A stretch of DNA of 61,982 bases, filler included, from Hausera hauseri (taxonomy: Eukaryota), in the NCBI GenBank assembly GCA_046269625.1. It is 10 parts of 10 records of this genome, joined end to end, with 100 filler letters (N's around TTAATTAATTAA, not from the genome) between each part and the next. Parts side by side here need not be neighbours in the genome. Positions count along the whole stretch, not along the records: positions 22,092 to 27,321 come from JBJURY010303278.1; 9 more parts are not named here. One strand, given 5' to 3'. The position numbers were made by a program, and so were the translations under genes. Numbering within the stretch: the stretch's first letter is position 1; every line of letters starts with the position of its first letter. Below, piece by piece: positions 1 through 61,982 of the stretch. The notes under the pieces were generated by a model. That model did no database searches and had not been told where the DNA came from. It saw only the letters and a program-made list of their open reading frames with translations.

Positions 1-439
1 CAATTTCTCGTCGAATGAAGAACATTGAACTAGTTGATCCTCACAATCAGCCATTTGGGCATGTCCATGTTGATGGAAAATGTGACTATTCGTCGTCGCT
101 GATTCTGCAACATCACTAGTCGATGAAATAAAATCGAGATCATTCTGACAGGTATCACTGGATACGCCACTGGTTCTGAATGGTTGGGCAATTGCATAAG
201 TTGTCTGCAGTTGGTTATTGGTGCTACTGTTGATGGTGCTACTGTCACTTGACAATGTGGTAATATGCATGAATATGGAATTGCTGTTATTGTGTCCATT
301 ACTGTCACTTATTATAGTATATCTATCGGCCAACACCGCAATTTGTGAAGCCATTGGCGATATCCGGAGGTGCACCAGATTAAGTACAAAATATTCGCTG
401 ACTTTAAGCATCTGTGAATTGTATTGTGCTTTATATTGA

Positions 440-3400
440 TTGGTGAGATTGGAACATGACAAAAGCGTTGGATGCCCTGTACTGATGTTTCCCTGCTATA
501 AATGCTAAATGTGACTGCGCGTTTTGTCTGTATGCGGTGTGTTTGATTGCATAGGTTGAATTTGGGGTAAAAGTTGTCAGATTTAGTTATGATTGTTGTG
601 TCGTGCAAAGACGAATCAGAATAAAGAGAAAAAGAAAGTGAAGGAGGAAGAGGGATTGTAGGAGTTGGACGGTTGAATGTGTTCAAGATTGTCAGGAGAC
701 AACGACTGACAAAAGATGTAGTGACGGATGAAGGATGAGATGAAAATTCAAGTAGAAATTGGAATTGTGTTAGGCGAACGAGTAGGAGCAGAAAATAAAA
801 CAGAGGGATGGGTGGAGATAGGAATAGAAGTAGAAGTGGAAGAAAATGATGAAGCAGAACTAGTAGCAGAATGAGGAGGTGAAACAAGTGTAGCAATGGA
901 TATAGGAATAGCAGGAAATATAGTAGTGAGAAAAGAGGTTGACTTGTCGATTTGTGAAATGTCGTCGACAAAGAAGACGGGCTTTAAGTTGGTAATATGC
1001 ACTGTAAGCTCCTTGCCGTCTTTAGAAATAATAGCATTGTGCCAATGCACCTGTAACAGTTTATGGAGCCCCAGATACCTCAGCTGGAAACCGCACGGCG
1101 TTTGATTTTTTAGCCATACGAATTTTGCCGAATACAAGTCTTTAGGTAATATGTTTTGTCTTTGTGAAGTAGCCTACAGAAGGAATCTTTGCTAACCGTA
1201 ATGAAGTCATTTTGCGCCGCTTGCATCGTTTCATTTGTAGGAGTGTCGTCTAGTGCAGTAAGTTTGAATAGTGATCGTACAGGAGCTCCGAATAAGGCTT
1301 CAGTAGATGAGCATCCCGTAGAAGTGGACGGAGTGTTCCGTCAGTCGAGCAGAACAAACGGAAGAAGATTCGTCCAAATACTATTAGACTCTGCAAGCAT
1401 TCTTAGTGACGTTTTCAATGTCTAGTGGAAACGTTCCAAAAGGCCATTCGATTGGGGGTGATAAGGCGTAGTACGTATATGACAGATCCTCAATCGGTTA
1501 ACAAGGGATTTGAACAGGTTGGATTCAAACTGTGGACTCTGCTCTGTGATGATGAAACAAGGTGATCCAAACCTGATAATCCATGTACAAATGAAAACGT
1601 CAGCTATAGTATCGGTGTTTGTGCTCCACAGAGGGATGGCTTCTGGCAAATGCGAAGAACGCTCCATTATGGTGAGAATGAATTAATGACCGTTGTCTGG
1701 AGGAAGAGGGCCAACGATGTAGATGTGCACGGATTCGAAACGCGATGTCCAGGGGAAGTGGAATAGTGGTGGCTTTAAATGCTTAGTTGTTTTGTACCTT
1801 TGGCAAGCCACACACTCCTTAACCCATGCCTGCACATCGCAACGCATTGACGGCCAAATTACTTGTCGGTGGAGTAAACTAAAAGTGGCTTTAGCACCAG
1901 AGTGGTGTAGCAAATGAACACTGTTGAATGCTTGCCTTTGCAACGGTGGTGCAAGAATTATTACGCAGTGACCTGGTTTGGAAGTATCTAAAGCCACGCC
2001 ATCAACAATTGTGCAAGACTTGAAAGAATTTAGCATGTCCTGAGGTGGCTGGTTCTGTTGAAGTTGGGCTTGCATAATAATCGGTGAAAAATAAATCGAA
2101 CTAACCGACCTAGATAAAAGGTCGGCAACTAAATTATTAACCCCGTTAATGTGTTTTATGTCGAAGTTAAATGTCGATAAGTATGATATCTGTCGTTCTT
2201 GGCGTGTGGAAGGATGTTTCATAGTCATGATGTTAAGTATGAGTTTGTGATCGGTCTGTATGGTAAAATGGCGAGCGACAAGCAGGTGGGAAAAATGCTT
2301 TAGAGCAAGAACGATAGCCAATAATTCTCGATCGAAAGTTGAATATCTAGTTTCAGGGGATGTTAGCTTACGAGAAAAAAATTCTAGCGGTTGATTTTCT
2401 CCTTTGTGGATTTGGTGGAGTACAGCACCTACTGCAGTAGTTGAAGCGTCTGTAGTAAGGATTAGTTCGGCGTCTGGCTTGGGGAAATCTAGAATGTCGA
2501 CGGTCTTAATTCCTTCGCGTAACTTATCAGACTTGTCAACCAATCCAGGTGTCCACTGGATTGGCTGATGTTTTTTTCCACCGCTTAAGTGTGCAAATGG
2601 TGCCGTCAATTTAGAGCAATATGGTACATATTTATGTACAAAGTGTAGTGTACTAAGGTAGCTGCGCATTTCGGTGGTCGTACGTGGTAACTGGGTATTT
2701 TTAAGGGCTTCAACTCGGTCTAGTTGAGAAGAGTGGCCGTCTGGTGAAATAACTTGCCCAAAAAAGTTGGTGCCTTTTTTGAAGAAATGGCATTTGTCAA
2801 AATTGACTTGGAGATTATGGTGGTTAAAGCGCTGGAATATTGCGCGAAGGTGTTCCTCGTGTTGTTTGGCCGAAGAGGAAACGATCAGAATATCATCAAT
2901 GTAAAGGTGCGCAAACGGAAAATCTGAGGGAATTAAGTAGATATGTCGCTGGAAAGTGTGTACGGCATTTTGTAAACTGAAAGGCATAAACAGGTACTCG
3001 TAAAGGTCAAAAGGAGTGGTGACAGCAGTCTTTTCTATGTCTTCGGGTGCAACTGGTATTTGGTGGTATGCTTTGGCCAAATCGATGGTCGAATAAATTG
3101 TGTTGAACTAAGGCGATACAAGACATCCTTTATGAGTGGCAGAAGGTACGGGTCCATAATTGTCAAGTTGTTCAATTGTCGGTAGTCACCACATGGTCTA
3201 AAAGTACCGTCCTTTTTTGTACAACATGTAAAGATGAGGACCAAGGAAATTTTGGAACGGCGTACAATTCCGGAGCGTTCTAGTTCAAGAAATTCGGCTT
3301 CTACAGCCTGCCTACGACGAAGTGACAGTGTTCGTACCTTTTGGCGTATTGGTCGTTGATGCTGTGTAATTATGTGATGTACAGTGCTGTTTGTAGGGGA

Positions 3401-4212
3401 AAATTTACGATCTTTTTTGAGTATTCGTGGACATGATGTGTTGACGAATTACTGTAAAGTTGTAGGTAACTGTGAGAGATTCGGTGATGATCGTAAAACA
3501 CCTTGAGTAGTAGTGAATGCAATTTGTGAATTGTTTGACAATGTGCAGTCAAGTGGTATTTGGTGTAAGATGGTCGAATTTAAAATGGTGTTAAATGAAG
3601 TGATTTCTTCGAGTGAATTAACGTTGGTGACAGTACCACAATTAACGACATCGAACCTCGACTGACTGTCAATACTATGATTGAAAAATTTACGAATTGA
3701 ATTATTGCTATGAAAATTCGAATTATTTATTGATTTTCTAAAAATTTACTTCCGCATTCCGATCAACTGCGCGGTAGTCTAAATGCTATTTATATGCTCA
3801 GCAACGCTGCCAGTTATGCCGCTCTTCAGACATCGTTGACAGCAGTCAACCAATAAATTATAATGCGATAAACATAGGACCCTAGAATTGCCTTCTGTAC
3901 GTTAGAAACTACGAACGTCCAGTGGAAAGGTGAAGGAAATTTTGGTAAGATAAAAGATAATTTAGCCATGCCAGAAATGTGCAGCGGTTGACCTGAAGCG
4001 GTGTATAAGGGCTTAATTCTGAATGGTGAATTTTGTACAGGAAAAGTTTGTGGTAATAAAAAAATTGCTGAACCTGTATCAATGAGGAAATCAAAGGATT
4101 GCGTTGTGGGAGAGGTAATTGCAGCCTTTAGAATAAAAACAGAAGAGGCGTGTCGGCATTCGGAAAGTGAAGTAGTGCCTTTGCCAGAGTTTGCCGTGAC
4201 TTCTGGCGGCAA
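440..4212 (-). pseudogene. pol: pol (PR-RT-RH-IN with Ser/Pro-rich tail), disrupted
   Basis: ORF pieces 3826-4212, 3035-3244 (KKDGTFRPCGDYRQLN), 1683-3080 (AYHQI, YIDD, HH-CC zinc motif), 1422-1667, 748-1137. Confidence 0.92.
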
Positions 4213-4224
4213 ATTTAGTTTTTT
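4185..4224 (-). promoter_or_regulatory. Putative -1 ribosomal frameshift signal at gag/pol junction
   Basis: A-AAA-AAC immediately before gag TAA, followed by TTTGCCG...CGGCAAA / GCCAGA...TCTGGC stems; similar in copies 2 and 3. Confidence 0.6.
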
Positions 4225-5300
4225 GAAAAGGTGAACTAGGACGACTATTGGAAAAAAGGTAGCACGTCCATCGTTCGTATCTGGTTTGAAAGTGCAGCCT
4301 GGAATGCATCTGCGAACTTGCTTTTTAAATCTTGCATGATAGATGCAAACAACAGTGTCTGAAAAAAACGTTTATTATAAAATTTGCACCCTAGGCAGCA
4401 TTTTTGGCACTTTCATTGAATCGGCTGTGATAATAGCAGATAGACGACTGCGCAGGCGATGATGGCAAGTTCCTAGATGCAGAATAGGTGCGGTCAGCAA
4501 CAAAATCTCTTCAGTGGGACAGGGAAAGTTCATTTAATTTGTTGTTAGTATTGTTAATTGTTGCGTGTCGTGTGGTAGTTTTGACAAGTAACTGATTTTC
4601 TTGTTGCTCTATTAATGTGTTGTTGTTTTGGATACCGTTAGTAGCAACTGCCGCCGAAACGATTGGTGGGGAGTTTAAGTGTAGAACGTCATGTGACATG
4701 CCGGCTAATTCGGCCAGTTTCTCAACAGCCGTGGAGTCCTCCACCACGGTATGTAGAGCCCGAATTTGGATGGGTTACGCGTTGAGGAAGTAGTGTCGCA
4801 TTAGTTCTGGATTGTGTTATTTAGTGATGCCAAAGGTTTGGAGATGTGCCAAAGAATTGCGTAAAAAGTCTGATGGTCGCTGTGTGCCTATAGCGTTTTG
4901 GTGGAAGAAGCGTTGTATGGTCGTGTTCATTGAGGGTTCCGTGATTTTAAGAACAGCGTTGAAGAGTTGTGAATATGGATCAGGGAGTTCAAAGATTTCA
5001 ATAATATTGTGAATTTGTGTTTTGATACTGTTAGGGAGTAAGAAGAGGAGGTTGTGTGCTTTAGTGACGGAATCGGTAACGTTATTGGCTTGCAGCCACA
5101 GTTGGTGGAATTGCAACCAAGTTTTGGTGGAACCTTGGTTGTCAATAAAGAATTCAGTGCAGTGAGGGAAAGGGGCGGTATACCTAGTAGGTTAAAAGTT
5201 ATTAGCGGAAATAGGGGTGGGTTTTTGAAGCAGAATCACAGATTTTGGCTTCATGGTGGTTTTATCCATGGTGTCTATGGTTTTCGATGAAATCATGCCA
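4215..5300 (-). pseudogene. gag: gag, disrupted, two CHCC motifs
   Basis: IGTQRPSDFL capsid-like motif; ICYYHSRF..KCCLGCKF and VCIYHARF..RCIPGCTF; ends at AAAAAAC-TAA. Confidence 0.85.
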
Positions 5301-5618
5301 CCACGGATGCGGAAATGTCTATGGAGGTTGATATAAGTTGAGGAAGATTGTAAGGTTCCAGCTATAGGTACGGTATATTCATTGTGTGATATAAAAGTCA
5401 GATGAGGGACGAAAAGTGGAGATGACGTTGTAGAAATCTGTAGTGTTTGCGTGTGTTGATGCAATTGTGTAAATGTGTTAATTGTTTAAAAAGAAGACAG
5501 ACAATGATGTGAACGTATAGCCAGGGGCATGTTGTGGGGCGTCAGTGAACGGTGACGTCCGACCTAATAGTATAGGATGGGCGGCCGGGACTTTAGCCTC
5601 GCAGCAGCGGATCCTACA

Positions 5619-5633
5619 CTTCGGGGTGACCGA
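5619..5633 (-). promoter_or_regulatory. Degenerate primer binding site (tRNA-Trp type)
   Basis: TCGGTCACCCCGAAG resembles TGGTGACCCCGACG used by CsRN1-clade elements; correct position upstream of gag. Confidence 0.5.
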
Positions 5634-5946
5634 GTTTCCCGCAGGCATGGTAGGTTCGGGTCGCGTGTTATCAGACGTGTATTTGATGACTATTGGAATC
5701 GGACGGCTTCACAGTCAAAGTATAAATATGGTCTTTGCTGGTTTGTAAAACCAGTGTTCTCTCCCGGTGGAATGTGAAATGACATGAATCCCGATTTTAC
5801 GACGAATAAAACTGACGGTGCATGTCGGATAGGTGGTACTTCGGTTGGGCATTATTTATTTACTGTAACAGTTTAGCACTAGGTATCGAGGGTTGTGATA
5901 TCACTGATAAGTCGGAGTACGTATTGAATGTTCGAGATTTTTGCCA

Positions 5947-6535
5947 TTATAGATGACTCTTGCTTACGAACGCACGTTTCATAGAATATGTAAGTGTTAG
6001 GAAGCAAGTGTGCGCATTGTAGCTTTCAACTGCTTCATGTGTGGAGACAGGACCCAAAATCGTTAGAGAAACTGAACTTAAACTCCTTGGTCCCATAACG
6101 GTTAAATTAACTTGAAGTTTGTCAATGGCCTTCAATAATGAATGATCTGGCTGTCCCCATAACGTAATCCATTCACGATTTAATTTTCGTATAGAACTTT
6201 GACCCATAAGTTCTTAATGCTCTTGTTTCATTTTTACATTTTACAGTGATCGTGTCGTATTTTGCAAAATCAAAATCAAATTCATCAGTTAGCAAAACAA
6301 TTACAGGTGGCATGATCATATGAAAAACAAACAATTTATCAACTTTAAAAAATGGATTACTAACTACATACCAATCAAATTTATGCGCCGATGCCATACT
6401 TCCATCTACAACACCTAGAACGTTCTTTGATTGAGTTTCACCACCCATACGCATGCAAAGAAGTAAAATAAGAAACAAATCCTGATAACGAGCAAAATAT
6501 CCACAAGCCAACTGTGATTGAACAAAAACTTGCAA
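5947..6535 (-). pseudogene. Unknown protein, frameshifted (family shared with 20395-21640)
   Basis: ORFs 6173-6535 and 5947-6207 overlap by a frameshift; motif YD-x15-YG-x3-Y...WGQPDHS. Confidence 0.4.
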
Positions 6536-6602
6536 AAGTTAAAATGGCTAAGAATTTCAAAATTCAATTTAGAACCAACACTGTTTATTTTTATTGCATG
6601 AT

Positions 6603-7020
6603 TTAAACAAACACTTCCGAATTCAACAAAGAGAAAGTTGGTGATATTATTCCAGCAGTCGAATCGGAATTATTATCCGTGATTGTTTCAATGTTAACAA
6701 CACTGGCATTCAGTCGACGTTTTCTATTATGATCATGCTTCGCCGTTGAGGAAATGGTGGGCTTACCACTATGACTTATTTCATTTCTGCAAAAAACTTT
6801 TGTAAAAAGCAACTTCTTTGTCAAGGGATGCCAAAAGACTGATCAACGTTTGTATATATTTAGCTGTTAACTGGAGGATTGAAGCTTTACTCAGTTTTTT
6901 CCATGGAAATCGGTAAAAGTTGCTTCAATATTTCAAATCCCGTTAATACTTGCATTCGTCGTCGTTCAATGCTATTTGTAACTTCTCGTTTCATTTTCTT
7001 GTCGTATTCATACACTTTCT
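6603..7020 (-). pseudogene. TFAP4: AP-4/cropped-like bHLH transcription factor pseudogene
   Basis: KREVTNSIERRRMQ..GFEILKQLLP then (frameshift) KKLSKASILQLTAKYIQTL, matching AP-4 RREIANSNERRRMQSINAGFQSLKTLIP..EKLSKAAILQQTAEYI; downstream RKRRL basic patch. Confidence 0.8.
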
Positions 7021-7917
7021 TATAACCATGTTCACTCCTGACTTTACAAACATATCCCACTTCACATTTCGTAAGGACATGTCGTTTGTCTAATATATCC
7101 ACATTATTTGATATTTTCTGAAGATAATTAATTGCACAATATAAAATTCCAATAATATAAAACAAAACTGAATCACGAATTTATATTAAAATAATGATTT
7201 CGTAAAACCAGTTGTTTAATAAGCCACAATGGAAAATGAAAACTGAATGTAATAATTGTCATAAGAATGTTTTGAATGGGCTTCGTCTATTTTGTGTTTC
7301 TATCCGACGTTTTGTGATTGTTAAAAATATTGGCTTCTTCTGTTTTACAATTTTCTTAATTGATTTATATGGAAAATGTTTCAGACGTGAAGCTAAAAAT
7401 AATCATGTTAGTCTAGATTTAGAAGGCAGTTGTCTGATTAGGGTAACTCATTAGTATTTTACAGATTCAATATTTTTGTTTTATTAAAACAAACAGAAAG
7501 ATCGACAAAAACTACAAGCGGACCTGAGATCGAAAATCGCTGTCACTAAAATCGGGAGTATTTAACATCCCGGCTAATTCCAACGAATTGACTTTTGGAC
7601 ATTCGTTCATTGAGTTTGGAGTCGAAACTCGTAACGATTTTATGGTGCAGCGTTGGACTGGTCTGTTCGGCGAAAAACGTTGGAAATCAATTGATTTGTG
7701 ACGTTTTTCGGAATTTCTGTATGAATCGCGTATCCCTTTTGGACGAATTTAATCCAGTCAGCGAGTGAGATATGTTTTCATCAAGGTAACAGATTTTCAC
7801 AATTTCTTGTAAAAGCGGCCATAACACTTCCTTCATGTTTAAGCTTTCATAATGACAAAGTTTATTGAAAACTTCCTCGATATAGTTTGAGTAACTTGGA
7901 TTATTTGTTAGGTCAAA

Positions 7918-8015
7918 AGATCGGGGCCCGCCTATGGGCCCGATGCGGCGGCAACGGACGCCCGGCCGTGTCCAACCAAATGGACCAGATTGCGCCGGCC
8001 GCTGTGCGCACCACA
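7918..8015 (-). repeat. Truncated 3' LTR of copy 2
   Basis: TG start directly after purine tract; GC-rich stretch ends abruptly near 7918. Confidence 0.55.
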
Positions 8016-11000
8016 TTGCCCCCCGCATGGCAAAATGAAAGCTATAAAGGGTAAGAGGCAGAGAGAAAAAGCCGCAAAACGAAAAAGTGTCTGTGTCAGT
8101 CGGTCTTAGTGTGGACAAGACGTTGGATACCTTCTACTGATTTTTCCCTCCTATACTTCCTGAATGTGACTCTGCGTGTTTTGTTTTTATGTTGTGTGTT
8201 TGTTTTAAGAAATTGAAGTTGAGGAAAAAAGTTGTCGGATTTTGTTGTGAGTATTGTATCGTGAGAAGAGGAATCAGTATAAAGAGAAGAAGAAGGTGAA
8301 GGAGAGGGAAAGATTGTTGAAAACGGAGTGTTAAAGATATTCGAGGTGTTAGAAGATGGAGGGAGGATAATAGGTGTAATGGCTGATTAAGGAAGAGAAA
8401 GAGAAGTTGGAGTAGAAATTGGAATTGAGTTATGCGACAGAGTAGAAGTGGAAGATGAAATAGAGGTAGTGGTAGAGAGAGAAAGAGATAGGAATAGAAG
8501 TAAAGAGAGGAAGAGGTTGCGAAACGGCAGTGAGGGGGTAGAAAACGATGTGTCTGGGGGAAGGGAGAAAGAAAGCGCCGAAGATGAGGAAGGTGTGGAA
8601 AGAGATGGCGAGAGAGAGAAAAAATGAACGGTGAAGAGGTGCAAGGCGGAAAAAACGAGAAGATGGAGAAGGCAGGTTGTTGTGAGGGGATGAAAGAGGT
8701 GTGAGAATGCTTGAAGGTGAAAAATCGAATGAGTAGAAAGGGGCTGGATTATGAGAAGAAATTGAAGTGGACGTTTTGGATTAAAACATTGAGCAGAGAT
8801 GGAAAGTAAATTATTGGATTGCTGTGCATCGTATAAGGATGTTGGTGGAGAATTGACTTCGATGGGAGAAGTATCGTCAATGAAGAAGGCCGGCTTAGCG
8901 TTGTTGATGTAAACTGCTACTTCTTTGTCGTCTTTGAGAATGATAATGTTGTGGGAGTGTAGGCGAATTACTTTGTAAGGGCCGACATACTGAGGTTGAA
9001 AACCACACTGTGTTTGATTTTTTAACCAAACAAACTTGACAGTATATAAATCGTCGGGTATGTAGGGTTTATTTGAGTATAACAGTCTGCATAATAAGTC
9101 TTTGCTGATCTCAACGAAGTGTCTCTGTGCCGCTTGTATGGTTTTGTCTGTATGAGTATTGTCAGCTCGAATAATGATCTGATGAAAGTGCCAAATAATG
9201 TTTCTGCAGGTGAACAGCCTGTAAAAGTAGATGGTGTGTTCGGCCAGCCAAGCAGAACGTACCGAAGGAGTGTAGTCCAACTGCGATTAGACTCAGCAAG
9301 AATTTTGAGAGACGTTTTCATCGTTCGGTAAAAGCGTTCTAGAAGGATGTTTGTTTGGGGATGGTATGGTGACGTGTAAATGTGGTTAATTCCCAATCGA
9401 TTGACGAAAGCTTTAAACAGGTTGGATTCGAACTGTGGACCTTGGTCCGAAACGATGTGGCGAGGTGATCCAAACCTGCTGATCCAAGTGCGGATGAAAA
9501 CGTCTGCGATAGTTTCTGTGTTGGTGCTCCGAAGCGGGACAGCCTCTGGCCATCGCGAGAAACGGTCCATCATTGTGAGGATGGACTTATGGCCGTTGTC
9601 TAAGGGTAGTGGGCCTACAAGGTCAATGTGAACAGATTCAAAACGAGACGTGCAAAGGAAATGAAATAATGGTGGCTTTAGGTGCTTAGTAACTTAATAT
9701 TTTTGGCATGCCACACATTGTTTAACCCATGCCTGCACGAAAGAGCGCACTGACGGCCACACTACTTGGCGTTGTAAGAGGTGAAAAGTGGCCTTGGCAC
9801 AGCACGAATGTACACTGTGGAACGCTTTGTTTTGAAGCGACTCATAAAGAATGATTTTGGGATTATTAGGTTTGGAGGTGTCAAAGGCCACACCGTCGAT
9901 GGTGTTGCAAGATTTAAAAGATTTAAGAATGTCAGAAGGTGGCTGGTTTTATTGAAGTTTGGATTGAGGAAAAATTGGTGTAAAATCAATCGAGCTGACC
10001 GATCGGGGCAAAAATTCACCTACTAAATTGTTGACTCCGTTTAGGTGCTTAATTTTCAAAATAAATGTTGACAAATACGATATTTGCCTCTCCTGACGTG
10101 GAGAAGGCGATTTCTTGGTGAGAATTTAAAGCAAAGGTTTGTAGTCCGTTTGTATTGTGAAAGTTCGTGAAGTTAGCAAATGTTTTAAGTGTTTTGCAGC
10201 GAGGACTATTGCACGTAACTCTCGGTCAAAGTTGGAATATCTTTGCTTTTGTGGTGAATTTTCGAGAAAAGAATTCCAGTGGCTCATGGAATGCATTTTT
10301 AACTTGATGGAGGACAGAACCTACAGCTGTTGTGGATGCGTCGATGGTTAAAAAGAGTTCTGCATGGGAATCTGGATAGGCCAAAATTTCCACAGTTTTT
10401 AAATTGTCTTTGAGGTGATCGAAAGCGCTGACTAGCTTAGTGATCCATTGAATAGGCTGTTTCTTCTTGCCAGAGCTTAGTGATGCAAATGGAGCGGTTA
10501 CAGTAGAATAGTGAGGAACGTACTTATGAATAAAGTGCAAGATTCTGAGGAAAAAACGCATCTCTGTTGATGTACGTAGTAGTTGTATGTTTTGAGCTGT
10601 GTGATGCGGTCTGGCTGATGTGAATGTCCGGAAGAGCTAATAACATGTCTTAGGAAATTGACCTTGTGTTGAAAAAGGAGCATTTAGAAAAATTGATTTG
10701 CAAGTTGTTTTGGTGCAAGCGCTGGAAGATTAGATATAAGTGTTCGGAGTGCTGTTCGAGGAAGATTATGCAATTAAGATGTCATCACTATATGTATAGG
10801 CTAAGTCTAAACCTAATAGGACTGTATTTATATGCCTTTGGAAGGTCTTGGAAGCGCTACGGAGTCCAAAAGGCACGAAAAGGTATTCCAAAAGGTCGGA
10901 AGGCGTAATGACATCCGTTTTCGGAATGTTTGCTGGGCATTTTGTGGTATGCTTTGTGCAAATCAATGCAGGAAAAGATGGTCGAACCATGGAGCCTGTG

Positions 11001-12675
11001 AAGGATGTCGTTGATTAATGGTAGAAGGTAGGCATCCATTGTTGTTATGGTATTGAGTTGGCGGTAATCGCCGCATGGGCGAAAGGTGCCATCTTTTTTG
11101 GAACCATGTGCAGTGGTGAAGACCAAAGGGATTTAGATTTTCTGATTATGCCTGATCTACCCAGTTCGAAAAATTCAGCCTTCACTGCCTGTCTGCGACG
11201 AGGCAATAGCGAGCGGACCTTTTGCCGTATTGGTCTCTGATGTGCTGTTACTATTTGATGGAAGGTGGATTGAGGTGGTACGAATGATTTGTCCTTTTGC
11301 AACAGACGCGTGCAGGAGGACGAAATTTATTGCTGTAGATCAGAACGCAACGATGAAAAGTTATCTGATGGTGTATATGCATCGTGACTGGATGCAGCTG
11401 AGGTATGAGTTGTAGACGAGGTGTTGTGACTGGGTGGTATTTGGTGAAGGATGTTCGTGTTGAATATGGTGTTAGCAGTTGTGCTATTAGTAATAGGTGC
11501 CACACAGTTGGTAATATTGTATTTGTCACCGTAGTAAAAATTTCTGTATAATAAGTGATTATAAAATAATTTAGGTCGGAAGTCGTTTGCTTCAGTATCG
11601 ACTTGTTGGAAACGATCATCCTGGTGGTTATCGAAATGTTGCTAATTTGATTAAAATTATTTCCACACTTTAAGGAACATTGCTTGCAAGTAAATTGTAG
11701 TGGGACAGAAAGTCTAAACCCAACATAGGTGTGCGTACATTAGCTATTGTAAATTTCCATGTGAATGTGTTTGTGAAATGTTGAAGAGTGAATGTTAATG
11801 TGGTAACTCCAAAAATTTGTAAAGGTTCACCGCACGCAGTGAACAGTTGCTTTTGTGAAGTGTAATTATTTTGGATGTGTTGTGTTGGTGGCAGTAAAGA
11901 GATTGCTGCGCCGGTGTCTATAAGAAAATTAATGTTTTGCTTTGTTGGAGTGACAGCTGCTTCTTCCAACGTGAATATAGCAAAGGAAATGTGTCGGCTA
12001 TCTTTTTGCAGGTTGTTGCCTTTGCCAGAACTTCCCGTGTGTCCTAGCGGCGAAATCATTTTTTGTATCTGGTGCGTTTGGCCTACTGTTTTGTGTGAAT
12101 TTAGTAGTGTTGATTTGGTTGTGCGTGTTGTAGTTACAGCCAGGTAGGCATTTTTGTGCTTTGTTCCAAATTTTATGTGATAGATGCAAACTATGTTGCT
12201 TGTATTAAAATCGGGAGAGTAAAATTTACAACCGATGCAGCATTTCTGAGCATTATTACCAAATTTGTTGTGGTAGTAGCAAATAGACGACCGCGCGGGA
12301 GAAGGCGACCATCTTTGTCGTTGATTAAATACATTAGTGGGAGCAGCCCTAGAAAAACTCCGTCGAGGCAGCGTTAATTCCTTTAATTTTTCATTTATGT
12401 TGTTAATTGTTTTTTGCAACATTTCATTTTCTGTGCGTGATTGCGCAATTTGTTGCTGCAGCATTGCATTTTGTTGTTGTTGGTCTGTTGTTAATTCCGT
12501 AGAGATGGTTGATGATGTGTGTGAGTGCAGTACTTCATATGCTTTGTCCGCCAGTTCGTCTAGCTTTTTCAGAGCCGTGGAGTCCTCGACCACAGTAAGC
12601 AAAGCTCTTATTTGAAGGGGCAATGCATTTAAAAAATAGCGACGAAGAAGTTCTGGACTATGCTCAGATGTTACG
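7918..12675 (-). mobile_element. Degenerate CsRN1-like Ty3/gypsy element (copy 2), 5' end cut by gap
   Basis: Gag CHCC x2, PR FLIDTGAAI, RT RPCGDYRQLN/YSDD, RH TIDAS, IN VSDQGPQFES, VGPY; PPT GCGGGGGGCAA then TGTGG LTR start at 8015. Confidence 0.93.
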
Positions 12676-12775
12676 NNNNNNNNNNNNNNNNNNNNNNNNN
12701 NNNNNNNNNNNNNNNNNNNTTAATTAATTAANNNNNNNNNNNNNNNNNNNNNNNNNNNNNNNNNNNNNNNNNNNN
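12676..12775. other. Artificial contig spacer N44-TTAATTAATTAA-N44
   Basis: Exactly 100 nt with a six-frame stop linker; identical at nine positions. Confidence 0.98.
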
Positions 12776-13189
12776 ACAGCATTTTGTTTGTCTAACCCTA
12801 TTCGATGGTCAATTAAAACAGACTGCTCAACTTTTACGCATCTAACTAATAGTCTGATTTCTGACAAAAATATTACTGGCATAATTTTTATTTTCGCATC
12901 CTCTGATGATATTTTAGAATCATATCACAAGGATTTCTTATTAATTCTAAGTAGGTAGATGTGAGTGCACTGGCACAGCCGCCCCCCAGGATTGGAAATC
13001 AATATTCAATAATCGTACTTTTGAATTTTTGAGTTTTTAAATTTTTAAATTTTCAAAAAGTGCAGTATTGATTTTCGAAAGAGCAAAATTGATTTTTCGG
13101 TGCCAATTTCAAAATTTTTCGAAAACTTTCGGAAAAATGAAAAATATCTATTTTTTAATTCTCTATATGATGGTATTATTATAAAAATT

Positions 13190-13712
13190 TTTTCGAAAAA
13201 ATTTTTTTCGAACTCGAATATCTTTTCACCAAGTTTCCAAATAATTTTGGTTGGAAGGACAGAAATGTTCAGTTTTCCCAGCTCTATCGGATGGTATAGG
13301 TAGCAAGTCTGTAAGACGTAAAAAACCGACTATATAGCGATTCGAATATTTTGAAAAAAATTTTCAAAATGAAATATCTCGGCAAGGAAAAATCGTATTG
13401 AAGTGGGATCAAGTTTGCAGATGGAGAAAAACATTCTCTATCTTGCACACAAATTATTCGAAAAAATTTTTTCGAACTCGATATTTCGATTTACCGAGTT
13501 TTCAAATAATTTTGAGTACTGCATGAAAAATGTTTCGTTTTTTGAGTTTTATCGACTGGTACAGGTCGGAAGTCAGTATAACTTACGTTTCGAATATATA
13601 TATATATCGATTCGAATATATGGAAAAAAATTTCAAAACGAAATATCTCGGCAATGAAAAATCGAATTGACATGCGATCAAGTGGGTTAGATGCAGAAGA
13701 AAATTCTCTATC
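13190..13712. repeat. Two diverged ~265 bp tandem units inside a probable non-autonomous DNA transposon remnant (about 13020-13930)
   Basis: TTCGAAAAAATTTTTTCGAACTCG ... GAAATATCTCGGCAA(G/T)GAAAAATCG ... ATTCTCTA occurs twice. Confidence 0.75.
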
Positions 13713-13968
13713 AAGCACTTAAGAATGACGATTTTCAATTTAAGAAAAATTCGATTTTCAGTGCTTAAAATATTCGAAACGCAATAATTCACCCCTCCCC
13801 CCAAGTCGTATTGATCTGCGATTAAGTGTGTCGGAATCAGGAAAATATCCTCCATGAAATAAAATCAAAGTAATCGATTTCCAATTTTTTCGATAAAACT
13901 CGATTTTCGAATATTTTTTCGAATATTTTTTTTAATTTTGTCATGTATATGACGATATTTTATGGTTT

Positions 13969-14045
13969 AGCCCGAATGGGGTAATATGACCCTTTTTAGT
14001 TGTTGAAGATTAGCATAGATTGGACAACTGAGATCGCATTTTCCC
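13969..14045 (+). repeat. 77-bp exact direct repeat, copy 1 (copy 2 is the contig end 21915-21991)
   Basis: AGCCCGAATGGGGTAATATGACCC...GATCGCATTTTCCC identical; preceding base differs. Confidence 0.95.
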
Positions 14046-15249
14046 ACGAAGCGAAGCCAAACCTCCAAATGACGAGCATCAGCACGTGACAGAAGAACAA
14101 AATCAATCTTTGTAAAACTCTTGGCCATTTGATTGAAATACGAATTGCTAAAATTTGAGTCCCATCCTCAATTAAGTAAACAAGTAAGATTATTTATCCG
14201 TAACAGATAACGAAACGGTTCATTTTCCTCTGTTCCAGAAAAAGCATGTAAAGTACTAATCGTATTTGTCATTTTCGCGGCCATAACAGTAAAATTCCAC
14301 AATTTCAAATTACGATGTAGCTTCAAAAATATCTTAGATTTAAATTGTAACTAGAAATTTTCAAATTATAACTGACAACAAATTATTCGATAATGCATAG
14401 AATGAAGCAGAAACTGATTGATAAATTTCAAAAAAATGTCCGTTGATACAATGTATATAAACGCGTTTTTTGAATATCAAAACAACAAAAAATTAATAAA
14501 AAGATCGGGTGAATAAGACTATCATGCACTAACCCCCGCGACTCCGTTATTTTGATGTGGTACGCCGTTTTTGAGGAATTGTGAGAACGTGATGTTTTCT
14601 TAATTGAGAAATTTTCTTTTTCTAGAATGTACAAATTTATTGCAATAAATCTTGTTTTATGAAACTGAATAATTGACGACAATTTCTGTTACTTCCTATT
14701 TTACGTTATTCGTAAAATAATAATAAAACCTAACGGGAACTGTACAAAAATATATTCAAGAAAAATGAATTGCCTTTTGCTACTTGTTTCTTTACGGGCG
14801 TTTACTTAGTCATTATATACATCGAATTTCTGACTTAAGTAATTTATTCTTATTTTTAATCTCCAAGACAAATTCTGCCTTTGATGTATCCAGCATTTTT
14901 ACTATGATTTAATTGAACTGTATAATATTCATCATGATATCCACCATCTTTTAGATTAAATTCCGAATTGGAAAGTAATTCTTTGTAACGTAATGTTGTT
15001 GAGAAATGTTTTACATCAGATCGATAATTGGTGATGAGCATTAAGATATTGTGGTAATGAAATCGTTATAATGACACATGTCAATCTCTTTCCGTAAAAA
15101 TCCAGAAATTTTACGGAACTTAAGTTAGTTTCCGCATTATATTTTTATGCAGGACTATGAAAGACCGATGAATTCAGTGGGTATTTTTATGTGCTCTACA
15201 TGCTTTAGTTGGGCTTGTATTGTCATTCGTTACTTCCAACTTCAACCCA

Positions 15250-15488
15250 GGCTTTTCAACGACGATTATGAAACAAACGGTCAAGATTAAAAGATAGAAT
15301 AATTGGTAGTCTGATAAACAGCCAAATAAGAATATTGATTTTATTTGACACTAATATGAACTCTTCGGCTTCCAAAAAACACAGGACAAAAGGTAGAAGG
15401 CAGGACGAAAACCGTGCCGGCCTACCTGCACCAAACGGTGACTCTGTTTCCAAAAATGGAGGGTCATGTCCTAGAACGTTGCACTACA
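15250..15488 (-). repeat. 3' LTR of copy 3 (distal end uncertain)
   Basis: TGTAG start after purine tract; AATAAA near 15340. Confidence 0.55.
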
Positions 15489-18400
15489 TCACCCCCGTGG
15501 CAGAGAAGAAACTCTAAACCAAAACAGGAATAGGCAAAATTCATAAGAATGTTTGATATCCATTGGGTTTTGGTGTTTATAAGGCGTTGTATTCCTTCTA
15601 CGGATTTTTTCCTGCTTTAGGTAATAAATGCCACTCTGCATGCCTTATTTGATTGATTTGTGCTTGGCTGTTGAACGATATTTTGTGGTAGACGTTTTGT
15701 AAGGTTTTCTGATTTAATGTGCTGTGTTGCTTATGGTGAAGACGTTGAAGATGGTGAAGAGAATAAATCAAGCAAGAGAGACGAAGAAACTGAATGCGGT
15801 GGAAATGGTGAAAGAGGGGGAGAGAGGCTGGCTGAGAAAACGGAACAAGCAATGTAGGTACAGTAAGCGGTGCGGACGATGAGGATAATTTAGTGTGAGA
15901 GAAAATGATTGCTGCAACAGAGAGAAGTCGTGGAGAAAATTTGATGAAGCAATGGAAGGAGTGAGAGTTAAGTTAGGGTTGGAAGTAGAATCGGCATCCG
16001 GGTTGTCGTCAACGAAAAAAGCAGGCTTAAGATTCGAAATGTGAACGTTGTATGGTTTGTCTTGTCGTAAGATGGTAGCTTTATGAGATGAAAGGTGAAG
16101 CAGTTTGTATGGGCCAACATACTGAGGTTAAAAACCCGAATGTGATTGATCCTTCAGCCAAACAAACTTGGCTGAGTATAAATCCTCCGGAATGTACGAT
16201 TTCATATTGTTAAAAAGGCCACAGAAGGAGTCTAAGCTGACCTCAACAAAGCGAGACTGTGCCGCGCGAATGTTTTCGTCTGTCGGATTGTCGTCGAGGT
16301 CGGAAAGTTCGAACAGAGGACGTATTGGAGTCCCAAAAAGTGCCTCAGCTGGAGCACAACCCGTGGTGGTGGGAGGAGTGTTGCGCCACCCCAGTAGAAC
16401 AAATGGTAGGATGGATGTCCAATTGCGATGATTGTCTGTCAAGATTTTTAAAGAGATCTTCATTGTTTGATAGAACCTTTCAAGAAGGCCATTTGATTAT
16501 GGATGGTACAGTGTTATATGGAAATGTGATATCCCTAAGAGTTTAGCAAGCGATTTAAAGAGTTCCGATTCGAACTGCGGACCTTGGTCCGTTATGATGT
16601 GCCGTGGGGTCCAAAACGACTGATCCAGATTTTAATGAAGGCATCTGCTAGTGAATCAGTGTTTGCTGAACGGAGAGGAATGGCTTTAGGCCAGCGAGAA
16701 GCATGATCCATCACAGTGCGAATATGTTGATACCCGTTATCAGAAGGTAAGGATCCAACGAGATCAAGATGGACGGTATGAAAACGTGATGTACATGGGA
16801 AATGGTAAAGCGACGGTTTAAGATATTTGTTGACTTTGTATTTTTGACAGGCGACACATTCCTTAACCCAACCTTGTGCATCTGTGCGCATTGATGGCCA
16901 AAATGCATGACGTTGGAGAAAGTGAAACGTGGCTTTCGAGTCTGTATGATGAAGTGGATGCGTGTAAAAGAAAGCTGGTTTCTGCAAAGAAGGAGCGAGA
17001 ATGATTTTTTTATTACCGGTGTTAGATGTGTCGTATTCAAGGCCATCAATAATTTCGAAGGATTTAAAAGAGATAAGAATGTCAGCAGACGGCTGATTGA
17101 GCTTTAGAATTTCTGTAGAATATATTGGTTCAACCGTAATTGAGCCGATCGACCGCGACATGAAGTCCGCGACCAAATTCTCAGTACCTGAAATATACTT
17201 TATGACAAAACTAAATGTAAATAGGTACGATATCTGTCGTTCCTGCTTCGGTGATGGCTGTTTTAGTAACATGATGTGCAGCAGAGACTTGTCATCCGTT
17301 TGTATGATAAATGGACAAGAGAGAAGGATATGTTTTAAATGTTTTACTGCCAGAACTATGGCTAGTAGCTTATGATCAAATGTTGAATATTGGCTTTCTG
17401 GTTGTGTGAGTTTTCGAGAGTAAAATTCCAAAGGTTCATCGACGCCGTTGGAAATCTGGTGTAGTATTGCACCAGTATCTGTGGCAGAGGCATCGGTGGT
17501 AAGTATTAGCTCCGCGTCGGGTTTTGGATGGGTCAGTATTTCGACGGTTTTTAGGCCTTCACGTAAGTGACCGAATTTGGTGACTAAATCTGGAGTCTAT
17601 TGGATTAACTGTCTTTTCTTTCCAGATGAGAGGTGTGCGAAAGGTGCTGTAAGCTAAAAGCAATGCGGTACGTATTTATGGAAGAAATGTAGTGTGCCAA
17701 GAAAACTCCTCATATCTGTAGTGGTCGTTTGTTGTATTACATTTTTCAATTGCTGTAGTCGATCAGGTTGTGGAGAGTGGCCGTAATGAGTTATGATGTG
17801 GCCTAAGAAATTGACACGTTTATGAAAGAAGTTGCACTTGGAGAAGTTAAATTGTAAGTTGCTATGATGTAGTCTGTGAAAAATAATTCGGAGATGTTCA
17901 TGGTGTTGTTTGACGGAGTTGGAGGCAACTAATATGTCATCGATGTAAGGATAAGCAAAATCAAGACCTGAGAGAACGGTGTTGATGTGGCGTTGAAAAG
18001 TTTGAGCTGCGTTACGTAAACCGAATGGCATAAAGATGTATTTGTAAAGGCCAAATAGAATGATGACAGCAGTCTTTGGAATGTCATCAGGTGCAACGGA
18101 AATTTGATGGTAGGCTTTGTGCAGATCTATTGTGGAATACGTATTGGTGTTGTTAAGACTGTGCAGAATGTCTTTTATGATGGTCTCACCTTTTGTCTGA
18201 TAGGTCTCTGATGTTGGGTGACAATGTGTTGATAAGTTATTTAAGGAGACTTAAAACTAGAGTCCTTTTTGAGTATAGGAGAGCAAGAAGAAATGATTTA
18301 GGATTTGAGATTGGAATCTAGTGATAAAAATGATTGAGGCATATGATCAGAGGAGGCGGTGATTGTGATTTGCGAGGAACGAACGATATCGCCGCCGTCA

Positions 18401-20390
18401 ACATTCGGTTTAACGGATTGTTTTAAAATCGACTTCAATATTTGAGATGTAATTGAGAAAATAGATAAACTACTAGATGTATGGTTATCAACCGACAAGC
18501 AATTTGCCAAATTCACATGTGAGTTCGCATACTATGTGCATGTTGATCTGTCTGGTAGAAAATTGCTAACGTTCGCGACGGAGTCTTTACGTAGCAAACA
18601 GCCATACTTGCAGTCAACTAGCAGGTCGTGTGAGGCCAAAAAATCTGAGCTGATTATTGGCGATTTAATATTGGTCACGTGGAATTTCCAGAAAAAACTT
18701 GCCTGTTAAGTTTCAAAATGTGAAAACGAGTTCCATGGTACCTGCGATTCGCAAAGGTTGACCGCTGGCAGTGAAGAGCGGAGGAGAAGAAACTGCCGTT
18801 AATGTAGGGATGAAGGGAGGAGTAAAAAGGCAGCTCCTGAATCGATAAGGAAATCGATATGTGGAGCATTGCTAGAGAACAGTGTAACTTTTAACAGAAA
18901 AACTGCGGAGGAGGTGTTAAGACGGCCAGAAGACTCAGCAGTATTGTCTATGCCAGAATGTGTCGTAACATCTGGCGGCCTTTTAATTTTTTGAAGATTG
19001 TGGAGGAAAAGAAGATGACTGATAAGAAGAAGGAGAAGAAGAAGATGAAGAAAAATTGAAGTTGTTTTTGTAATATTTACATCCCGGAACCCACAATCTG
19101 GCTAGAGAGTGTAACTTTGTGTAATAAATACAGATAGGGCTGTCCACCGCATATCGCTCGTCATAAAATTTACAGTCCAAGAGACATTTTTCTGCGTTTC
19201 TACGAAATTTATTGTGATAAAAACAAATCATTCGTCCGCCGGGAGATTTAGAACGAAATGATTGCCTGGACAGGCTACGCTTACGCAATGCACGAGTCTC
19301 ATCTCACCGAGACATAGACAGATTACATAGTTGGGCTGTAATGGCGGAAATTGAATGTTGTAGAGTATCGTATTGTTTCCGCATTAATTGTAGTTGCTGT
19401 GCGCAAACAGTCGTGTCTACGTGCGATGGAGTATGCGTGGTTGCTGCAGCTATGAGTTGTGAGTTGTTAGTTTGCAAAATTTCGAAACTTTTATCAGCCA
19501 ATAGGGCAAGTTTTTCAATCGCCGTCGAGTCGTTAACGACAGTAAGGAGAGCTCTGATGGAAGTGGGCAAGGAGGAGAGGAAACAACGATGAATCAAGTC
19601 TGCATTGATGGTGGGAGTAATGCCAAGGCATTTAGGTGTAAAATAGAGGTCTGCAGAAAGTTAGAAGGCTTTTTATTGCCTATAGCATGTTCGTTAACGT
19701 ACTTCTGTATTATATTATCAATCGGTGGATCGGTAATATGAAGAACGAACTCATAAAGCATGTCATATGTTGTTGGAGAAGTAAGGATAGCAGCAAGGTT
19801 ATTTATATGATGCTTGATATTTGCTAGGAGAAGAAGTAACAAGCTGTTGGTGCGCAAGAAAGGTTCAGTAATATGATTGGCTTTAAGCCATTGTAAATGT
19901 AATTGTAGCCAAGTGCGGCTTGAATTAGTTTTATCGAGGAAGAACTCTGTGTAAGGAAGATTAGGAGAAGCAGATTGTGCAGATTTCGCAGGGCGACGAC
20001 CAGATCTTGTTTTGGAGGAATTTTGAACAGAAGGATCAGGGTCGGAACCACCCCGGATGTGAAAGTGAAGGGTGAAATGAATGATCGGAGAAGCGAAGGA
20101 AGAAAGTGAGTCAGACGGGTGTAGCACAGAACCATGATGCGACAAATAAAAGTCGGAGGTGTGTAGGAAAGAGGATAGAGACATATAGAGGGTGTAAGCA
20201 ATGTCCGTTTTACTAGTATGTATGGTAGAAATATGTGTTATTTTTAAAAACAAAAAAGAAAGGGGTTGACAAGTGATGCCAGAGGCATGTTGTGGCGCAC
20301 GGATTACGGATGCGCCCAGGTTTCCGACCAGATGATGTTCGGGCCTCATAGACGAAGGAGTAATTGCCACAACTGATCCGTGATGGCCAG
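15250..20390 (-). mobile_element. Degenerate CsRN1-like Ty3/gypsy element (copy 3)
   Basis: gag 19000-20050 with CHCC x2; RT MPFGLRNAAQTFQR/YIDD (17654-18031) with internal deletion near 18185; RH-IN 16128-17431; PPT GGGGGTGA then TGTAGTG LTR start at 15488; leader CCACAACATGCC shared with copy 1. Confidence 0.92.
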
Positions 20391-20394
20391 TGTT

Positions 20395-21640
20395 CATCGC
20401 AGACTGGTCAGGTTCTCCGTATGTGTCAACAAATTTAGAGAGTCGTGGATGTTTAATTAACCACACCTTATAATTCGAATAACCATAGAAAGCATCGATA
20501 TAACATGCATCATCGTCAATAAAAGGAATATCATCATAACTATCGCCAATTCGTAAATGGTTTTCCGCTTAAAACGGTGCCACTAAATCTGAATACAGAT
20601 CGTCATTATCAATAATCATAAAGGCGTCCTGTTAAATTTTCACCAATTCCGAATCCGTCTTTTTCAACAGATCGTCATATCCATCCAAATCCGGTGGTAC
20701 TATAGGTAATGAAAAATAAGTATTCGGTCGTGAATGCGTCGGTGATGGTGACGGTGATGTTTTTCGAAATATGGAGTTTGGTAACGTGTTACAGTAGTAA
20801 TCTTCGGAAAGTGTTTGTTTCTTGTTGGAAAATACCGATACGTAGAGTGAGGCAACGGTATGGCTCATTGCCATCTGATGGTTTGATATGAAATAGTCGT
20901 AGAGATCATCGGATATAATCGTACGAGTACAAGAATGGACATCGGATGAAATATCCAAATCACAAATGACTGCCAAATTGCGATTCAAAGTGGTGTTCTT
21001 ATTAACCAATAATTGCCCTGAAGAGTTTTGACAATGTTCTTATGCATCGTTTTATCGACCATCTCTTCTTCAATTTGATATGGAGTATTAGTCGTTTGTT
21101 TATTGTTGTTTCTATTCGGCATACATAATATTCGATTTAATATGAGAAACTGGTCCGAATGCGTTTCATAAAATTCCGATTTGTCTAATAATTCACTGTC
21201 AGAAATTGTTACATTATTGTCCAATGTAAAATCTCTTCTATGGGCAAATTACTCTGTTTTACGACATTATCGATGAGATCAATAGAGGTATTATTTCTCG
21301 TTGCTGTATTGGGTGGTATCTCGTAATCATTACCTACATCGTTCCGATTTACACACTCATGAAATATGTTTTCCACGTTTTTATTGAATATTTGAAGCGG
21401 ACTACCATATGACTCATAAACACACAAATTACGCGAGGAATTACTATTCATTGTTATTTTGTAATTACTACTACATTTTGGATACAGTAAATTTAAATCT
21501 GCGTCAATAATATCATAAGAATTTCGCGATGTGTCACACGTTAGATGATTTAATTCAAAATCATGATCGGTTTGGTTCTGTTTTTTGTTTTCATTTATGC
21601 GTTTGATTTTGTCACTTGATAATAAAATTGATTTCATTAA
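20395..21640 (-). pseudogene. Unknown AT-rich protein, disrupted
   Basis: Chained ORFs 21209-21637, 20985-21224, 20632-21009, continuing through stops to IGDSYDDIPF...FYGYSNY...YGEPDQS. Confidence 0.45.
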
Positions 21641-21914
21641 ATTTTCAGAATAATCATCGGCTTTGTATTTTTAATTATCTCATTTCTACAATCGGCAGTT
21701 TATTTTAACTGGTTCATGATCGACCTGTAAAAGTCCAAGTGACGTATGTAAATTGTCATCTGAAAATAAGGAATAATTTTATTCAGATCACTGCTTCTCT
21801 CAATTAATTTAATTTCGTTGGTGGTATTTTCTAATTGTAAATTATCACGTATTTTAATATCGCTGGCTTTTTCATTATGAATATTACAAAAAATGGAGTC
21901 GCTGGATTAAATGA

Positions 21915-21991
21915 AGCCCGAATGGGGTAATATGACCCTTTTTAGTTGTTGAAGATTAGCATAGATTGGACAACTGAGATCGCATTTTCCC
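21915..21991 (+). repeat. 77-bp exact direct repeat, copy 2 (contig terminus)
   Basis: Identical to 13969-14045. Confidence 0.95.
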
Positions 21992-22091
21992 NNNNNNNNN
22001 NNNNNNNNNNNNNNNNNNNNNNNNNNNNNNNNNNNTTAATTAATTAANNNNNNNNNNNNNNNNNNNNNNNNNNNNNNNNNNNNNNNNNNNN
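21992..22091. other. Artificial contig spacer
   Basis: N44-TTAATTAATTAA-N44. Confidence 0.98.
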
Positions 22092-23148
22092 TTAAAACGG
22101 CCCTCCACGGTCGGTGGTAGATGACCCTTCTTTTCTTCAACCTTAATTCCCATTTGTCTCATAACAGTTGGATGGGTTTCTATCTCTCTCACTCCGGTTA
22201 TATGCGTTACCGGTATGGCTAATTTCTTTATCATCCTCTCTACTTGATACCCCACTAAGATGTATCCATAGAGGCATTGTGCTACTTTTTGTTGCACTAA
22301 ATCGGAATCCTTTCCATGGTTTAATTGTTCTCTTTTAATCCCGGTAACTTCTGCATAAGTTTGTAGCACTTTCTTTCTCGGGTTAATGATTTTCGAATAG
22401 ACCTCGGCACAGTTTTCTTCTCGGATGGATATTTCGATCGGAATATAATTTCCCTCTTCTCCTTTCCCATAATTTATTGCTACCATTCTGATATTCCTTT
22501 CATCGGCCACCAATCTAAACGAATGTAGATGTGCGTCCTGTTCGTCCTCCATGGGCCTTTGTCTAAATTCTAAGGGCGGCAATGAGACGATTATTATCTC
22601 CTCTTCAGTCGTCTCGATCATCATCTTTACAGGTAAGGCGGTCTCACGAAATTCCAGTTCGTAGTTATGGAGATTCCTACTGTCAAATACAAATGTGCTG
22701 AACCGGGTTTGCCTTCCTTGGAAAGAGTCCCATTTTTGATCTTTCAATTAATAATAAATTTCCCCGTCGGCCAAGTGCACATATATCTTCTGTTCTTTAT
22801 CCGTTTGATACTGAGTGATCTGTATGAAGGAGTATTCCCTAGCATCTTTGTCCTCCCTCCATGCGTACAAGTATACCGCTCTGGCCTTCTCGGTTGTCCC
22901 TTTTAACCCATTTGGTATCTCTCCAACTTTCCCATACTGAACGAAGCTTTTTCCTTGTAACTCCGTACTGATTTGCCTATAGATGGCCTTTGAGTTCGGT
23001 ATTCGCACTGTTACATACCGCCGTAAAAATTTGTCAATACTAAGTCTACTTGTGTTTTCCTCATTGTCGACGCTAAGTCGGCTCGTGATTTCCTTGGCGT
23101 CGATTCTAATTTGGCTTTGGTCCATATGGATCTGACTACTTCCAAATC
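22092..23148 (-). pseudogene. ORF3 N-terminal half: unknown domain plus REX4/ISG20-like DEDDh exonuclease fold
   Basis: 22748-23125 and 22092-22747 are one frame split by a single TAA (Arg in copy H); VYSKIINP..VTGIKREQL..VQQKVAQCLYGYILVGY. Confidence 0.72.
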
Positions 23149-23245
23149 TAAAATAGAAAACATAAATGTTAATCTTAAAACAAAGGATGGTTTTAAACCA
23201 AAACCAATTCTTTGTTTTATGACAGAATAACCTGATCTGTAATTG

Positions 23246-24660
23246 TCAGGTTATTTTATCATACGGATCTATAGGGTTTTCCAATTCCCTTAATTCCCAT
23301 TCTGCATTTTTATGACGCTCAGAATAAGAGTATTTGGTAAATAATCGAAAAATCGCAATTAATGTAATGAGAACAAACGTTGACAGTATAAAGATGGACA
23401 TGATCGGCAGTGTAGTTAATCCATTTGGCGCTTGTGTGGTGATTAGCGTTGTGATTTCCTCGTCTATATTCTCATGTGTATGCGACTCGGCACGAATTTC
23501 ACCTAGGATATGTAATGTAATGGTTTGCTTTTGTTTATTTGTTGCATGTACTTGCACTATGTATTCGGTTTGTGGGTTTAATAAATTGCAATCTGTTTGA
23601 TAAGTATCTTTAAATAGCGTCATGATTTGATTATTATATGTTGTTCGACAACTTATGTATATATTGTAGTTTTGTCTCTCTTCCACAAAGAACACAATCT
23701 TAGATCGGTATGCCGAATATTTAATAGGAATGCTCCCTAATTCTCTCCTAAGTACACTGCCCGACGTAGCGATTGTTGCAATGGCAACAACTCAAGTGGT
23801 TGGTTCCTAGTGGTCAATTCTACTGTGATTTTGCATATTCTATTTTCCGGATAATAAGTTCGTAATTGTATGCTTGGTTTATTAGGTCTCACTTCGTATA
23901 AATGAAATTTTATTTTAAACTCTTGATTCACGGGTAGTTTGCAACAAGGGTGTTGCATACCTGCGCGAATAGAACAATATTCTATTTTCGGGGTTGGTTT
24001 CCTTTTTGCTTCAAATGTGATGCTGATTTCTAGGTTGACATGCTACCTCTGTTTTGGCATCTACTTGGATGCATTGTTTTTGCTTGTTTTTAGATATTCT
24101 CCGAATATTTTGGTCTAACAGTCTCACATCTGGGTTGGTAGATCGTAGCAATTCATTGGGTTTTACTCCATGATGTCTGTTCCACGCAGGGATGACTAAT
24201 TGAAAGGGTGGTTATACTTTAATATAAACTTCGGCTGAGTCTGGTAAGTATAGATGATAGTTAAGGTTATATATATATATGCCAAAAATCTATATTGCAA
24301 CACTGCGTATTTTCTCCTGGCTCAAAATCACAATTCTTCGCTTCCTTTGTTGTTACATCATATAAACCAACTTGAAATCTTCCGAAATCGTTGTGTGGTT
24401 TCCAATTCTTAAATCCAACACATACGGTTTTGGTGAGTAATAATAAATTGTCATTGATTGTAATAATTTAGCATCTTCTTTTCTTCGGATATCTTTGGCT
24501 GTTGGTTTATTTTCCGTTTTAATCGGTTCCGATTTTGATCCGCTCTTCCGAATTCCGTATATATCTCCTAACGTAGACTCATTGTGCCGTCATTGGGCTT
24601 GTGTCCTCGGAATATAAGAAGCAATTAACGATAATGCTAGAACTACCTAAACGTACGAGA
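23246..24660 (-). pseudogene. Type I membrane protein with FN3-like repeats in env position, disrupted
   Basis: Hydrophobic VVLALSLIASY signal; Cys-patterned beta-rich repeats; LNPQTEYIVQVHATN FN3 motif; TM IMSIFILSTFVLITLIAIF; tail PYDKIT. Confidence 0.75.
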
Positions 24661-25385
24661 TCGGTCTGGCAAATACTGAGGAAGTTTTTACCTCACGTTG
24701 GCGTAAATTATTACGCTTGTTTGGCCGTATTTCTGTCTTGACAACTGTTTGTACGGGCACAACTTCTTCCTTTCCATTTTTGTTAATATATACTGTAGTT
24801 GGTGTAACTCTGATTACTTCGTACGGTCCTCTGCCTGTACGGGTTAATTTCAATGAGGTGCCTTTTTTAGCTACAGGATAATGTACATAAACCCAATTTC
24901 CTTGTTCTATATCATGCGGTTTTGTTTTCTTATCATTTTGTTTTTTAAATTGTTCTTGATATTCTTGGGATAATTTTTTAGCGATCTCCCAACACTCTTG
25001 TAATCGCGTTTGTAATACCTCTAAGAAAATTTTGTTCTAAATCTTCGGGATTTACTGTGTATGGCGTCATTCCTAAGTCCGTGGGCAACACGGCTTCGCG
25101 TCCATACATCATGAAAAATGGAGCGATTCTTGTTGCTGGATGTGGTGTGGTATTAATAGCAAACTGAGTCCCTTCCAAAAATTCGTCCCAATCTTTTTGG
25201 TCCTTAGCCACTACTGTTGACAGTATACGTATGACGGTAGCATTTATCCGTTTGACCATTCCGTTACATTGGGAATGATATGCAGCATTTGTTAATCGTT
25301 CAATTTTGAATATCTTAGTGATTTTCTCAAATAGTTCGCTGGTGAAATTTCTTCCTCGATCTGTGAGTATCTGGTCTGGGGAACC
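24660..25385 (-). pseudogene. pol: Integrase, C-terminal part with GPY/F motif
   Basis: TDRG, WDEFL..TQFAINTTPH, PFFMMYGRE, GRGPYEV. Confidence 0.9.
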
Positions 25386-25389
25386 CCAA

Positions 25390-25833
25390 TTACCAATACG
25401 TCAAGCACAATATCGAATGAAGAACAATATAAATATCTCTAAGTTCGATAGTTCAACGTCTAGCTTGATGATGCTTTTCTGAAGGATTTCACTGCTTCAA
25501 GTCGCTCAACAACAATCACTGAACTTCTGATTTGTTCAATTTTCTTCAGGTTTATATACTCTTATGCTTCTCAATTAATTTTTTTATTATTTCATTTTCT
25601 TCTATTATTATTATAATATTTCGCTTTTATTCTGATTAACAATACCTTCTCGTCACTGATTAATTATTATATTGCCTACAATCTACATTTATTACATTCA
25701 AATTGATTGTTATTTTTGCAAATCTAATTATTTTCATTATACAATCCTGCGATTCATAATTAGTTCTACAATAATTAAATTCGCTTGCGTATGTACATAT
25801 TCCGTTGTGAATTCTTACAGCTGTACTACAACA
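25390..25833 (-). repeat. LTR or LTR fragment
   Basis: PPT AAGGAGGAGAAA then TGT at 25833; TATATAAA near 25555; non-coding. Confidence 0.6.
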
Positions 25834-26545
25834 TTTCTCCTCCTTGAGCGGCATCCTCGAATGTGCCCATTGTGTCAGGAGAGGTGCCGTGAGAATGAGG
25901 CCGTCGCAACATTTCCATACGTCGTCTTAGACTGGGTCCGGAGCTGGTACTTGGTTGGTTTTCTCTGGGATTTGTTTCGAGATCATAACTGTGGTAGGGC
26001 TTTATTCTAACTATTCTGGTATAGCTACCGTTTGAGTAATATTTTAAATTGGCCGCTTCGGATCTACATACGGGGCATGTTGTTTTTCCATTATCCAGCG
26101 TCAATTTTTCTAAGCAGTCTCTGCAATATTCGTGACGGCAATCAGGGTTATTTAGCACTACGTATCCCTGTTTCAGATTTGCCTCACATACGGGACATTC
26201 GTTTTCTTCCCTTTTCCAATTTTTATCGTCCAAGTCTACTCTTAACATAATTTCTATAGGTTCTGATACTAACCCGTTTTCGTCTTGGTATAAGTAAGCA
26301 GAGATTCTTTTTTTCTTCGGGTTTATGAAACTATTTTTGGGATCGCATCCTACGGATATTAAAGTCCAGTAGCTGATAGTGTCTCGATCTAAATCGGGAA
26401 CTTCACCAGTCGATCGGTATTTTTGATATTGTTTCTTCAATAATAGTTTTACTGACTTATCCACGGGGATTAATATTTTACCATTTTGTCTGGACTGAAA
26501 TATCGGGGCAACGTATTTTCTGATCTTAAAATTTTCCCAGACATT
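25826..26545 (-). CDS. RING-HC (C3HC4) finger protein fragment, C-terminal end of ORF3 of an adjacent copy
   Basis: CPVC..CRHEYCRDC..CPVC; N-terminal RKYVAPIFQSRQNGKILIPV matches KYITPIFQSKRNGKLIVPV at 48100-48180; stop lies at PPT/LTR start. Confidence 0.8.
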   Translation of the reverse strand, partial: NVWENFKIRKYVAPIFQSRQNGKILIPVDKSVKLLLKKQYQKYRSTGEVPDLDRDTISYWTLISVGCDPKNSFINPKKKRISAYLYQDENGLVSEPIEIMLRVDLDDKNWKREENECPVCEANLKQGYVVLNNPDCRHEYCRDCLEKLTLDNGKTTCPVCRSEAANLKYYSNGSYTRIVRIKPYHSYDLETNPRENQPSTSSGPSLRRRMEMLRRPHSHGTSPDTMGTFEDAAQGGEML

Positions 26546-27149
26546 CCCCAAACGTTCCCAAACCACAGGGACACTGGCAAATGGTTGCTAGTTTACAGAA
26601 TTGTGACAATAGATACTGACATAAACATCAGTTCCACCCTAGAATTAAGCTTGATGACAAACTAAATGTAAAAGAATGATAAAATAAGAGCCTTCCAGAG
26701 ATCTTTTCAAGCATTCATCACAAACACAGACAACATTTCGTTAACAATTAACAAATGTTCATGCCTCGCGTATCCTCCAGGCCATAGTTTCAGCCGAAGG
26801 ATTAAAAAAGACATGGTTTAATTTTGCAGCCGATAAAAAAACAGGTTCCTGCTTTATACAGACAAAACCCTGTACACTGACTGCAGAGAAACAAAACATA
26901 ACAGTACTTAAAAATTATCAACTTCAGTGTAATTAATAAGAAATGTAAGATGCTTTAGTTTTCACTACACCAATTATATTATTCTACTTTTGTGATGCTA
27001 GGTCTGGATAGTTCCATGATGCAGTGTTCCAGAGAACTAGACCGCATCACTAATAGTCATGTCACAGGGTAGTTTTGTGCTGCATGACGGTTTGATCGCA
27101 TCAGGATCAAGCAGCCTGAACCATCTGACCTTGTCACTCGATAAGGTAG

Positions 27150-27290
27150 AGCTGTAGTCAAACAGCGGTTAGTACACCTGCTACCCACAAGGTCAAGAGT
27201 TGATTCCCAGGAGTTGAAGGCTTATTTTCAACCAAAATGGCTATGGGGTCGACAGTCTCAACCACTGACACCAGGCAAATTTTGTGATCA
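27150..27290 (+). mobile_element. tRNA-derived SINE remnant
   Basis: Degenerate A box (AGCGGTTAG) and B box (GAGTTGATTCCC). Confidence 0.4.
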
Positions 27291-27321
27291 CAGACATGTC
27301 TACTGCATGGACTCATTTTGA

Positions 27322-27421
27322 NNNNNNNNNNNNNNNNNNNNNNNNNNNNNNNNNNNNNNNNNNNNTTAATTAATTAANNNNNNNNNNNNNNNNNNNNNNN
27401 NNNNNNNNNNNNNNNNNNNNN
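27322..27421. other. Artificial contig spacer
   Basis: N44-TTAATTAATTAA-N44. Confidence 0.98.
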
Positions 27422-28371
27422 TGTTTGTACGTCTGAACAAAATCCGCATTCCGACCCAAACTGATGTAATTCACATTGCTATGGGTAAACTTTTCCGAAT
27501 CGGTGGTATAACTGCCTGTTTGGTGAGCAGTCGTTTGAAATGTAATAAGCACAAATTTCATCAGTCGCATGTCTCTAAACAGTACATCTTTGTAGAACGA
27601 AGTTGAACCTTTGGGTATGGTGTAAAACACGAGTTCTCTGCGTTGTAATGGATAACAGGCATTTTATATTTCCAAGCCCAATAGATGTCTCATGTGCACA
27701 GATGGTTCTATCTTTACACGACGTACGTATAACCGTGCCTCGGTAATTTTCAGTATTGGTTTGAGATTTGCAACTGTAGTTTTCCAACGAAAGACATTGT
27801 CGCTGCATTGTAGCCGAATGATGGCTTTAACATCAGACGCTAGGTATTTCGGATGATCAAAAAAGTCAAAGTACAGCGGTTTACACATTGTAAGTGCTTT
27901 TGATGCTGCCACCCTTACCTGACGGTTTGCTGCAGTGGCGTCATATTTGATATTTTTCGTCAAATGAGTCGTTTTTATGTCTGTGCTGTAATTCAGAGCC
28001 GTTTCAATGAGTGCTTTGATACTGTATAGACTGGTGTTGTCTTCGATTTTGACGCTGTTCAGAGTCATTGAAGCTTCCTGGAACAGTGTGAGGAAAAAGT
28101 ACTTGGCCGGTGTGACATTGTATGTTGCAGCGAGAACCGTTGATGTCACTTTTTTAACAATGACTTTTACACAGAGTAGCGTATCGTTCAAATCCAGGTA
28201 TTCATTGTCTGATGCCATTATGTTGAAATGAATGTCAATGTTATCATCCGTTGAAACCGAATCAACGGAGTAGATTTCTTCAAATAACACACTGTCAATA
28301 ACAACTAGTGGCGCGCCTTTGTCAAATATACACAACTCAGATTTTGCAGATGCCATTTGTCTATCTGTCAA
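27422..28371 (-). pseudogene. Maverick major capsid protein (double jelly roll), frameshifted and cut by gap
   Basis: KSELCIF..IHFNIMASDNEYLDLNDTLLCVK..ITEARLYVRRVKI typical of Polinton MCP. Confidence 0.85.
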
Positions 28372-28375
28372 TCAG

Positions 28376-28712
28376 TCAATCGAAAATCGTACAACATCGA
28401 CGTTTGTTTATAGCTGATGAACTCGATGATGCTATACGGCATTTTCTCATCATCAAGCCACTGCCAGCGAATTGTTTTTTGACTGATTCAACGACTCCCG
28501 GTGAAGCGCTTTTTATTTCCGACAAGGCGTGTTCCTTCAGTGATGGCAAAATCGATTTATTTTCATATAGTACGTACTGTGCTGTTTTTCCTGCCACAGC
28601 ACCGATACGCTCCAACACCGGAAATGCTAAACGTGCCAATGTACGCAACCATCCAGACCCATATTGTTTACCAACGAAATACGGCAGATCCCCTCCATAC
28701 TGGGGTTTCCCG
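28376..28712 (-). CDS. Maverick small core/amphipathic protein
   Basis: QYGGDLPYFVGKQYGSGWLRTLARLAFP and FAGSG: repeated adenain-type GG/GSG cleavage-like sites; basic C-terminus. Confidence 0.65.
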
Positions 28713-28733
28713 TAAATGGAAACGATTTAAGAA

Positions 28734-29807
28734 TCAATTATGTTGGATTTGACGGAAATGAAGAGTTAGACTGCTTGTGGTACCGTACGGAAATTCAATT
28801 AGGTAGCCCGCGTCACATCCGATATTCACTTTAACATTGTTTATAGATGTAGATACCACAGGTAGGCACATTGGATTATCGAGTTTGCCAGCGACATTGT
28901 CGCCGGCAGTACAGTTGCTGCTTTCCGGATAAATTGAACGGAGTAGCGGTACAAGTACTCCACCGAACAAAATCGGATCGGTGACATTTACGTAAATGTA
29001 CATTTGACTTAGTCCCGTTTTCAGTTTGGGTTTGAGTGTTGCAACATGTACCACCGCCGTCTTCGTATTCGTCGATGCCTCAAACTTCTGTATTTCAAAA
29101 CTCAATATTATGGTCAAAGCTTTGTCCAATAAAATGTTAACAAAATCCGTAGCCAGTTTAAATTTAATGTACTCGTACTCGAAAACTTTAAATATCGCCT
29201 TGTACTTTTGATTTGAAAAGTGTTGACAGAACTGTGCTGCAGATTCGCAATAGACATTGTCTCCAATCGATACGTATGACGTTGACACAATTTCTGTTGT
29301 ATAGGTAAATTTCACCGTTGTCTGGTAATATACGTGATTTAATATATGAGCAACTATATTTTCACTTTTAATATTTGTACCTATTTACTCTGAATTTGTG
29401 AATCCAAATTTCTGCGCCATCTCAGAGAAATCAAAGTTAACAGTAAATTCAAAATCTGTCATAAAATGTAAGTTTTTCCCTAAAATAAAAACATCGATCT
29501 TGCTCAATATGCCGTAATTTGCTTTGGTTGTGCAAAAGCCCGATTCTCAGACTGTTATATTTTTGTTAGTAAGTGTCAGAGGACAAGAATATGTTATGGT
29601 TTCAGTAACAGTCTTATTGTACGTTATTTTCATACTACCTTTCAATGTCACCGGTGCGTAGAGAAAGTTAAATTCCGTCAGTGCAACCTCCCATTTTCTA
29701 CCCGATAAATCCAAAGGATTGTTTTAATTTACAATGTATTCACTGGCGGAATTGTTCAGACGAGTCGTTGGACAACTGTTGTTCGGCAACACAATGTTAA
29801 TACTCAT
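28734..29807 (-). pseudogene. Maverick minor capsid (penton) paralog 1
   Basis: MSINIVLPNNS..PLDLSGRKWEVALTEF; C-terminal MYIYVNVTDPILFGGVLVPLLRSI..SLTLHFR. Confidence 0.82.
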
Positions 29808-29851
29808 GATCTCGATGATGATGATGATGATAATGATGAGAAAGTTTGTTT

Positions 29852-30933
29852 ATTATCGAAGACGACGACGAAGTTGTAGCATCAAATGTGTCTTGGCTCC
29901 AAACAGAAATTTAATGGATTTTCAAAATTCGTCTACTATTTACACGAAAATACTGTGCACAGCATCAATATAACGGTACGTACATGGGCCGGATGATATT
30001 TACATGAGCATTTTCACCCGGTGCTTTATACGTGTCCGAATCCAATCCAATATAAGCCAATAGTTGTTTACGGTATCCGCCAATATATACGGGTTCGGTT
30101 AGATCCCTTAAAATATTGATTTGATGAAATGCTTCGTAGAGACATGGTTTCTGTTTAGCAACAATGGACCGTCCGCCGCCGGTTTGACCAAATTTTCGTT
30201 TCTTAAAACCCAGATTCCTTGCCAATAGTTCATCAAAGGCAAACTGTGTAACATTATCGTGCAGTGTAAAGGAAATACGATCATCGGAATTTAATTCAAA
30301 TGTCTTGAGAGACAATTTAGCTACTGCCTTGATGGTTGCACACAATTCTGTTTCCGTTTCCGTAAGAAAACCAATTCTTGTTGTATGGAAGTAAAAGAAT
30401 GATTCAATGTTTTGCCAGTTTACTGTAATATCCGTGGTTTTCGCAGTGGAAAAGTTAAATTTTTCACTAAATATACTATGTCCACCGAGCTGAAGACCTT
30501 TGGAGTGGACATTGGCAGATGATTGAAAACCCCATGCTTGAGCATCTGCTAGTGATTTAAACTGCAATTCAATCTGATGTTTGTGTTTTAGCACCAATCG
30601 ATTGTTTAAATGAAAAATATAAACCTCTATACTTTTTCGCTTGTAATATTTCCGCTTGTAATTGCGAACGTGAAATGTTACATTAGAGTCTCGGACTAAC
30701 TGCAAACGACTAGATGCACGAGATTGTCTTACTAGGGTATAGTATATTCTACTGTTCTCACGTATTGTTATTGGTAAAAATGTAAACGTGAATTCCGCCG
30801 AAGCCACTTCCCAGGCTCCCTGGCGTAAGTCCAGCGGCTCGTCCAACTCCATGGTAAACCGTTCAGCGGTATTGTTGTTGTTGTTGTCATGTTCTGATAA
30901 TCTGTTACTATTAAGTATCAAACAAATGCTCAT
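29852..30933 (-). pseudogene. Maverick minor capsid (penton) paralog 2
   Basis: MSICLILNSN..PLDLRQGAWEVASAEF; C-terminal DLTEPVYIGGYRKQLL..RPMYVPL..HLMLQLRR. Confidence 0.8.
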
Positions 30934-30934
30934 C

Positions 30935-31960
30935 GCTCAATCTGCGAAGCAAAAATCAAACTCCGTGTAGTGTATCCGTGCAACTTGAGGAGATATTGAT
31001 TATTCGAACCTTTGCCGCGTGAACGTAGAATTTCCTGAATACGATATACATTGGGTTTCTCGGGCAGTACCTGCAGTTCTTGTTCGAAGAATTTACCGCG
31101 TATTTCCTCGCCGTTTTCATCCTCTAAAACGCACGTGACAGGTATTTGTTTTGTGTTGATTGCCGAAATGCGGAAAACCTCGTCGCTCCAGTTCTGATTG
31201 AAATTCTTAATGAATGGCGTCCTACTTATTTTGAAATACGTACATAATCACCGATTTTATATTTGGACGTTTAATTGCCTGTCGTTATGTTCAGTTTTGA
31301 TAAAGCCGCATGTCCAAATTATCGATTACGCCAACTGGCCGTAATCCATTGATGCCACGATGTGTCGAATGATTCTATGTATGAATAATATCCGGCAGTA
31401 CATCTACCCAGCGTTTGTTGCCTTGCTTCGTAAAGAATTTGTACAGGCGACCGCGCAATGTTCGATTAAATCGTTCAACTAGTGCAGCCTTGTATTGGGA
31501 AAACACTGAGTAGTGGTTTCGCCAAACCGTTTCAAGACCGCTGCAACGTGGGCATTGTAGAATTCCTTACACAAATCCGTTTTAAATGCTTCGGTTGTTG
31601 TTTTTGTATTAGTGTCTGAACAGCGTCGGCAATCTCTTTACCGGATTTAGATTTCACAGCAATTGCACGGGCAAAACGACTAAACACATCAACACATGTC
31701 AGGATTTACCGATACCCATAGTTGATGCTGGTGTACAGAATCATTTCCATCAGATCCATTTGCCATACATTATTCACACAGGCAGAACGTATGCACTAGT
31801 TGGAAACTGCCTTCTTATCGGTTTGTTTAGACTGTATACTAACTGTTTCCCGAGCCAACGTTGGGTCTGCTGCCGAGTTTGTTTGACAGTCTTTTCCAGT
31901 ATACCCGACTGAATGACGCGGGTCGAACCAAACATTGTCTATTGTTGCCGTCGATGATGT
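30935..31960 (-). pseudogene. Maverick retroviral-like integrase with chromodomain-like end, heavily disrupted
   Basis: WFDPRHSVGYTG start; WQMDLMEM, TCVDVFSRFA, KAALVERFNRTL, RWVDVLP, QNWSDEVF, GKFFEQELQ pieces in shifting frames. Confidence 0.85.
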
Positions 31961-32099
31961 CGGTTTTGCTTTTATTACAACAATTAGAACGAAACGTAAA
32001 TGAAAGATTCGGTAAATTGGGACAGAAAGAAGAAAACCATACACATATATAGCCGAATCATCATATACTTACCGTCATTGTTTAACATTATGGTATAGA

Positions 32100-32315
32100 A
32101 CTAATGAGTCTACCCAGTAATGACGTGACAATCGGTAGAATTTCACCATGAATCCACCAACCTATCGTTTCAGTCGTTTACTACAGGCGTTGGCAAGGCC
32201 AATAAGTCGTTTTCGATACTTTAGTAAATTCCGCTTTTCACTACCAATGTCAACGTGACCCACGACGATATTGTACAAAATTTCCATCAAATCGTCTACT
32301 ACAAACTGTGGGAAT
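32100..32315 (-). pseudogene. Maverick basic core protein fragment
   Basis: LMEILYNIVVGHVDI..LLKYRKRLIGLA..GGF pattern typical of the small gene upstream of Maverick integrase. Confidence 0.6.
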
Positions 32316-32415
32316 NNNNNNNNNNNNNNNNNNNNNNNNNNNNNNNNNNNNNNNNNNNNTTAATTAATTAANNNNNNNNNNNNNNNNNNNNNNNNNNNNN
32401 NNNNNNNNNNNNNNN
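32316..32415. other. Artificial contig spacer
   Basis: N44-TTAATTAATTAA-N44. Confidence 0.98.
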
Positions 32416-33569
32416 TTATGTTTTATCTCTCCTATTTTGATAGATATTAATCAATCATTTAGTAGTACATTTAATCAATATTCATAATTAACTATGAGTT
32501 TATTAGAATACTAATGTGCTGTTTTTATACTTTATTTGTGCTCACACACACACACAATGCTACATTGTTTTGGTCTTGACAAAAACCACACACACATTTT
32601 CCCGTGGGAGACATCTTCACCTGCATCCTCCTCTCACACTCTTATCTACTTTTTCCCAGAGGAGAGTTTATAAAAACTCTCGTCTATGCTAATGGCTAGT
32701 TAGTTGGTCTGTTGGTCAGTTGGTCTGTGTTCGTCTCGTCTTGTCCTGTCCATCTGGCATGCTGGGGACGCCGTGAGGGTCTCCCAGCATTTTCTGCCAC
32801 TCTGAGCTGGAGACCACTCCAGCTATCCTGCCGCAGCAACCCTTCCTTCTTGGAATTTACAAGGAACGCTTCTTCTCTGGAGCTATGACCTCGCCCAGGA
32901 TGGTTATTCTTAACTGCCTGCCTGCTGTGTGAAGCCTGGTCCGGCTGAGCGGCCCTGAGAGTCCCCTCGCCTTGTCACGCTGGTGACACCCTCTGTCCTG
33001 TACCACCCATGACTGGTGGACTCCGGTTCTTTCCCTGCTTGGGTCAACACGTCTGATGGGTCTACGACACGGTAAATTGGCGAATCCAGGGGTTACCTCT
33101 TCATTCTGGGTTTAAAAGCTCATTCTGCTGGCTCACAGGTTCACACTCATATACAGCTTAAAGGTCATATAACCTTAGCCTTAAACTAAGATTTATTTGT
33201 CTGTTTATTCTTCTTTTTTTTCTCTCCTCTTCTCCCTCTCACATATCTACACACACACACACACTCACACTCATACGCATACACACATACACAAGTGTAC
33301 ATAACTGCATATGCTTAACTAGTTTTAGTTATTTAGAGGAGTAGACAATTATACTGAGAGCTCATTTATTGTTTGATCATTGTAATCACCTATTAATCAT
33401 TCAATATTATCATCAAAATAAAAGTCAGTTAGTTTTTAACTGGCCAAAATAAATCTACGACTCATCGTGTGTGTTTTCTGTGTGTATTTTGATGACTGAA
33501 CTATTTTACTAGGAAAAGGCCTTAAAAGAACCTAAAGGTAGAGTTGCTCTTATTAGGGTTTACACTACA
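32416..33569 (+). repeat. 5' LTR (start possibly cut by gap)
   Basis: TATAAAA near 32669, AATAAA near 33417, ends CTACA just before PBS. Confidence 0.7.
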
Positions 33570-33574
33570 TATTA

Positions 33575-33586
33575 TGGCGAGCCAGC
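33575..33586 (+). promoter_or_regulatory. Primer binding site, tRNA-Arg(ACG)
   Basis: TGGCGAGCCAGC matches the first 12 nt of the tRNA-Arg PBS TGGCGAGCCAGCCAGGAG. Confidence 0.8.
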
Positions 33587-34805
33587 GCGGAGGTCAAACT
33601 GGTAAAACAGTCATCAATTTTCACAGAAAACTATAAATTAAAAGCTCATAAATTAGTCTTAAAAAAAAAGGCTCCAAACTGCTCCAAAGCTGTTTCTCCC
33701 TCTGTTCTTATCAGAGAGATTGTGTGTGTGTCCGCGGTGCTGCAGGCAGACTGCCGGACGCATCTCTCTCTGCTTTTCTCCTTGTAAATTTTATTGCTGC
33801 GTTTCATGTGTTGTGCCTTCAGAGTAAAATTGTGTCTAAAGAAGCAGACGTGTTTCTGTGGCATAGTTTAATTATTCTCTGTTGTGTTTGTTGTTATTCG
33901 TGTTTGTTGTAGAAAGAGAAAGAAAGAGAAAGAAAGGTGGTTGTGCATGCAAATTGTTTTATGATCGATCAGGGCGAGTATTCGCTTGGGATAATTGTCC
34001 GCTTGTCCGCATATTCCGGAAAGCCTGACAGTTTTTCCCCACTTCGTGTTGACTTTTTCTGCTTTGGCCAAGTAGAGAGTTGGCGCCTGCTTATTTCATA
34101 AGCTAAGGTAGAAGTGTTTGTCGCTGCGTAAATACTCCGTTTTAAGCTACGGTTTTTAGCGGTTGCGGTTGACTTATTCTGTCAGCGTGATACTGACGGA
34201 TTTCCAGAGCTTTGTGTTCTGAAGAACAGACTTTCTGTGTCTGTTGGTAGAAGGGACCATCGCTGCGTGCGTTTGGTCATTGTGTTTCGTGATTTACGGT
34301 ATTAAAACCGTGTTGGTTGGTGGAGTGTCGCTACTGTGGTAGCTACGCCATTGTTGAACAGAGAAACACTGTTCTTGAAGCCGCTCCCCCCCAGGGTAGA
34401 GCATTCCTCTCTTGTGAGTGAGAGAGAGAGAAAAAAAAAAAGATCTTTTAAAAGAAACCAGAAAGGTTCAAACTTGTTGTGGTGTTTGTGTTGATACTCT
34501 GTCCACGAGTGGAAGAGTCAGAGAAATACTTTAAAACTCTTAGTGTTTTAAAGTTACGCCGCTGAGCGTTTTTCTACAGTGTTAAATCACTAAAGCAGGA
34601 GACAAGGACACCTCCTCGCTCAGGCGAAACAGAGTTTCCGCCATCTTGAAAAGAGCTAACAGGTTCTGTTAGAGTCCGTCCCTTCCAGAGGGCGGAGTGT
34701 TCACTCTCAGTGAGTGAAGAAAAAAAAGAGCAGTGTTGAGAGAAACTCAACCTGAAACAGCATTTTGATCTGTTGGTCTTTAAAAAGACTTAAAAACAGC
34801 TCAAC

Positions 34806-36242
34806 ATGGCTGAATCAAGTGATAAAATAAATTTGCTCATGGAAATGATGGAAGACATTGAAAGTGCTTTCAATTGGCTACGTGTCTTTCAATTATCAAG
34901 TCGTTTCCGTGAAATTCTACACGACTTTCACAAAGAGCACCAGGACCAAACTGAAAAAATTGAGACTCTTGAACATAAAATCAAGGTTCAAGGGGGAATT
35001 ATCGATTATCAGAAAACTTTGGTTCAAAGAAAGGATGATAAAATTGAGGAGTACCAAGTCCAAATTAAGGAGAAAGAAGTTCTCGCACAAAAAAAAAAAG
35101 ATTTGCTCCTGGACAATATAGCCCTCCTTGTAAAAACTACAGATCAGGCCCGTCGACTTGAGGATGCTGAACGAGAAATCAAGTGTCTGAACAAGGTGAT
35201 ACGGAAAAAAGAAAAATTCAAACAATGGCGTGACGCACGTATTCGTGCCACAAAGAAGCAATTTGAACAGTCCCTTGCTAAAAAAGACAAAATCATTCAA
35301 AGCATGGCTTTAGAACTGAGAAAACTCAGAACACCTAGTGTTTCCCCAGATGAGCTTCAGAGTGGAGATTCCACAGATTCAGATAAGGATCTGAGCAGAG
35401 CCTCCTGTCAGGCAGAAGATGAGTGTTCATCTGAGCTTCCTGACAACAGTGACTCTGTAAAATCCATTTCTGATTCACCTGACTCAGGTTCAAAACCAGT
35501 TCCTGAGCCACCCACTAGCCCTGAGGAGCTAGTGGTCCAGGCTACTACCAGTTCACCTGACACCCGTCCTCATGACAGTGGACAGGATGTCGAGGAGTCT
35601 GAGATAGTTCCTCGACCTTCCTGCGAACTGGAGGAGAGGGGGGTGACTGAAAGTCTGCCTGTGACAGTGGAGGTGCTGTTAGACGAGGAATCAGACATAC
35701 CTCTGAGTACGTCTGTCCCCTCTGAGGGGGGGCCGAGTGCTACAGCAGAAAATCCTAATGTGAAGCTCACTTTTTCATCAGAGAACGGTGGTTTGGTGAG
35801 AGAAGTCTCACCTCAGTCAGATGAGGCACAGGTGAACACACCTGAGCCCTCTCTGCGTCCTGTTGAAGCCATGAGTGGCCTTTTGACCTCTGACATGGCC
35901 CGAGCCATGCAGTCGTCAGGCCCTGCCTTTGTGATGTCTTGGGGTCAGAAAAACATGCTGTTAAAACCTGTCTGTAAGCCGCCGCGTACAGAGCCCAAAA
36001 AGAGCAAGCCAAAGGTCAAAGCAACACTCAGAGTGTTGAAACAAAAGGCCTACTGGAACAAAGTGGGAAGATATGTCAAAAAACATATCAAAGCTTTCCT
36101 GGTTGTTGACCGGTCGACAGAGCCACCTCTGTCAGGTTCCAGAAGTGGAACCTTCCCTCGGAAAGAGCTCTATGGAAACCAAATAAACCCTTTTGAAGTT
36201 CTTTCTAGCTTCCTAAAAGACAAAACTCTTCCAGGTGACTGA
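34806..36242 (+). CDS. 478-aa coiled-coil / acidic disordered protein of a non-autonomous LTR element (Bhikhari/crestin-like by architecture)
   Basis: Intact ATG ORF in good context (CAACATGG); K/E-rich heptads about aa 40-175; S/P/E-rich middle; no gag/pol motifs; downstream of LTR and PBS. Confidence 0.7.
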   Translation: MAESSDKINLLMEMMEDIESAFNWLRVFQLSSRFREILHDFHKEHQDQTEKIETLEHKIKVQGGIIDYQKTLVQRKDDKIEEYQVQIKEKEVLAQKKKDLLLDNIALLVKTTDQARRLEDAEREIKCLNKVIRKKEKFKQWRDARIRATKKQFEQSLAKKDKIIQSMALELRKLRTPSVSPDELQSGDSTDSDKDLSRASCQAEDECSSELPDNSDSVKSISDSPDSGSKPVPEPPTSPEELVVQATTSSPDTRPHDSGQDVEESEIVPRPSCELEERGVTESLPVTVEVLLDEESDIPLSTSVPSEGGPSATAENPNVKLTFSSENGGLVREVSPQSDEAQVNTPEPSLRPVEAMSGLLTSDMARAMQSSGPAFVMSWGQKNMLLKPVCKPPRTEPKKSKPKVKATLRVLKQKAYWNKVGRYVKKHIKAFLVVDRSTEPPLSGSRSGTFPRKELYGNQINPFEVLSSFLKDKTLPGD

Positions 36243-37402
36243 AAAAAAAAAACAGGCTGTTAAAACAAATGAGCCGCTGAGCTCTTATAAGGCCTTTATA
36301 AAAGGACCTTAACTCTAGTGACAGTAAAGTTTTAAAACAATAAAACTTTAACTTAAAAAAGATTTAATCTTTAACCACTAGAGTATATTAAAACAGCTAA
36401 AACACAAAAATCTTTGATTTTGTTGTTTAAATGTTTTTAAAACATATACTGTTTTAAATAAACTTCTAAAATTAACAGTCACAATGAAAAGAACGTCATC
36501 AAAATAAAATAAAACTTTAAGATCAATCTTAATGTTAATTTAAAGTTTAAACTTTAAAAATTAAATCACAAATTTAACAAATTTCTTTAGAAGAAAAAAA
36601 AAATCTTCTAAATTGAAACAAACTTTAGAGTAAAACTCAAAGTCTAATAGAAAGAGACAAAAATATAGATGCTGAATTAATAAATTAAAAACAAATTAAA
36701 CAAATTAACTTTAAACTATCTGATTTAAAGTTATAAAATAATGAGTTTTCACTCCTTATAAATAATCAGCATCAAGTGTAAATACCTACAAACATATTCA
36801 TGTTTTATTACACTTCACTCTTCCTCTTTCTATCTGTGTGTTTGTTTCTAACACAAAGTGTTTAACCTATAGAGGTTTATTATACATAGATGATACTAAC
36901 CATCTTTTTTTAATAAGCCCTTATTTTATAAAAGCCTTATTTAACCTTTTAGGTTATCTTTTATTTTAGTGATAACTCATCACTCATTTTTTTTACTGCC
37001 CCTTTACTGCCATTCAGCAGTTTAAAGCTTTAAGGCTTGTTGTTTTTTTAACTGCCCCTTTAAACAGTTAAGTCCCCTTTTCTGTTTATAATAGCAGTCA
37101 CACAGTTACCTACATACAGAGGTCTACATAGTGTGTTTTACTTTTAGCTATTAGCTTAAGTGTCATTAGGACAACCACATTGCAACACTTAGAGTGAGCC
37201 TGTGAGTCATTGAGCTTCACCAGGAGCGTCACAACAACCCTCTCCTGATGCTGCACCCTCCTGAGACGACTCCTGAGACGACTCCGCCTCTTCGTCATCT
37301 CTGATGGGCTGCCTGTTCCTCTCCATGGGTCCACCCTGCATCCTCGCTCCTGCTGGTCTGCTCTTCTCCTCCTCCTCCGAGAGAAGGCCTCAGTCTCACT
37401 CT

Positions 37403-37502
37403 NNNNNNNNNNNNNNNNNNNNNNNNNNNNNNNNNNNNNNNNNNNNTTAATTAATTAANNNNNNNNNNNNNNNNNNNNNNNNNNNNNNNNNNNNNNNNNN
37501 NN
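37403..37502. other. Artificial contig spacer
   Basis: N44-TTAATTAATTAA-N44. Confidence 0.98.
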
Positions 37503-37779
37503 CAGATTTCCTTGGCAGCGTCTCTAGTAGACAAACCTTTCTTCCAGTAATGTCATAACAATACTCTAATCGCAATTTTGTCATCTGACATTTTTATATG
37601 GCACGGTACCAAATCTTTTAATGCCAACCAATCAGAAACTACTATCACTACTGCACTGGAAAATTCACCAGGTCAATTTCACGTTACACTGTAATTAGTA
37701 ATTGGAAAGTTTTTGTAAGTAAAACGTTTTTGGAAGTGTCGAAATTTTGCCGCCCTGAAACTTTTTGGACGACCTAGTA
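37503..37779 (-). mobile_element. Mariner 5' fragment
   Basis: TIR-like TACTAGGTCGTCCAAAAAGTTTC; MSDDKIAIRVLL*HYWKKGLSTRDAAKEI, similar to N-terminus of the full copy. Confidence 0.75.
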
Positions 37780-39066
37780 TTGAAATAAATATTTTTGTTA
37801 TATTAATGTTTTTCTAAATGTATTACAAAGATGTCCGGTTATTATTATCACGGATTATTGTTATTAGCTGAATAGTGTGACCAAAAACAGAAAGTCGTAG
37901 CCAAATGAAATGATGATTACTTTTCAGCGGTTAATATAATTAAAGCACCTGAACATTCACAACATTCAAAATGTGTAGGTTATTGTATTCGGTCCGAGTT
38001 GGAAAATTATCTACAGTCTTCTCGTTAAATTGAACATTTTTATTAAACGCATAAACAATATGCCATAAATAGACATAAAAGTCATTAATTAAATAAGTTT
38101 TGTGGTCCATTTCCTTAGGCCCAATCAATGGATATTTCTTCAATCCTACTTTGCATACAATTAATTAATATTTTTGCAAATTCGTTCATAAACTTTATTA
38201 CAATTCACTGTACACTATATAACAAAAGTGAACTAAGAAATTATCAAAAGCACTGAGGAGTTATTATTGTAGAAGTAAGTTCCAAAGAAAAGTGAAGTAA
38301 TAAATTTATGTACAGTGAAAATATCCACTTCATGTTTATTTACAGATTTTTTTAAATGTCTTTTATTATTTAATAAATGTTTTTCCTAGTTTCTTCAGAT
38401 TTTGAATTTTCATATATTTTTAAAATTCGTTTTAGTAATACAACTTATAAAGAAATAGAGATAATTGTACTCTGAGTATAAACTTCGTAACAATGGTGTG
38501 ATTGCAGTGCGTAACAAAACTAAAAACGTTAAACAAAAGAACAGAGTAATGGTGGTTTCAAAAGTTCCTTTCTGAAATTAACTCACTTAAACATGAAGTT
38601 CGAGTTAAATCTTCAATGGTTTTAACTAACAAGGAACAGCACCTTACTGCTAGTCGGAGATTTACAGATTCCACAAGTACAACATTTTATGTTGATTAAT
38701 ATGAAGACAAATTTTGCAAACAAAACAAATATACGTTTCTATGTATTAAGTCATTTGCACTTCTTCAATTTCCCTCTAAAAAGATTTGATCTTTTCGATC
38801 ATTAATATTTGATTAATTGTTTTCTTGATGTTCGATCTAATATTTGACTCATAACACAATTGTTCATGTGTAAAACTAATATTCATATACAAGAGATATT
38901 TCTGGCGTGAATGATAATTAGACGAACACATTGTACTCTGCAAAATTTCCTAACATTTAGAAACACATTTCATGCTCTTAGCTTTGTTGGCAAAAATATG
39001 TTTTATATTTTTAATCAGCATAAAATTATGTACTTATAGAACTTGTCAAACCGCGACTAACAGTAA

Positions 39067-40357
39067 TACAGAGAGAGTCAAAAGTAACGAAGCAGTAAAG
39101 AGTAAAACATTTATGAACAAACTAGAAAAGATATAAGATATTTAAATCTTCGAAATACAATCTATTATGTTCTATGGTCTTTTGCCATCGATCATCCAAA
39201 TTTTCGATTCCTAACCGATACCATGCAGCCGGCTTTGAGGCGAATTACTCACGGACACTCTTCTCCACTTCGTTAAGGTTCCGAAAGGTTCTGCGGCGAA
39301 GAAAGTGAGCCATCGACCTGAAAAGATGGTAGTCCGAAGGAGCAAGGTCTGGGCTATAAGCCGGATGTGGCAAAAGTTCGATTCCATCCAGCTCCCGAAT
39401 TTTTTCTTGCGTAGATCGGGCGGTGTGCGGCGGAGCGTTATCTTGCTGCAGCAGAACCCGCTTTCTGTTGACAATGGCCGGGTACTTTCGGACTAAGGCC
39501 TCATACATCCGTTCAAGTTGTTGTTGATAGAGCTCAGCTGTGATGCCATGGCCATCTGGAACTAGCTCAAAATGTACTGGACCCTCAAAATTCCACCAAA
39601 CACATAACATGACCTTGTGTTCGAACCGTCCCCGTCTCGCCACAGGTTCTGGAAGCTGTCCCGGGTCCAACCACTGATTCCTTATATCAGGATTACGGAA
39701 GAAGATCCACTTTTCATCATACGTAACTACACATTTGATGAAACGCTCGTCCATTGAGTTTTTGAGTAGCTCCCGACAGATGTCTGCGCGCCGTTTTGCT
39801 TGTGCTGGTGTCAATTCATTATGGACAACTCGACAGCTCCTGTTTACTTTGCCGAGCTTGTGGAGGTGGCGAACGATACTGGTTTGTGAAACTCCAGTCT
39901 CTGCCGAGATTATGCGCGTGCTTGTGGCCGGAGTCGTCTCAACAGCCTGGAGCACAGCTTCAGAATCAACCGTTGAAGGTCGTCCGGAGCGGAGTTGATC
40001 GATGAGCTCGGTGTTGCCATTTTTGAATTTTGTGAACCACCTATGCGTTGCAGAAGCGGAGATGACACCTGTGCCCTCAAATTCGCATGTTTTTTCCGTG
40101 GTTTTACGCTCACTGCTTCCCTGTTTTTAATAATGCCGTAAAAGTGCTCGAATAGCTATTTTTTCGATGTCCGTTATAAAATCTATAAAAATTGTTAAAC
40201 AAAATCATATGACAATACGCATATTATATATAAAAGAGGATAAAATGAGATTTCGAATGATATGCTGGTTTTGTTAATTGTAAAGTTTATTGGCACATAA
40301 TCGACCGATGACGCAGTCGATAGGTAACTGCTTCGCTACTTATGACTCACCCTAGTA
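39067..40357 (-). mobile_element. Full-length mariner (DD34D) transposon, 1291 bp
   Basis: Imperfect ~30-bp TIRs TAC-AGAGAGAGTCAAAAGTAACGAAGCAGT / TACTAGGGTGAGTCATAAGTAGCGAAGCAGT with TA ends. Confidence 0.92.
39160..40174 (-). pseudogene. Mariner transposase, start codon mutated (ACG), internal stops
   Basis: RSGRP, VTYDEKW, QQDNAPPH, HPAYSPDLAPSDYHLF. Confidence 0.93.
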
Positions 40358-41511
40358 GTTTCGGCGTTTCATATTCCACTATCTGATCAGCAAAATTTTT
40401 AACAATTGTTATAATTTTATTTTGTTTACTTTGTCTATTCAGATCGAGTAGGGTTTTCTTTACTATAGGTTGTACGACTTTTTGATCATCCGTATCAATA
40501 GTTGGTTTTGTTAATGTTTCTTTTAGATGCTGAAGATATGCTTGCTTATATCTAATGCTCATAATTGATTCATTTTCATTATTGTTTCTCCATTTATTAT
40601 CCGTCATTTAGCTTCTTCTTCTTGGATTAATTCGTTCATCGGTCTTGCTGCAACATGGCATGCTATGCTCGGGATCATTCCTACATTTATTAGGAGTTCT
40701 TCGGGATCCAAAATTCTGTCAAAATATACTATCCTGAGGTGTTTCATGGGTTTATTCGTATGTGATCTGATTGCTTGTTCTAAATCCACAATTCGGCTAT
40801 TTAAATCTATTTCTAATATAGGGAAGAGATCACACTCCACACTTGGATGTACCGCTATTTTCTGATTTGAGAACCTTTCATCATTTAGATAGTAATGTCC
40901 CAATACTTTCAACAAAGTTCGAGATGTGCTATTATATCTCCATTTATCAGTTGCTTTTTTCGTTAATTCTTCTGCAGCCTCTTTAATTTCAGGAATATTA
41001 TTTTCTTTATTAAGATACGTCATTATTAAGTCGTCTAATGCTTCTGGAAATTCCTGTAAAGCTGTCATTTTTTCGAGAAGAGTTGAATTTTCTTTTATAT
41101 TTACGTTGTCACGTGTTTCTTCATCATTAAATTTATCAATGTTGAAGGCATCCAAGTCATATTGAAGTCTGTGATATTTATATCATCTCCGAAGCTATCA
41201 TGCATCTCGTAATATGTTATATCATCGATAGTACCTTGTAAAATCCTTACTGGTGAACGAGTCATTTCTTTCCTCATAGACCCTTTGCGCGGTCTATTTA
41301 GTCTTGTTTTTACTATGGTAGGTTTCTTTACAACAGCTGGTGTTATGTCTTCTTTGCGTATCTGTACATTTTCAACCAATTCTGGATATTTCATCTTTTT
41401 GTGATAATTAAGCGGTTTTTTCAATTTCTCTAACCGTCTTCTCAAATCTCTGTCTGTTTCAGTAATTTCTTTGACATACTGAGCGTTTTCCTCTAAATTT
41501 TTCATTTTATT
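40358..41511 (-). pseudogene. Retroelement post-gag region with ubiquitin-like domain (copy F), cut by mariner and gap
   Basis: ILEIDLNSRIVDLEQAIRSHTNKPMKHLRIVYFDRILDPEELLINVGM..CHVAAR fits the UBL pattern; NKIITIVKNFAD matches NKIAKISKQFAD in contig J. Confidence 0.62.
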
Positions 41512-41611
41512 NNNNNNNNNNNNNNNNNNNNNNNNNNNNNNNNNNNNNNNNNNNNTTAATTAATTAANNNNNNNNNNNNNNNNNNNNNNNNNNNNNNNNN
41601 NNNNNNNNNNN
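41512..41611. other. Artificial contig spacer
   Basis: N44-TTAATTAATTAA-N44. Confidence 0.98.
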
Positions 41612-42114
41612 ATTTTTTTTTTTTTTTAATGGTGGTAAATTGAAAAAAGGAACATACTTAAAAACATCCGTTACACGTAATTCATCATCATCATCGTGTC
41701 GCCCTCATTGCAGCCTGTCTGAAAGATTATCTGTCTCTTGTCAGCTGGCCCGCCTCTCTCAAGTTCATATTCCGTTTTCTTGATGACTAGTGACCAGCGT
41801 CGTCTTGGTGTTCCCTTACCTCTTGCGCACGGAACAATACTTTCCAGTATTATTTTTATACGTAATTGTGAGTACAAAATCATATGTTTGATACAATGAT
41901 TATAAACTATATTTATGTTCATAAACTTTGGTGTGTAAAAGGAGGACTGCGATTAGACAAAAAAAAAAAAAACGAAATAAATACATTTGTGAAAATGAAA
42001 ATCGGGTAATGAAGAAGACTTCGTATCCCAATCTATATATTTTTAAAAATGTATTAATTCCGTTCACAGGCTTTGTGTTTTGTCTCATTCACATACGGAC
42101 GACCACATACTGAC

Positions 42115-42245
42115 CTAAACACTGAGCAAGTTTCCTGGTATTCGTCACTAAGTCTTTCTTTCTTCACTAACATATCAAACACGCAGGCTCCACCGAGCAT
42201 GAACACAACCATGAACACTTGCGGTATTCCAGACAGTAATCCGTT
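42115..42245 (-). pseudogene. Host exon of an SLC17 (sialin/VGLUT-like) MFS transporter with a 2-nt frameshift
   Basis: tttcag acceptor, gtcagt donor; NGLLSGIPQV..VFDMLVKKERLS/TNTRKLAQCLG. Confidence 0.6.
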
Positions 42246-42399
42246 CTGAAAGAAGTAATGTACATGACAGCCCAGCACCGAAAAACTGGATTAAACACAA
42301 CTTTTTCATCCATACCATGATTCAATCGAATACCCGAAAAAGACTGCAGTCAATTTGATTTAGACTTCAGAACCGCGTCTTTCGTCTAAATTATGTGAT

Positions 42400-42820
42400 G
42401 TTTGTTTGTTTGTCGTAGGGACAGGTCCACCTCGCGAGTTGCGGTTTCCTTCCCGAAGCACGGGTACTAGGCAAGTCACGAGGCTTATCTTAATGGGGTC
42501 CAATTCCATGGGTTGCACAGCCGTTTTGAGTGCACCCTTCGACCGAGGTTCCACATTTTCTGCTTCGCCTTTAGTGTCTAAGGTCCCGTGCAGCCGTCTT
42601 CGGCACAGTCTAGGCTTTTCTGTCTGAGCCATCGCCTGAACCTTGGCTTTCAGGGATGGGATCAGCCAGTGAAACGGCCGGGGACACCTCCCCCTGCCCG
42701 AGTGCAGGAAGAGGCGGCAGAGCCCTGTCTGTTCCTAACAAAGAGCACCATGAGTCCCGGATGACTCCGTGAAGGTAGGGTTGCCTTGACTAACTCACCT
42801 AGAAGCAGCCAGCCCTTGCT
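42400..42820 (-). mobile_element. SINE-like interspersed repeat with (CAAA)n tail
   Basis: First ~125 bp recur with few substitutions at 47855-47982. Confidence 0.7.
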
Positions 42821-43320
42821 CCTCAGACATATACTTTAATTTATTTTATTATATTCAGACAGCATAGATCAAACCAGACAAGTTACCTACAAAGCTGAAG
42901 GAATTGAAAATATATTCCAAGAGAAAAATATACAAGAGAAAAAGAATGTTCCTTACCATATAATAAATCAGGACAAGTCATTTAAAGACAGAGCTACGTT
43001 AATCAGCGCAGTCACTGTCTCGCAAGGGGAGCAAGATGAAGGTGAATGGGCCGAATATAATATACATAATACATATACACACTTCTTCTTACCATCACCT
43101 GTTATACCATGTTTCTCTTTTATGTTCATGATGTAGTTGTGCTGGTTAGTGTCTGTTGTGTCTTCAGTTCTTTGTTGATAATTCCTTATGGTCGTAACGT
43201 AGAGTATGTGTCTCTCCATCGTTGTTCTCTGGTAAGACGTCATAACCCTTTTATCGTTTTTTTAACACAAATTGACTTCATAGATTGCTGTCTTACCGCA
43301 GTCCCTCTCTTAAAAAAAAT

Positions 43321-43322
<2 letters not shown>

Positions 43323-43356
<34 letters not shown>

Positions 43357-43392
43357 ACACACACACACACAATATATATATATATATATATA
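43323..43392. repeat. Compound (CA)n(TA)n microsatellite
   Basis: Direct reading. Confidence 0.95.
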
Positions 43393-43623
43393 CCTGGATG
43401 TGGCAGTAATGGAACAGTTAATTTTCATGTGTTTTCAGTGGGTGCAAAAGGAAGCCGTCTGGAATTAGAATTTGACCGGTGCCCACTTACTATCTCTGCA
43501 TTCACAATAAACTGACTTATTGATACATTCCACCTCTGTCTCTCCTAAGCTAGAGCCATTGACGCATTGCATTGTCATTCACCAGTTCAAAATTAGAAAA
43601 GACTGACAGTAGAGAGAGTAGAG

Positions 43624-43706
43624 AGTAGATAAGGGAGAAGAACACACTAGACAACAGAAAAAAAAACAGAGGGGAAATTGGTAACTCCTGGAATCGAACA
43701 CGCATC
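43624..43706 (-). repeat. Inverted copy of the tRNA-like repeat at 44377-44460
   Basis: Reverse complement of GATGCGTGTTCGATTCCAGGAG..TGTTGTCTAGTGTGTT..TATCTACT. Confidence 0.8.
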
Positions 43707-44234
43707 TCTCAGAAGAGAGACTGGTTCCCTTCGAAACAGTTATAAGCCTTACACGTTACGGCGTTCTGTCATATGAAAGTTTAGTGCTCGTTTGACCTGT
43801 TTGAATACATAAATTGTGTTATTTGAAATCATCATTTACTTCTCATTAGTGTAATGAATCTTTTGATGTATAAAGGTTCTTGGTTTTTAATATAGTTAGA
43901 TGATTATTTAAAAAGAATATTTGTAAGGGGACCCAGTTGAGAAAAGTGTTCCCTCAAAACAGTTTACCACGATTGGTTGAAATGGGTCAGCTGAAAGGAA
44001 GTGGCTATAGTGTGTCGCAGTGCTGTATTCTTGACCGACTGTTCACTGTATCTTTCCGAGCCTTCGGATTTGAAGAAGTAAAAGGGAAATAATATCGAAA
44101 GGTTGGATCACTCCAGACATTACAGTTAAAACAACAATGAAAAACAGTTAGGTGTTATTTCAAATCAGATTTTCAGCCAGATATTTTCACGTACTCTTTG
44201 AAATTCTAGGAGGATCTCATTAACGTAAAAAATT

Positions 44235-44512
44235 AAATAAGCAAACAAATATTTGTATGAACAGGGAACTTGATAGACACCGAAAGAAGTAGAGAAGGAG
44301 AAGAGAAAGAAGGGTGGATAATAGTGGCTAGACTGCTTGGCTTAACGTCGTTGCAAGGCAATGGCGCCGTTTCAGTGATGCGTGTTCGATTCCAGGAGTG
44401 ACCAATTTCCTTTCTGTTTTTTTTTTCTGTTGTCTAGTGTGTTTTTCTCCTTTATCTACTTCTTTCGGTCTATTGAGTGTCCTGTTCAGACACATTTACT
44501 TGTTTATTTCAT
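44235..44512 (+). mobile_element. tRNA-like SINE head enclosed by ~65-bp imperfect inverted repeats
   Basis: A box-like TAGTGGCTAGA, B box GTTCGATTCC; arms TGAACAGG..ATAGAC..CCGAAAGAAGTAGA versus TCTACTTCTTTCGG..GTCTAT..CCTGTTCA. Confidence 0.6.
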
Positions 44513-44957
44513 TATTTTGTCTTGGGCCTTGAGTTTCCCTCTCCATTCGTGTGTTTAACGTATAAATAAAAATCATGTTTTCATAGCCTTTTAAGAATTT
44601 TTGTTTGTTTGTTTTATTGTTTGTTGCATTTTGTGTTCATTTTTATCTTAGTATGTTTATTTCATTTTTAATGTCAAATATGGTTCGTTGTCACATGTGA
44701 AATTTCCTTTGTTAATATAATTCTACACATCACATCAAAAGGATCTTTTTTTAGCCTCATAAAGTATTATGGAAGCTAGTCCCCTACAAGGAGAGTCACC
44801 GCAGGCCACTGGTAGATCAATGTATAATAATTGCATACAATACAATAAATAGATAACTATACTGACGCTGACAACACAATTTACTGTTAAGTTGGAGATG
44901 TTTCAGTGTAATGTTTAATATTATATTGCTGTGTTTTTTTTTCAATATTATCTTTAG

Positions 44958-45154
44958 GGACTGGTGGCCAGGAAATAATTTTTGAGGATCCGAAGAACAT
45001 AACAGATTGCAAACAAGGTTTGAGAAGTGGTATTGATAAGTTTATCATTACTGGCACAGCTGGGAAAAATTTCAATGAGGTAACTGATGTTGGAAAATGG
45101 GAAACAGACATTGCAATTGAAGTTCTTAATCAGCTTTCATCACAATATGAACGT
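44958..45154 (+). CDS. Probable host coding exon of unknown gene (terminal exon possibly 45946-45972, EKMIQKMK*)
   Basis: tctttag acceptor, gtaagt donor, open frame TGGQEIIFEDPK..LSSQYER; AATAAA downstream near 46075 and 46172. Confidence 0.5.
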
Positions 45155-45289
45155 GTAAGTTATTAATTTTTTTTATTTCATGACGCAATACACATGTTAA
45201 TGTTACTTGTTAACTATAAAAATATGGAGATTAATCAATAACTAGGCTATTATGCTGGTCAGTCACTTTTGTAACTTATGGTTTTAAAA

Positions 45290-45572
45290 AGTAAAGTAAA
45301 GTCCATTGTACACGCCTAAGAAGGCGTATAGGCAAAAGCGGAGTTAGTGTCCACATATTTTCCTAGACATCGCACATAATTTGGTTATGTTGTCAGCATA
45401 ACGCCAGACCGCCTTTACTTTCCCAGAGAATTTCTCCGGTACCCATTTTTGAGGCTGGGTGGGCCCCTGGAGCCGTTTTGATTTAATAAAAATTCAATGC
45501 CCACAGATGGTATGGAACCTGTAACCACACGATCGGCAGACGAGCGCACTAACCGCAACGCCACCGCGGCTC
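45290..45572 (-). mobile_element. tRNA-derived SINE with (CTTTA)n tail
   Basis: A box TGGCGTTGCGGTT, B box GGTTCCATACC, body GGGGCCCACCCAGCCT..ATGGGTACC. Confidence 0.75.
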
Positions 45573-47586
45573 CATTATGGTTTTAAGGTATGTAATTAAT
45601 TGAAAGTGATTGAAACCTTAAGCAAAAGCTGCTCAAACATTTCCCCGGAGGTCCAGATTTTTTGGGGGCTAGCAATGGCTCGATGTCCGGACCTTAAGAT
45701 GCATGCTTCAAGAAAGTTGAAACACTAAAACTAAAGAGTCCACGAAACATGTCTCGACTGACCACTTCTGGATCACAGTCTGTACTTAAGCAGCACAGCC
45801 ATAGTCACTGTCTATAAATGACATTGTATAATTTCATCTAATTTTTATCTTCTCCACTTCGTCACAAATTATTTATTCATGTCAATATTGTATAAAATAT
45901 TTCTCAATTTTTAATATCCTTCTATTACTTCTTTTTCCTCTTTAGGAAAAAATGATCCAAAAAATGAAGTAGCGATCCCCCACACTTTCCATGAAACTGA
46001 TGAATGATGTCTTGTGACATCACTGTCTGTTTACTGAATTCTTACAGTTATCTGAATACTTCGTTGTTTATGTAAATAAAACTGAAATACGACTACCTAA
46101 AATATCCAGTATCAGACCAAAATGTGAAGGTTTTTGTCTTGTTAGAAAGTTAGTCAAATCCTCTACTACTTAATAAAATACTTTCATCTTAAACATATAC
46201 GACTATGTATTTGATAACGTTTTGTCCTTTTCAGACATACAAAATGCATTTATCTGTGGGATTGGGCAAGTGTTTGCTTCTTCACAGTAGTTTCCCCAAA
46301 TTAAGTTGCATATTTCAGTTTTAACAAGTCATCTTATGACTGTAAGCTAACACATACAAATTAGAGGCAAAATGTATGCTTAATATTAACTTTCGAATCA
46401 GAGTTAGAAAAGTGTTAAACAGTTAAATAGCATTTACCATTGTCTTTCAATACATCATGCCAACAGTGAAAGATAATTTATTTTCTCACCAAAATCACTT
46501 TTCTGGCACTAAAAGACCATCAACAAAGCAAGCAGAGGCCCACGCGTTATGAGCAACAGAAAGACACACACTTTGGTACCATTCAGAAGGCAGACACAAT
46601 GAGTTTCTAAAAGCAATATTATACAATAGAAGGTCTTATTTTAGGGTATCAGTGCACCAATGTGAATGACACGAGTTGATGTTTTTTATATTTCTTTGTT
46701 ATCTGATAGTAAAAACTGAAAAGGATTGCTATACATATTTACAATACATTTTTCTTCTTCTGCTTGTTCCATCCCAACATCACTGAACGTCAGTTCTTCT
46801 GGATGAGCACTAACTAATAAGGGATGTTGCAGTCCTAAGAACTATAGAGGAGGGTAACTGAGCTTTTCTGCTGTCCCGGTGGTGCCTAGGACATGGACCG
46901 AGGTCATCCATGCTTTAGTGCAATGCTTTGCCTCGTAGAAGTTATCCACCACTCAACTGGTGATCATCCCGAGGATCCTGGATAGAAGATCTTCTCCGAC
47001 TATGCTTCGTCAGCCCTGGTACTGTGTATCAGGGTCGGCTATGGGTCGCCGCCACACAACACCTCCGCTCCCTAATACATTAATAATACATTAACATATA
47101 TTGTGGTAAACAGTTTTTTTTAAACACAACTGTTTAACGTAAAACAGCAGGACGCAGACATTGTGCACACCAGAATGAGACAGTGAAGCACCACCTGCTG
47201 TCTTGCTCCACACTACAGAATCTAATACGGACTCTACTACCTCACAACCCAAACATAGACAGTGTTTGGCCCACATCAGCTTATTAAAACTACACAGTAC
47301 CACATACTGGCATCAAAGTCTACAAGAGCTAACGCTCGATGACTGTGGATCAAAGACAAGACAAGACGACGTTATAAAGTTATTATTGCGACGTACAATT
47401 TACGTTTTTTTAACCTTTTCTAAGAATGTTGGTTTGTGTTGTGGATATGAAACGACATTTAATAATATTTGTTTATTTTTTATTTTATTTTAATTATTGC
47501 TGTACATATTTTTAAAAAAAGAATAGTATTTTTTATTTTATTTCGATATTTTTTAAACGTTTCATGTCTTTTCTTTTAAATTTCAG

Positions 47587-47806
47587 ATATGTTCCGTATC
47601 ATTTGGACCACGTGGCCTTTTCTGTATGCCACAAATAGACATCTGCTACTGTGACAGTATAGATGCTAACACACACTTAGCTCATTTCGTAATCAATTAT
47701 ACAGCAAAAGTAGAATACAGTGAGGGGAGAATTCGTGCAAAGTGGCAGAACCAGAACACAAGTATCTTATATTTTGTCAGTAGCTTTGCTCTTCCACATA
47801 TTTATG
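47587..47806 (+). CDS. Possible host coding exon, Cys-containing, unknown
   Basis: tttcag acceptor, gtgagt donor, open frame ICSVSFGPRGLFC..ALPHIY. Confidence 0.4.
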
Positions 47807-47851
47807 GTGAGTTACATCTTCAGTTTTTTTTTTTTTTTCGGAAATATTAAT

Positions 47852-47982
47852 TTGTTTGTTTGTTTGTTTGGCGTACGGACAGGTCCACCACGCAAGTTGC
47901 GGTTTCCTTCCCGAAGCACAGGTACTAGGCAAGTCACGAGGCTTATCCTAATGGGGTCCGATCCCATGCGTTGCACAGCCGT
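47852..47982 (-). mobile_element. Second copy of the (CAAA)n-tailed repeat, cut by gap
   Basis: GGACAGGTCCACC..GTTGCGGTTTCCTTCCCGAAGCAC..GTTGCACAGCCGT shared with 42420-42523. Confidence 0.75.
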
Positions 47983-48082
47983 NNNNNNNNNNNNNNNNNN
48001 NNNNNNNNNNNNNNNNNNNNNNNNNNTTAATTAATTAANNNNNNNNNNNNNNNNNNNNNNNNNNNNNNNNNNNNNNNNNNNN
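47983..48082. other. Artificial contig spacer
   Basis: N44-TTAATTAATTAA-N44. Confidence 0.98.
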
Positions 48083-49890
48083 CTGGTATTATTTTTTTAG
48101 TAACATCTTCAAAGATTTGCCTACTGGTACTATCAATTTACCATTCCTTTTTGATTGGAAGATTGGAGTGATATATTTTTTTATCTTCGGATTTTCCCAA
48201 ATATAGATATTCTCATAAACTTCTCATGGGAGTCTCTTCTTCGTAATACATTTATTTCGGTTATTTGTTGTTTAACTCCATCTGTGGAGTCCTTGTATGC
48301 TCGTCTGGTAGAATTTTGACTGCTTGCAGATGTAGACGGCTTTTCTCTATACTGTTTGAGTATGGGTTCTGCGTCTACTTCATTTATTTGATCTTCCGTT
48401 ATCCGGATCGGCTTTGCTTCTGTATCCGGTTTTGCAGCTTTGTTTTTCTTTTTGAACAGATATCCATAGAGAGGTATTTTCCTTTTGTTTACAGACATTA
48501 TGGTTTCGTTTTTCTTTTCTTGGGAATCGATTCCCTTCGTTTGATACTTGTGTGATTTCTGGTATCTTCAATTTTATTTGCGGTTCTATGTTTTTTGTAG
48601 AAGTCCCTGAGGTGGAGCTCGTATTGGATTTATCTTAGGTTTGTCATCGAATACCCTAGACTTGGGCCCTTGTATGGTTATTCGATAATTTGTTCGTTGG
48701 GTAGTTTCGATATTCCTGGGTGGAGAGTAAGGACGGAAATTCATTCTGTGTCTAAGGCGTAATTTTTCGGGGTTAGTGGAGCTGCATAGGTTTTGACTCG
48801 GATTGTCTGGGAGCCATTCATGGTCCCATTTTAATCCTGCGTTTATATCCCGCAAATATTGGGAACGTTGACTGGTGGTCAACAGATGACTTATTTTGAC
48901 ATGCTTCCCACTCATTGACTCGATCATCAACTTAAATCGGCCTTCAACGGTCGGCGGTAGGTATCCTTTTCTTTCCTTCAGGCTTTGTTCCGGTCGTCCC
49001 ATTTTTGTAGGGTGGGTTTCTATTTCGCGCATCTGTTATGTGGGTAACGGGTATTTTTAATTTTTCAACAATCAATTCTATCTGATATCCAACAAGGATA
49101 CAACCTTATAGGTAATGTGTTAATTCTAAGCGGACCAATTTGATATCCTTGCCGTATATTAGTTGTTCTTTCCTTACTCTTGTCACTTCCGCGTAAGTTT
49201 CTGTTATCCTTTTTCTTTGGCTGATTATTTTTGAGTAAATCTCGATGCCGCCGGCTTCTCGAACTGATACCTCAATCGGAATGTAGTTTCCGTCATCCCC
49301 TTCTCCGTAATTTAAGTCTATAATCTTAGTATTCCTTGCATCTTGTACCAGTCTAAAAGTGTAAATGTTTATCCTGATCTCTTTCAGTGTGTTTCTGTCT
49401 GAATTCTAATGAAGGTAATTGGACAGCTGGCGTCTCGTCAGTCACTTCAATCATTAGTTTCACCGGTAATGCCACTACCCGAAATTCCAATTCACAATCG
49501 TAATAGTGAAAGTTTTTGCTGTTGAGGAGAAAAGTGCTATACCGACTCTACCTTCCTTGGGAGAAATTCCAAGCTTGGTCTTTTAGCCGATAATAGATCT
49601 CTCCATCTGCTAATTGAATGAATATATTTTGACATTGATCGTATTCATATTGAACAAATTGTCGTAGGACATAAGCTCTCGCATCCTTGTCTTTTCTCAG
49701 TGCGTACAGACGTACGACTCTATTACCTTCCGTAGTGCCTTTAAGATTATTGGGGATTTCGCTGATTTTTCTGTACTCCACAAAGTTTCTTGCAGTTCAT
49801 TATTGATTTGTCTAAATACAGACTTGGATAAAGGAATCAATACTACGTCGCTCATTGTTGTTTCTGGTCGCCATTCGTATTCTTACCAAT
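48083..49890 (-). pseudogene. ORF3 (unknown domain, REX4-like exonuclease fold, basic linker, start of RING-bearing part), disrupted
   Basis: IIDLNYGEGDDGNYIPIEVSV..IYSKII..TYAEVT..ILVGYQ..REIETHP..LPPTVEGRF; end KYITPIFQSKRNGKLIVPVGKSLKMLLKK. Confidence 0.72.
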
Positions 49891-49987
49891 CTGAAAAACA
49901 AGAGATAAGGGTTAATCCTAAAAAAAGTATAGCTTTAAACCAAAACCAGTTCTTTGTTTGATGATAGAATAATCCGATCTGTAATTT

Positions 49988-51350
49988 TCAGGTTATTTTA
50001 TCATAGAGATACTTTTTGGGTTCCAATTCCCTTGTAGTTTTAAGACGCTTAAAATGACAATTTTTGACAATTAACCGAAAAGTCGCAATTAATATAATGA
50101 GAACAAACGTTGATAGTACGACAATTGATATGATCGGTAAAGCTGTTAATCCCGTTGGAGCTTGTGTGACGGTTGGAGTTGTGACCTCGTCGTCTATATT
50201 TTCATATATATGCAATTCTGCACGAATTTCGTCTAAAGTACGCAGTTTATTCTCTGCATATACTTGTACTATGTAATCTGATTGTGGTTTTAATAAATTG
50301 CATTTTGTCTGATAAGTGTTTTTAAGTAGTGTTACAATTTGATCATTATACGTTTTTTGGCAGCTTATGTGTATATCGTATTTTAATTTTTCTACAAAGA
50401 ACACAATTTTAGATCGACACGCCGAATACTTAATAGGTATAGTTTCCAATTCTCCATTAGGCGTACTGCCCGATGTAACGGTTCTCGCAACGGTACTAAC
50501 CCGAGTAGTTGGCTTTTTGGTTGTCATTTCTATTGAAATCTTCCCTATTCTATTCTCGGGTTAATAAGTTCGCAAATGTTTGCTCGGTTTATTTGGTTGT
50601 ACTTCATATAAGTCAAACTTTTTTGAATTCCTGGTTTATTGGTAGTTTACAACAAGGGTTTTGTACACCGGCATGAACAAAACAGTATTTTATTTTCGGA
50701 GTTTTCCGTTTACTGCTTCAAAAACAATACTGATTTCTTCATTATGGGTTAATTCTATTCGAGCATCTACTTGGATACATTGTTCACCATTATTTATTGA
50801 GATTCCTTTAATATTCTCGTCTAATAACCTTACGTTTTGGTCGGTGGATTGAAGCATTTCGTCGGGCTTTACTTCACATCGTTTGATCCAAGCAGGAATG
50901 ACCAGCTGAAGTGGGGATTTATTTCAATATGGACTTCTGCTGAGTCTGGTAAGTACAGGCGATAAGTGAGATTGTAAGTATGTCCAAAGTCTATACTGCA
51001 GCACTGGGTATATCTCCGTGTTCAAAATCACTTACTTCATTTACTGTTATGTCGTATAGAACAATCTGAAATTTCCCGAAATCGTGATGTTGTCTCTGAG
51101 TCTTAAATCCAACGCACACAGCGTCTGGCGAAAAGTAATGAACCTTCATTGACTAACAAAATAGTGTCTTCTCGTTTCTGGATTTCTTCGGCCGTTGGTT
51201 TCTTTACGGTTATAATAACTTTTGGCTTTGATGCGCCCTTCCGAATTTCATATACATTTAGCGTAGATTCTTCGTCCCACCATTGATTTTGTGTTCTTGG
51301 AATATAAGAAGCAATTAACGATAGTGCTAAACTATCTGAACGTATGACAT
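49988..51350 (-). pseudogene. Type I membrane protein with FN3-like repeats (copy H)
   Basis: LKPQSDYIVQVYAEN; TM IISIVVLSTFVLIILIATF; tail LYDKIT; collinear with 23246-24660. Confidence 0.75.
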
Positions 51351-52249
51351 CTGTCTAGCAATTATTGAAGAAGTTTTTATCTCGCGTTGGTGTAAATTGT
51401 AGCGTTTATTGGACAACACTTTGTACAGACACGACTTCTTTCTTTCCACTCTTGTTGATGTACACATAGTTGGTGTAACTCTGGTAACTTCGTACGGTCC
51501 TCTGCCTGTACGAGTCAATTTTAACGACGTACCTTTCTTGGCTACTGGATAATGTACATAAGTCCAATTTCCTTGTTCTAAATCATGCGGTTTCGTTTTT
51601 TTTATCATATTGCCTTTTAAACTGTTCTTGATATTTTTGGGATAAATTCTTGGCGATTTCCCAACATTTTTGTAGTCGCATCTGTAATACTTATGCAAAG
51701 TTTTGTTCTAAATCTTCGGGATTGACCGTGTACGGCGTCATTCCTAAGTCTGTATAACAGCTTCTCGTTCATACATAATGAAAAATGACGTAAATCTTGT
51801 TGCTTAATGTTGGGCGGTATTGCAAATTGAGTTCCTTCTAATAATTCTTCCCTATCTTTTTGGTCTCTAGCTACTACTGTTGATAATATGCGTATGACAG
51901 TTGCATTTATTCGTTCAACAATTCCATTAGACTGAGGGTGATACGCAGTAGTAGTCAACCGCTCGATTTCAAATATTTTGGTAATCTCAAACAGTTAGCT
52001 TGTAAAGTTTCTTCCTCGATTTGTTAATATTTGGTCTGGAGGTCCATATCGGCAAATCCTTCTTACTACGGCTTTGGCCAAAGTTTCTGCCTTCTGATCG
52101 ATTAACGCTATCAACTCGACAAAATGAGTTAGTCGATCAATACAAGTTGAGATATTGTTTTTGTTGGTCATAAGAAGCGGTCCTACGATATCCATTGACA
52201 TGGCTTGCATAGGTCTATTCGGCACGGCAATCGGTTTTAGCTCTGCCAT
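51350..52249 (-). pseudogene. pol: Integrase core and GPY/F motif, disrupted
   Basis: ORFs 51995-52249, 51617-51958, 51327-51698. Confidence 0.9.
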
Positions 52250-52252
52250 GTA

Positions 52253-52555
52253 GTTCTAATAGGGTGTGATTATATCAATTATGTATATATTGATGCTAAG
52301 ACTGGTCAACTTAGGAAATTTAATGGAGAACGATACGAGGAAGCAGTCTCACTGATTGAGGGTGCGATAATCCCACCACTTTCAGAGGTAATAGTATCCG
52401 GCAGAATAGACTGGAGATTACCAACAATGTCGATACATTTTGAGCCATTTCCACAAATAATGGACAAATACGACATTCTAGTAGCGTCACGAATTAGAAT
52501 AATAGATGGAAAAGTTTATTTGAGAAGTTGCAACACGGGAACAAATGGAAAATGA
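52253..52555 (+). pseudogene. Inverted pol fragment (protease end and PR-RT linker)
   Basis: Open frame VLIGCDYI..GAIIPPLSEVIVSGRI..ILVASRI on the opposite strand, abutting integrase. Confidence 0.55.
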
Positions 52556-52563
52556 TTAAGACG

Positions 52564-52663
52564 NNNNNNNNNNNNNNNNNNNNNNNNNNNNNNNNNNNNN
52601 NNNNNNNTTAATTAATTAANNNNNNNNNNNNNNNNNNNNNNNNNNNNNNNNNNNNNNNNNNNN
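52564..52663. other. Artificial contig spacer
   Basis: N44-TTAATTAATTAA-N44. Confidence 0.98.
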
Positions 52664-55475
52664 GTTGTAAAGCTTGAACTGGTCCTTCTCAAAGATGTCC
52701 TTGGAATTTGTCCGCAACTTCGTATCGATACATATGTGGGGTTGCAGCCAGTTGGACTGGCAGAAATGCAGGGTTCTATGGATCTTAGTAATGCGGAGTT
52801 TATTCCTGATCGCCTGCAAAGATTGATGTAATGGACTACATACCTCTCCCTACTATCCAGATGATAGAGAAGCTTTCTATGCTTTCCATGCGGAGGGGGC
52901 TTTCTCTCAGGGACGAAAGACAGCTGTTGATACCTTGTGTGGATAGAAGCCGGATATTCCATATCCATTTCCAATATATAGCCCACATCTTTACTGGGAT
53001 CCAGATCCAGTATAGGGATGTTTTCAGGATGCTCGACCCACTTGAAATTATCATATGGCAATGGGACGCTTATTGCCCATCCATACAAATTTTTGATATC
53101 CAGCTGTGATATATATGAGGATTCCTAGGATGGATCATACTGGGCCATATACTTGTTGTTGGCCTCGCTATACCGGTGAATAGCCTGGCATATTCCACCT
53201 CTAATGCCTCTCTCGATCATGAGGATCATGTCGTAATGCTTTATGATTTGCAGCCTGACACCTGTATATCTCAGCTTAGCTGCCCAATTCATCCCCGGAT
53301 CCGTAAAGAAATGAGCCGGATTTAATGCATGGCTGTTTATCGTAACATACCTGAAGCTCTTAAAGACATCCATGAGTAACAGCATGTCCATTTTGAGGTA
53401 TATGCCGCTGTATTCTCCTAATGTTCGGCATTGAAATGCATGCCAGACGTTTTGAATATGCTGATAGTCCTCATCATTGATATCGCAATCAGACAGGACA
53501 TTGCAAAAGTCCTTCTTGGACGGCAATGAGGTTTCATTTAGTGTTTCCCATGAAGTTATGTAGTCATAGAGAAACACGCTTTTCCTCTGGACGAGGTCAA
53601 ATGCAGTGGGAAAGAACCGCTTTGTCTTTTTGAGTTCTCCTGCAGGGAGGTTCTTCACTAAACTGTCAAGTAAAGAACACAGGAAACGGAAACTGTCTAT
53701 GAAGCGAAGCTTGATTTTCCCAACATGCTTGGTAAATGTGATGTATATTTCCTCAATATTAGGGACCACATCAATGTTTCCTTCAATGTTGTCCAATTCC
53801 CGAACAGTGAAATGGGAGTATTAGCCACTGAGATTATGGAACACTACAAGCACATATGTTGATGTTTTGCAACGTAGATTGCAGTTGTTGCACGCTGCGC
53901 TCCCATATTTGCCTGTAAAATGGCAATGTTCCCTGACTTTATGATTCTCGTTAGTGAATGATTTGGAGCACAAGTAGCATGCTGTTTCCTTGCGCCATTC
54001 TTCTTGCTGCTTCGACATGCTTAGTGTATCCTTATGCTGTTGCTGCATATCTCCAATCCTATAAGCCATATCTTCAAGTCGTTTCATGAAATGCGCTGCT
54101 GCTCCTGGACCCTTAAATAGATATGGTTCACTGTCCAGTCCTTTGGCATACATGCAATATGACGTGAGCTCATGATATTGGAATGTCGTTGTGCTGCTGT
54201 GTTGGAGATTAGGACTACAATTCTGAACTGGACGCAAAATAGTCTCAAAGTTGTAATAGATCACTATTGGGACCTTGATCTTCTTTTCGAACTCCTTGAA
54301 TTCAATGTAATCCTCCTTGGGAAATTCTGGCCTGATACAATAATTGTTGTTGCAGTACATCTTGTGCTCTTTCAGCTTTAATACAGTTACATCGCCGCTG
54401 AAATGGGACATGCATCGTTTACATATTTCTATTTGTCCATGATGTTTCGTAATTTGTGATCTCACTAGCCGCTCAAAGTCTTTGATCCAAACATAATGTT
54501 TCTTTTCTCCATCGTCTAGTAGGAGCAGATCCCTATAATCTTTTAATTCAGTATAGCATATCTGCAGGGAATAGAATTTATCATCCTCGTCTAATCCTAG
54601 GATATTGATGGACATGTTGTTGACTTTTCTAAATTTTTTGAATTCATATATGGATGTAGGGAACTTGATACATTGGAAGTCATAGTTGTGCTGCGCATCC
54701 TTATATAGCCAAACTCGTGAAGCATGATTTTGATCCGCTACGAGTTTTGACAGAATGGCATACATGAAACATATGTTGTCGTTATTGTAGGTATTAACAC
54801 GTGCTTTTTTATTAGCGATCCAATCAGGGAGCTGAATATATGAACTGCCCCACATGTAAGAGTACTTGTGAACATACAAAATCAATCTCTTGATGGTTTC
54901 CAGAGTCAATCCGCTCTTCTTATCCTGGCTTTCCCAGCTTCACGGATCAGCTTCTCGTGCGCCTCTTGCATCCATCCTGCTATATTGGTGTTTTCCAATA
55001 TGGGTCTATTTTTGGTCTTAAAGACCTTATTGGTTTCTTCGCCATCAACATTGATGTACGTGGCCTCCAGTTTCATATTTACCTTTAGGTCTTTGAGCTC
55101 AGCCATGTTGTCCTGAAGAATCCCCTCTGCCTCGTTCTTTGTTGTTTGACCAGTTACCTCAATAACATATGTGCGGAATTTTCTCTTTAATGCTGCCGCA
55201 TCAACTGACCGTTGCCTTTGGCTTTTTGATGGAGCCGGTGCGTCTGATGTGGTCTTGCCTGATGTGGCTGCGCCTAATGCTGCTGCGCATGATGCGGCTG
55301 CGCGTTTCAGTTCTCTAATATGATTCGCAGCTGCTGCAGCAGATCCAGCAGCATAATGCGAGGAAGAATACTGCGAAGCATCATACTGCGAAGCAAATGC
55401 ATCAAAATTATGTTGCTTATTAAAGATGGCCTTAAAGATGCTCATTAAAGATGACTTTGATGCGAAGTGACTCAA
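52664..55475 (-). pseudogene. Maverick/Polinton protein-primed DNA polymerase B, disrupted
   Basis: GSSYIQLP, NICFMYAIL, HYVWIKD, VREHCHFTGKY..CNNCN, FHNLSG, RFIDSFRFL, IERGIRGG, NLYGWA, GYILEMDMEYP, FEKDQFKLYN. Confidence 0.93.
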
Positions 55476-56611
55476 ATGATGTTTGTGATTACAATAGAAC
55501 TGTATGTAATCTGCGCCGCATACCGTCTAACATCCTGGGCATATATAATAGAGGATCCTATTGAATTTGTATCCATAATAGATCCTCATGGCATTATGAT
55601 AATTTTGAGGATTGTGTATTGCACATGTGAACTGCATCTTTGATTTTGCTTAGGCATGGAAGTCATTATTGGCATAGTGATATTGAATATTTGTTTTTTC
55701 GACTTGGTGAAGGGAATCAGGTGTTGTTTATGAGCAATGTAAGTCTTTATATTTGGTCTGGCACACTACCTCACATGTAGGGCATATATAATACTCAGCC
55801 CTGTTGTATAGATGTCTGAAATATTTCTGTATAACGTTGTGGCAATTTCCAGGCTCGTGGATTTGAGCCTAGCACTGTTTGTATAGATTGCACATCTAAA
55901 AATCCGCCAATTATTTGAGGAGCACAAATAAAAATCTCACCATTGGTGGAAGTGATTTTGTAAATAATGAAACATGTAGCCATATCAACTCATACTGCCT
56001 CATTTATGGATTTCTTAAATTTTCGAACATTCTAGAACACTTTGTTTTAATGCATCAAATAAACTAAATGCACTTGAGGCCAAAAAGGTTTTCATACATG
56101 GGCAATCAAATGGAGTGATCATGTTGTTACAATAATGCATGCTTGACCGAATATTGCCAAATTTTTCAATGTTTCTTCATTTCGAGACACTTGTAAATAT
56201 TTTGCACATCAAATTTTTGGTCTGTAAAGGTTTTCGGACATGGGGAATCCGATGGTACTACTCGAATATTCGAATTCCATCGAAAAAGCGGCTTTCTTAT
56301 TTAAGCCTCCTTTTGAATATCTGACGTCATATTCGGATACAACGCATGTTAGTTTCTATGTGTGTACGCTTTTACATCTTTCGATTTCCAGTTGCTTGTG
56401 TGCTAAAATCAACTTTATAGGTTTTATCGGAAATCCGATATTATTGATTAAAGCACACTTGCACATGTGCTACACATCTGAAAAGTGCTATGTAGATGCA
56501 CTAAGACATTGGGAATCGACTGCCGCTGTTAGATTTCTCAAAAAATTTATGTTTGTCAAGATATTCGATACTATTCGGTGAAAATTGATATTTATTCGAG
56601 TTGTGCACCGA

Positions 56612-56711
56612 NNNNNNNNNNNNNNNNNNNNNNNNNNNNNNNNNNNNNNNNNNNNTTAATTAATTAANNNNNNNNNNNNNNNNNNNNNNNNNNNNNNNNN
56701 NNNNNNNNNNN
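56612..56711. other. Artificial contig spacer
   Basis: N44-TTAATTAATTAA-N44. Confidence 0.98.
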
Positions 56712-57155
56712 TTTTGATTGTATTTCTTAGTTTTTCTTATCTTATTGTATCCTGAGATATTTTGTAATTTATTGACGATCATTAAACCGTGTTTGTTAAA
56801 TCACGCTTTTGATTTTCGATAAACAAATACGTTTTGTAATGATGTTATTATTAGAAAACAAAACTAAGACCCACTTTTCTTTTACGATCATAAACAACCG
56901 TAGAACCACAAAATTTTATAACTAGAGGGACGACACTAGTGTTCCTCCTAATGTTCGAATTCACTAAGAATAAATAATCTATTAGGCAGACCCACAGACG
57001 GCTTCTAAGATTGAATAAAAATTCCTCTTGGCTTAAGTGAAGGAAGAACCTCAAATCATATATATGGATTTAAATAAGTATAAGTTTGAGGTTGAGAAAC
57101 CCAAACTTTTCTAAACTTTTTAAAATTATCACGTGTCTAACATAAAATCTTAACA
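56712..57155 (+). repeat. Probable 5' LTR (3' part)
   Basis: Ends TTAACA immediately before a TGG PBS-like site; AATAAA motifs; upstream of gag. Confidence 0.55.
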
Positions 57156-57156
57156 C

Positions 57157-57168
57157 TGGTTCCCCGAG
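57157..57168 (+). promoter_or_regulatory. Primer binding site (tRNA-Asp/Glu-like)
   Basis: TGGTTCCCCGAG one base after LTR-like CA end. Confidence 0.55.
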
Positions 57169-57243
57169 TAAGGAGGCACGCTGGCGTCGTATTCTTTACT
57201 CAATAAACGTAATGCACACGCTATAAATAATACGACTGAAAAT

Positions 57244-58000
57244 ATGGATTCAGCAAGAAGCCCATCCGCTTCTGAATCAGATACAGAAGAACAACAGAAT
57301 CCAAAAATATCTATCTCAAAGCCACGTGTCAGCTTTGGTATCAACCAAAGAGGCACGATGGATTTACCAATGGATAAATTTGAAGAAAAACAAGATAGAA
57401 AAGTTTTAGTTTGACACACGAGCTAAGGATGAAGCGTCTCCAAATTCATCTTAGAGGAATAGCACTTAGTGCTTATACGCAAGTTGATGAAGATGAAAAA
57501 CTGGTTGAAATAGTCTTAAGTAGTCAGTCAGGAAAGGATCGTATTGGAAAATTTAACAGGAGACAACAAAGAAAAGGCGAAACTGTGCAAGAATATGCAT
57601 GTACCCTTCAGAAGTTGACTGTAATAGTCAACGCAGATGAAGACATAAAAGAAGACACCTCCCTAACTCAGTTCTATTACGGAGTTACTAGACGAATTCA
57701 AAATTATATCATTTTTGCTGACTATGACAAGTACATAGAAGCTGTCAATCAGGCGAGTAAAATTGATGTAAATTACGAAAAGCTTGAAAATACAAAGAAG
57801 TTTCACAGAAATGATAACAAAAGGTGAAAATTTTTTAACAGAAGAAGGTCACTTTTCCGGAAGGTCATTTTTCAATCACAGAATCAACCTCAAAAATCTG
57901 CAATGAGGAAACCTCCGGTCAATAATGTTGGACAACCATTATGTTTCGCATGTTTAGAATATGGACACATGGCCCGCTACTGCCTCAGTTAAGGACAGTC
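57244..58000 (+). pseudogene. gag: Gypsy-type gag with CCHC zinc knuckle, disrupted
   Basis: RQQRKGETVQEY capsid motif; GQPLCFACLEYGHMARYC near 57930-57985. Confidence 0.85.
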
Positions 58001-58464
58001 GATATGAAAGAAGAAGAATGTCGATAAAATCGGTAATATATCTGACAAAGATCATGAGCTCGAGAATACAGATACGGAGACTTAGGATGCAATAGAAAAT
58101 CACCAATAGAAGATCAGAGCCAAACTGAAGGGAAGTCAAACAAATACAAATGATGATGAAAATAAAATAGCTAAATTAAAACAGCTGAACATCGAACTAA
58201 AAGAGCAATAAATTTGTGAAGAAAGGCACAAGATGAACAATGAAAGTTTGGTAACTGCTCCAGTAGGTAAGACTAAAAACTTTTGCGTCAGAAACAGATA
58301 CGGAAAAGAAAAATTTGAAAAAGGAAAACTCTTGATAGAAGAGGAGGATTTAAAGAATCCTGAGTCAGATTTATCTTACGAAAGTGAAGAAAGTAAAAAA
58401 AGTGAAAGTAGTGAGCAAAGTAAAAAGATAAATAAATAAAGAGAGAGAAACTTCACCTATAGAT

Positions 58465-59400
58465 TTGGATCTCGATGACACACAGATACTTCGAAAAATA
58501 TCGGGCTATGCTAATCAAAAATTAATTGATGGCATTCAGTTCAGACAAGATATTTCAATGTTGTTGTCACCTACAATTCACCATATAGATTTTTCTAATC
58601 TATTAGATGTGTTGTTAGTATATGCTGCTGGTAAAATTCCATATCGGGACGTCGTACAATATATAATCTATTGGTATACAGTTACAGTAAAAACGGTAAG
58701 AGAAAATCCCGAAGTTATGATTAGTCTTCAGCAATATAATCAAAATTTTTATGTATTAAGGATCACGTCGTTGGATACCGTGGCTGTATTGAAACACAGG
58801 ATTAATGAAGTAGCTCAACCTTGAAGAGAGTTAGAATTTCGTTTTACGGACAAACGTAATTAGATTACAAAACCATGTACGAAGTAGGTATGTGGTAAAA
58901 TAGATATAATCTAGTATGAATTGCTTTCAGACAATCCGAGCAAGAAATAATTGATGAAGTCATTACTGAAGTCAGACAAAAGGAGAAATAAAAAGCTGAG
59001 GGCCATTGTGAAGCTCAACAGACAGGTGACGCGAATATTACTATATAGGCGCAGATACAGATAGATAAAAGGAATCGTGATAGACCAAAGGGAACGACAA
59101 AACTTTACCAATTAAAAAATAGAAAAATGAGGGATGACGAAGTAGTTCGAAGATTACTAACGACTGAGAATAAACATTAATGCAAGTAATGTTCCACTAG
59201 CAACAATACTGCAGACTTTGTTAGCAAGGATGCACAATGCGTTCGTTGAATTAAACACCAATTTACAAATACTAGACTCACTGATGCAAATCATCAGGAA
59301 TAAAATAGCAAAAATTTCTAAGCAATTTGCAGATATTCCTACAGATAACAGAATAAACAAAATACAGGAAAGAAATATACTGTCGAGAATGATGGGAACC
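58465..59400 (+). pseudogene. Post-gag region with ubiquitin-like domain (copy J)
   Basis: VLRITSLDTVAVLKHRINEVAQP/LKRVRISFYGQT*LDYKTMYEVGM; NKIAKISKQFAD shared with contig F. Confidence 0.62.
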
Positions 59401-59439
59401 GGTATAACCAGAAGTAAGATCGTAACGGCAATGAGTAAT

Positions 59440-60070
59440 TGTGTAAGTAGGGTTATGGGCCGGCCTCTCAAAATTTTTAAACAAATTTAAATCGCTCGTC
59501 CCAACCACCACTGGCCCATAAAAATTGTTTTAAAAATTAGTAAAACCAACCCGTAACCCTACTTATACAACTACTCCTAACAAATAAATTATAAAAATAT
59601 ACAATGAGATGGATAATCCGAAAGCATTGATTATAAATTTAAATAAAACGTATAAAAATGAAAGCGAAAAATTATAAAAAATATTAAAATTTAATATTTT
59701 GCACAAAAATTGTGTTTTTAGAACCACTGTATTTAAAACTAAAAATACTTGTGATACTACAGGTTAAACCATTCTAAAGGCCTGTTTTTCAGCTTTTGAA
59801 TGATATATAAAACGTGTGCACGTAGTTATTTTTCATGTGTTTACAATGGTGAAAAGTAGATGAAATGTGTTTATTGAGATATTTAAAAAAAATTCAGAGA
59901 AAAAATGTGTTTTCAGAAGTACTGCATTTAAAATTAAAAATATCTATGATACTACAAGTTAAACCATTCTAAAATCCTAATTCATAGCTTTCGAATGATA
60001 TATAAAACATGTGTGCATTTATTATTCATGTGTGTACAATGCTGCAAAGTTGATGGCATGTGTTTTTTGG
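59440..60070. repeat. Non-autonomous DNA transposon-like repeat: local inverted repeat plus two ~195-bp tandem units
   Basis: TTGTGTAAGTAGGGTTATGGG / CCCGTAACCCTACTTATACAA; units near 59707-59872 and 59903-60067. Confidence 0.65.
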
Positions 60071-61303
60071 TGCAGAATTTAATTTTGCATCAGGGATGTC
60101 GTAAGGAAAACGCAAAATTTTACCTAAAAAAATAATTTTACCAGAAATTTTACTTTGTAAAGTAATAAATATAGGTATAACAATTGATTCATTTAAACAA
60201 AACACATTACATATTTTAACATAAAGTTAGATGTCTTTTTAATTTAAATTTAATTTTTAATAATAATTAATTTAAACGGTCCAGATTTTTTAATAAATTA
60301 TTTTACATAGAATATTTATAATATTTACTTAGAATGACACAAAATAAAAATGATGGTGACATTCAAAAATCAACTGGCAATATTGCAAAATATTTACCAA
60401 ATTTTTCAAAACCAGATATGGTGAATTACACCTTCCATCACACAATTTTACGGGTCCATTAACGAGACTACGAATGGACCCAACTTTAGATATCGAACGA
60501 ATGAAAAATTTTTGTAAAAATTTTGACAAACCGACTCATACCAGCTTTTTTATAACTACCCCCAATACTTCAGTTATAAAAGTATAACAATAGAAAAACG
60601 TCTTCAATTAATTCTGATTGTAAATTATGTGAAACAGATCGCACAGTTATAAAATTAGACAATAAATACACCTGGAGTGAATGTACAATTTCTAAATGTT
60701 GTATTAACATTTTAAAAAATATACAATAAAAATTAGTAGATGGTTAGGAGTGCACTGGGTCAACCTCTCCCCTGCCTAGGGAAAGTTGATGTGGTTCACA
60801 GATGACTCATGGGGTAGAAAAAATGATACACACACGCACGATTAATAGAGCGTAGGTAGGAGACACAGTCATAAAAGTGATACACACAAGCATGTGTACT
60901 GCATGGTTTGTAGGTAGAATTAAAATGTTGAATTTCATACCAACATTTTTTGTGTAAATTTTGGTATATTTGTTTTAATTTCGCAAAGTTTGTATAAATA
61001 TTAGTGTGTCAAATTGAAGTACATTTAAGACAATTAATTTAAATAATCATTTAAGCCAAGGGTGATTTTTTTAATTCTGATCGCCTAAATTAACTACCTA
61101 TTTAGAATGGCAAATTGGTTGTAGAAGGTGAAATTAAGCGACTTACAGAAGAAATATGCAGTGGGCAAATTGATTGTGTCCAATTCTTAAATGAAATACA
61201 GAATCAATACTTTTTATCAAGGGAAGACTATGTAGAACTTGTAGTTCGAATAATATGTATTACATACCTTAAAGAAGAATTTAAAAGAAGACAGAGAAAT
61301 GTT

Positions 61304-61982
61304 TTACTTGTGTGTAGTATCCTTGTACGTTAATAAATGCTTGTACTTAAGATGATTAAGATTGATCCCTTTGCATTTGAGGACTGGTCTGCTTTGAATT
61401 TTCAATGCATAACATTTTGGTCTCAAGAAAATTGCCTCTTGATAAACAACACAATCCTTACTTTCATCCTTAAATTTTCCGATTACAGACGCGAAACAAG
61501 TAGAGTAAAGCGGGTCGCTGCTATCATATTCTAAAGTGTCCAACTATTGATTGGCTATCATTGCTGGAAAGAGCTGTGATGACAAATCAACTCCATTGCA
61601 CTCAAGGAAAAGGCTATCTGTGTCACCGGCAATAATATTTAGCTGAAAATTGAACTGTTGCCTATTAGACTCCAACTCTATTTAATTCGATTCAAGCATT
61701 CTCAACTTAAAAAGATTTTTTAAAACTCGGGTGTTGGTAGATATTATTTTCTAGATAATTGAGGTAGTGGGCTTATGGAAGCAATATTTCGGAATCTTAA
61801 CTACTTTCAGATTCTCAATTTGCTCACATAAACTATTGGCTACAGATTGGAGATAAGACTGCTCATAAGGAACAGCCCTATGTAAAATATAAGGCTCCAT
61901 ATAGTCGCCTTCTGCTATTGCAAAAAGAATTTTAAGACCGTACTGTACATTGTAAGATGGAAATCGAGAAGCGTACATATAT
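61304..61982 (-). pseudogene. Second pPolB remnant (polymerase C-terminal part)
   Basis: AGDTDSLFL, IGKFKDES, FLRPKCYA, KCKGI. Confidence 0.85.

Follow-up and report, generated by a model that had tools for sequence, protein, structure and literature searches.

Results

Two diverged copies with a shared gene order

The window, a stretch of 61,982 nucleotides joined from 10 records of the Hausera hauseri assembly GCA_046269625.1, contains two related contigs, C (22092–27321, JBJURY010303278.1) and H (48083–52563), which we compared; all features described below lie on the minus strand. Both contigs present a gypsy-type integrase followed by a single-pass membrane ORF, a splice-acceptor-like site and a further ORF, ORF3. 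A preliminary description had claimed two diverged copies with the same order behind the integrase, and the alignment of C 23139–25379 with H 49882–52039 (74.3% identity over 2,249 alignment columns) bears this out, with protein-level similarity extending on to 22094 in C. The indels and stops of the two copies fall at differing sites, also as described earlier. The further idea that one intact ancestor could be rebuilt from them fared less well, at least for a uniform shared ancestor: because synonymous divergence is higher in ORF3 (0.86) than in the integrase and membrane ORF (0.52–0.54), the comparison suggests that C and H may be mosaics.

The integrase of C is represented by its 3′ part (24650–25385), of Ty3/gypsy type with a GPY-type C-terminal module and a frameshift near 25025, and that of H by a broken core and C-terminus (51330–52255). 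The Pfam rve profile matches at E 0.0044 in C and E 4.6e-8 in H, and the GPY motif is present in both (the name GPY/F module for the integrase C-terminus follows PMC5408684); an rve-type DDE integrase whose C-terminus carries a GPY/F-type module is characteristic of Ty3/gypsy elements. Between the copies, integrase dN/dS is 0.09 (227 codons). Neither contig, both being short, holds a gag or RT of the ORF3-carrying family. Scans of viral contigs, JGI metagenomes and GTDB genomes returned no related locus, blanks that are weak because the scans use exact short patterns. One viral-contig scan gave two weak RING-type matches, of 28% and 35%.

The membrane ORF

In C, the membrane ORF (23249–24646, about 465 codons) is broken by stops and frameshifts; in H (49988–51330) it is likewise broken and is 63% identical to C over the last 190 aa. 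The C copy starts with a signal-like hydrophobic stretch at the integrase junction (hydropathy 1.92), continues through an ectodomain with cysteines, an FN3-like domain (about 23480–23740) and a Thr-rich stalk, and ends in one TM helix (23404–23336, hydropathy 2.72) and a tail with a terminal YxxI motif; cysteines are common to both copies, and dN/dS between them is 0.24 (392 codons). The ORF had been called an FN3 membrane protein of host-derived appearance. Its single-pass architecture stands, and the FN3 assignment is weakly supported: the fn3 profile scores 15.2 bits in C (E 0.026) and 14.0 bits in H (E 0.059) against a Pfam cut-off of 25, Interfer-bind matches H at E 0.038, and there is no FN3 chain among the PDB sequence matches. 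In a structure model, the TM helix is the sole confident part and the ectodomain, at pLDDT of about 30, does not resolve into a fold. No homologue of the membrane ORF was found, and its host-derived look is not borne out.

Splice-acceptor-like site and hairpin

Both copies carry the splice acceptor proposed earlier ahead of ORF3, or at least an acceptor-like site: a branch-like TTAAC, a 17-nt pyrimidine-rich tract and an AG, spanning 23148–23172 in C and 49891–49915 in H and ending at 23148 and 49891, respectively. An in-frame ATG follows at 23125 in C and 49874 in H, and identity between the copies drops directly after the AG. Just upstream, a conserved RNA hairpin (23219–23263) encloses the TGA of the membrane ORF (23248–23246). 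Its fold z-score is −6.74 in C and −2.67 in H, and among the sequencing-run contigs the bin 23142–23316 reaches a depth of 31,170, and loose contig ends fall at 23219 and 23263.

ORF3 combines two predicted dead enzyme folds with a RING finger

ORF3 is found in pieces. In H, the acceptor-like site and a broken ORF3 with an N-domain, an exonuclease fold and a basic low-complexity linker occupy 48083–49915, where the contig ends before the RING; in C, a RING-bearing 3′ piece lies at 25826–26587, with its stop at 25828–25826. P0003, an intact natural protein of 870 aa encoded on a contig of 16,242 nt (that of P0002 has 12,445 nt), matches H in residues 86–226, 234–346, 345–465 and 632–665 and the C piece, at 25826–26542, in residues 641–870 (46% identity over 237 aa), and the last 40 codons of H (48202–48083) resemble the head of the C piece (65% over 40 aa). 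The intact P0003 spans both and shows that the two pieces belong to one gene. That the RING follows the exonuclease, as first described, is evidenced by the H tail match and by P0003; within contig C itself this order was rejected, the RING piece lying upstream of the integrase.

The N-domain (22595–23044, with an in-frame stop at 22750–22748) is predicted to be a 2OG-Fe(II) oxygenase/AlkB-like barrel; it has the double-stranded beta-helix fold and is recognized by that fold alone. This domain was missing from the preliminary domain list. A motif scan of P0001, P0002 and P0003, made at the level of sequence motifs rather than residue-level structural alignment, found no HxD/E iron motif, and the N-domain of C lacks one as well. 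The second domain (22094–22510, ending at the contig edge) has the fold and the sequence relationship of the REXO4/ISG20 group of DEDDh exonucleases. Here the earlier reading of a dead exonuclease proved right, the fold being real and most DEDDh residues missing in C, H and P0003: of the catalytic D, E, D, H and D, contig C has A, N and M, with the remainder past its end, P0003 has A, N, M, L and C, and H keeps the first D only. Judged from these residues, ORF3 as an active nuclease or demethylase was rejected. The RING finger of C (26066–26197), of C3HC4 type as in P0003, has all eight zinc ligands and scores above the Pfam cut-off in both (PF13639 E 4.9e-8 and PF00097 E 4.4e-7 in C). P0003 also carries a basic KKRRK stretch.

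The DEDDh site is intact in the relatives P0008, P0009, P0010 and P0022. The protein tree has 18 rows and leaves out the multi-exonuclease proteins P0004, P0007 and P0016; P0018 was dropped, being repetitive in sequence and matching only by chance.

The 3′ end and the rearrangement of contig C

The last codons of ORF3 overlap a polypurine tract (25834–25845, 12 of 12 purines) with TG next at 25833, and the last six residues of P0003 are identical to this end of ORF3. In LTR elements, plus-strand synthesis is primed at such a purine tract with TG after it. The junction, absent from the preliminary description, has the highest depth of the stretch: in sequencing run X1, depth is 32,700 at 25828–25851 and falls to about 22 below 25804, and 44 loose-ended contigs beyond the tract agree at only 0.46. 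Behind it lies an AT-rich segment (25390–25833, 72% AT) with a TATA-like box at 25558, joined directly to mid-integrase; from its position after the tract we infer that it is an LTR. The polypurine tract and TG-starting 3′ LTR of Ty3/gypsy elements are present, the LTR by its start only. No partner LTR, terminal inverted repeat, primer site or CA-TGG junction was found in the window, in which C is deleted at that point and the contigs are short. With the RING piece ahead of its integrase, C is rearranged and appears to be a deleted, permuted copy, running from the ORF3 tail through the LTR-like segment into an integrase cut mid-core, as after a deletion. Of the proposed placement of the extra ORFs between the integrase and the 3′ LTR, one part holds, as ORF3 lies between the integrase and an LTR-like start; neither contigs C and H nor the public collections scanned yielded a full-length copy that has gag and RT and is bounded by two LTRs.

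Abundance and selection

The family, very common, now decayed and probably from an animal genome, numbers 8,448 contigs in one sequencing run, and purifying selection has acted on both of the extra ORFs (dN/dS 0.24; pN/pS 0.27). The dN/dS values, checked in part, are far below the value of about 1 that the preliminary description had named as fatal to its proposal. These results support the view that the extra ORFs genuinely belong to a large repeat family and are selected within it; a chance adjacency of host genes was rejected on the strength of this selection and of the intact P0003.

Discussion

We tentatively read C and H as decayed members of a very large family, likely one of LTR retrotransposons of the Ty3/gypsy type, an interpretation to which we give slightly less than an even chance. 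The 3′ half of the family would hold two selected accessory genes, one for a single-pass membrane protein and one joining two predicted catalytically dead enzyme folds to a RING finger, the latter likely a nucleic-acid-guided ubiquitin ligase directed against host defence. ORF3, of about 820 aa, would be translated from a subgenomic RNA spliced at the 23148 acceptor, starting at the ATG that follows. Both dead domains, the AlkB-like barrel and the REXO4/ISG20-like one, may retain their binding surfaces and capture RNA or a host complex that handles RNA, and the RING would recruit an E2 and ubiquitinate what has been captured, with silencing or nucleic-acid-sensing factors as the most plausible targets. 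The membrane protein, cleaved from the end of pol or spliced, would reach the surface, be sorted by its YxxI tail and have a role in attachment or in budding; it would not be a fusogen of the F or gB type. Overall, the accessory proteins likely disarm host defences rather than fuse membranes.

A bolder version of this reading is possible, though doubtful. The family would then be an undescribed complex lineage of Metaviridae with four genes, in which pol is followed by an FN3-type surface protein that does not fuse membranes and by a RING ligase with two pseudoenzyme domains, drawn from a wider unnamed barrel-plus-exonuclease family whose other members keep the DEDDh site; a single conserved hairpin would decide whether the ligase is made in soluble form by splicing or in membrane-anchored form by readthrough, and the whole would serve as an RNA-guided degradation tool against host silencing.

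With the same anatomy, ORF3 could instead be a helper of the Rev or CERV kind, its dead domains binding the genomic RNA for export, protection or packaging, its RING serving turnover or budding and the upstream hairpin being the RNA target. We consider this rather unlikely. An intact RING points to a protein as target, which speaks against the helper, but both dead folds come from RNA-acting families, the conserved hairpin sits just 5′ of ORF3 and P0003 has its KKRRK stretch. Caenorhabditis elegans Cer1 does encode such a helper, CERV, although no RING finger or exonuclease is given for it in the accessible text of PMC10309623.

The ligase may also be anchored to the membrane. In C, the membrane ORF and ORF3 share a frame and are separated by a single TGA followed by CAR-YYA, the readthrough context of plant viruses, and the 33 linker codons after the TGA are open in the ORF3 frame (as in 5.3% of shuffles); the H linker is open except for one 1-nt gap, and P0002 and P0003 extend stop-free upstream past the acceptor-like residues. 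Stop-codon readthrough would then fuse the membrane protein to ORF3 as a minor, membrane-anchored ligase that clears surface or membrane proteins of the host, either in addition to the spliced product or in its place. This we regard as unlikely, although SIRE1, with an in-frame stop ahead of its env-like ORF, provides a precedent (PMC2194720, accessible text). The first base of the context differs in H, three other stop-plus-CAR-YYA sites occur by chance on the same strands, and a second linker frame is open in C. Linker dN/dS is 0.29, but the pN/pS interval reaches 1.09; moreover, the stop lies inside the hairpin and not ahead of it, and the YxxI tail and the acceptor account for the conservation without readthrough.

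Less probable still is that the membrane ORF is a true envelope of an unrecognized fusogen class, ORF3 being accessory to an infectious, errantivirus-like element. The position after the integrase, the length, the signal-like start, the shared cysteines, the one TM helix and the sorting-type tail would all suit an envelope, as would the purifying selection. Against this, eight pieces of the broken ORF gave no match to Pfam fusion-protein families at E up to 10, a weak argument because the pieces are short, no furin-type RxK/RR site was present in the pieces examined, and the weak profile matches belong to the FN3 clan. In the accessible text of a survey of metazoans, F- and gB-type are the only kinds of Env named (PMC13524379), and for an Env of either type after pol the evidence here leans against, though no further because the membrane ORF is broken. 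It is very improbable that the locus, instead of being an LTR retrotransposon, is a mobile unit that has only an integrase or is non-autonomous, whose end is the purine tract and beyond which the DNA is unrelated: contigs linking neither gag nor RT, post-tract sequence in few copies and the lack of a second LTR or inverted end would fit, but both contigs are short, the tract and TG stand at top depth and in the last residues of P0003 as an LTR priming site, a TATA-like box follows, and the C integrase is cut mid-core.

To our knowledge, counter-defence proteins are rarely known from invertebrate LTR retrotransposons. An abundant family that keeps a RING ligase and two disarmed RNA-enzyme folds under selection is a testable candidate, and the intact natural protein P0003 opens the way to assays of E2 activity, of RNA binding and of targets. 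The four relatives with an intact DEDDh site allow the step from enzyme to pseudoenzyme to be traced. Surveys seeded with F- and gB-type Env would likely miss membrane ORFs that, like this one, occupy the env position without a fusogen signature.

Gypsy elements with accessory ORFs, some of them bearing exonuclease or AlkB domains, have been published before, and the combination described here is without precedent in the papers found. Our search, covering main texts (Repbase, GyDB, Dfam and supplements, including that of PMC13524379, were outside its scope), found the full combination in no paper, and none joining a gypsy retrotransposon and an additional ORF with a RING finger and exonuclease, a retrotransposon env with CARYYA readthrough, or a gypsy LTR retrotransposon ORF3 with fibronectin type III. 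The comparisons that follow draw on the accessible parts of the papers cited. The poxvirus proteins C10, C4, A37, F11 and A51, inactivated prolyl-hydroxylase proteins of large DNA viruses, share only the fold with the ORF3 barrel, and no fusion to an exonuclease or RING is named for them there (bioRxiv 10.1101/2022.11.22.517515). Errantiviruses likewise have a membrane ORF directly after the integrase, but with F- or gB-type fusogens and three ORFs, and RING, exonuclease and fibronectin never occur in the main text of their survey (PMC13524379); here no fusogen signature is seen and a fourth ORF follows the membrane ORF. Burro and GYPSM1 of planarians are animal gypsy elements with ubiquitin- and apoptosis-related domains, read as anti-host tools, but these sit in a gag-env-pol polyprotein of 4,900 aa with an F-like Env before PR, and for Burro no exonuclease, AlkB or FN3 is named in that text (PMC6431247); the cargo here lies downstream of the integrase, between it and the polypurine tract, in contigs that cover the 3′ part of the element. 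Ty3/gypsy elements of Phalaenopsis orchids resemble this family in that an additional ORF encodes a 2OG-dioxygenase (AlkB) domain, but theirs is an active m6A demethylase in plant elements of 25 kb (PMC9289625), whereas our barrel lacks HxD/E. Juno and Vesta of bdelloid rotifers are likewise gypsy-like with an exonuclease-type ORF behind pol, a 3′-5′ exonuclease in their case, and some families have a small TM-containing ORF3 (PMC5408684). Their exonuclease is DEDDy (RNase D-like), with intact catalytic residues, and forms the one extra ORF in third position, whereas ORF3 here joins a dead DEDDh domain of the REXO4/ISG20 kind with a dead 2OG barrel and a RING finger and is placed behind a separate membrane ORF, in the fourth position.

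Results

The gene order of the candidate complex gypsy retroelement put forward in the preliminary description is borne out in two diverged copies, one on the contig at 22092-27321 (C) and the other on that at 48083-52563 (H), both read on the minus strand. Integrase, membrane ORF and ORF3 follow one another in each, the copies align at 74.3% identity over 2,249 columns (C 23139-25379 against H 49882-52039) and, as had also been claimed, their breaks fall at different places. At the protein level, the likeness extends as far as the end of contig C, and both copies carry an rve-type integrase (Pfam E 0.0044 in C and 4.6e-8 in H). The RING finger had been placed downstream of the exonuclease within C; this was mistaken, as it is on the upstream side of the integrase that the RING piece (26587-25826) is found. 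Since the final 40 codons of H match the head of that piece (65%), the exonuclease part joins the RING piece, and since an LTR-like segment joins directly to mid-integrase near 25385, C is a deleted, permuted copy. There is a hint that this join is common to a small nonautonomous subfamily: two contigs end at 25390, one of 468 nt (depth 15.5) that is identical and one of 279 nt that has diverged, with 33 differing letters.

An exhaustive search with the N-part of ORF3 (E up to 0.001) returned 20 proteins, the best of which, P0003, is intact at 870 aa. Its residues 58-377 align with C at 41% and its residues 641-870 at 46%, and five of its stretches match H; it has its RING at residues 747-790 and shares its last six residues with C's RING piece. 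ORF3, with its predicted dead 2OG/AlkB-like barrel, dead REXO4/ISG20-like exonuclease fold and RING, is a single gene. A second relative, P0002, is 42% identical, and both are encoded on ENA contigs. Seven proteins (P0005, P0006, P0008, P0009, P0010, P0012 and P0022) combine an N-domain similar to that of ORF3, short in P0012, with an exonuclease that keeps D,E,D/E,H,D in four of them; in a tree, a 100/99 branch separates these seven and the ORF3-type element proteins from 8 stand-alone REXO4-like proteins.

The membrane ORF is about 465 codons long. It opens, where it meets the integrase, with a hydrophobic segment resembling a signal peptide, has a single strong TM helix (hydropathy 2.7-2.9) and finishes in a tail whose last residues are YDKI; in C, one frame is common to the end of the integrase, both ends of the membrane ORF and ORF3. 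Of the proposed FN3 membrane protein, the single TM helix stands, and FN3, the top or second Pfam match of the membrane-proximal domain in both copies, stays below the cut-off (E 0.026 and 0.059). Given these scores, a two-sequence structure model resolving the TM helix alone and a search for homologues of the ORF that found none, we treat the FN3 identity as a lead; the host-derived look proposed earlier for this protein gains no support from that search.

Comparing the two copies over their shared in-frame codons yields a dN/dS of 0.09 in the integrase (227 codons) and of 0.24 in the membrane ORF (392 codons); a ratio near 1, named earlier as evidence against the family's genes, is not seen. 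For ORF3, where synonymous sites are saturated, pN/pS is 0.27 (95% 0.22-0.33, 257 codons), and a shifted-frame control gave 0.8-1.5. Synonymous divergence is higher in ORF3 (0.86) than in the integrase and membrane ORF (0.52-0.54), which suggests that C and H are mosaics and that ORF3 was exchanged between subfamilies; the rise begins right after the acceptor (22094-23143 versus 48900-49900).

The putative splice acceptor reported before ORF3 is recognizable in both copies as TTAAC, which resembles a branch site, followed by a pyrimidine tract and AG, with an in-frame ATG 22 nt (C) and 16 nt (H) past the AG; C/H identity falls directly after the AG. The membrane ORF stop is enclosed by a hairpin with z-scores of -6.74 for C and -2.67 for H, in the second most deeply covered stretch. 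A longer hairpin at 23183-23218 follows in C (z -4.18 for the whole 136-nt stretch); for H, folding predicts no counterpart (z 0.26).

The repeat family is large and diverse: 8,448 contigs of run X1 and 541 of run X2 map to C, most being <95% alike, with summed depth not equal to copy number and depth dropping to <=4 beyond 26642. Run X1 may derive from the source sample.

Elsewhere in the window, 1-12675 and 12776-21991 contain three gypsy copies that are decayed and lack env but show RT, RNase H and integrase domains; presumably CsRn1-like, they share only 24-28% with C's integrase. Preceding the integrase of H, an open frame in inverted orientation, 52241-52552 (+), resembles the PR-RT spacer of gypsy pol; a Pfam search gave no match. 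Gag-like ORF pieces at 57172-59487 (+), with a zinc knuckle (E 0.028), precede further ORFs, and DNA and protein comparison found no link to C or H. At 39248-41511, a mariner-type transposase (Pfam E 4e-20) neighbors an ORF that weakly matches ubiquitin-like sequences (E 0.0003). At 27422-32315, 52664-56611 and 61307-61981 are pieces resembling Polinton/Maverick capsid and protein-primed polymerase genes; the only matches obtained there were endonuclease VII at E 0.0005 and, more weakly, a DNA polymerase family at E 0.02. Because the contigs at 32416-37402 and 41612-47982 look, in our estimation, vertebrate (fish-like), the window, in which spacers join ten contigs, may mix organisms.

Discussion

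The accessory cassette of C and H, in which no full-length copy is present, is genuine, under selection and unusual, and the family it belongs to is likely Ty3/gypsy. The anatomy of the copies is observed. Each functional step of the model we favor, to which we give somewhat less than an even chance, is inferred: ORF3 would be a counterdefense ubiquitin ligase made from spliced RNA, its dead folds would bind RNA or a host RNA-handling complex, its RING would ubiquitinate what they bind and the membrane protein would be used for attachment or budding. That ORF3 is instead a Rev/CERV-like helper seems unlikely, though it is the strongest competitor. Rather more doubtful is a membrane ligase produced by readthrough: in C, CAR-YYA, a known readthrough context (PMC2194720), comes after the membrane ORF stop, and 33 codons past the stop are open. 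In H, however, the first base of the context is different, the pattern occurs by chance at 3 other places and another frame likewise lacks stops. Readthrough at this stop may be kept as a lead, splicing being the better-supported predicted route to ORF3. A membrane ORF acting as a fusogen of an unrecognized class we hold to be slightly less probable still.

The ends of the element bear on the last alternative. ORF3 terminates within a run of 12 purines, with TG next at 25833, and a purine tract followed by TG is the plus-strand priming site of LTR elements. Depth is 32,700 at the tract and about 22 behind it, against 500-3,600 inside, and 44 loose-ended contigs behind it agree at only 0.46. 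We infer that tract, TG and depth drop fit a priming site and a variable LTR; against this count the second LTR, inverted end and primer site, looked for and not found, and the low depth behind the tract. The segment behind the tract, 25390-25833, is common to very few copies, which points to a highly variable U3 or else to an unusual LTR. A non-LTR unit is highly improbable.

Searches of article texts returned no paper with the combination of modules in the cassette. Its parts have counterparts: ORF3s of the DEDDy type, intact, are found in the Juno and Vesta elements of bdelloids (PMC5408684) and, in the passages available, orchid gypsy elements are described with an active AlkB (PMC9289625), planarian Burro elements with ubiquitin-related domains within the polyprotein (PMC6431247), metazoan errantiviruses with F- and gB-type Env (PMC13524379) and poxviruses as retaining inactivated 2OG folds (bioRxiv 10.1101/2022.11.22.517515).

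Follow-up and report, generated by a model that had tools for sequence, protein, structure and literature searches.

Our analysis leans towards a picture in which the integrase of a retrotransposon family from Hausera hauseri is followed by a conserved single-pass membrane protein with three predicted fibronectin type III (FN3) units, likely released from Pol through an internal signal and serving in binding or adhesion rather than as a fusogen. The window, that is the whole stretch of 61,982 nucleotides analysed (assembly GCA_046269625.1), consists of ten short contigs with N spacers between them. Two of these, C (22092-27321) and H (48083-52563), are separate short contigs that carry decayed copies of one gypsy-type element, with 74% nucleotide identity over 2249 aligned columns. 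The layout is the same in both: integrase, a signal-like hydrophobic segment, three beta-sandwich units, one transmembrane (TM) helix and a tail that finishes with Y-x-K/R-I-T; the H copy runs from the integrase core to YDKIT at 49988-52230 (minus strand). Gag, protease, RT and LTRs are absent from both contigs. The family is high-copy and abundant in the public run X1: 8448 of its contigs match contig C with a likeness of at least 80%, as do 541 contigs of run X2.

The integrase core of C (24981-25390, minus strand) is truncated at its 5' end and matches Pfam rve with an E value of 0.0044, and its counterpart in H scores above the cut-off (E 4.9e-9). The best PDB matches of the integrase are PFV integrase (7e-10) and Ty3 Gag-Pol (4.8e-5). 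Its C-terminal part, with the GPY motif and a basic linker, is an open frame at 24671-25036 (minus strand), in frame with the signal-like segment. The GPY motif is found in both copies (24829-24821 on the minus strand of C), and the GPY block is 93% identical between them at the amino acid level. An rve core with a C-terminal GPY/F module would place the element, on sequence grounds, in Ty3/gypsy (Metaviridae). Just upstream of the H integrase, in the opposite orientation, lies an open frame (52241-52555, plus strand) that had no match in the Pfam scan and presumably resembles a gypsy protease-RT linker.

The window holds further mobile-element sequence. In 1-12675 and 12776-21991 there are three related pol regions of gypsy type, with a strong GC skew and a mutual identity of about 65%, two of which stand in tandem on contig A. 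Their integrases share just 24-41% identity with the C and H integrases. An identical 77-base direct repeat is found at 13969-14045 and 21915-21991, 7.9 kb apart and with the second copy ending at the contig edge, and the pair is probably the LTRs of a recent insertion. The ORFs in 27422-32315 and 52664-56611 look to us like those of Polintons or adintoviruses (capsid-like, integrase-like and protein-primed polymerase); two ORFs scanned from these regions gave no Pfam match. A mariner-type transposase (E 4e-20) stands beside an ORF that encodes a ubiquitin-like domain (E 3e-4) at 39245-41182, and a 482-codon open frame at 34794-36242 (plus strand) had no match in the Pfam scan. A 126-base direct repeat (42399-42524 and 47857-47982, 93% identical, 5.5 kb apart) encloses an 87-base inverted pair.

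Read along the minus strand, the C frame stays open past GPY, from 25036 down to 24650, and then meets a stop (24649-24647), with the hydrophobic segment following. In H a sense codon stands at the position of this stop and one base is missing three codons later. Both observations had been made in a first-pass annotation of the sequence and were reproduced here. The annotation had proposed comparing CAG with TAG at the junction in more copies, and the interval 24540-24760 was inspected in 412 X1 contigs and 23 X2 contigs; these are contigs, not transcripts, and X1 may be the source sample. A sense codon stands at the junction in 56 contigs from X1, with 96% of the summed depth, and in 11 from X2, with 92%; there is no conserved stop. 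The next stop (24592-24590) is likewise private to C, with a sense codon in 46 X1 and 6 X2 contigs. The sole indel listed in the interval is a 2-base loss in one X1 contig and two X2 contigs, and one contig skips 50 bases. Given the sense codon in the run contigs and the lack of a common indel, C-like copies read through from the integrase, with one continuous frame into the membrane protein, and the junction stop is private to C.

The frame is maintained as protein across this junction. At least 38 positions vary in 24540-24760 (40 rows, two of them beyond the listing); of the 38 listed, 20 are at the third codon position, 16 at the first and 2 at the second. The counts at third, first and second positions are 10/6/1 upstream of the junction and 9/9/1 downstream, the same pattern on both sides. 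The linker from GPY to the signal is also kept as protein between C and H, with a pN of 0.13 against a pS of 0.45 (23 codons). Purifying selection acts on both sides of the junction between integrase and membrane protein. No in-frame ATG is present in C from 25036 to 24593. No contig spanning GPY to the signal was found among the X1 and X2 contigs listed, nor was a Pol-fused relative found among proteins of 840-2395 aa in a search that is weak by the tool's own note.

The signal-like segment (24596-24670, minus strand), which the junction stop interrupts in C, is a predicted internal signal peptide, with a basic n-region, a hydrophobic core of about 11 residues and a T-Q-A cleavage-type end, which we take to be the signal-peptidase site by the -3/-1 rule. 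A search of 1.84 billion representatives returned two true and independent relatives of the membrane protein (E 4e-36 and 3e-34) and one chance match to a repeat protein. The intact natural relative P0003, of 479 aa and from one 4.9-kb ENA contig, keeps the signal, the cysteine pattern, the TM helix and the tail. Its signal-like segment is 77% identical over 26 aa, and the best 19-mer hydropathy there is 1.38, below TM level. In the reading that we favor, this internal signal would route the ectodomain into the ER, signal peptidase would cut after T-Q-A to give a type I FN3 protein, and the integrase would stay tethered by the leftover peptide until freed by the element's protease or by signal peptide peptidase. 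The protein would probably also be made separately, from a spliced RNA or from a nearby Met.

Such a separate start could be the main source. P0003 is called as a free-standing ORF whose Met lies ten residues ahead of the conserved segment. In H an in-frame ATG (51350) stands by the signal-like segment. The similarity of P0003 to C begins at a candidate splice acceptor (24666-24668, minus strand), a YAG that follows a run rich in pyrimidines and closely precedes the signal-like segment. This acceptor ranks 3 of 89 YAGs in C, and the matching one in H (51355) ranks 6 of 115, with six tied, by a simple and crude count of pyrimidines before YAG. A stronger candidate precedes the downstream gene (23148-23175, minus strand) and suggests that the element splices: it is top-ranked in C (23148, 1 of 89) and in H (49891, 1 of 115), each time tied with one other. 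The matching acceptors in the two copies suggest spliced subgenomic RNAs, which the ORF3s of rotifer elements are said to use in the part of that study covered (PMC5408684). Most of the working protein might derive from a spliced subgenomic RNA or from initiation at its own Met, with the fusion a by-product of the shared frame. This is compatible with the other readings and seems to us possible, if on the unlikely side. The integrase of C-like copies has no terminal stop and any Pol made would carry the extension, and the linker is conserved as protein. The first-pass claim of an in-frame fusion by an internal signal therefore stands for the read-through of C-like copies, but is not established as the sole route, and the P0003 start and the H ATG indicate that the integrase fusion may not hold in all subfamilies.

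The membrane-protein gene is damaged in both copies, by four in-frame stops (24649-24647, 24592, 24214 and 23794) and four frame changes in C and by one stop and six frame changes in H. Behind the signal it has a charged N-terminal segment (24430-24595, minus strand) that forms a helix in the low-confidence model of P0003. Three cysteine-patterned units follow on the same strand: FN3-like unit 1 (24215-24440, two frame changes in C), FN3-like unit 2 (23880-24110, one frame change in C) and FN3 unit 3 (23486-23749). The single TM helix (23348-23410, minus strand; 21-mer hydropathy 2.2-2.8) has a predicted type I orientation, with 0-2 K/R before and 4-7 after it in all four sequences, and P0003 has no further hydrophobic segment of TM strength. 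The cytoplasmic tail (23246-23347, minus strand) has 30-33 aa with the pattern RE-x-E-x-P...Y-x-K/R-I-T-stop in four of four sequences, and ends YDKIT-stop in both C and H. The units, the TM helix, YDKIT in both copies and a tyrosine-type YxxI tail had all been noted at first pass and were all recovered. We take the Y-x-K/R-I-T end to fit the YxxPhi sorting motif, by which the tail could sort the protein to the surface or recycle it from there. A Thr-rich stalk before the TM helix had also been claimed; 6-8 of 30 residues are S/T there, but the richest stretch of P0003 lies between units 2 and 3 (13 of 31). P0003 has four N-glycosylation sequons.

Both copies in the window are badly decayed, as would be expected of a captured host gene fragment carried as a passenger without function. 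Selection largely refutes such an origin, which we regard as highly improbable. Between C and H the membrane gene has a pS of 0.48, a pN of 0.19 and a dN/dS of about 0.28 (Fisher p 2e-17; 344 codons in five in-frame blocks, three of ten blocks having been misframed and left out), and the integrase core has a dN/dS of 0.06; decay after insertion presumably inflates these ratios. Moreover, four diverged versions retain the signal, the cysteines, the TM helix and the tail, and coverage by run contigs is continuous across the membrane gene and the integrase in both X1 and X2. The membrane gene is under purifying selection.

The fold was predicted with AlphaFold and compared with Foldseek. Unit 3 alone is modeled with seven strands (pLDDT 80.8, pTM 0.71), and its matches are monobodies and named FN3 domains (probability 1.00, TM-score 0.51-0.67, best E 2.7e-3, none below 0.001); four of the 43 rows listed are other sandwiches, two de novo Ig and two DUF3244. 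Unit 3 is thus predicted with confidence to have an FN3 fold. Units 1 and 2 are repeats of each other in P0003 (0 of 1000 shuffles reached the score), unit 2 has a weak likeness to unit 3 (24 of 1000), and units 1 and 3 show no detectable likeness (603 of 1000). The strand pattern of units 1 and 2 is compatible with FN3 at pLDDT below 50, and the whole model has three-domain FN3 matches; an FN3 fold is predicted for these two units with low confidence. The whole P0003 model is poor (pLDDT 42), with three beta-rich units, the N-terminal helix and the TM helix visible. Judging by title or domain content, the 43 PDB matches listed for it are proteins with tandem FN3 domains, among them fibronectin 10-12 (best E 4e-7) and gp130 D4-6, at TM-scores of 0.12-0.15. 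Pfam fn3 (PF00041) gave 13.0-15.2 bits on the membrane protein against a curated cut-off of 25, unit 3 remaining below it with an E value of 0.026. The neighbors by protein language model are FN3 proteins with a TM helix, the first matches (0.91 and 0.88) being weak by the tool's own scale. The FN3 signature LxPxTxYxVxVxAxN, earlier read from the repeats, is complete in unit 3 only, the unit for which the FN3-type fold was also predicted with confidence.

The same matches bear on whether the protein could fuse membranes. In agreement with the earlier proposal of a non-fusogen, no class I-III fusogen occurs among the named AlphaFold/Foldseek matches in the PDB and viral rows listed. Most of the 50 viral matches listed fall to phage tail proteins, FN3/Ig proteins and proteins that are uncharacterised or unnamed, with a few herpesvirus membrane proteins, and 10 of the 50 are nameless. 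An errantivirus F- or gB-type Env was considered and rejected, there being no such structural match listed for a whole model of low confidence and no furin-type R-x-K/R-R site in P0003. A class II (Gc-type) fusogen was also rejected: no class II match is listed, and three short units, the first two of them internal repeats, leave no room for domains I and II. We infer that the FN3 product probably binds, in attachment or adhesion, rather than fuses.

Its place directly behind the integrase, with type I topology and a sorting-type tail, would fit the term Env slot used at first pass. The position is borne out, but replacement of Env is unproven. The FN3 protein might be the only envelope-position protein of the element, which would then have no fusogen and would use cell contact for capsid transfer, and for MDG1-group elements of Drosophila the portion of the source covered describes transfer without Env by means of a small membrane protein (PMC11952523). 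We nevertheless find this unlikely: FN3 repeats offer no means of membrane merging, the region upstream of the integrase is absent from both contigs, and flatworm errantiviruses, like those of nematodes and bryozoans, are GAG-ENV-POL as far as the survey was covered (PMC13524379). The fusogens of published flatworm elements and of Burro sit between gag and pol, in the region absent from C and H, so a fusogen could sit upstream here. An accessory partner of such a fusogen is therefore slightly more likely than a replacement of Env. It would mean a separate attachment protein in a retrotransposon; two-component entry by attachment and fusion proteins is found in paramyxoviruses and herpesviruses. 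A stand-alone protein would mean spread between cells free of a fusogen, and it is doubtful that this is a reverse-transcribing lineage with a tandem-FN3 adhesion protein as its sole surface protein, cut from Pol by signal peptidase and spreading by contact without a class I-III fusogen. On either reading the integrase would be made membrane-tethered, which adds a processing step.

Downstream of the FN3 gene, an accessory ORF (22092-23125, minus strand) has one stop and ends at the contig edge. It is a probable DEDDh-type pseudo-exonuclease region by sub-threshold similarity: it has no Pfam match, and its matches to ISG20L2, ISG20 and SDN1 (E 0.45-0.91) rank under chance SUMO matches. Its pN is 0.23-0.25 against a pS of 0.79-0.98. 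A RING-finger ORF (25826-26587, minus strand; Pfam zf-RING_2, E 4.9e-8) stands upstream of the integrase in C, and the beginning of this ORF aligns with the end of contig H at 65% over 40 aa. The RING ORF thus comes from the 3' region of the family, whose order runs from integrase through the FN3 membrane gene and the pseudo-nuclease region to RING, and C is a rearranged or tandem-deleted locus. In C the RING gene and the truncated integrase (25390-26587) are about 430 bases apart, with low-depth, AT-rich DNA between them, and a single X1 contig matches 25390-25857 with no differences.

These downstream genes look like counter-defence cargo, judging from their sequence, and could form a kit with a host-manipulation protein. 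The FN3 protein would then be a cytokine-receptor-like decoy or signaling mimic whose tail tyrosine is a phosphorylation/SH2 site. Its structural and language-model neighbors include domains of gp130, IL-11R, IFNAR1 and IL-3R, and acidic residues precede the tail tyrosine. However, at 7-19% identity the receptor matches reflect no more than a shared fold, the search of 1.84 billion representatives found no homologous host receptor, and the tail has only 30-33 aa; we consider a decoy or mimic improbable.

The conservation of the tail may also have a component at the nucleotide level. The last codons and the adjoining 3' non-coding DNA form a highly conserved element (23199-23263, minus strand), the top 60-column window between C and H (90%) and more conserved than the GPY block. 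In X1 its summed contig depth, which does not equal copy number, is some ten times the depth over the gene. The 3' end of the gene recurs in 28 X1 contigs that continue upstream with unlike sequence. Since the tail codons overlap this window and the 28 contigs differ upstream, a cis-acting element may add to their conservation.

We return to the adhesion-type protein favored here for the comparison with known systems. Cellular FN3-TM proteins (FNDC5, FNDC9, cytokine receptors, contactins) share the predicted fold and the type I layout, but no sequence homology to them was detected, and the disulfide-type cysteine pattern and the tail are specific to the retrotransposon family. The giant gypsy-like elements Burro and GYPSM1 of planarians carry an in-frame F-type Env before the protease, inside the polyprotein (PMC6431247). 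Burro is similar in its gypsy-type pol, in a membrane glycoprotein within the polyprotein frame and in its many accessory domains, including a RING-containing motif; it differs in that this glycoprotein, placed between gag and protease, is a fusogen of F type, and in the part of the paper covered no cargo after the integrase is named and fibronectin does not occur (PMC6431247). A Burro-type element has a very long internal region and carries Env, along with apoptosis/ubiquitin domains, between gag and PR, a part absent from C and H. Ty3/gypsy errantiviruses have a comparable order, a gypsy integrase and then a gene with signal, ectodomain and TM helix, but all Envs described in the main text of the survey, as far as covered, are F or gB fusogens, and neither fibronectin nor immunoglobulin occurs there (PMC13524379). 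A screen by known Env homology, such as theirs, would presumably miss an FN3-type protein (PMC13524379). More generally, surveys of envelope-bearing retrotransposons seek known fusogens, and a conserved FN3 surface protein behind the integrase would be a class of cargo that they miss.

Two systems come closest in organization, again as far as the sources were covered. Atlas virus encodes Gag, Pol and Env in frame as a single polyprotein and, with the nematode belpaoviruses, has its envelope region in one frame behind the integrase, but it belongs to the Belpaoviridae and its envelope is a phlebovirus-like Gn/Gc class II fusogen (PMC9094657). Domain III of this fusogen has FN3 topology (PMC9094657), whereas the protein described here has three short repeated sandwiches and no domain I or II. 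The Juno and Vesta elements of bdelloid rotifers have cargo other than fusogens behind pol, among it DEDD exonucleases and small TM proteins; these are separate ORF3s, the exonucleases are of DEDDy type with intact catalytic residues, and the part of the study covered has no FN3 protein (PMC5408684). The literature searched, whose scope stops short of supplements, Repbase and the primary Burro paper, yielded no LTR element described as carrying a tandem-FN3 type I protein. In-frame Pol-Env, as in Atlas virus, and non-Env cargo after pol, as in the rotifer elements, are each known separately; FN3 cargo behind the integrase appears to be new.

Follow-up and report, generated by a model that had tools for sequence, protein, structure and literature searches.

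In the bdelloid rotifer LTR retrotransposons Juno and Vesta, an additional open reading frame (ORF3) encodes an exonuclease domain of the DEDDy type whose invariant residues are intact, and extra ORFs of this rotifer type are typically expressed from spliced messages, according to the sections consulted of Rodriguez et al. 2017 (PMC5408684). Another kind of cargo has been described in the planarian element Burro (GYPSM1), which carries ubiquitin-related sequences (AIR1 "with RING Zn-finger", MATH, BIR and ubiquitin-like domains) for which interference with the host has been proposed (Arkhipova and Yushenova 2019, PMC6431247, in excerpts). On the host side, PML-1 joins a RING-B-box-coiled coil module to the pseudo-exonuclease PXL, which binds RNA, as described in parts of PMC13659232 and PMC10123124. 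Dead DEDD folds acting as RNA binders further include Exu (PMC13659232, same excerpts), as well as Maelstrom and EXD1 (both as cited in the consulted sections of PMC5408684). The protein counter-defences of animal LTR retrotransposons are nevertheless poorly known, and their accessory ORFs are usually taken for envelope genes.

The locus considered here lies in a window of 61,982 nt (the whole stretch of Hausera hauseri DNA analysed), which consists of ten contigs joined by N44-TTAATTAATTAA-N44 spacers. The RING ORF is located on the minus strand of contig C (22092-27321), and a related copy lies in contig H (48083-52563), which besides the main match listed below shares another 787 nt with contig C at 65% DNA identity. 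Both window copies of the accessory ORF are broken, and they are compared throughout with P0001, an uninterrupted protein of 870 residues that is encoded on an ENA contig of 16 kb and is the sole member of its 90% cluster. The features are as follows:

22094-23038, minus strand: beta-rich-looking N-terminal domain and likely DEDDh-like pseudo-exonuclease of the accessory ORF, copy C, interrupted by one in-frame stop and running off the end of the contig

23148-23169, minus strand: putative splice-acceptor-like site before the accessory ORF (pyrimidine run and AG), found likewise in contig H at 49891

23249-23791, minus strand: 3' part, still open, of a membrane-protein ORF that is broken and occupies the env position; it includes a hydrophobic segment of 19 residues (mean hydropathy 2.7)

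24650-25400, minus strand: integrase core and C-terminus (Pfam rve, E 0.004), frameshifted, N-terminal part missing, with a motif that we take to be of the GPY type

25400-25833, minus strand: putative, incomplete LTR-like stretch with a TG start, 28% GC and a TATA-like box at 25558, abutting mid-integrase

25834-25845, minus strand: putative polypurine tract, 12 purines then TG, read as QGGE in the ORF

25826-26065, minus strand: post-RING strands, low-complexity tail and stop codon TAG (25828-25826)

26066-26197, minus strand: C3HC4 RING finger with eight ligands, ending CPVCR (from Pfam, ligand spacing and the P0001 model)

26198-26544, minus strand: pre-RING domain (KYxxPIF...), 5'-truncated at 26544, matching P0001 641-746 and contig H 48204-48084

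26545-27321, strand not applicable: unrelated flank truncating the RING ORF, unlike contig H and P0001; the cover by diverged copies ends near 26544-26574

48092-49793, minus strand: accessory ORF in contig H, the more decayed of the two copies, with N-terminal domain, pseudo-exonuclease, linker and pre-RING start, cut by the contig end

49991-52255, minus strand: remains of the integrase and membrane-protein ORF in contig H (74% DNA identity to contig C over 2249 nt)

An exhaustive phmmer search with the RING ORF returned 89 matches, only one of which, P0001, covers nearly the whole query (residues 14-248, 50% identity, E 1.2e-55), while the rest match mainly the RING. Residues 641-870 of P0001 follow the RING ORF to its final QGGEML, and residues 58-377 align with the other piece of contig C (23038-22094) at 41% identity over 320 residues. 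Colinearity with contig H extends over P0001 87-675 (271 versus 287 codons between anchors), in the segments 87-226, 234-346, 345-585 and 632-675; the contig H copy contains 5 stops, occupies three frames and breaks off after the first 40 codons of the pre-RING domain. The original prediction had matched the N-terminal part of the RING ORF to the truncated end of this second copy, and the two contigs indeed become alike in DNA from 26544 (C) and 48204 (H), with a score of 74; the best of 200 shuffles reached 39. It had also made the RING the C-terminus of a long ORF with a nuclease-like domain, an arrangement that P0001 displays in one uninterrupted frame, in the order beta-rich N-terminal domain, pseudo-exonuclease, linker, pre-RING domain, RING, and tail across the purine tract. 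A protein joining a predicted pseudo-exonuclease to a RING therefore exists in nature, P0001 being seen as a protein only; the fusion is found in 1 of the 89 matches and is visible in neither copy of the window. As for the contig spanning exonuclease to RING that the original prediction had called for, P0001 spans both regions as a protein, but none of the contigs of two public runs does.

Other searches added little to this set. A word-index protein search with the RING ORF, at near and longer lengths, returned no match even though P0001 exists, which makes it a weak method here, and the same search with P0001 found P0001 itself only. The JGI metagenomes yielded 93 and 379 pattern matches, none of them confirmed as a related locus, and IMG/VR yielded no related locus beyond generic RINGs (one search gave 2 loci, of which L001 is a generic RING protein).

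The linker of P0001 comprises about 210 residues that are charged, poorly conserved and unstructured, properties that would also suit a polyprotein, the 870-residue product being cut there so that the dead nuclease and the RING act apart. LTR elements do encode a protease; no cleavage site was identified in the product, however, and the family's protease gene is absent from the window, so that two proteins separated in this way seem very unlikely.

The nuclease-like half of the presumed single protein is recognizable at a distance. Residues 246-345 of P0001 match DnaQ and PolC exonuclease structures, and a profile of the N-terminal half built from P0001, C and H gives four PDB matches, all four to DEDDh nucleases (DnaQ, PolC, SDN1 and ISG20L2, E 8e-4 to 0.09). 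NCBIfam weakly indicates DnaQ/PolC (E 0.002-0.01), Atlas entries for DEDDh scored 0.85-0.89 as leads only, and Pfam gave no match on this half. The DEDDh alignments cover ExoI to ExoII, none of them reaching ExoIII (H-x4-D). In the column of the ExoII Asp, P0001, C and H have M, M and I, respectively; for ExoI, where two registers are possible, P0001 and C lack an acid in either, and H has at most one, as its first Asp may persist and the Glu is absent. Counting the ExoI D and E and the ExoII D, none of the three catalytic acids is thus present in P0001 and C, and at most one of three in H. With at least two of the three alignable acids missing from all three copies, the nuclease-like half is likely a pseudo-nuclease, in line with what was first proposed. 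Models of this half are of low confidence (pLDDT 38 and 42; mean 42 for the N-terminal half alone). The preceding domain looks beta-rich, as residues 58-220 match cupin, jelly-roll or C2-like beta-sandwiches, only up to Z 6.3 and on a model of pLDDT 42. A second Atlas lead for P0001 58-420 was the C-terminal domain of the arenavirus nucleoprotein (score 0.88, lead only), a DEDDh nuclease with which the virus counters innate sensing.

At the other end of the ORF, the frame at 26587-25826 comprises 253 open codons, of which those at 26587-26545 belong to the unrelated flank. The RING occupies residues 131-174 (nt 26197-26066) with the spacing C-x2-C-x15-C-x-H-x2-C-x2-C-x12-C-x2-C, and its eight ligands are alike in C and P0001 (C at 1, 4 and 20, H at 22, C at 25, 28, 41 and 44). 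The C3HC4 motif had been reported in an uninterrupted frame, and it stands there with all eight ligands and with both peptides quoted at the time as written; the Pfam search then suggested gives 30.1 bits for zf-C3HC4 in copy C (cut-off 21). Copy C also scores 33.5 bits for zf-RING_2 (cut-off 27.3) and lies above cut-off in four RING models, and the P0001 RING reaches 30.8 bits for zf-C3HC4 (cut-off 21). A tight RING-HC pattern occurs once in the six frames of the window and in none of 100 composition-keeping shuffles. The RING is the only confident globular part of the 870-residue P0001 model (pLDDT 74-87 in 10-residue blocks), for which the top Foldseek rows listed are nearly all RINGs (probability up to 0.99, best rmsd 2.3-2.5 A), every RING match having E>0.001 with a query of this length. 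By its ligands, profile score and cross-brace fold, this is a RING-HC (C3HC4) finger. The pre-RING domain matched no Pfam or PDB family and had no usable Atlas match. A separate short RING gene starting at the first in-frame ATG (26248) was considered and rejected, since homology and selection reach 100 codons further upstream.

Is such a RING a ligase? The loop hydrophobics, helix Trp, Pro and Arg after the last Cys of a RING serve E2 binding, and RINGs with a loop Pro and a following Arg are typically E3 ligases. P0001 has all of these surface residues, and both C and P0001 retain the C-P-V-C loop as well as the Arg that follows the final Cys; in copy C, the central-helix Trp is replaced by Leu. 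Most aligned contigs differ from C at the corresponding codon (26103), so that the RING of copy C itself has probably decayed. The nearest solved sequences are E3 RINGs, e.g., RLIM, TRIM5 and RING1B, and the model resembles the folds of Cbl, MUL1, MDM2 and TRIM RINGs (none at E<=0.001). The RINGs of PML and of some viral proteins are thought to be scaffolds, and the present one could similarly be a zinc-bound platform for oligomerisation or protein contact; the Trp missing from copy C would be in keeping with this, as would the predicted strands on either side of the RING, which suggest packing into a larger domain. The Trp retained in P0001, the Pro and Arg retained in both copies and the E3 character of the nearest solved sequences nevertheless make a mere scaffold quite unlikely, and E3 activity of the predicted ligase appears likely from the same residues.

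Comparison of C with H yields pN/pS ratios of 0.31 in the N-terminal half (266 codons), 0.15 in the integrase (124 codons) and 0.49 in the membrane-protein ORF (170 codons), and in the pre-RING overlap (38 codons) pN is 0.17 with pS saturated. Over 25650-26750, 1254 contig records of one public run (X1, possibly the window's own source and hence not independent of it) and 81 of a second (X2) align at 80% likeness or more, and only 64 and 5 at 99%. Two indel rows appear at the 10% threshold, both outside the ORF and none inside, and one X2 record covers pre-RING domain, RING and tract at unchanged length. Among the best 40 of 217 differences, as selected by the software, 22 fall at third codon positions (p 0.004 versus one third) and 21 are silent; many of the non-silent ones, at which C differs from almost all other records, probably correspond to private decay. 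The frame is retained by many diverged copies in the two runs, alongside signs of purifying selection. LTR elements can acquire extra ORFs (consulted sections of PMC5408684), and the RING might have come as a passenger of a captured host mRNA, without any role for the element. However, all ligands are kept at 50% protein identity, the frame is kept across many diverged records with an excess of silent-site changes, and no close cellular parent is found among the 89 phmmer matches; as a description of the present state, a passenger is largely refuted and we consider it extremely improbable.

The RING frame runs across the purine run AAGGAGGAGAAA (25845-25834) and the following TG (25833), and stops 8 nt inside the LTR-like stretch. 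The frame was said to end exactly at the polypurine tract: its last codons, QGGEML*, do span the tract and the start of the LTR, and only "exactly" is slightly loose, the stop lying 8 nt further on. Eight purine runs of such length occur on the minus strand of contig C and they are thus not rare, so that the tract is called from its position after the last ORF and before TG. The C-terminus of P0001 is an identical QGGEML, an indication that a purine tract is probably crossed at the end of P0001 as well; this match reflects DNA constraint on the tract and is silent about protein function. Relative to the tract, the RING is on the side of the element, and in P0001 it is in the same frame as the rest, rather than in a separate ORF or outside the LTRs, the outcome that would have spoken against the original prediction. 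Part of the relatives depart from contig C in this region: 44 X1 records do so just past 25827, with low mutual agreement (0.46), and 45 records behind 25886, so that some tract-bearing relatives may lack the RING region or have diverged from it. The 434 nt after the tract are AT-rich with their TATA-like box, and the term LTR stays putative because the window holds no second copy of them. This stretch (25400-25833) is hardly common to other copies, unlike the tract just before it, which could be due to fast LTR turnover.

The remaining anatomy is that of a Ty3/Gypsy element, with a DDE integrase (rve) and a purine tract directly before the TG of the LTR-like stretch. The integrase of contig H (52255-51998) scores 33.7 bits for Pfam rve (cut-off 32.6) and is 54-59% identical to that of C, and neither contig has anything upstream of the integrase (PR-RT-RH portion). 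The broken env-position ORF (23249-24640 and 49991-51360) shows a signal-peptide-like start, judged by eye, a Cys-rich part and a transmembrane-like segment, whose 19 residues have a mean hydropathy of 2.9 in H; no meaningful Pfam family was matched in either C or H. Its silent divergence between C and H (pS 0.39) is far below that of the accessory ORF (0.78-1.0), which suggests recombination between subfamilies. The order in the element is integrase, env-position membrane-protein ORF, acceptor-like site and accessory ORF; since it follows the membrane-protein ORF, the latter is the last accessory ORF and not the env-position one.

In contig C itself, the integrase and the exonuclease-like ORF do not precede the RING piece but follow it downstream. 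The contig is permuted, the 3' end of an element (RING, tract and LTR-like stretch) being followed by mid-integrase and the remaining internal region, a layout that fits either a tandem pair with a common LTR and a deletion, or an inserted circle with one LTR. Over 25390-25857, a 468-nt record of X1 matches the contig with 0 differences; as the likeness between C and H starts only at 25379, this record may or may not bridge the joint between LTR and integrase. At the other border, 11 X1 records continue past 26544 with sequence unlike C. An artefact of contig joining was excluded, as the RING ORF lies entirely inside one contig and single run records span from the pre-RING domain to the tract.

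Other repeats are found elsewhere in the window. Another Gypsy family, with RT, RNase H and integrase, is present in three copies in contigs A and B (1-21991) and has a strong strand skew; its integrases are 24-29% identical to that of C, and it contains no trace of the accessory ORF. Contig B contains an identical 77-nt direct repeat (13969-14045 and 21915-21991, 7946 nt apart, the second at the contig end), possibly corresponding to LTR ends. The ORFs at 27664-31247 and 52615-55526 have only a weak Pfam match, to Endonuclease_7, and resemble by eye what we take to be Polinton/adintovirus capsid-region genes with a protein-primed DNA polymerase B. At 39248-40126 and 40607-41182 are the remains of a Mariner-type transposase (Pfam Transposase_1) and an ORF that weakly matches the ubiquitin family (E 3e-4), and at 34794-36239 is an open frame of 482 residues with coiled-coil-like and low-complexity parts, without Pfam family.

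Taken together, these features make it marginally probable that the last accessory ORF of this Gypsy-type LTR family encodes a nucleic-acid-guided ubiquitin ligase helping the element against its host. The ORF would be expressed from a spliced subgenomic RNA, the dead DEDDh domain of its product would dock on the nucleic acid of the element, and the RING would tag nearby proteins with ubiquitin. Recruitment of an E2 by the RING seems probable and binding of RNA or cDNA by the dead nuclease fairly so, whereas the identity of the substrates is a more tentative matter: that they are host proteins sitting on the element's nucleic acid, e.g., silencing or restriction factors, is possible though doubtful when taken on its own, and RNA-bound host-defence proteins, the target initially put forward, are plausible. 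An active E3 with the same fusion might instead modify the Gag, integrase or membrane protein of the element, with effects on trafficking, budding or uncoating; the membrane-protein ORF lies directly upstream in both copies, and the dead nuclease might serve to anchor the ligase on the RNA-protein particle of the element. The ubiquitin- and apoptosis-related cargo of Burro has on the contrary been interpreted by reviewers as meddling with the host, itself a proposal (PMC6431247, in excerpts), and a ligase directed at the element's own machinery seems to us unlikely. For the guided ligase acting on the host, the most far-reaching version is an RNA-guided E3 that would dock through its dead DEDDh domain on small or structured RNA, while its RING would bring about the destruction of the host's silencing or restriction proteins bound there. 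Such an E3 would mirror PML and be the first single-chain, ubiquitin-based counter-defence of an LTR element; we regard this version as somewhat unlikely. In any case, an intact RING joined to a dead nuclease, in a fusion under selection, is a concrete candidate, assayable as two small domains.

How does this ORF compare with the systems described so far? Like ORF3 of Juno and Vesta, it is an extra ORF of a Gypsy-type element, located downstream of pol and containing a domain of the DnaQ exonuclease family; the rotifer domain is an active DEDDy, whereas the matches here are of the DEDDh type, with catalytic acids missing and a RING at the end of the same frame, the term "ring finger" having 0 occurrences in PMC5408684. 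It shares with Burro a Gypsy-like element carrying ubiquitin-related cargo. In Burro, this cargo lies mostly in a gag-env-pol polyprotein of 4,900-5,100 residues, in an element of more than 30 kb, and no exonuclease domain is named in the excerpts consulted (PMC6431247), whereas here it forms a separate ORF 3' of the integrase that ends at the purine tract. No MATH, BIR or BCL2-like domain, the marks of Burro, was detected in the ORFs scanned with Pfam, the 5' half of the element being absent from them. The viral RING E3s, such as baculovirus PE38/IE2, poxvirus p28/N1R and herpesvirus ICP0, also put a RING to the use of a parasite; they show no likeness outside the RING. Within that class, p28 pairs a nucleic-acid-binding domain with its RING. 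Models of PE38-like, IE2 and N1R/p28 proteins match the present RING by fold (BFVD, none at E<=0.001), a search dominated by disordered alignments when the full P0001 model is used. In the main text of a 2026 survey of Gypsy elements with env, the words "RING" and "exonuclease" are both absent (PMC13524379), and a pseudo-exonuclease-RING ORF in an LTR element was not described in the literature searched, which covered few subscription papers; the original account of Burro (Grohme et al. 2018), its supplements or Repbase entries might already contain this pairing of domains. The closest likeness in architecture is to PML-1, which also unites a RING and a DEDDh fold without catalytic residues in one polypeptide. 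PML-1 is, however, a host protein that restricts retroelements, and its RING is N-terminal with B-boxes and a coiled coil (PMC13659232, PMC10123124, in part), whereas the RING here is C-terminal, no B-box was found in a Pfam scan of P0001 and no coiled coil was detected, which places it outside the PML/TRIM (RBCC) group; PDB searches with P0001, the N-terminal half profile and the RING gave no sequence match to PML. The combination of a RING with a pseudo-exonuclease would thus be a design occurring on the side of the parasite, as it does in PML-1 on the side of the host.

Follow-up and report, generated by a model that had tools for sequence, protein, structure and literature searches.

Positions 57331 to about 59436 of a stretch of Hausera hauseri DNA (61,982 nucleotides in its entirety, hereafter the window) probably represent a disrupted 5' portion of a repetitive Gag-Env retrotransposon, in whose cargo a ubiquitin-like domain (UBL) may serve as a non-conjugatable binding module. 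The identity and layout of the element, as read from the sequence, are highly probable; that the UBL acts as a binding module of a cell-death and ubiquitin-control cargo is a tentative proposal. On sequence grounds, the integral UBL of the window copy appears to be real but pseudogenised, within a Gag-Env element resembling Burro; this copy makes no such protein.

Layout of the element and its intact relative

The window is made of ten contigs joined by spacers, and the element lies on contig J (56712-61982), where the peptides quoted in the original prediction are present. We searched for relatives with the window Gag read through its stops, each replaced by X. This search yielded two matches among 470 candidates, each an unnamed singleton: P0002, of 451 aa, and P0003, of 1130 aa. 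P0002 terminates just before a helical domain that precedes the UBL, and P0003 is the only intact relative spanning the latter. This protein (E 1.4e-43 against the window Gag) is a natural relative consisting of one 1130-aa ORF, intact but ending within Env. In tblastn its residues 10-711 aligned in order over window positions 57331-59457, with 46-71% identity and four frame changes on the window side. The order of its parts is Gag capsid, CCHC knuckle, coiled coil, helical domain, UBL, Bcl-2-like domain, hydrophobic segment and gB-type Env. A Pfam search with the whole protein retrieved the CCHC knuckle (residues 197-212) and ubiquitin (473-522, E 0.031). Residues 651-748 resembled Bcl-2 (E 0.055, profile positions 6-100 of 100, 14.5 bits for a cut-off of 31.4), and residues 793-980 matched the viral fusion glycoprotein family PF24664 (E 6e-19). 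A single 19-residue segment (784-802) exceeded a hydrophobicity of 1.6. A search for related loci with P0003 confirmed 0 of 43 metagenome candidates and 0 of 1 viral candidate.

Table 1 Features of the element copy and its surroundings on contig J.
Feature	Position	Strand	Evidence
Putative 5' LTR end and PBS-like TGG stretch	57064..57175	+	Sequence, contig depth
Gag capsid region	57331..57824	+	tblastn to P0003 residues 10-32 and 46-189
Single CCHC zinc knuckle	57942..57983	+	Pfam zf-CCHC, E 0.028
Likely coiled coil and charged linker, in the capsid frame	57993..58436	+	73/144 identical to P0003
Domain of ~80 residues directly before the UBL, likely helical	58468..58710	+	44/81 identical to P0003 381-461
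Integral UBL, pseudogenised	58711..58937	+	47/76 identical to P0003 462-537, X at five breaks
Linker	58938..59177	+	58/80 identical to P0003; frame change near 59178
Start of a likely Bcl-2-like domain, truncated	59179..59436	+	66/93 identical to P0003 619-711
144-bp inverted-repeat unit, MITE-like, where the P0003 similarity ends	59433..59576	.	56-nt arms

Both the Gag capsid and the CCHC knuckle of a Ty3/gypsy LTR retrotransposon are present, as originally predicted, and are borne out by the two relatives at 51-53% identity. The window capsid shares 87 of 134 residues (65%) with P0003 across one frame change near 57399; P0002 matched the Pfam Ty3_capsid family (E 0.0036) and the N-terminus of P0003 the Drosophila Arc2 capsid (E 0.0068). 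Each relative has one knuckle (zf-CCHC, E 5e-5 in P0002 and 2.5e-4 in P0003). A second frame change occurs near 58430, at the end of the coiled-coil and linker region. The next domain, whose helicity was judged by eye without a prediction tool, had no PDB match at E<=10. Along contig J, successive plus-strand frames contained fewer stops than expected: 6 in 346 codons at 57399-58436 (28 expected), 0 in 130 at 58432-58821 (11 expected), 5 in 113 at 58821-59159 (9 expected) and 0 in 109 at 59161-59487 (9 expected). This succession of open frames points to a single long gene split by frame changes. The original prediction had allowed for a separate ORF between gag and pol; P0003 shows instead an in-frame domain between Gag and Env.

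Between the UBL and the Bcl-2-like domain, residues 582-589 of P0003 form what we take to be an AT-hook-like motif, the counterpart of which in the window (about 59070-59095) is altered. The Bcl-2-like part of the window copy did not match Bcl-2 in Pfam by itself. Similarity to P0003 stops inside this domain, with no tblastn match past residue 711. The 144-bp unit found there is a repeated hairpin whose 56-nt arms are 77% complementary (folding z -4.78, equalled by 0 of 200 shuffles), with no clear target-site duplication. The lack of a protease noted in the original prediction held, as a pattern search found no D[ST]G motif in the three plus-strand frames of 57990-59600. A pattern search of P0003 found no protease motif either, P0003 and contig J both ending before Pol. 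The likely reason for the missing protease is that Env precedes it and that the window copy breaks off within the Bcl-2-like domain. Further along the contig, there is a 195-bp tandem duplication within 59705-60069.

We gauged the copies of the element from the public sequencing run X1, in which 0.86 of the sampled words of 56712-59650 were present; the assembly may itself derive from this run, which we do not count as independent support. No RNA dataset was listed as containing this stretch. At 80% likeness, 11,691 X1 contigs aligned to contig J, with high summed depth along Gag and beyond. In the UBL bins the summed depth, which is not a copy number and is taken here solely as a sign of repetition, ranged over 31-914; in the helical domain it rose as high as 28,834, compared with 6-8 for single contigs. 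With the same meaning, it reached 3592 in the bin 57064-57239, against 144 and 19 in the adjoining bins. In this bin lies the putative 5' LTR end, with CA at 57154-57155 followed by C and TGG (57154-57159 in all); the PBS-like stretch starts at 57157 and its motif extends to 57168. We found no partner LTR within contig J, and the PBS-like motif matched no tRNA end in one tRNA table. At the other end of the contig, 60232-61982 is a different repeat (summed depth up to 89,590).

The disruptions of the gene seem to belong mostly to the window copy. Of the 12 stops that lie in the collinear frames, at least 6 differ in most copies among the entries listed (40 of 691 and 40 of 170), so that the decay is largely private to this copy. 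Two of these variable stops are in the UBL, at 58857 (6 contigs) and 58896 (45 contigs). A 173-nt contig (depth 8.4) spans 58780-58952 with 2 differences and no gap, which places the UBL breaks in the DNA. Of the more diverged material, a 422-nt contig extends through the helical domain and the UBL's first half as far as 58844, and a 393-nt contig covers 58859-59117. Near the UBL frame change, one alignment without gaps stops at 58844, and a joint begins at 58845; among the foreign contigs listed, none bridges the frame change by 31 letters.

The ubiquitin-like domain and its possible role

The original prediction placed a UBL at 58700..58895. A domain is present there, with a longer span than proposed, from 58711 to about 58937. 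We located its frame change by scoring every possible position against P0003: the best alignment (score 257) put it at 58839-58842, compared with 246 at 58818-58821, and the change thus falls near 58839-58845. The peptide LKRVRISF, which had looked most like ubiquitin, is largely an off-frame look-alike, the TGA at 58822 being an in-frame stop and the break lying at 58839-58842. A programmed frameshift or intron at 58820 was dropped as an explanation once the comparison with P0003 had moved the break. Four in-frame stops lie inside the window UBL, at 58822, 58857, 58896 and 58917.

Neither half of the window UBL had any PDB match at E<=10, and the 130-aa ORF of contig J had only unnamed matches in the Atlas, at 0.85. 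The window copy alone gave no Pfam ubiquitin match, so that the UBL call depends on P0003. Cut to 75 residues, the P0003 domain matched ubiquitin (PF00240) at E 0.0033, its sole match among 24,736 Pfam families, with 17.6 bits for a curated cut-off of 25.4 and profile positions 8-59 of 72; this match supports the predicted likely UBL. The proposal that the UBL is integral and lacks a C-terminal GG also agrees with P0003, in which the only GG is at residue 746, inside the Bcl-2-like domain, and none follows the UBL. The C-terminal Gly-Gly that defines type I conjugatable UBLs (ubiquitin, SUMO, NEDD8) is absent from P0003, and the domain would, in consequence, not be conjugated. At the position of P0003 that we take to align with Ile44 of ubiquitin the residue is polar, which makes binding to classical ubiquitin receptors doubtful. 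Identity between window and P0003 is 62% in the UBL, 72% in the following linker, 71% in the Bcl-2 part and 65% in the capsid; since conservation of the UBL does not exceed that of the adjoining parts, domain-specific constraint lacks support here. Most differences between window and P0003 probably reflect neutral decay of the window copy.

The collinearity, single ORF, domain order, lack of GG and decay of the window copy are directly observed; the remaining mechanism is a proposal. The hydrophobic segment 784-802 of P0003 would have two functions, anchoring the Bcl-2-like domain in the membrane and acting as an internal signal that sends Env into the ER, with Gag, the helical domain, the UBL and the Bcl-2-like domain on the cytosolic side and Pol, with its protease, after Env. 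Using a surface away from the classical Ile44 patch, the UBL might recruit partners from the host or the element, for instance proteasome/p97 adaptors or a RING ligase that the element encodes, and in this way could help to keep the host cell alive during particle assembly.

Alternatively, the UBL might be a processing or turnover signal by which the Gag-side product is earmarked for cleavage or proteasomal turnover; the proportion of Gag to Env and Pol obtained from one ORF would be set in this way. A single ORF has to be cut into Gag, Env and Pol. In pestivirus polyproteins, inserted ubiquitin signals cleavage, and UBLs at the N-terminus bring proteins to the proteasome. However, no GG follows the UBL in P0003 and the polar residue aligned with Ile44 speaks against classical proteasome-receptor binding, which leaves this role unlikely. 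We consider less likely again that the domain is a captured host fragment, carried in frame as a passenger without function. Although its conservation does not exceed that of the flanking linker, as a passenger would have it, P0003 keeps the UBL in frame, contig F of the window has a comparable domain for which our searches found no close cellular relative, and Burro, as described in PMC6431247, has a UBL at the same position before Bcl-2 and Env. Between these two roles and that of a binding module, we lean, tentatively, towards the binding module.

It is also improbable that the domain has another fold and resembles ubiquitin by chance. The Pfam score under the cut-off, the window halves that match nothing and the off-frame position of the best-looking motif would accord with a fortuitous likeness, and whole P0003 had no UBL or Bcl-2 match in the PDB at E<=10; yet ubiquitin was the sole Pfam match, over profile positions 8-59 of 72, and the Burro layout published in PMC6431247 predicts a UBL at this place. 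Moreover, with profile A1, built from the P0003 stretch, the window half and the contig F domain, 7 of 10 PDB matches were ubiquitin or UBL-bearing chains, these matches being weak (E 0.14-1.5) and, given the composition of the profile, not independent of contig F. Finally, the reading of this stretch as host DNA next to a gag that has been truncated is practically discounted: the summed depth does fall to a minimum of 31-42 at 58688-58771, but P0003 joins Gag and the UBL in one protein and other copies in the sequencing run cover the region, which is accordingly part of the element, as first proposed, and the host-flank reading was rejected.

Accessory genes and other elements in the window

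In contigs C and H an integrase precedes a membrane-anchored ORF, beside which there are other accessory ORFs; contig C has a RING (E 5e-8). The RING ORF of contig C (25829-26587, minus strand) lies upstream of an integrase fragment, and in contig H similar peptides, as judged by eye, come after the accessory ORFs; contig C may be a composite in which a piece of a second copy is attached to the 3' end of a first. The absence of Env after the integrase of contigs C and H would fit a Gag-Env-Pol element. P0003, which stops within Env, had no tblastn match to these two contigs at E<=1, and no record among those listed spans even contig J. A bolder and rather unlikely reading is that a compact Gag-UBL-Bcl-2-anchor-Env cassette is common to several distant lineages of enveloped retrotransposons in flatworms and that the RING gene of contigs C and H follows the integrase of the same element. 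If this were true, one retroelement would encode a UBL-plus-RING ligase pair together with a membrane-anchored Bcl-2 disarming host cell death, like large DNA viruses. The presence of UBL and RING on one element would not be new in itself, Burro having been described with both.

Contig F may represent a second lineage with such a cassette. On its minus strand (40607-41182), a second, unbroken UBL without GG (Pfam ubiquitin, E 3e-4) comes after a predicted helical stretch, and its stop shares bases with the start codon of the ORF that follows (40350-40607), itself interrupted by a mariner. This order resembles that of contig J, and the next ORF has a five-residue motif in common with the Bcl-2-like part of P0003. 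In the Atlas, contig F retrieved UBL-named clusters at 0.84-0.87, which we take only as a lead. An initial likeness between the domains of contigs J and F (11 of 5000 shuffles reached the score) was discarded, having used the off-frame LKRVRISF piece; it was lost in the corrected frame, where 597 of 10000 shuffles for J against F and 3102 of 10000 for P0003 against F gave no significant comparison. Searches for relatives of the contig F ORF found 0 among 45 and 0 among 530 candidates, and 0 among 1.84 billion representatives. Single-sequence AlphaFold models of its domain had low confidence (mean pLDDT 41.6 and 43.6), and Foldseek and VIA on these models were uninformative.

The mariner itself (39070-40353) has 27-nt inverted ends, and its transposase frame is 293 aa long (Pfam Transposase_1, E 4e-20). 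Elsewhere in the window, contigs D and I (27422-32315 and 52664-56611) contain ORFs that by eye look like Polinton/Maverick capsid and DNA polymerase B genes; Pfam retrieved from them only Endonuclease_7 (E 5e-4), for one ORF. Contig E has an open 482-aa frame (34794-36239, plus strand) that includes a likely coiled coil and an acidic section rich in proline; it had no Pfam match.

Relation to Burro and other retroelements

The original prediction held a domain of this kind to be unknown in gypsy elements. This was mistaken, since a Ubi2/SUMO-like domain between Gag and BCL-2 has been described in PMC6431247 (Arkhipova and Yushenova) for Burro/GYPSM1, giant gypsy-like LTR retrotransposons of planarians. 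According to the same account, these elements have high copy numbers and a Gag with two or three knuckles, Smc, MATH, Ubi2/SUMO-like and BCL-2 domains, the Env being in frame with Gag in one ORF and preceding the protease; an internal region of up to 25 kb and BIR, RING, ankyrin and dUTPase are further features. The UBL/Bcl-2/Env layout after Gag is thus already published, and the present element is a further example.

Burro/GYPSM1 and P0003 have in common a Gag with CCHC, a coiled-coil region (Smc in Burro), a UBL, a BCL-2-like domain and an Env, all in one ORF, and high copy number is common to Burro/GYPSM1 and the window element. As in Burro, the UBL (P0003 473-522) precedes Bcl-2 (651-748) after Gag, both at weak Pfam scores, and Env (PF24664, 793-980) lies in the same ORF before the protease, beginning by residue about 790. 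In contrast, the window, P0002 and P0003 have a single knuckle where Burro has two or three; between Gag and UBL, P0003 has the unassigned ~80-residue domain and no MATH match (Pfam, E<=1), MATH in Burro being in ORF1 or an upstream ORF; and the best UBL family is PF00240 (ubiquitin) in P0003 and PF11976 in Burro. By analogy, the element would resemble Burro in its working, differing in its one knuckle and lack of a MATH match; this likeness was judged from the published description.

A second point of comparison is provided by the Platyhelminthes errantiviruses with GAG-ENV-POL order and HSV/gB-type Env reported in PMC13524379 (Chary and Hayashi), such as Smed_errantivirus_1 and 2. Env follows Gag both there and in P0003, and the first Env block of P0003 was identical to that of Smed_errantivirus_2 at 17 of 31 residues, a by-eye count of one block. 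By this Env likeness, the host of the element is probably a flatworm. The likeness to this clade rests on Env and its position, Pol lying beyond the sequence in contig J and P0003. The cargo is not described in the main text of that article, where ubiquitin, SUMO, Bcl and Burro have 0 occurrences. Bdelloid rotifer LTR retrotransposons, as described in PMC5408684, are also gypsy-like with captured accessory genes, including a DEDDy exonuclease, and carry an extra ORF3; they are relevant to contigs C and H. Their cargo is a separate ORF after pol, and the text of that article has 0 occurrences of ubiquitin or RING.

The window copy, being dead, adds little in itself. The interest lies elsewhere: a layout that a review had recorded once, for planarian Burro, is extended to a different element family, very abundant and of more compact build, and P0003 is a short intact protein for the study of UBL and Bcl-2-like domains. 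A literature search outside subscription papers, Repbase and bioRxiv supplements retrieved no functional study of a retroelement UBL, and we found no published test of the role of these domains. Another Burro cargo has been reported to affect stem-cell survival: as mentioned in a passage of PMC13465017 citing another study, the RING-BIR region of Burro1 protects stem cells from apoptosis.
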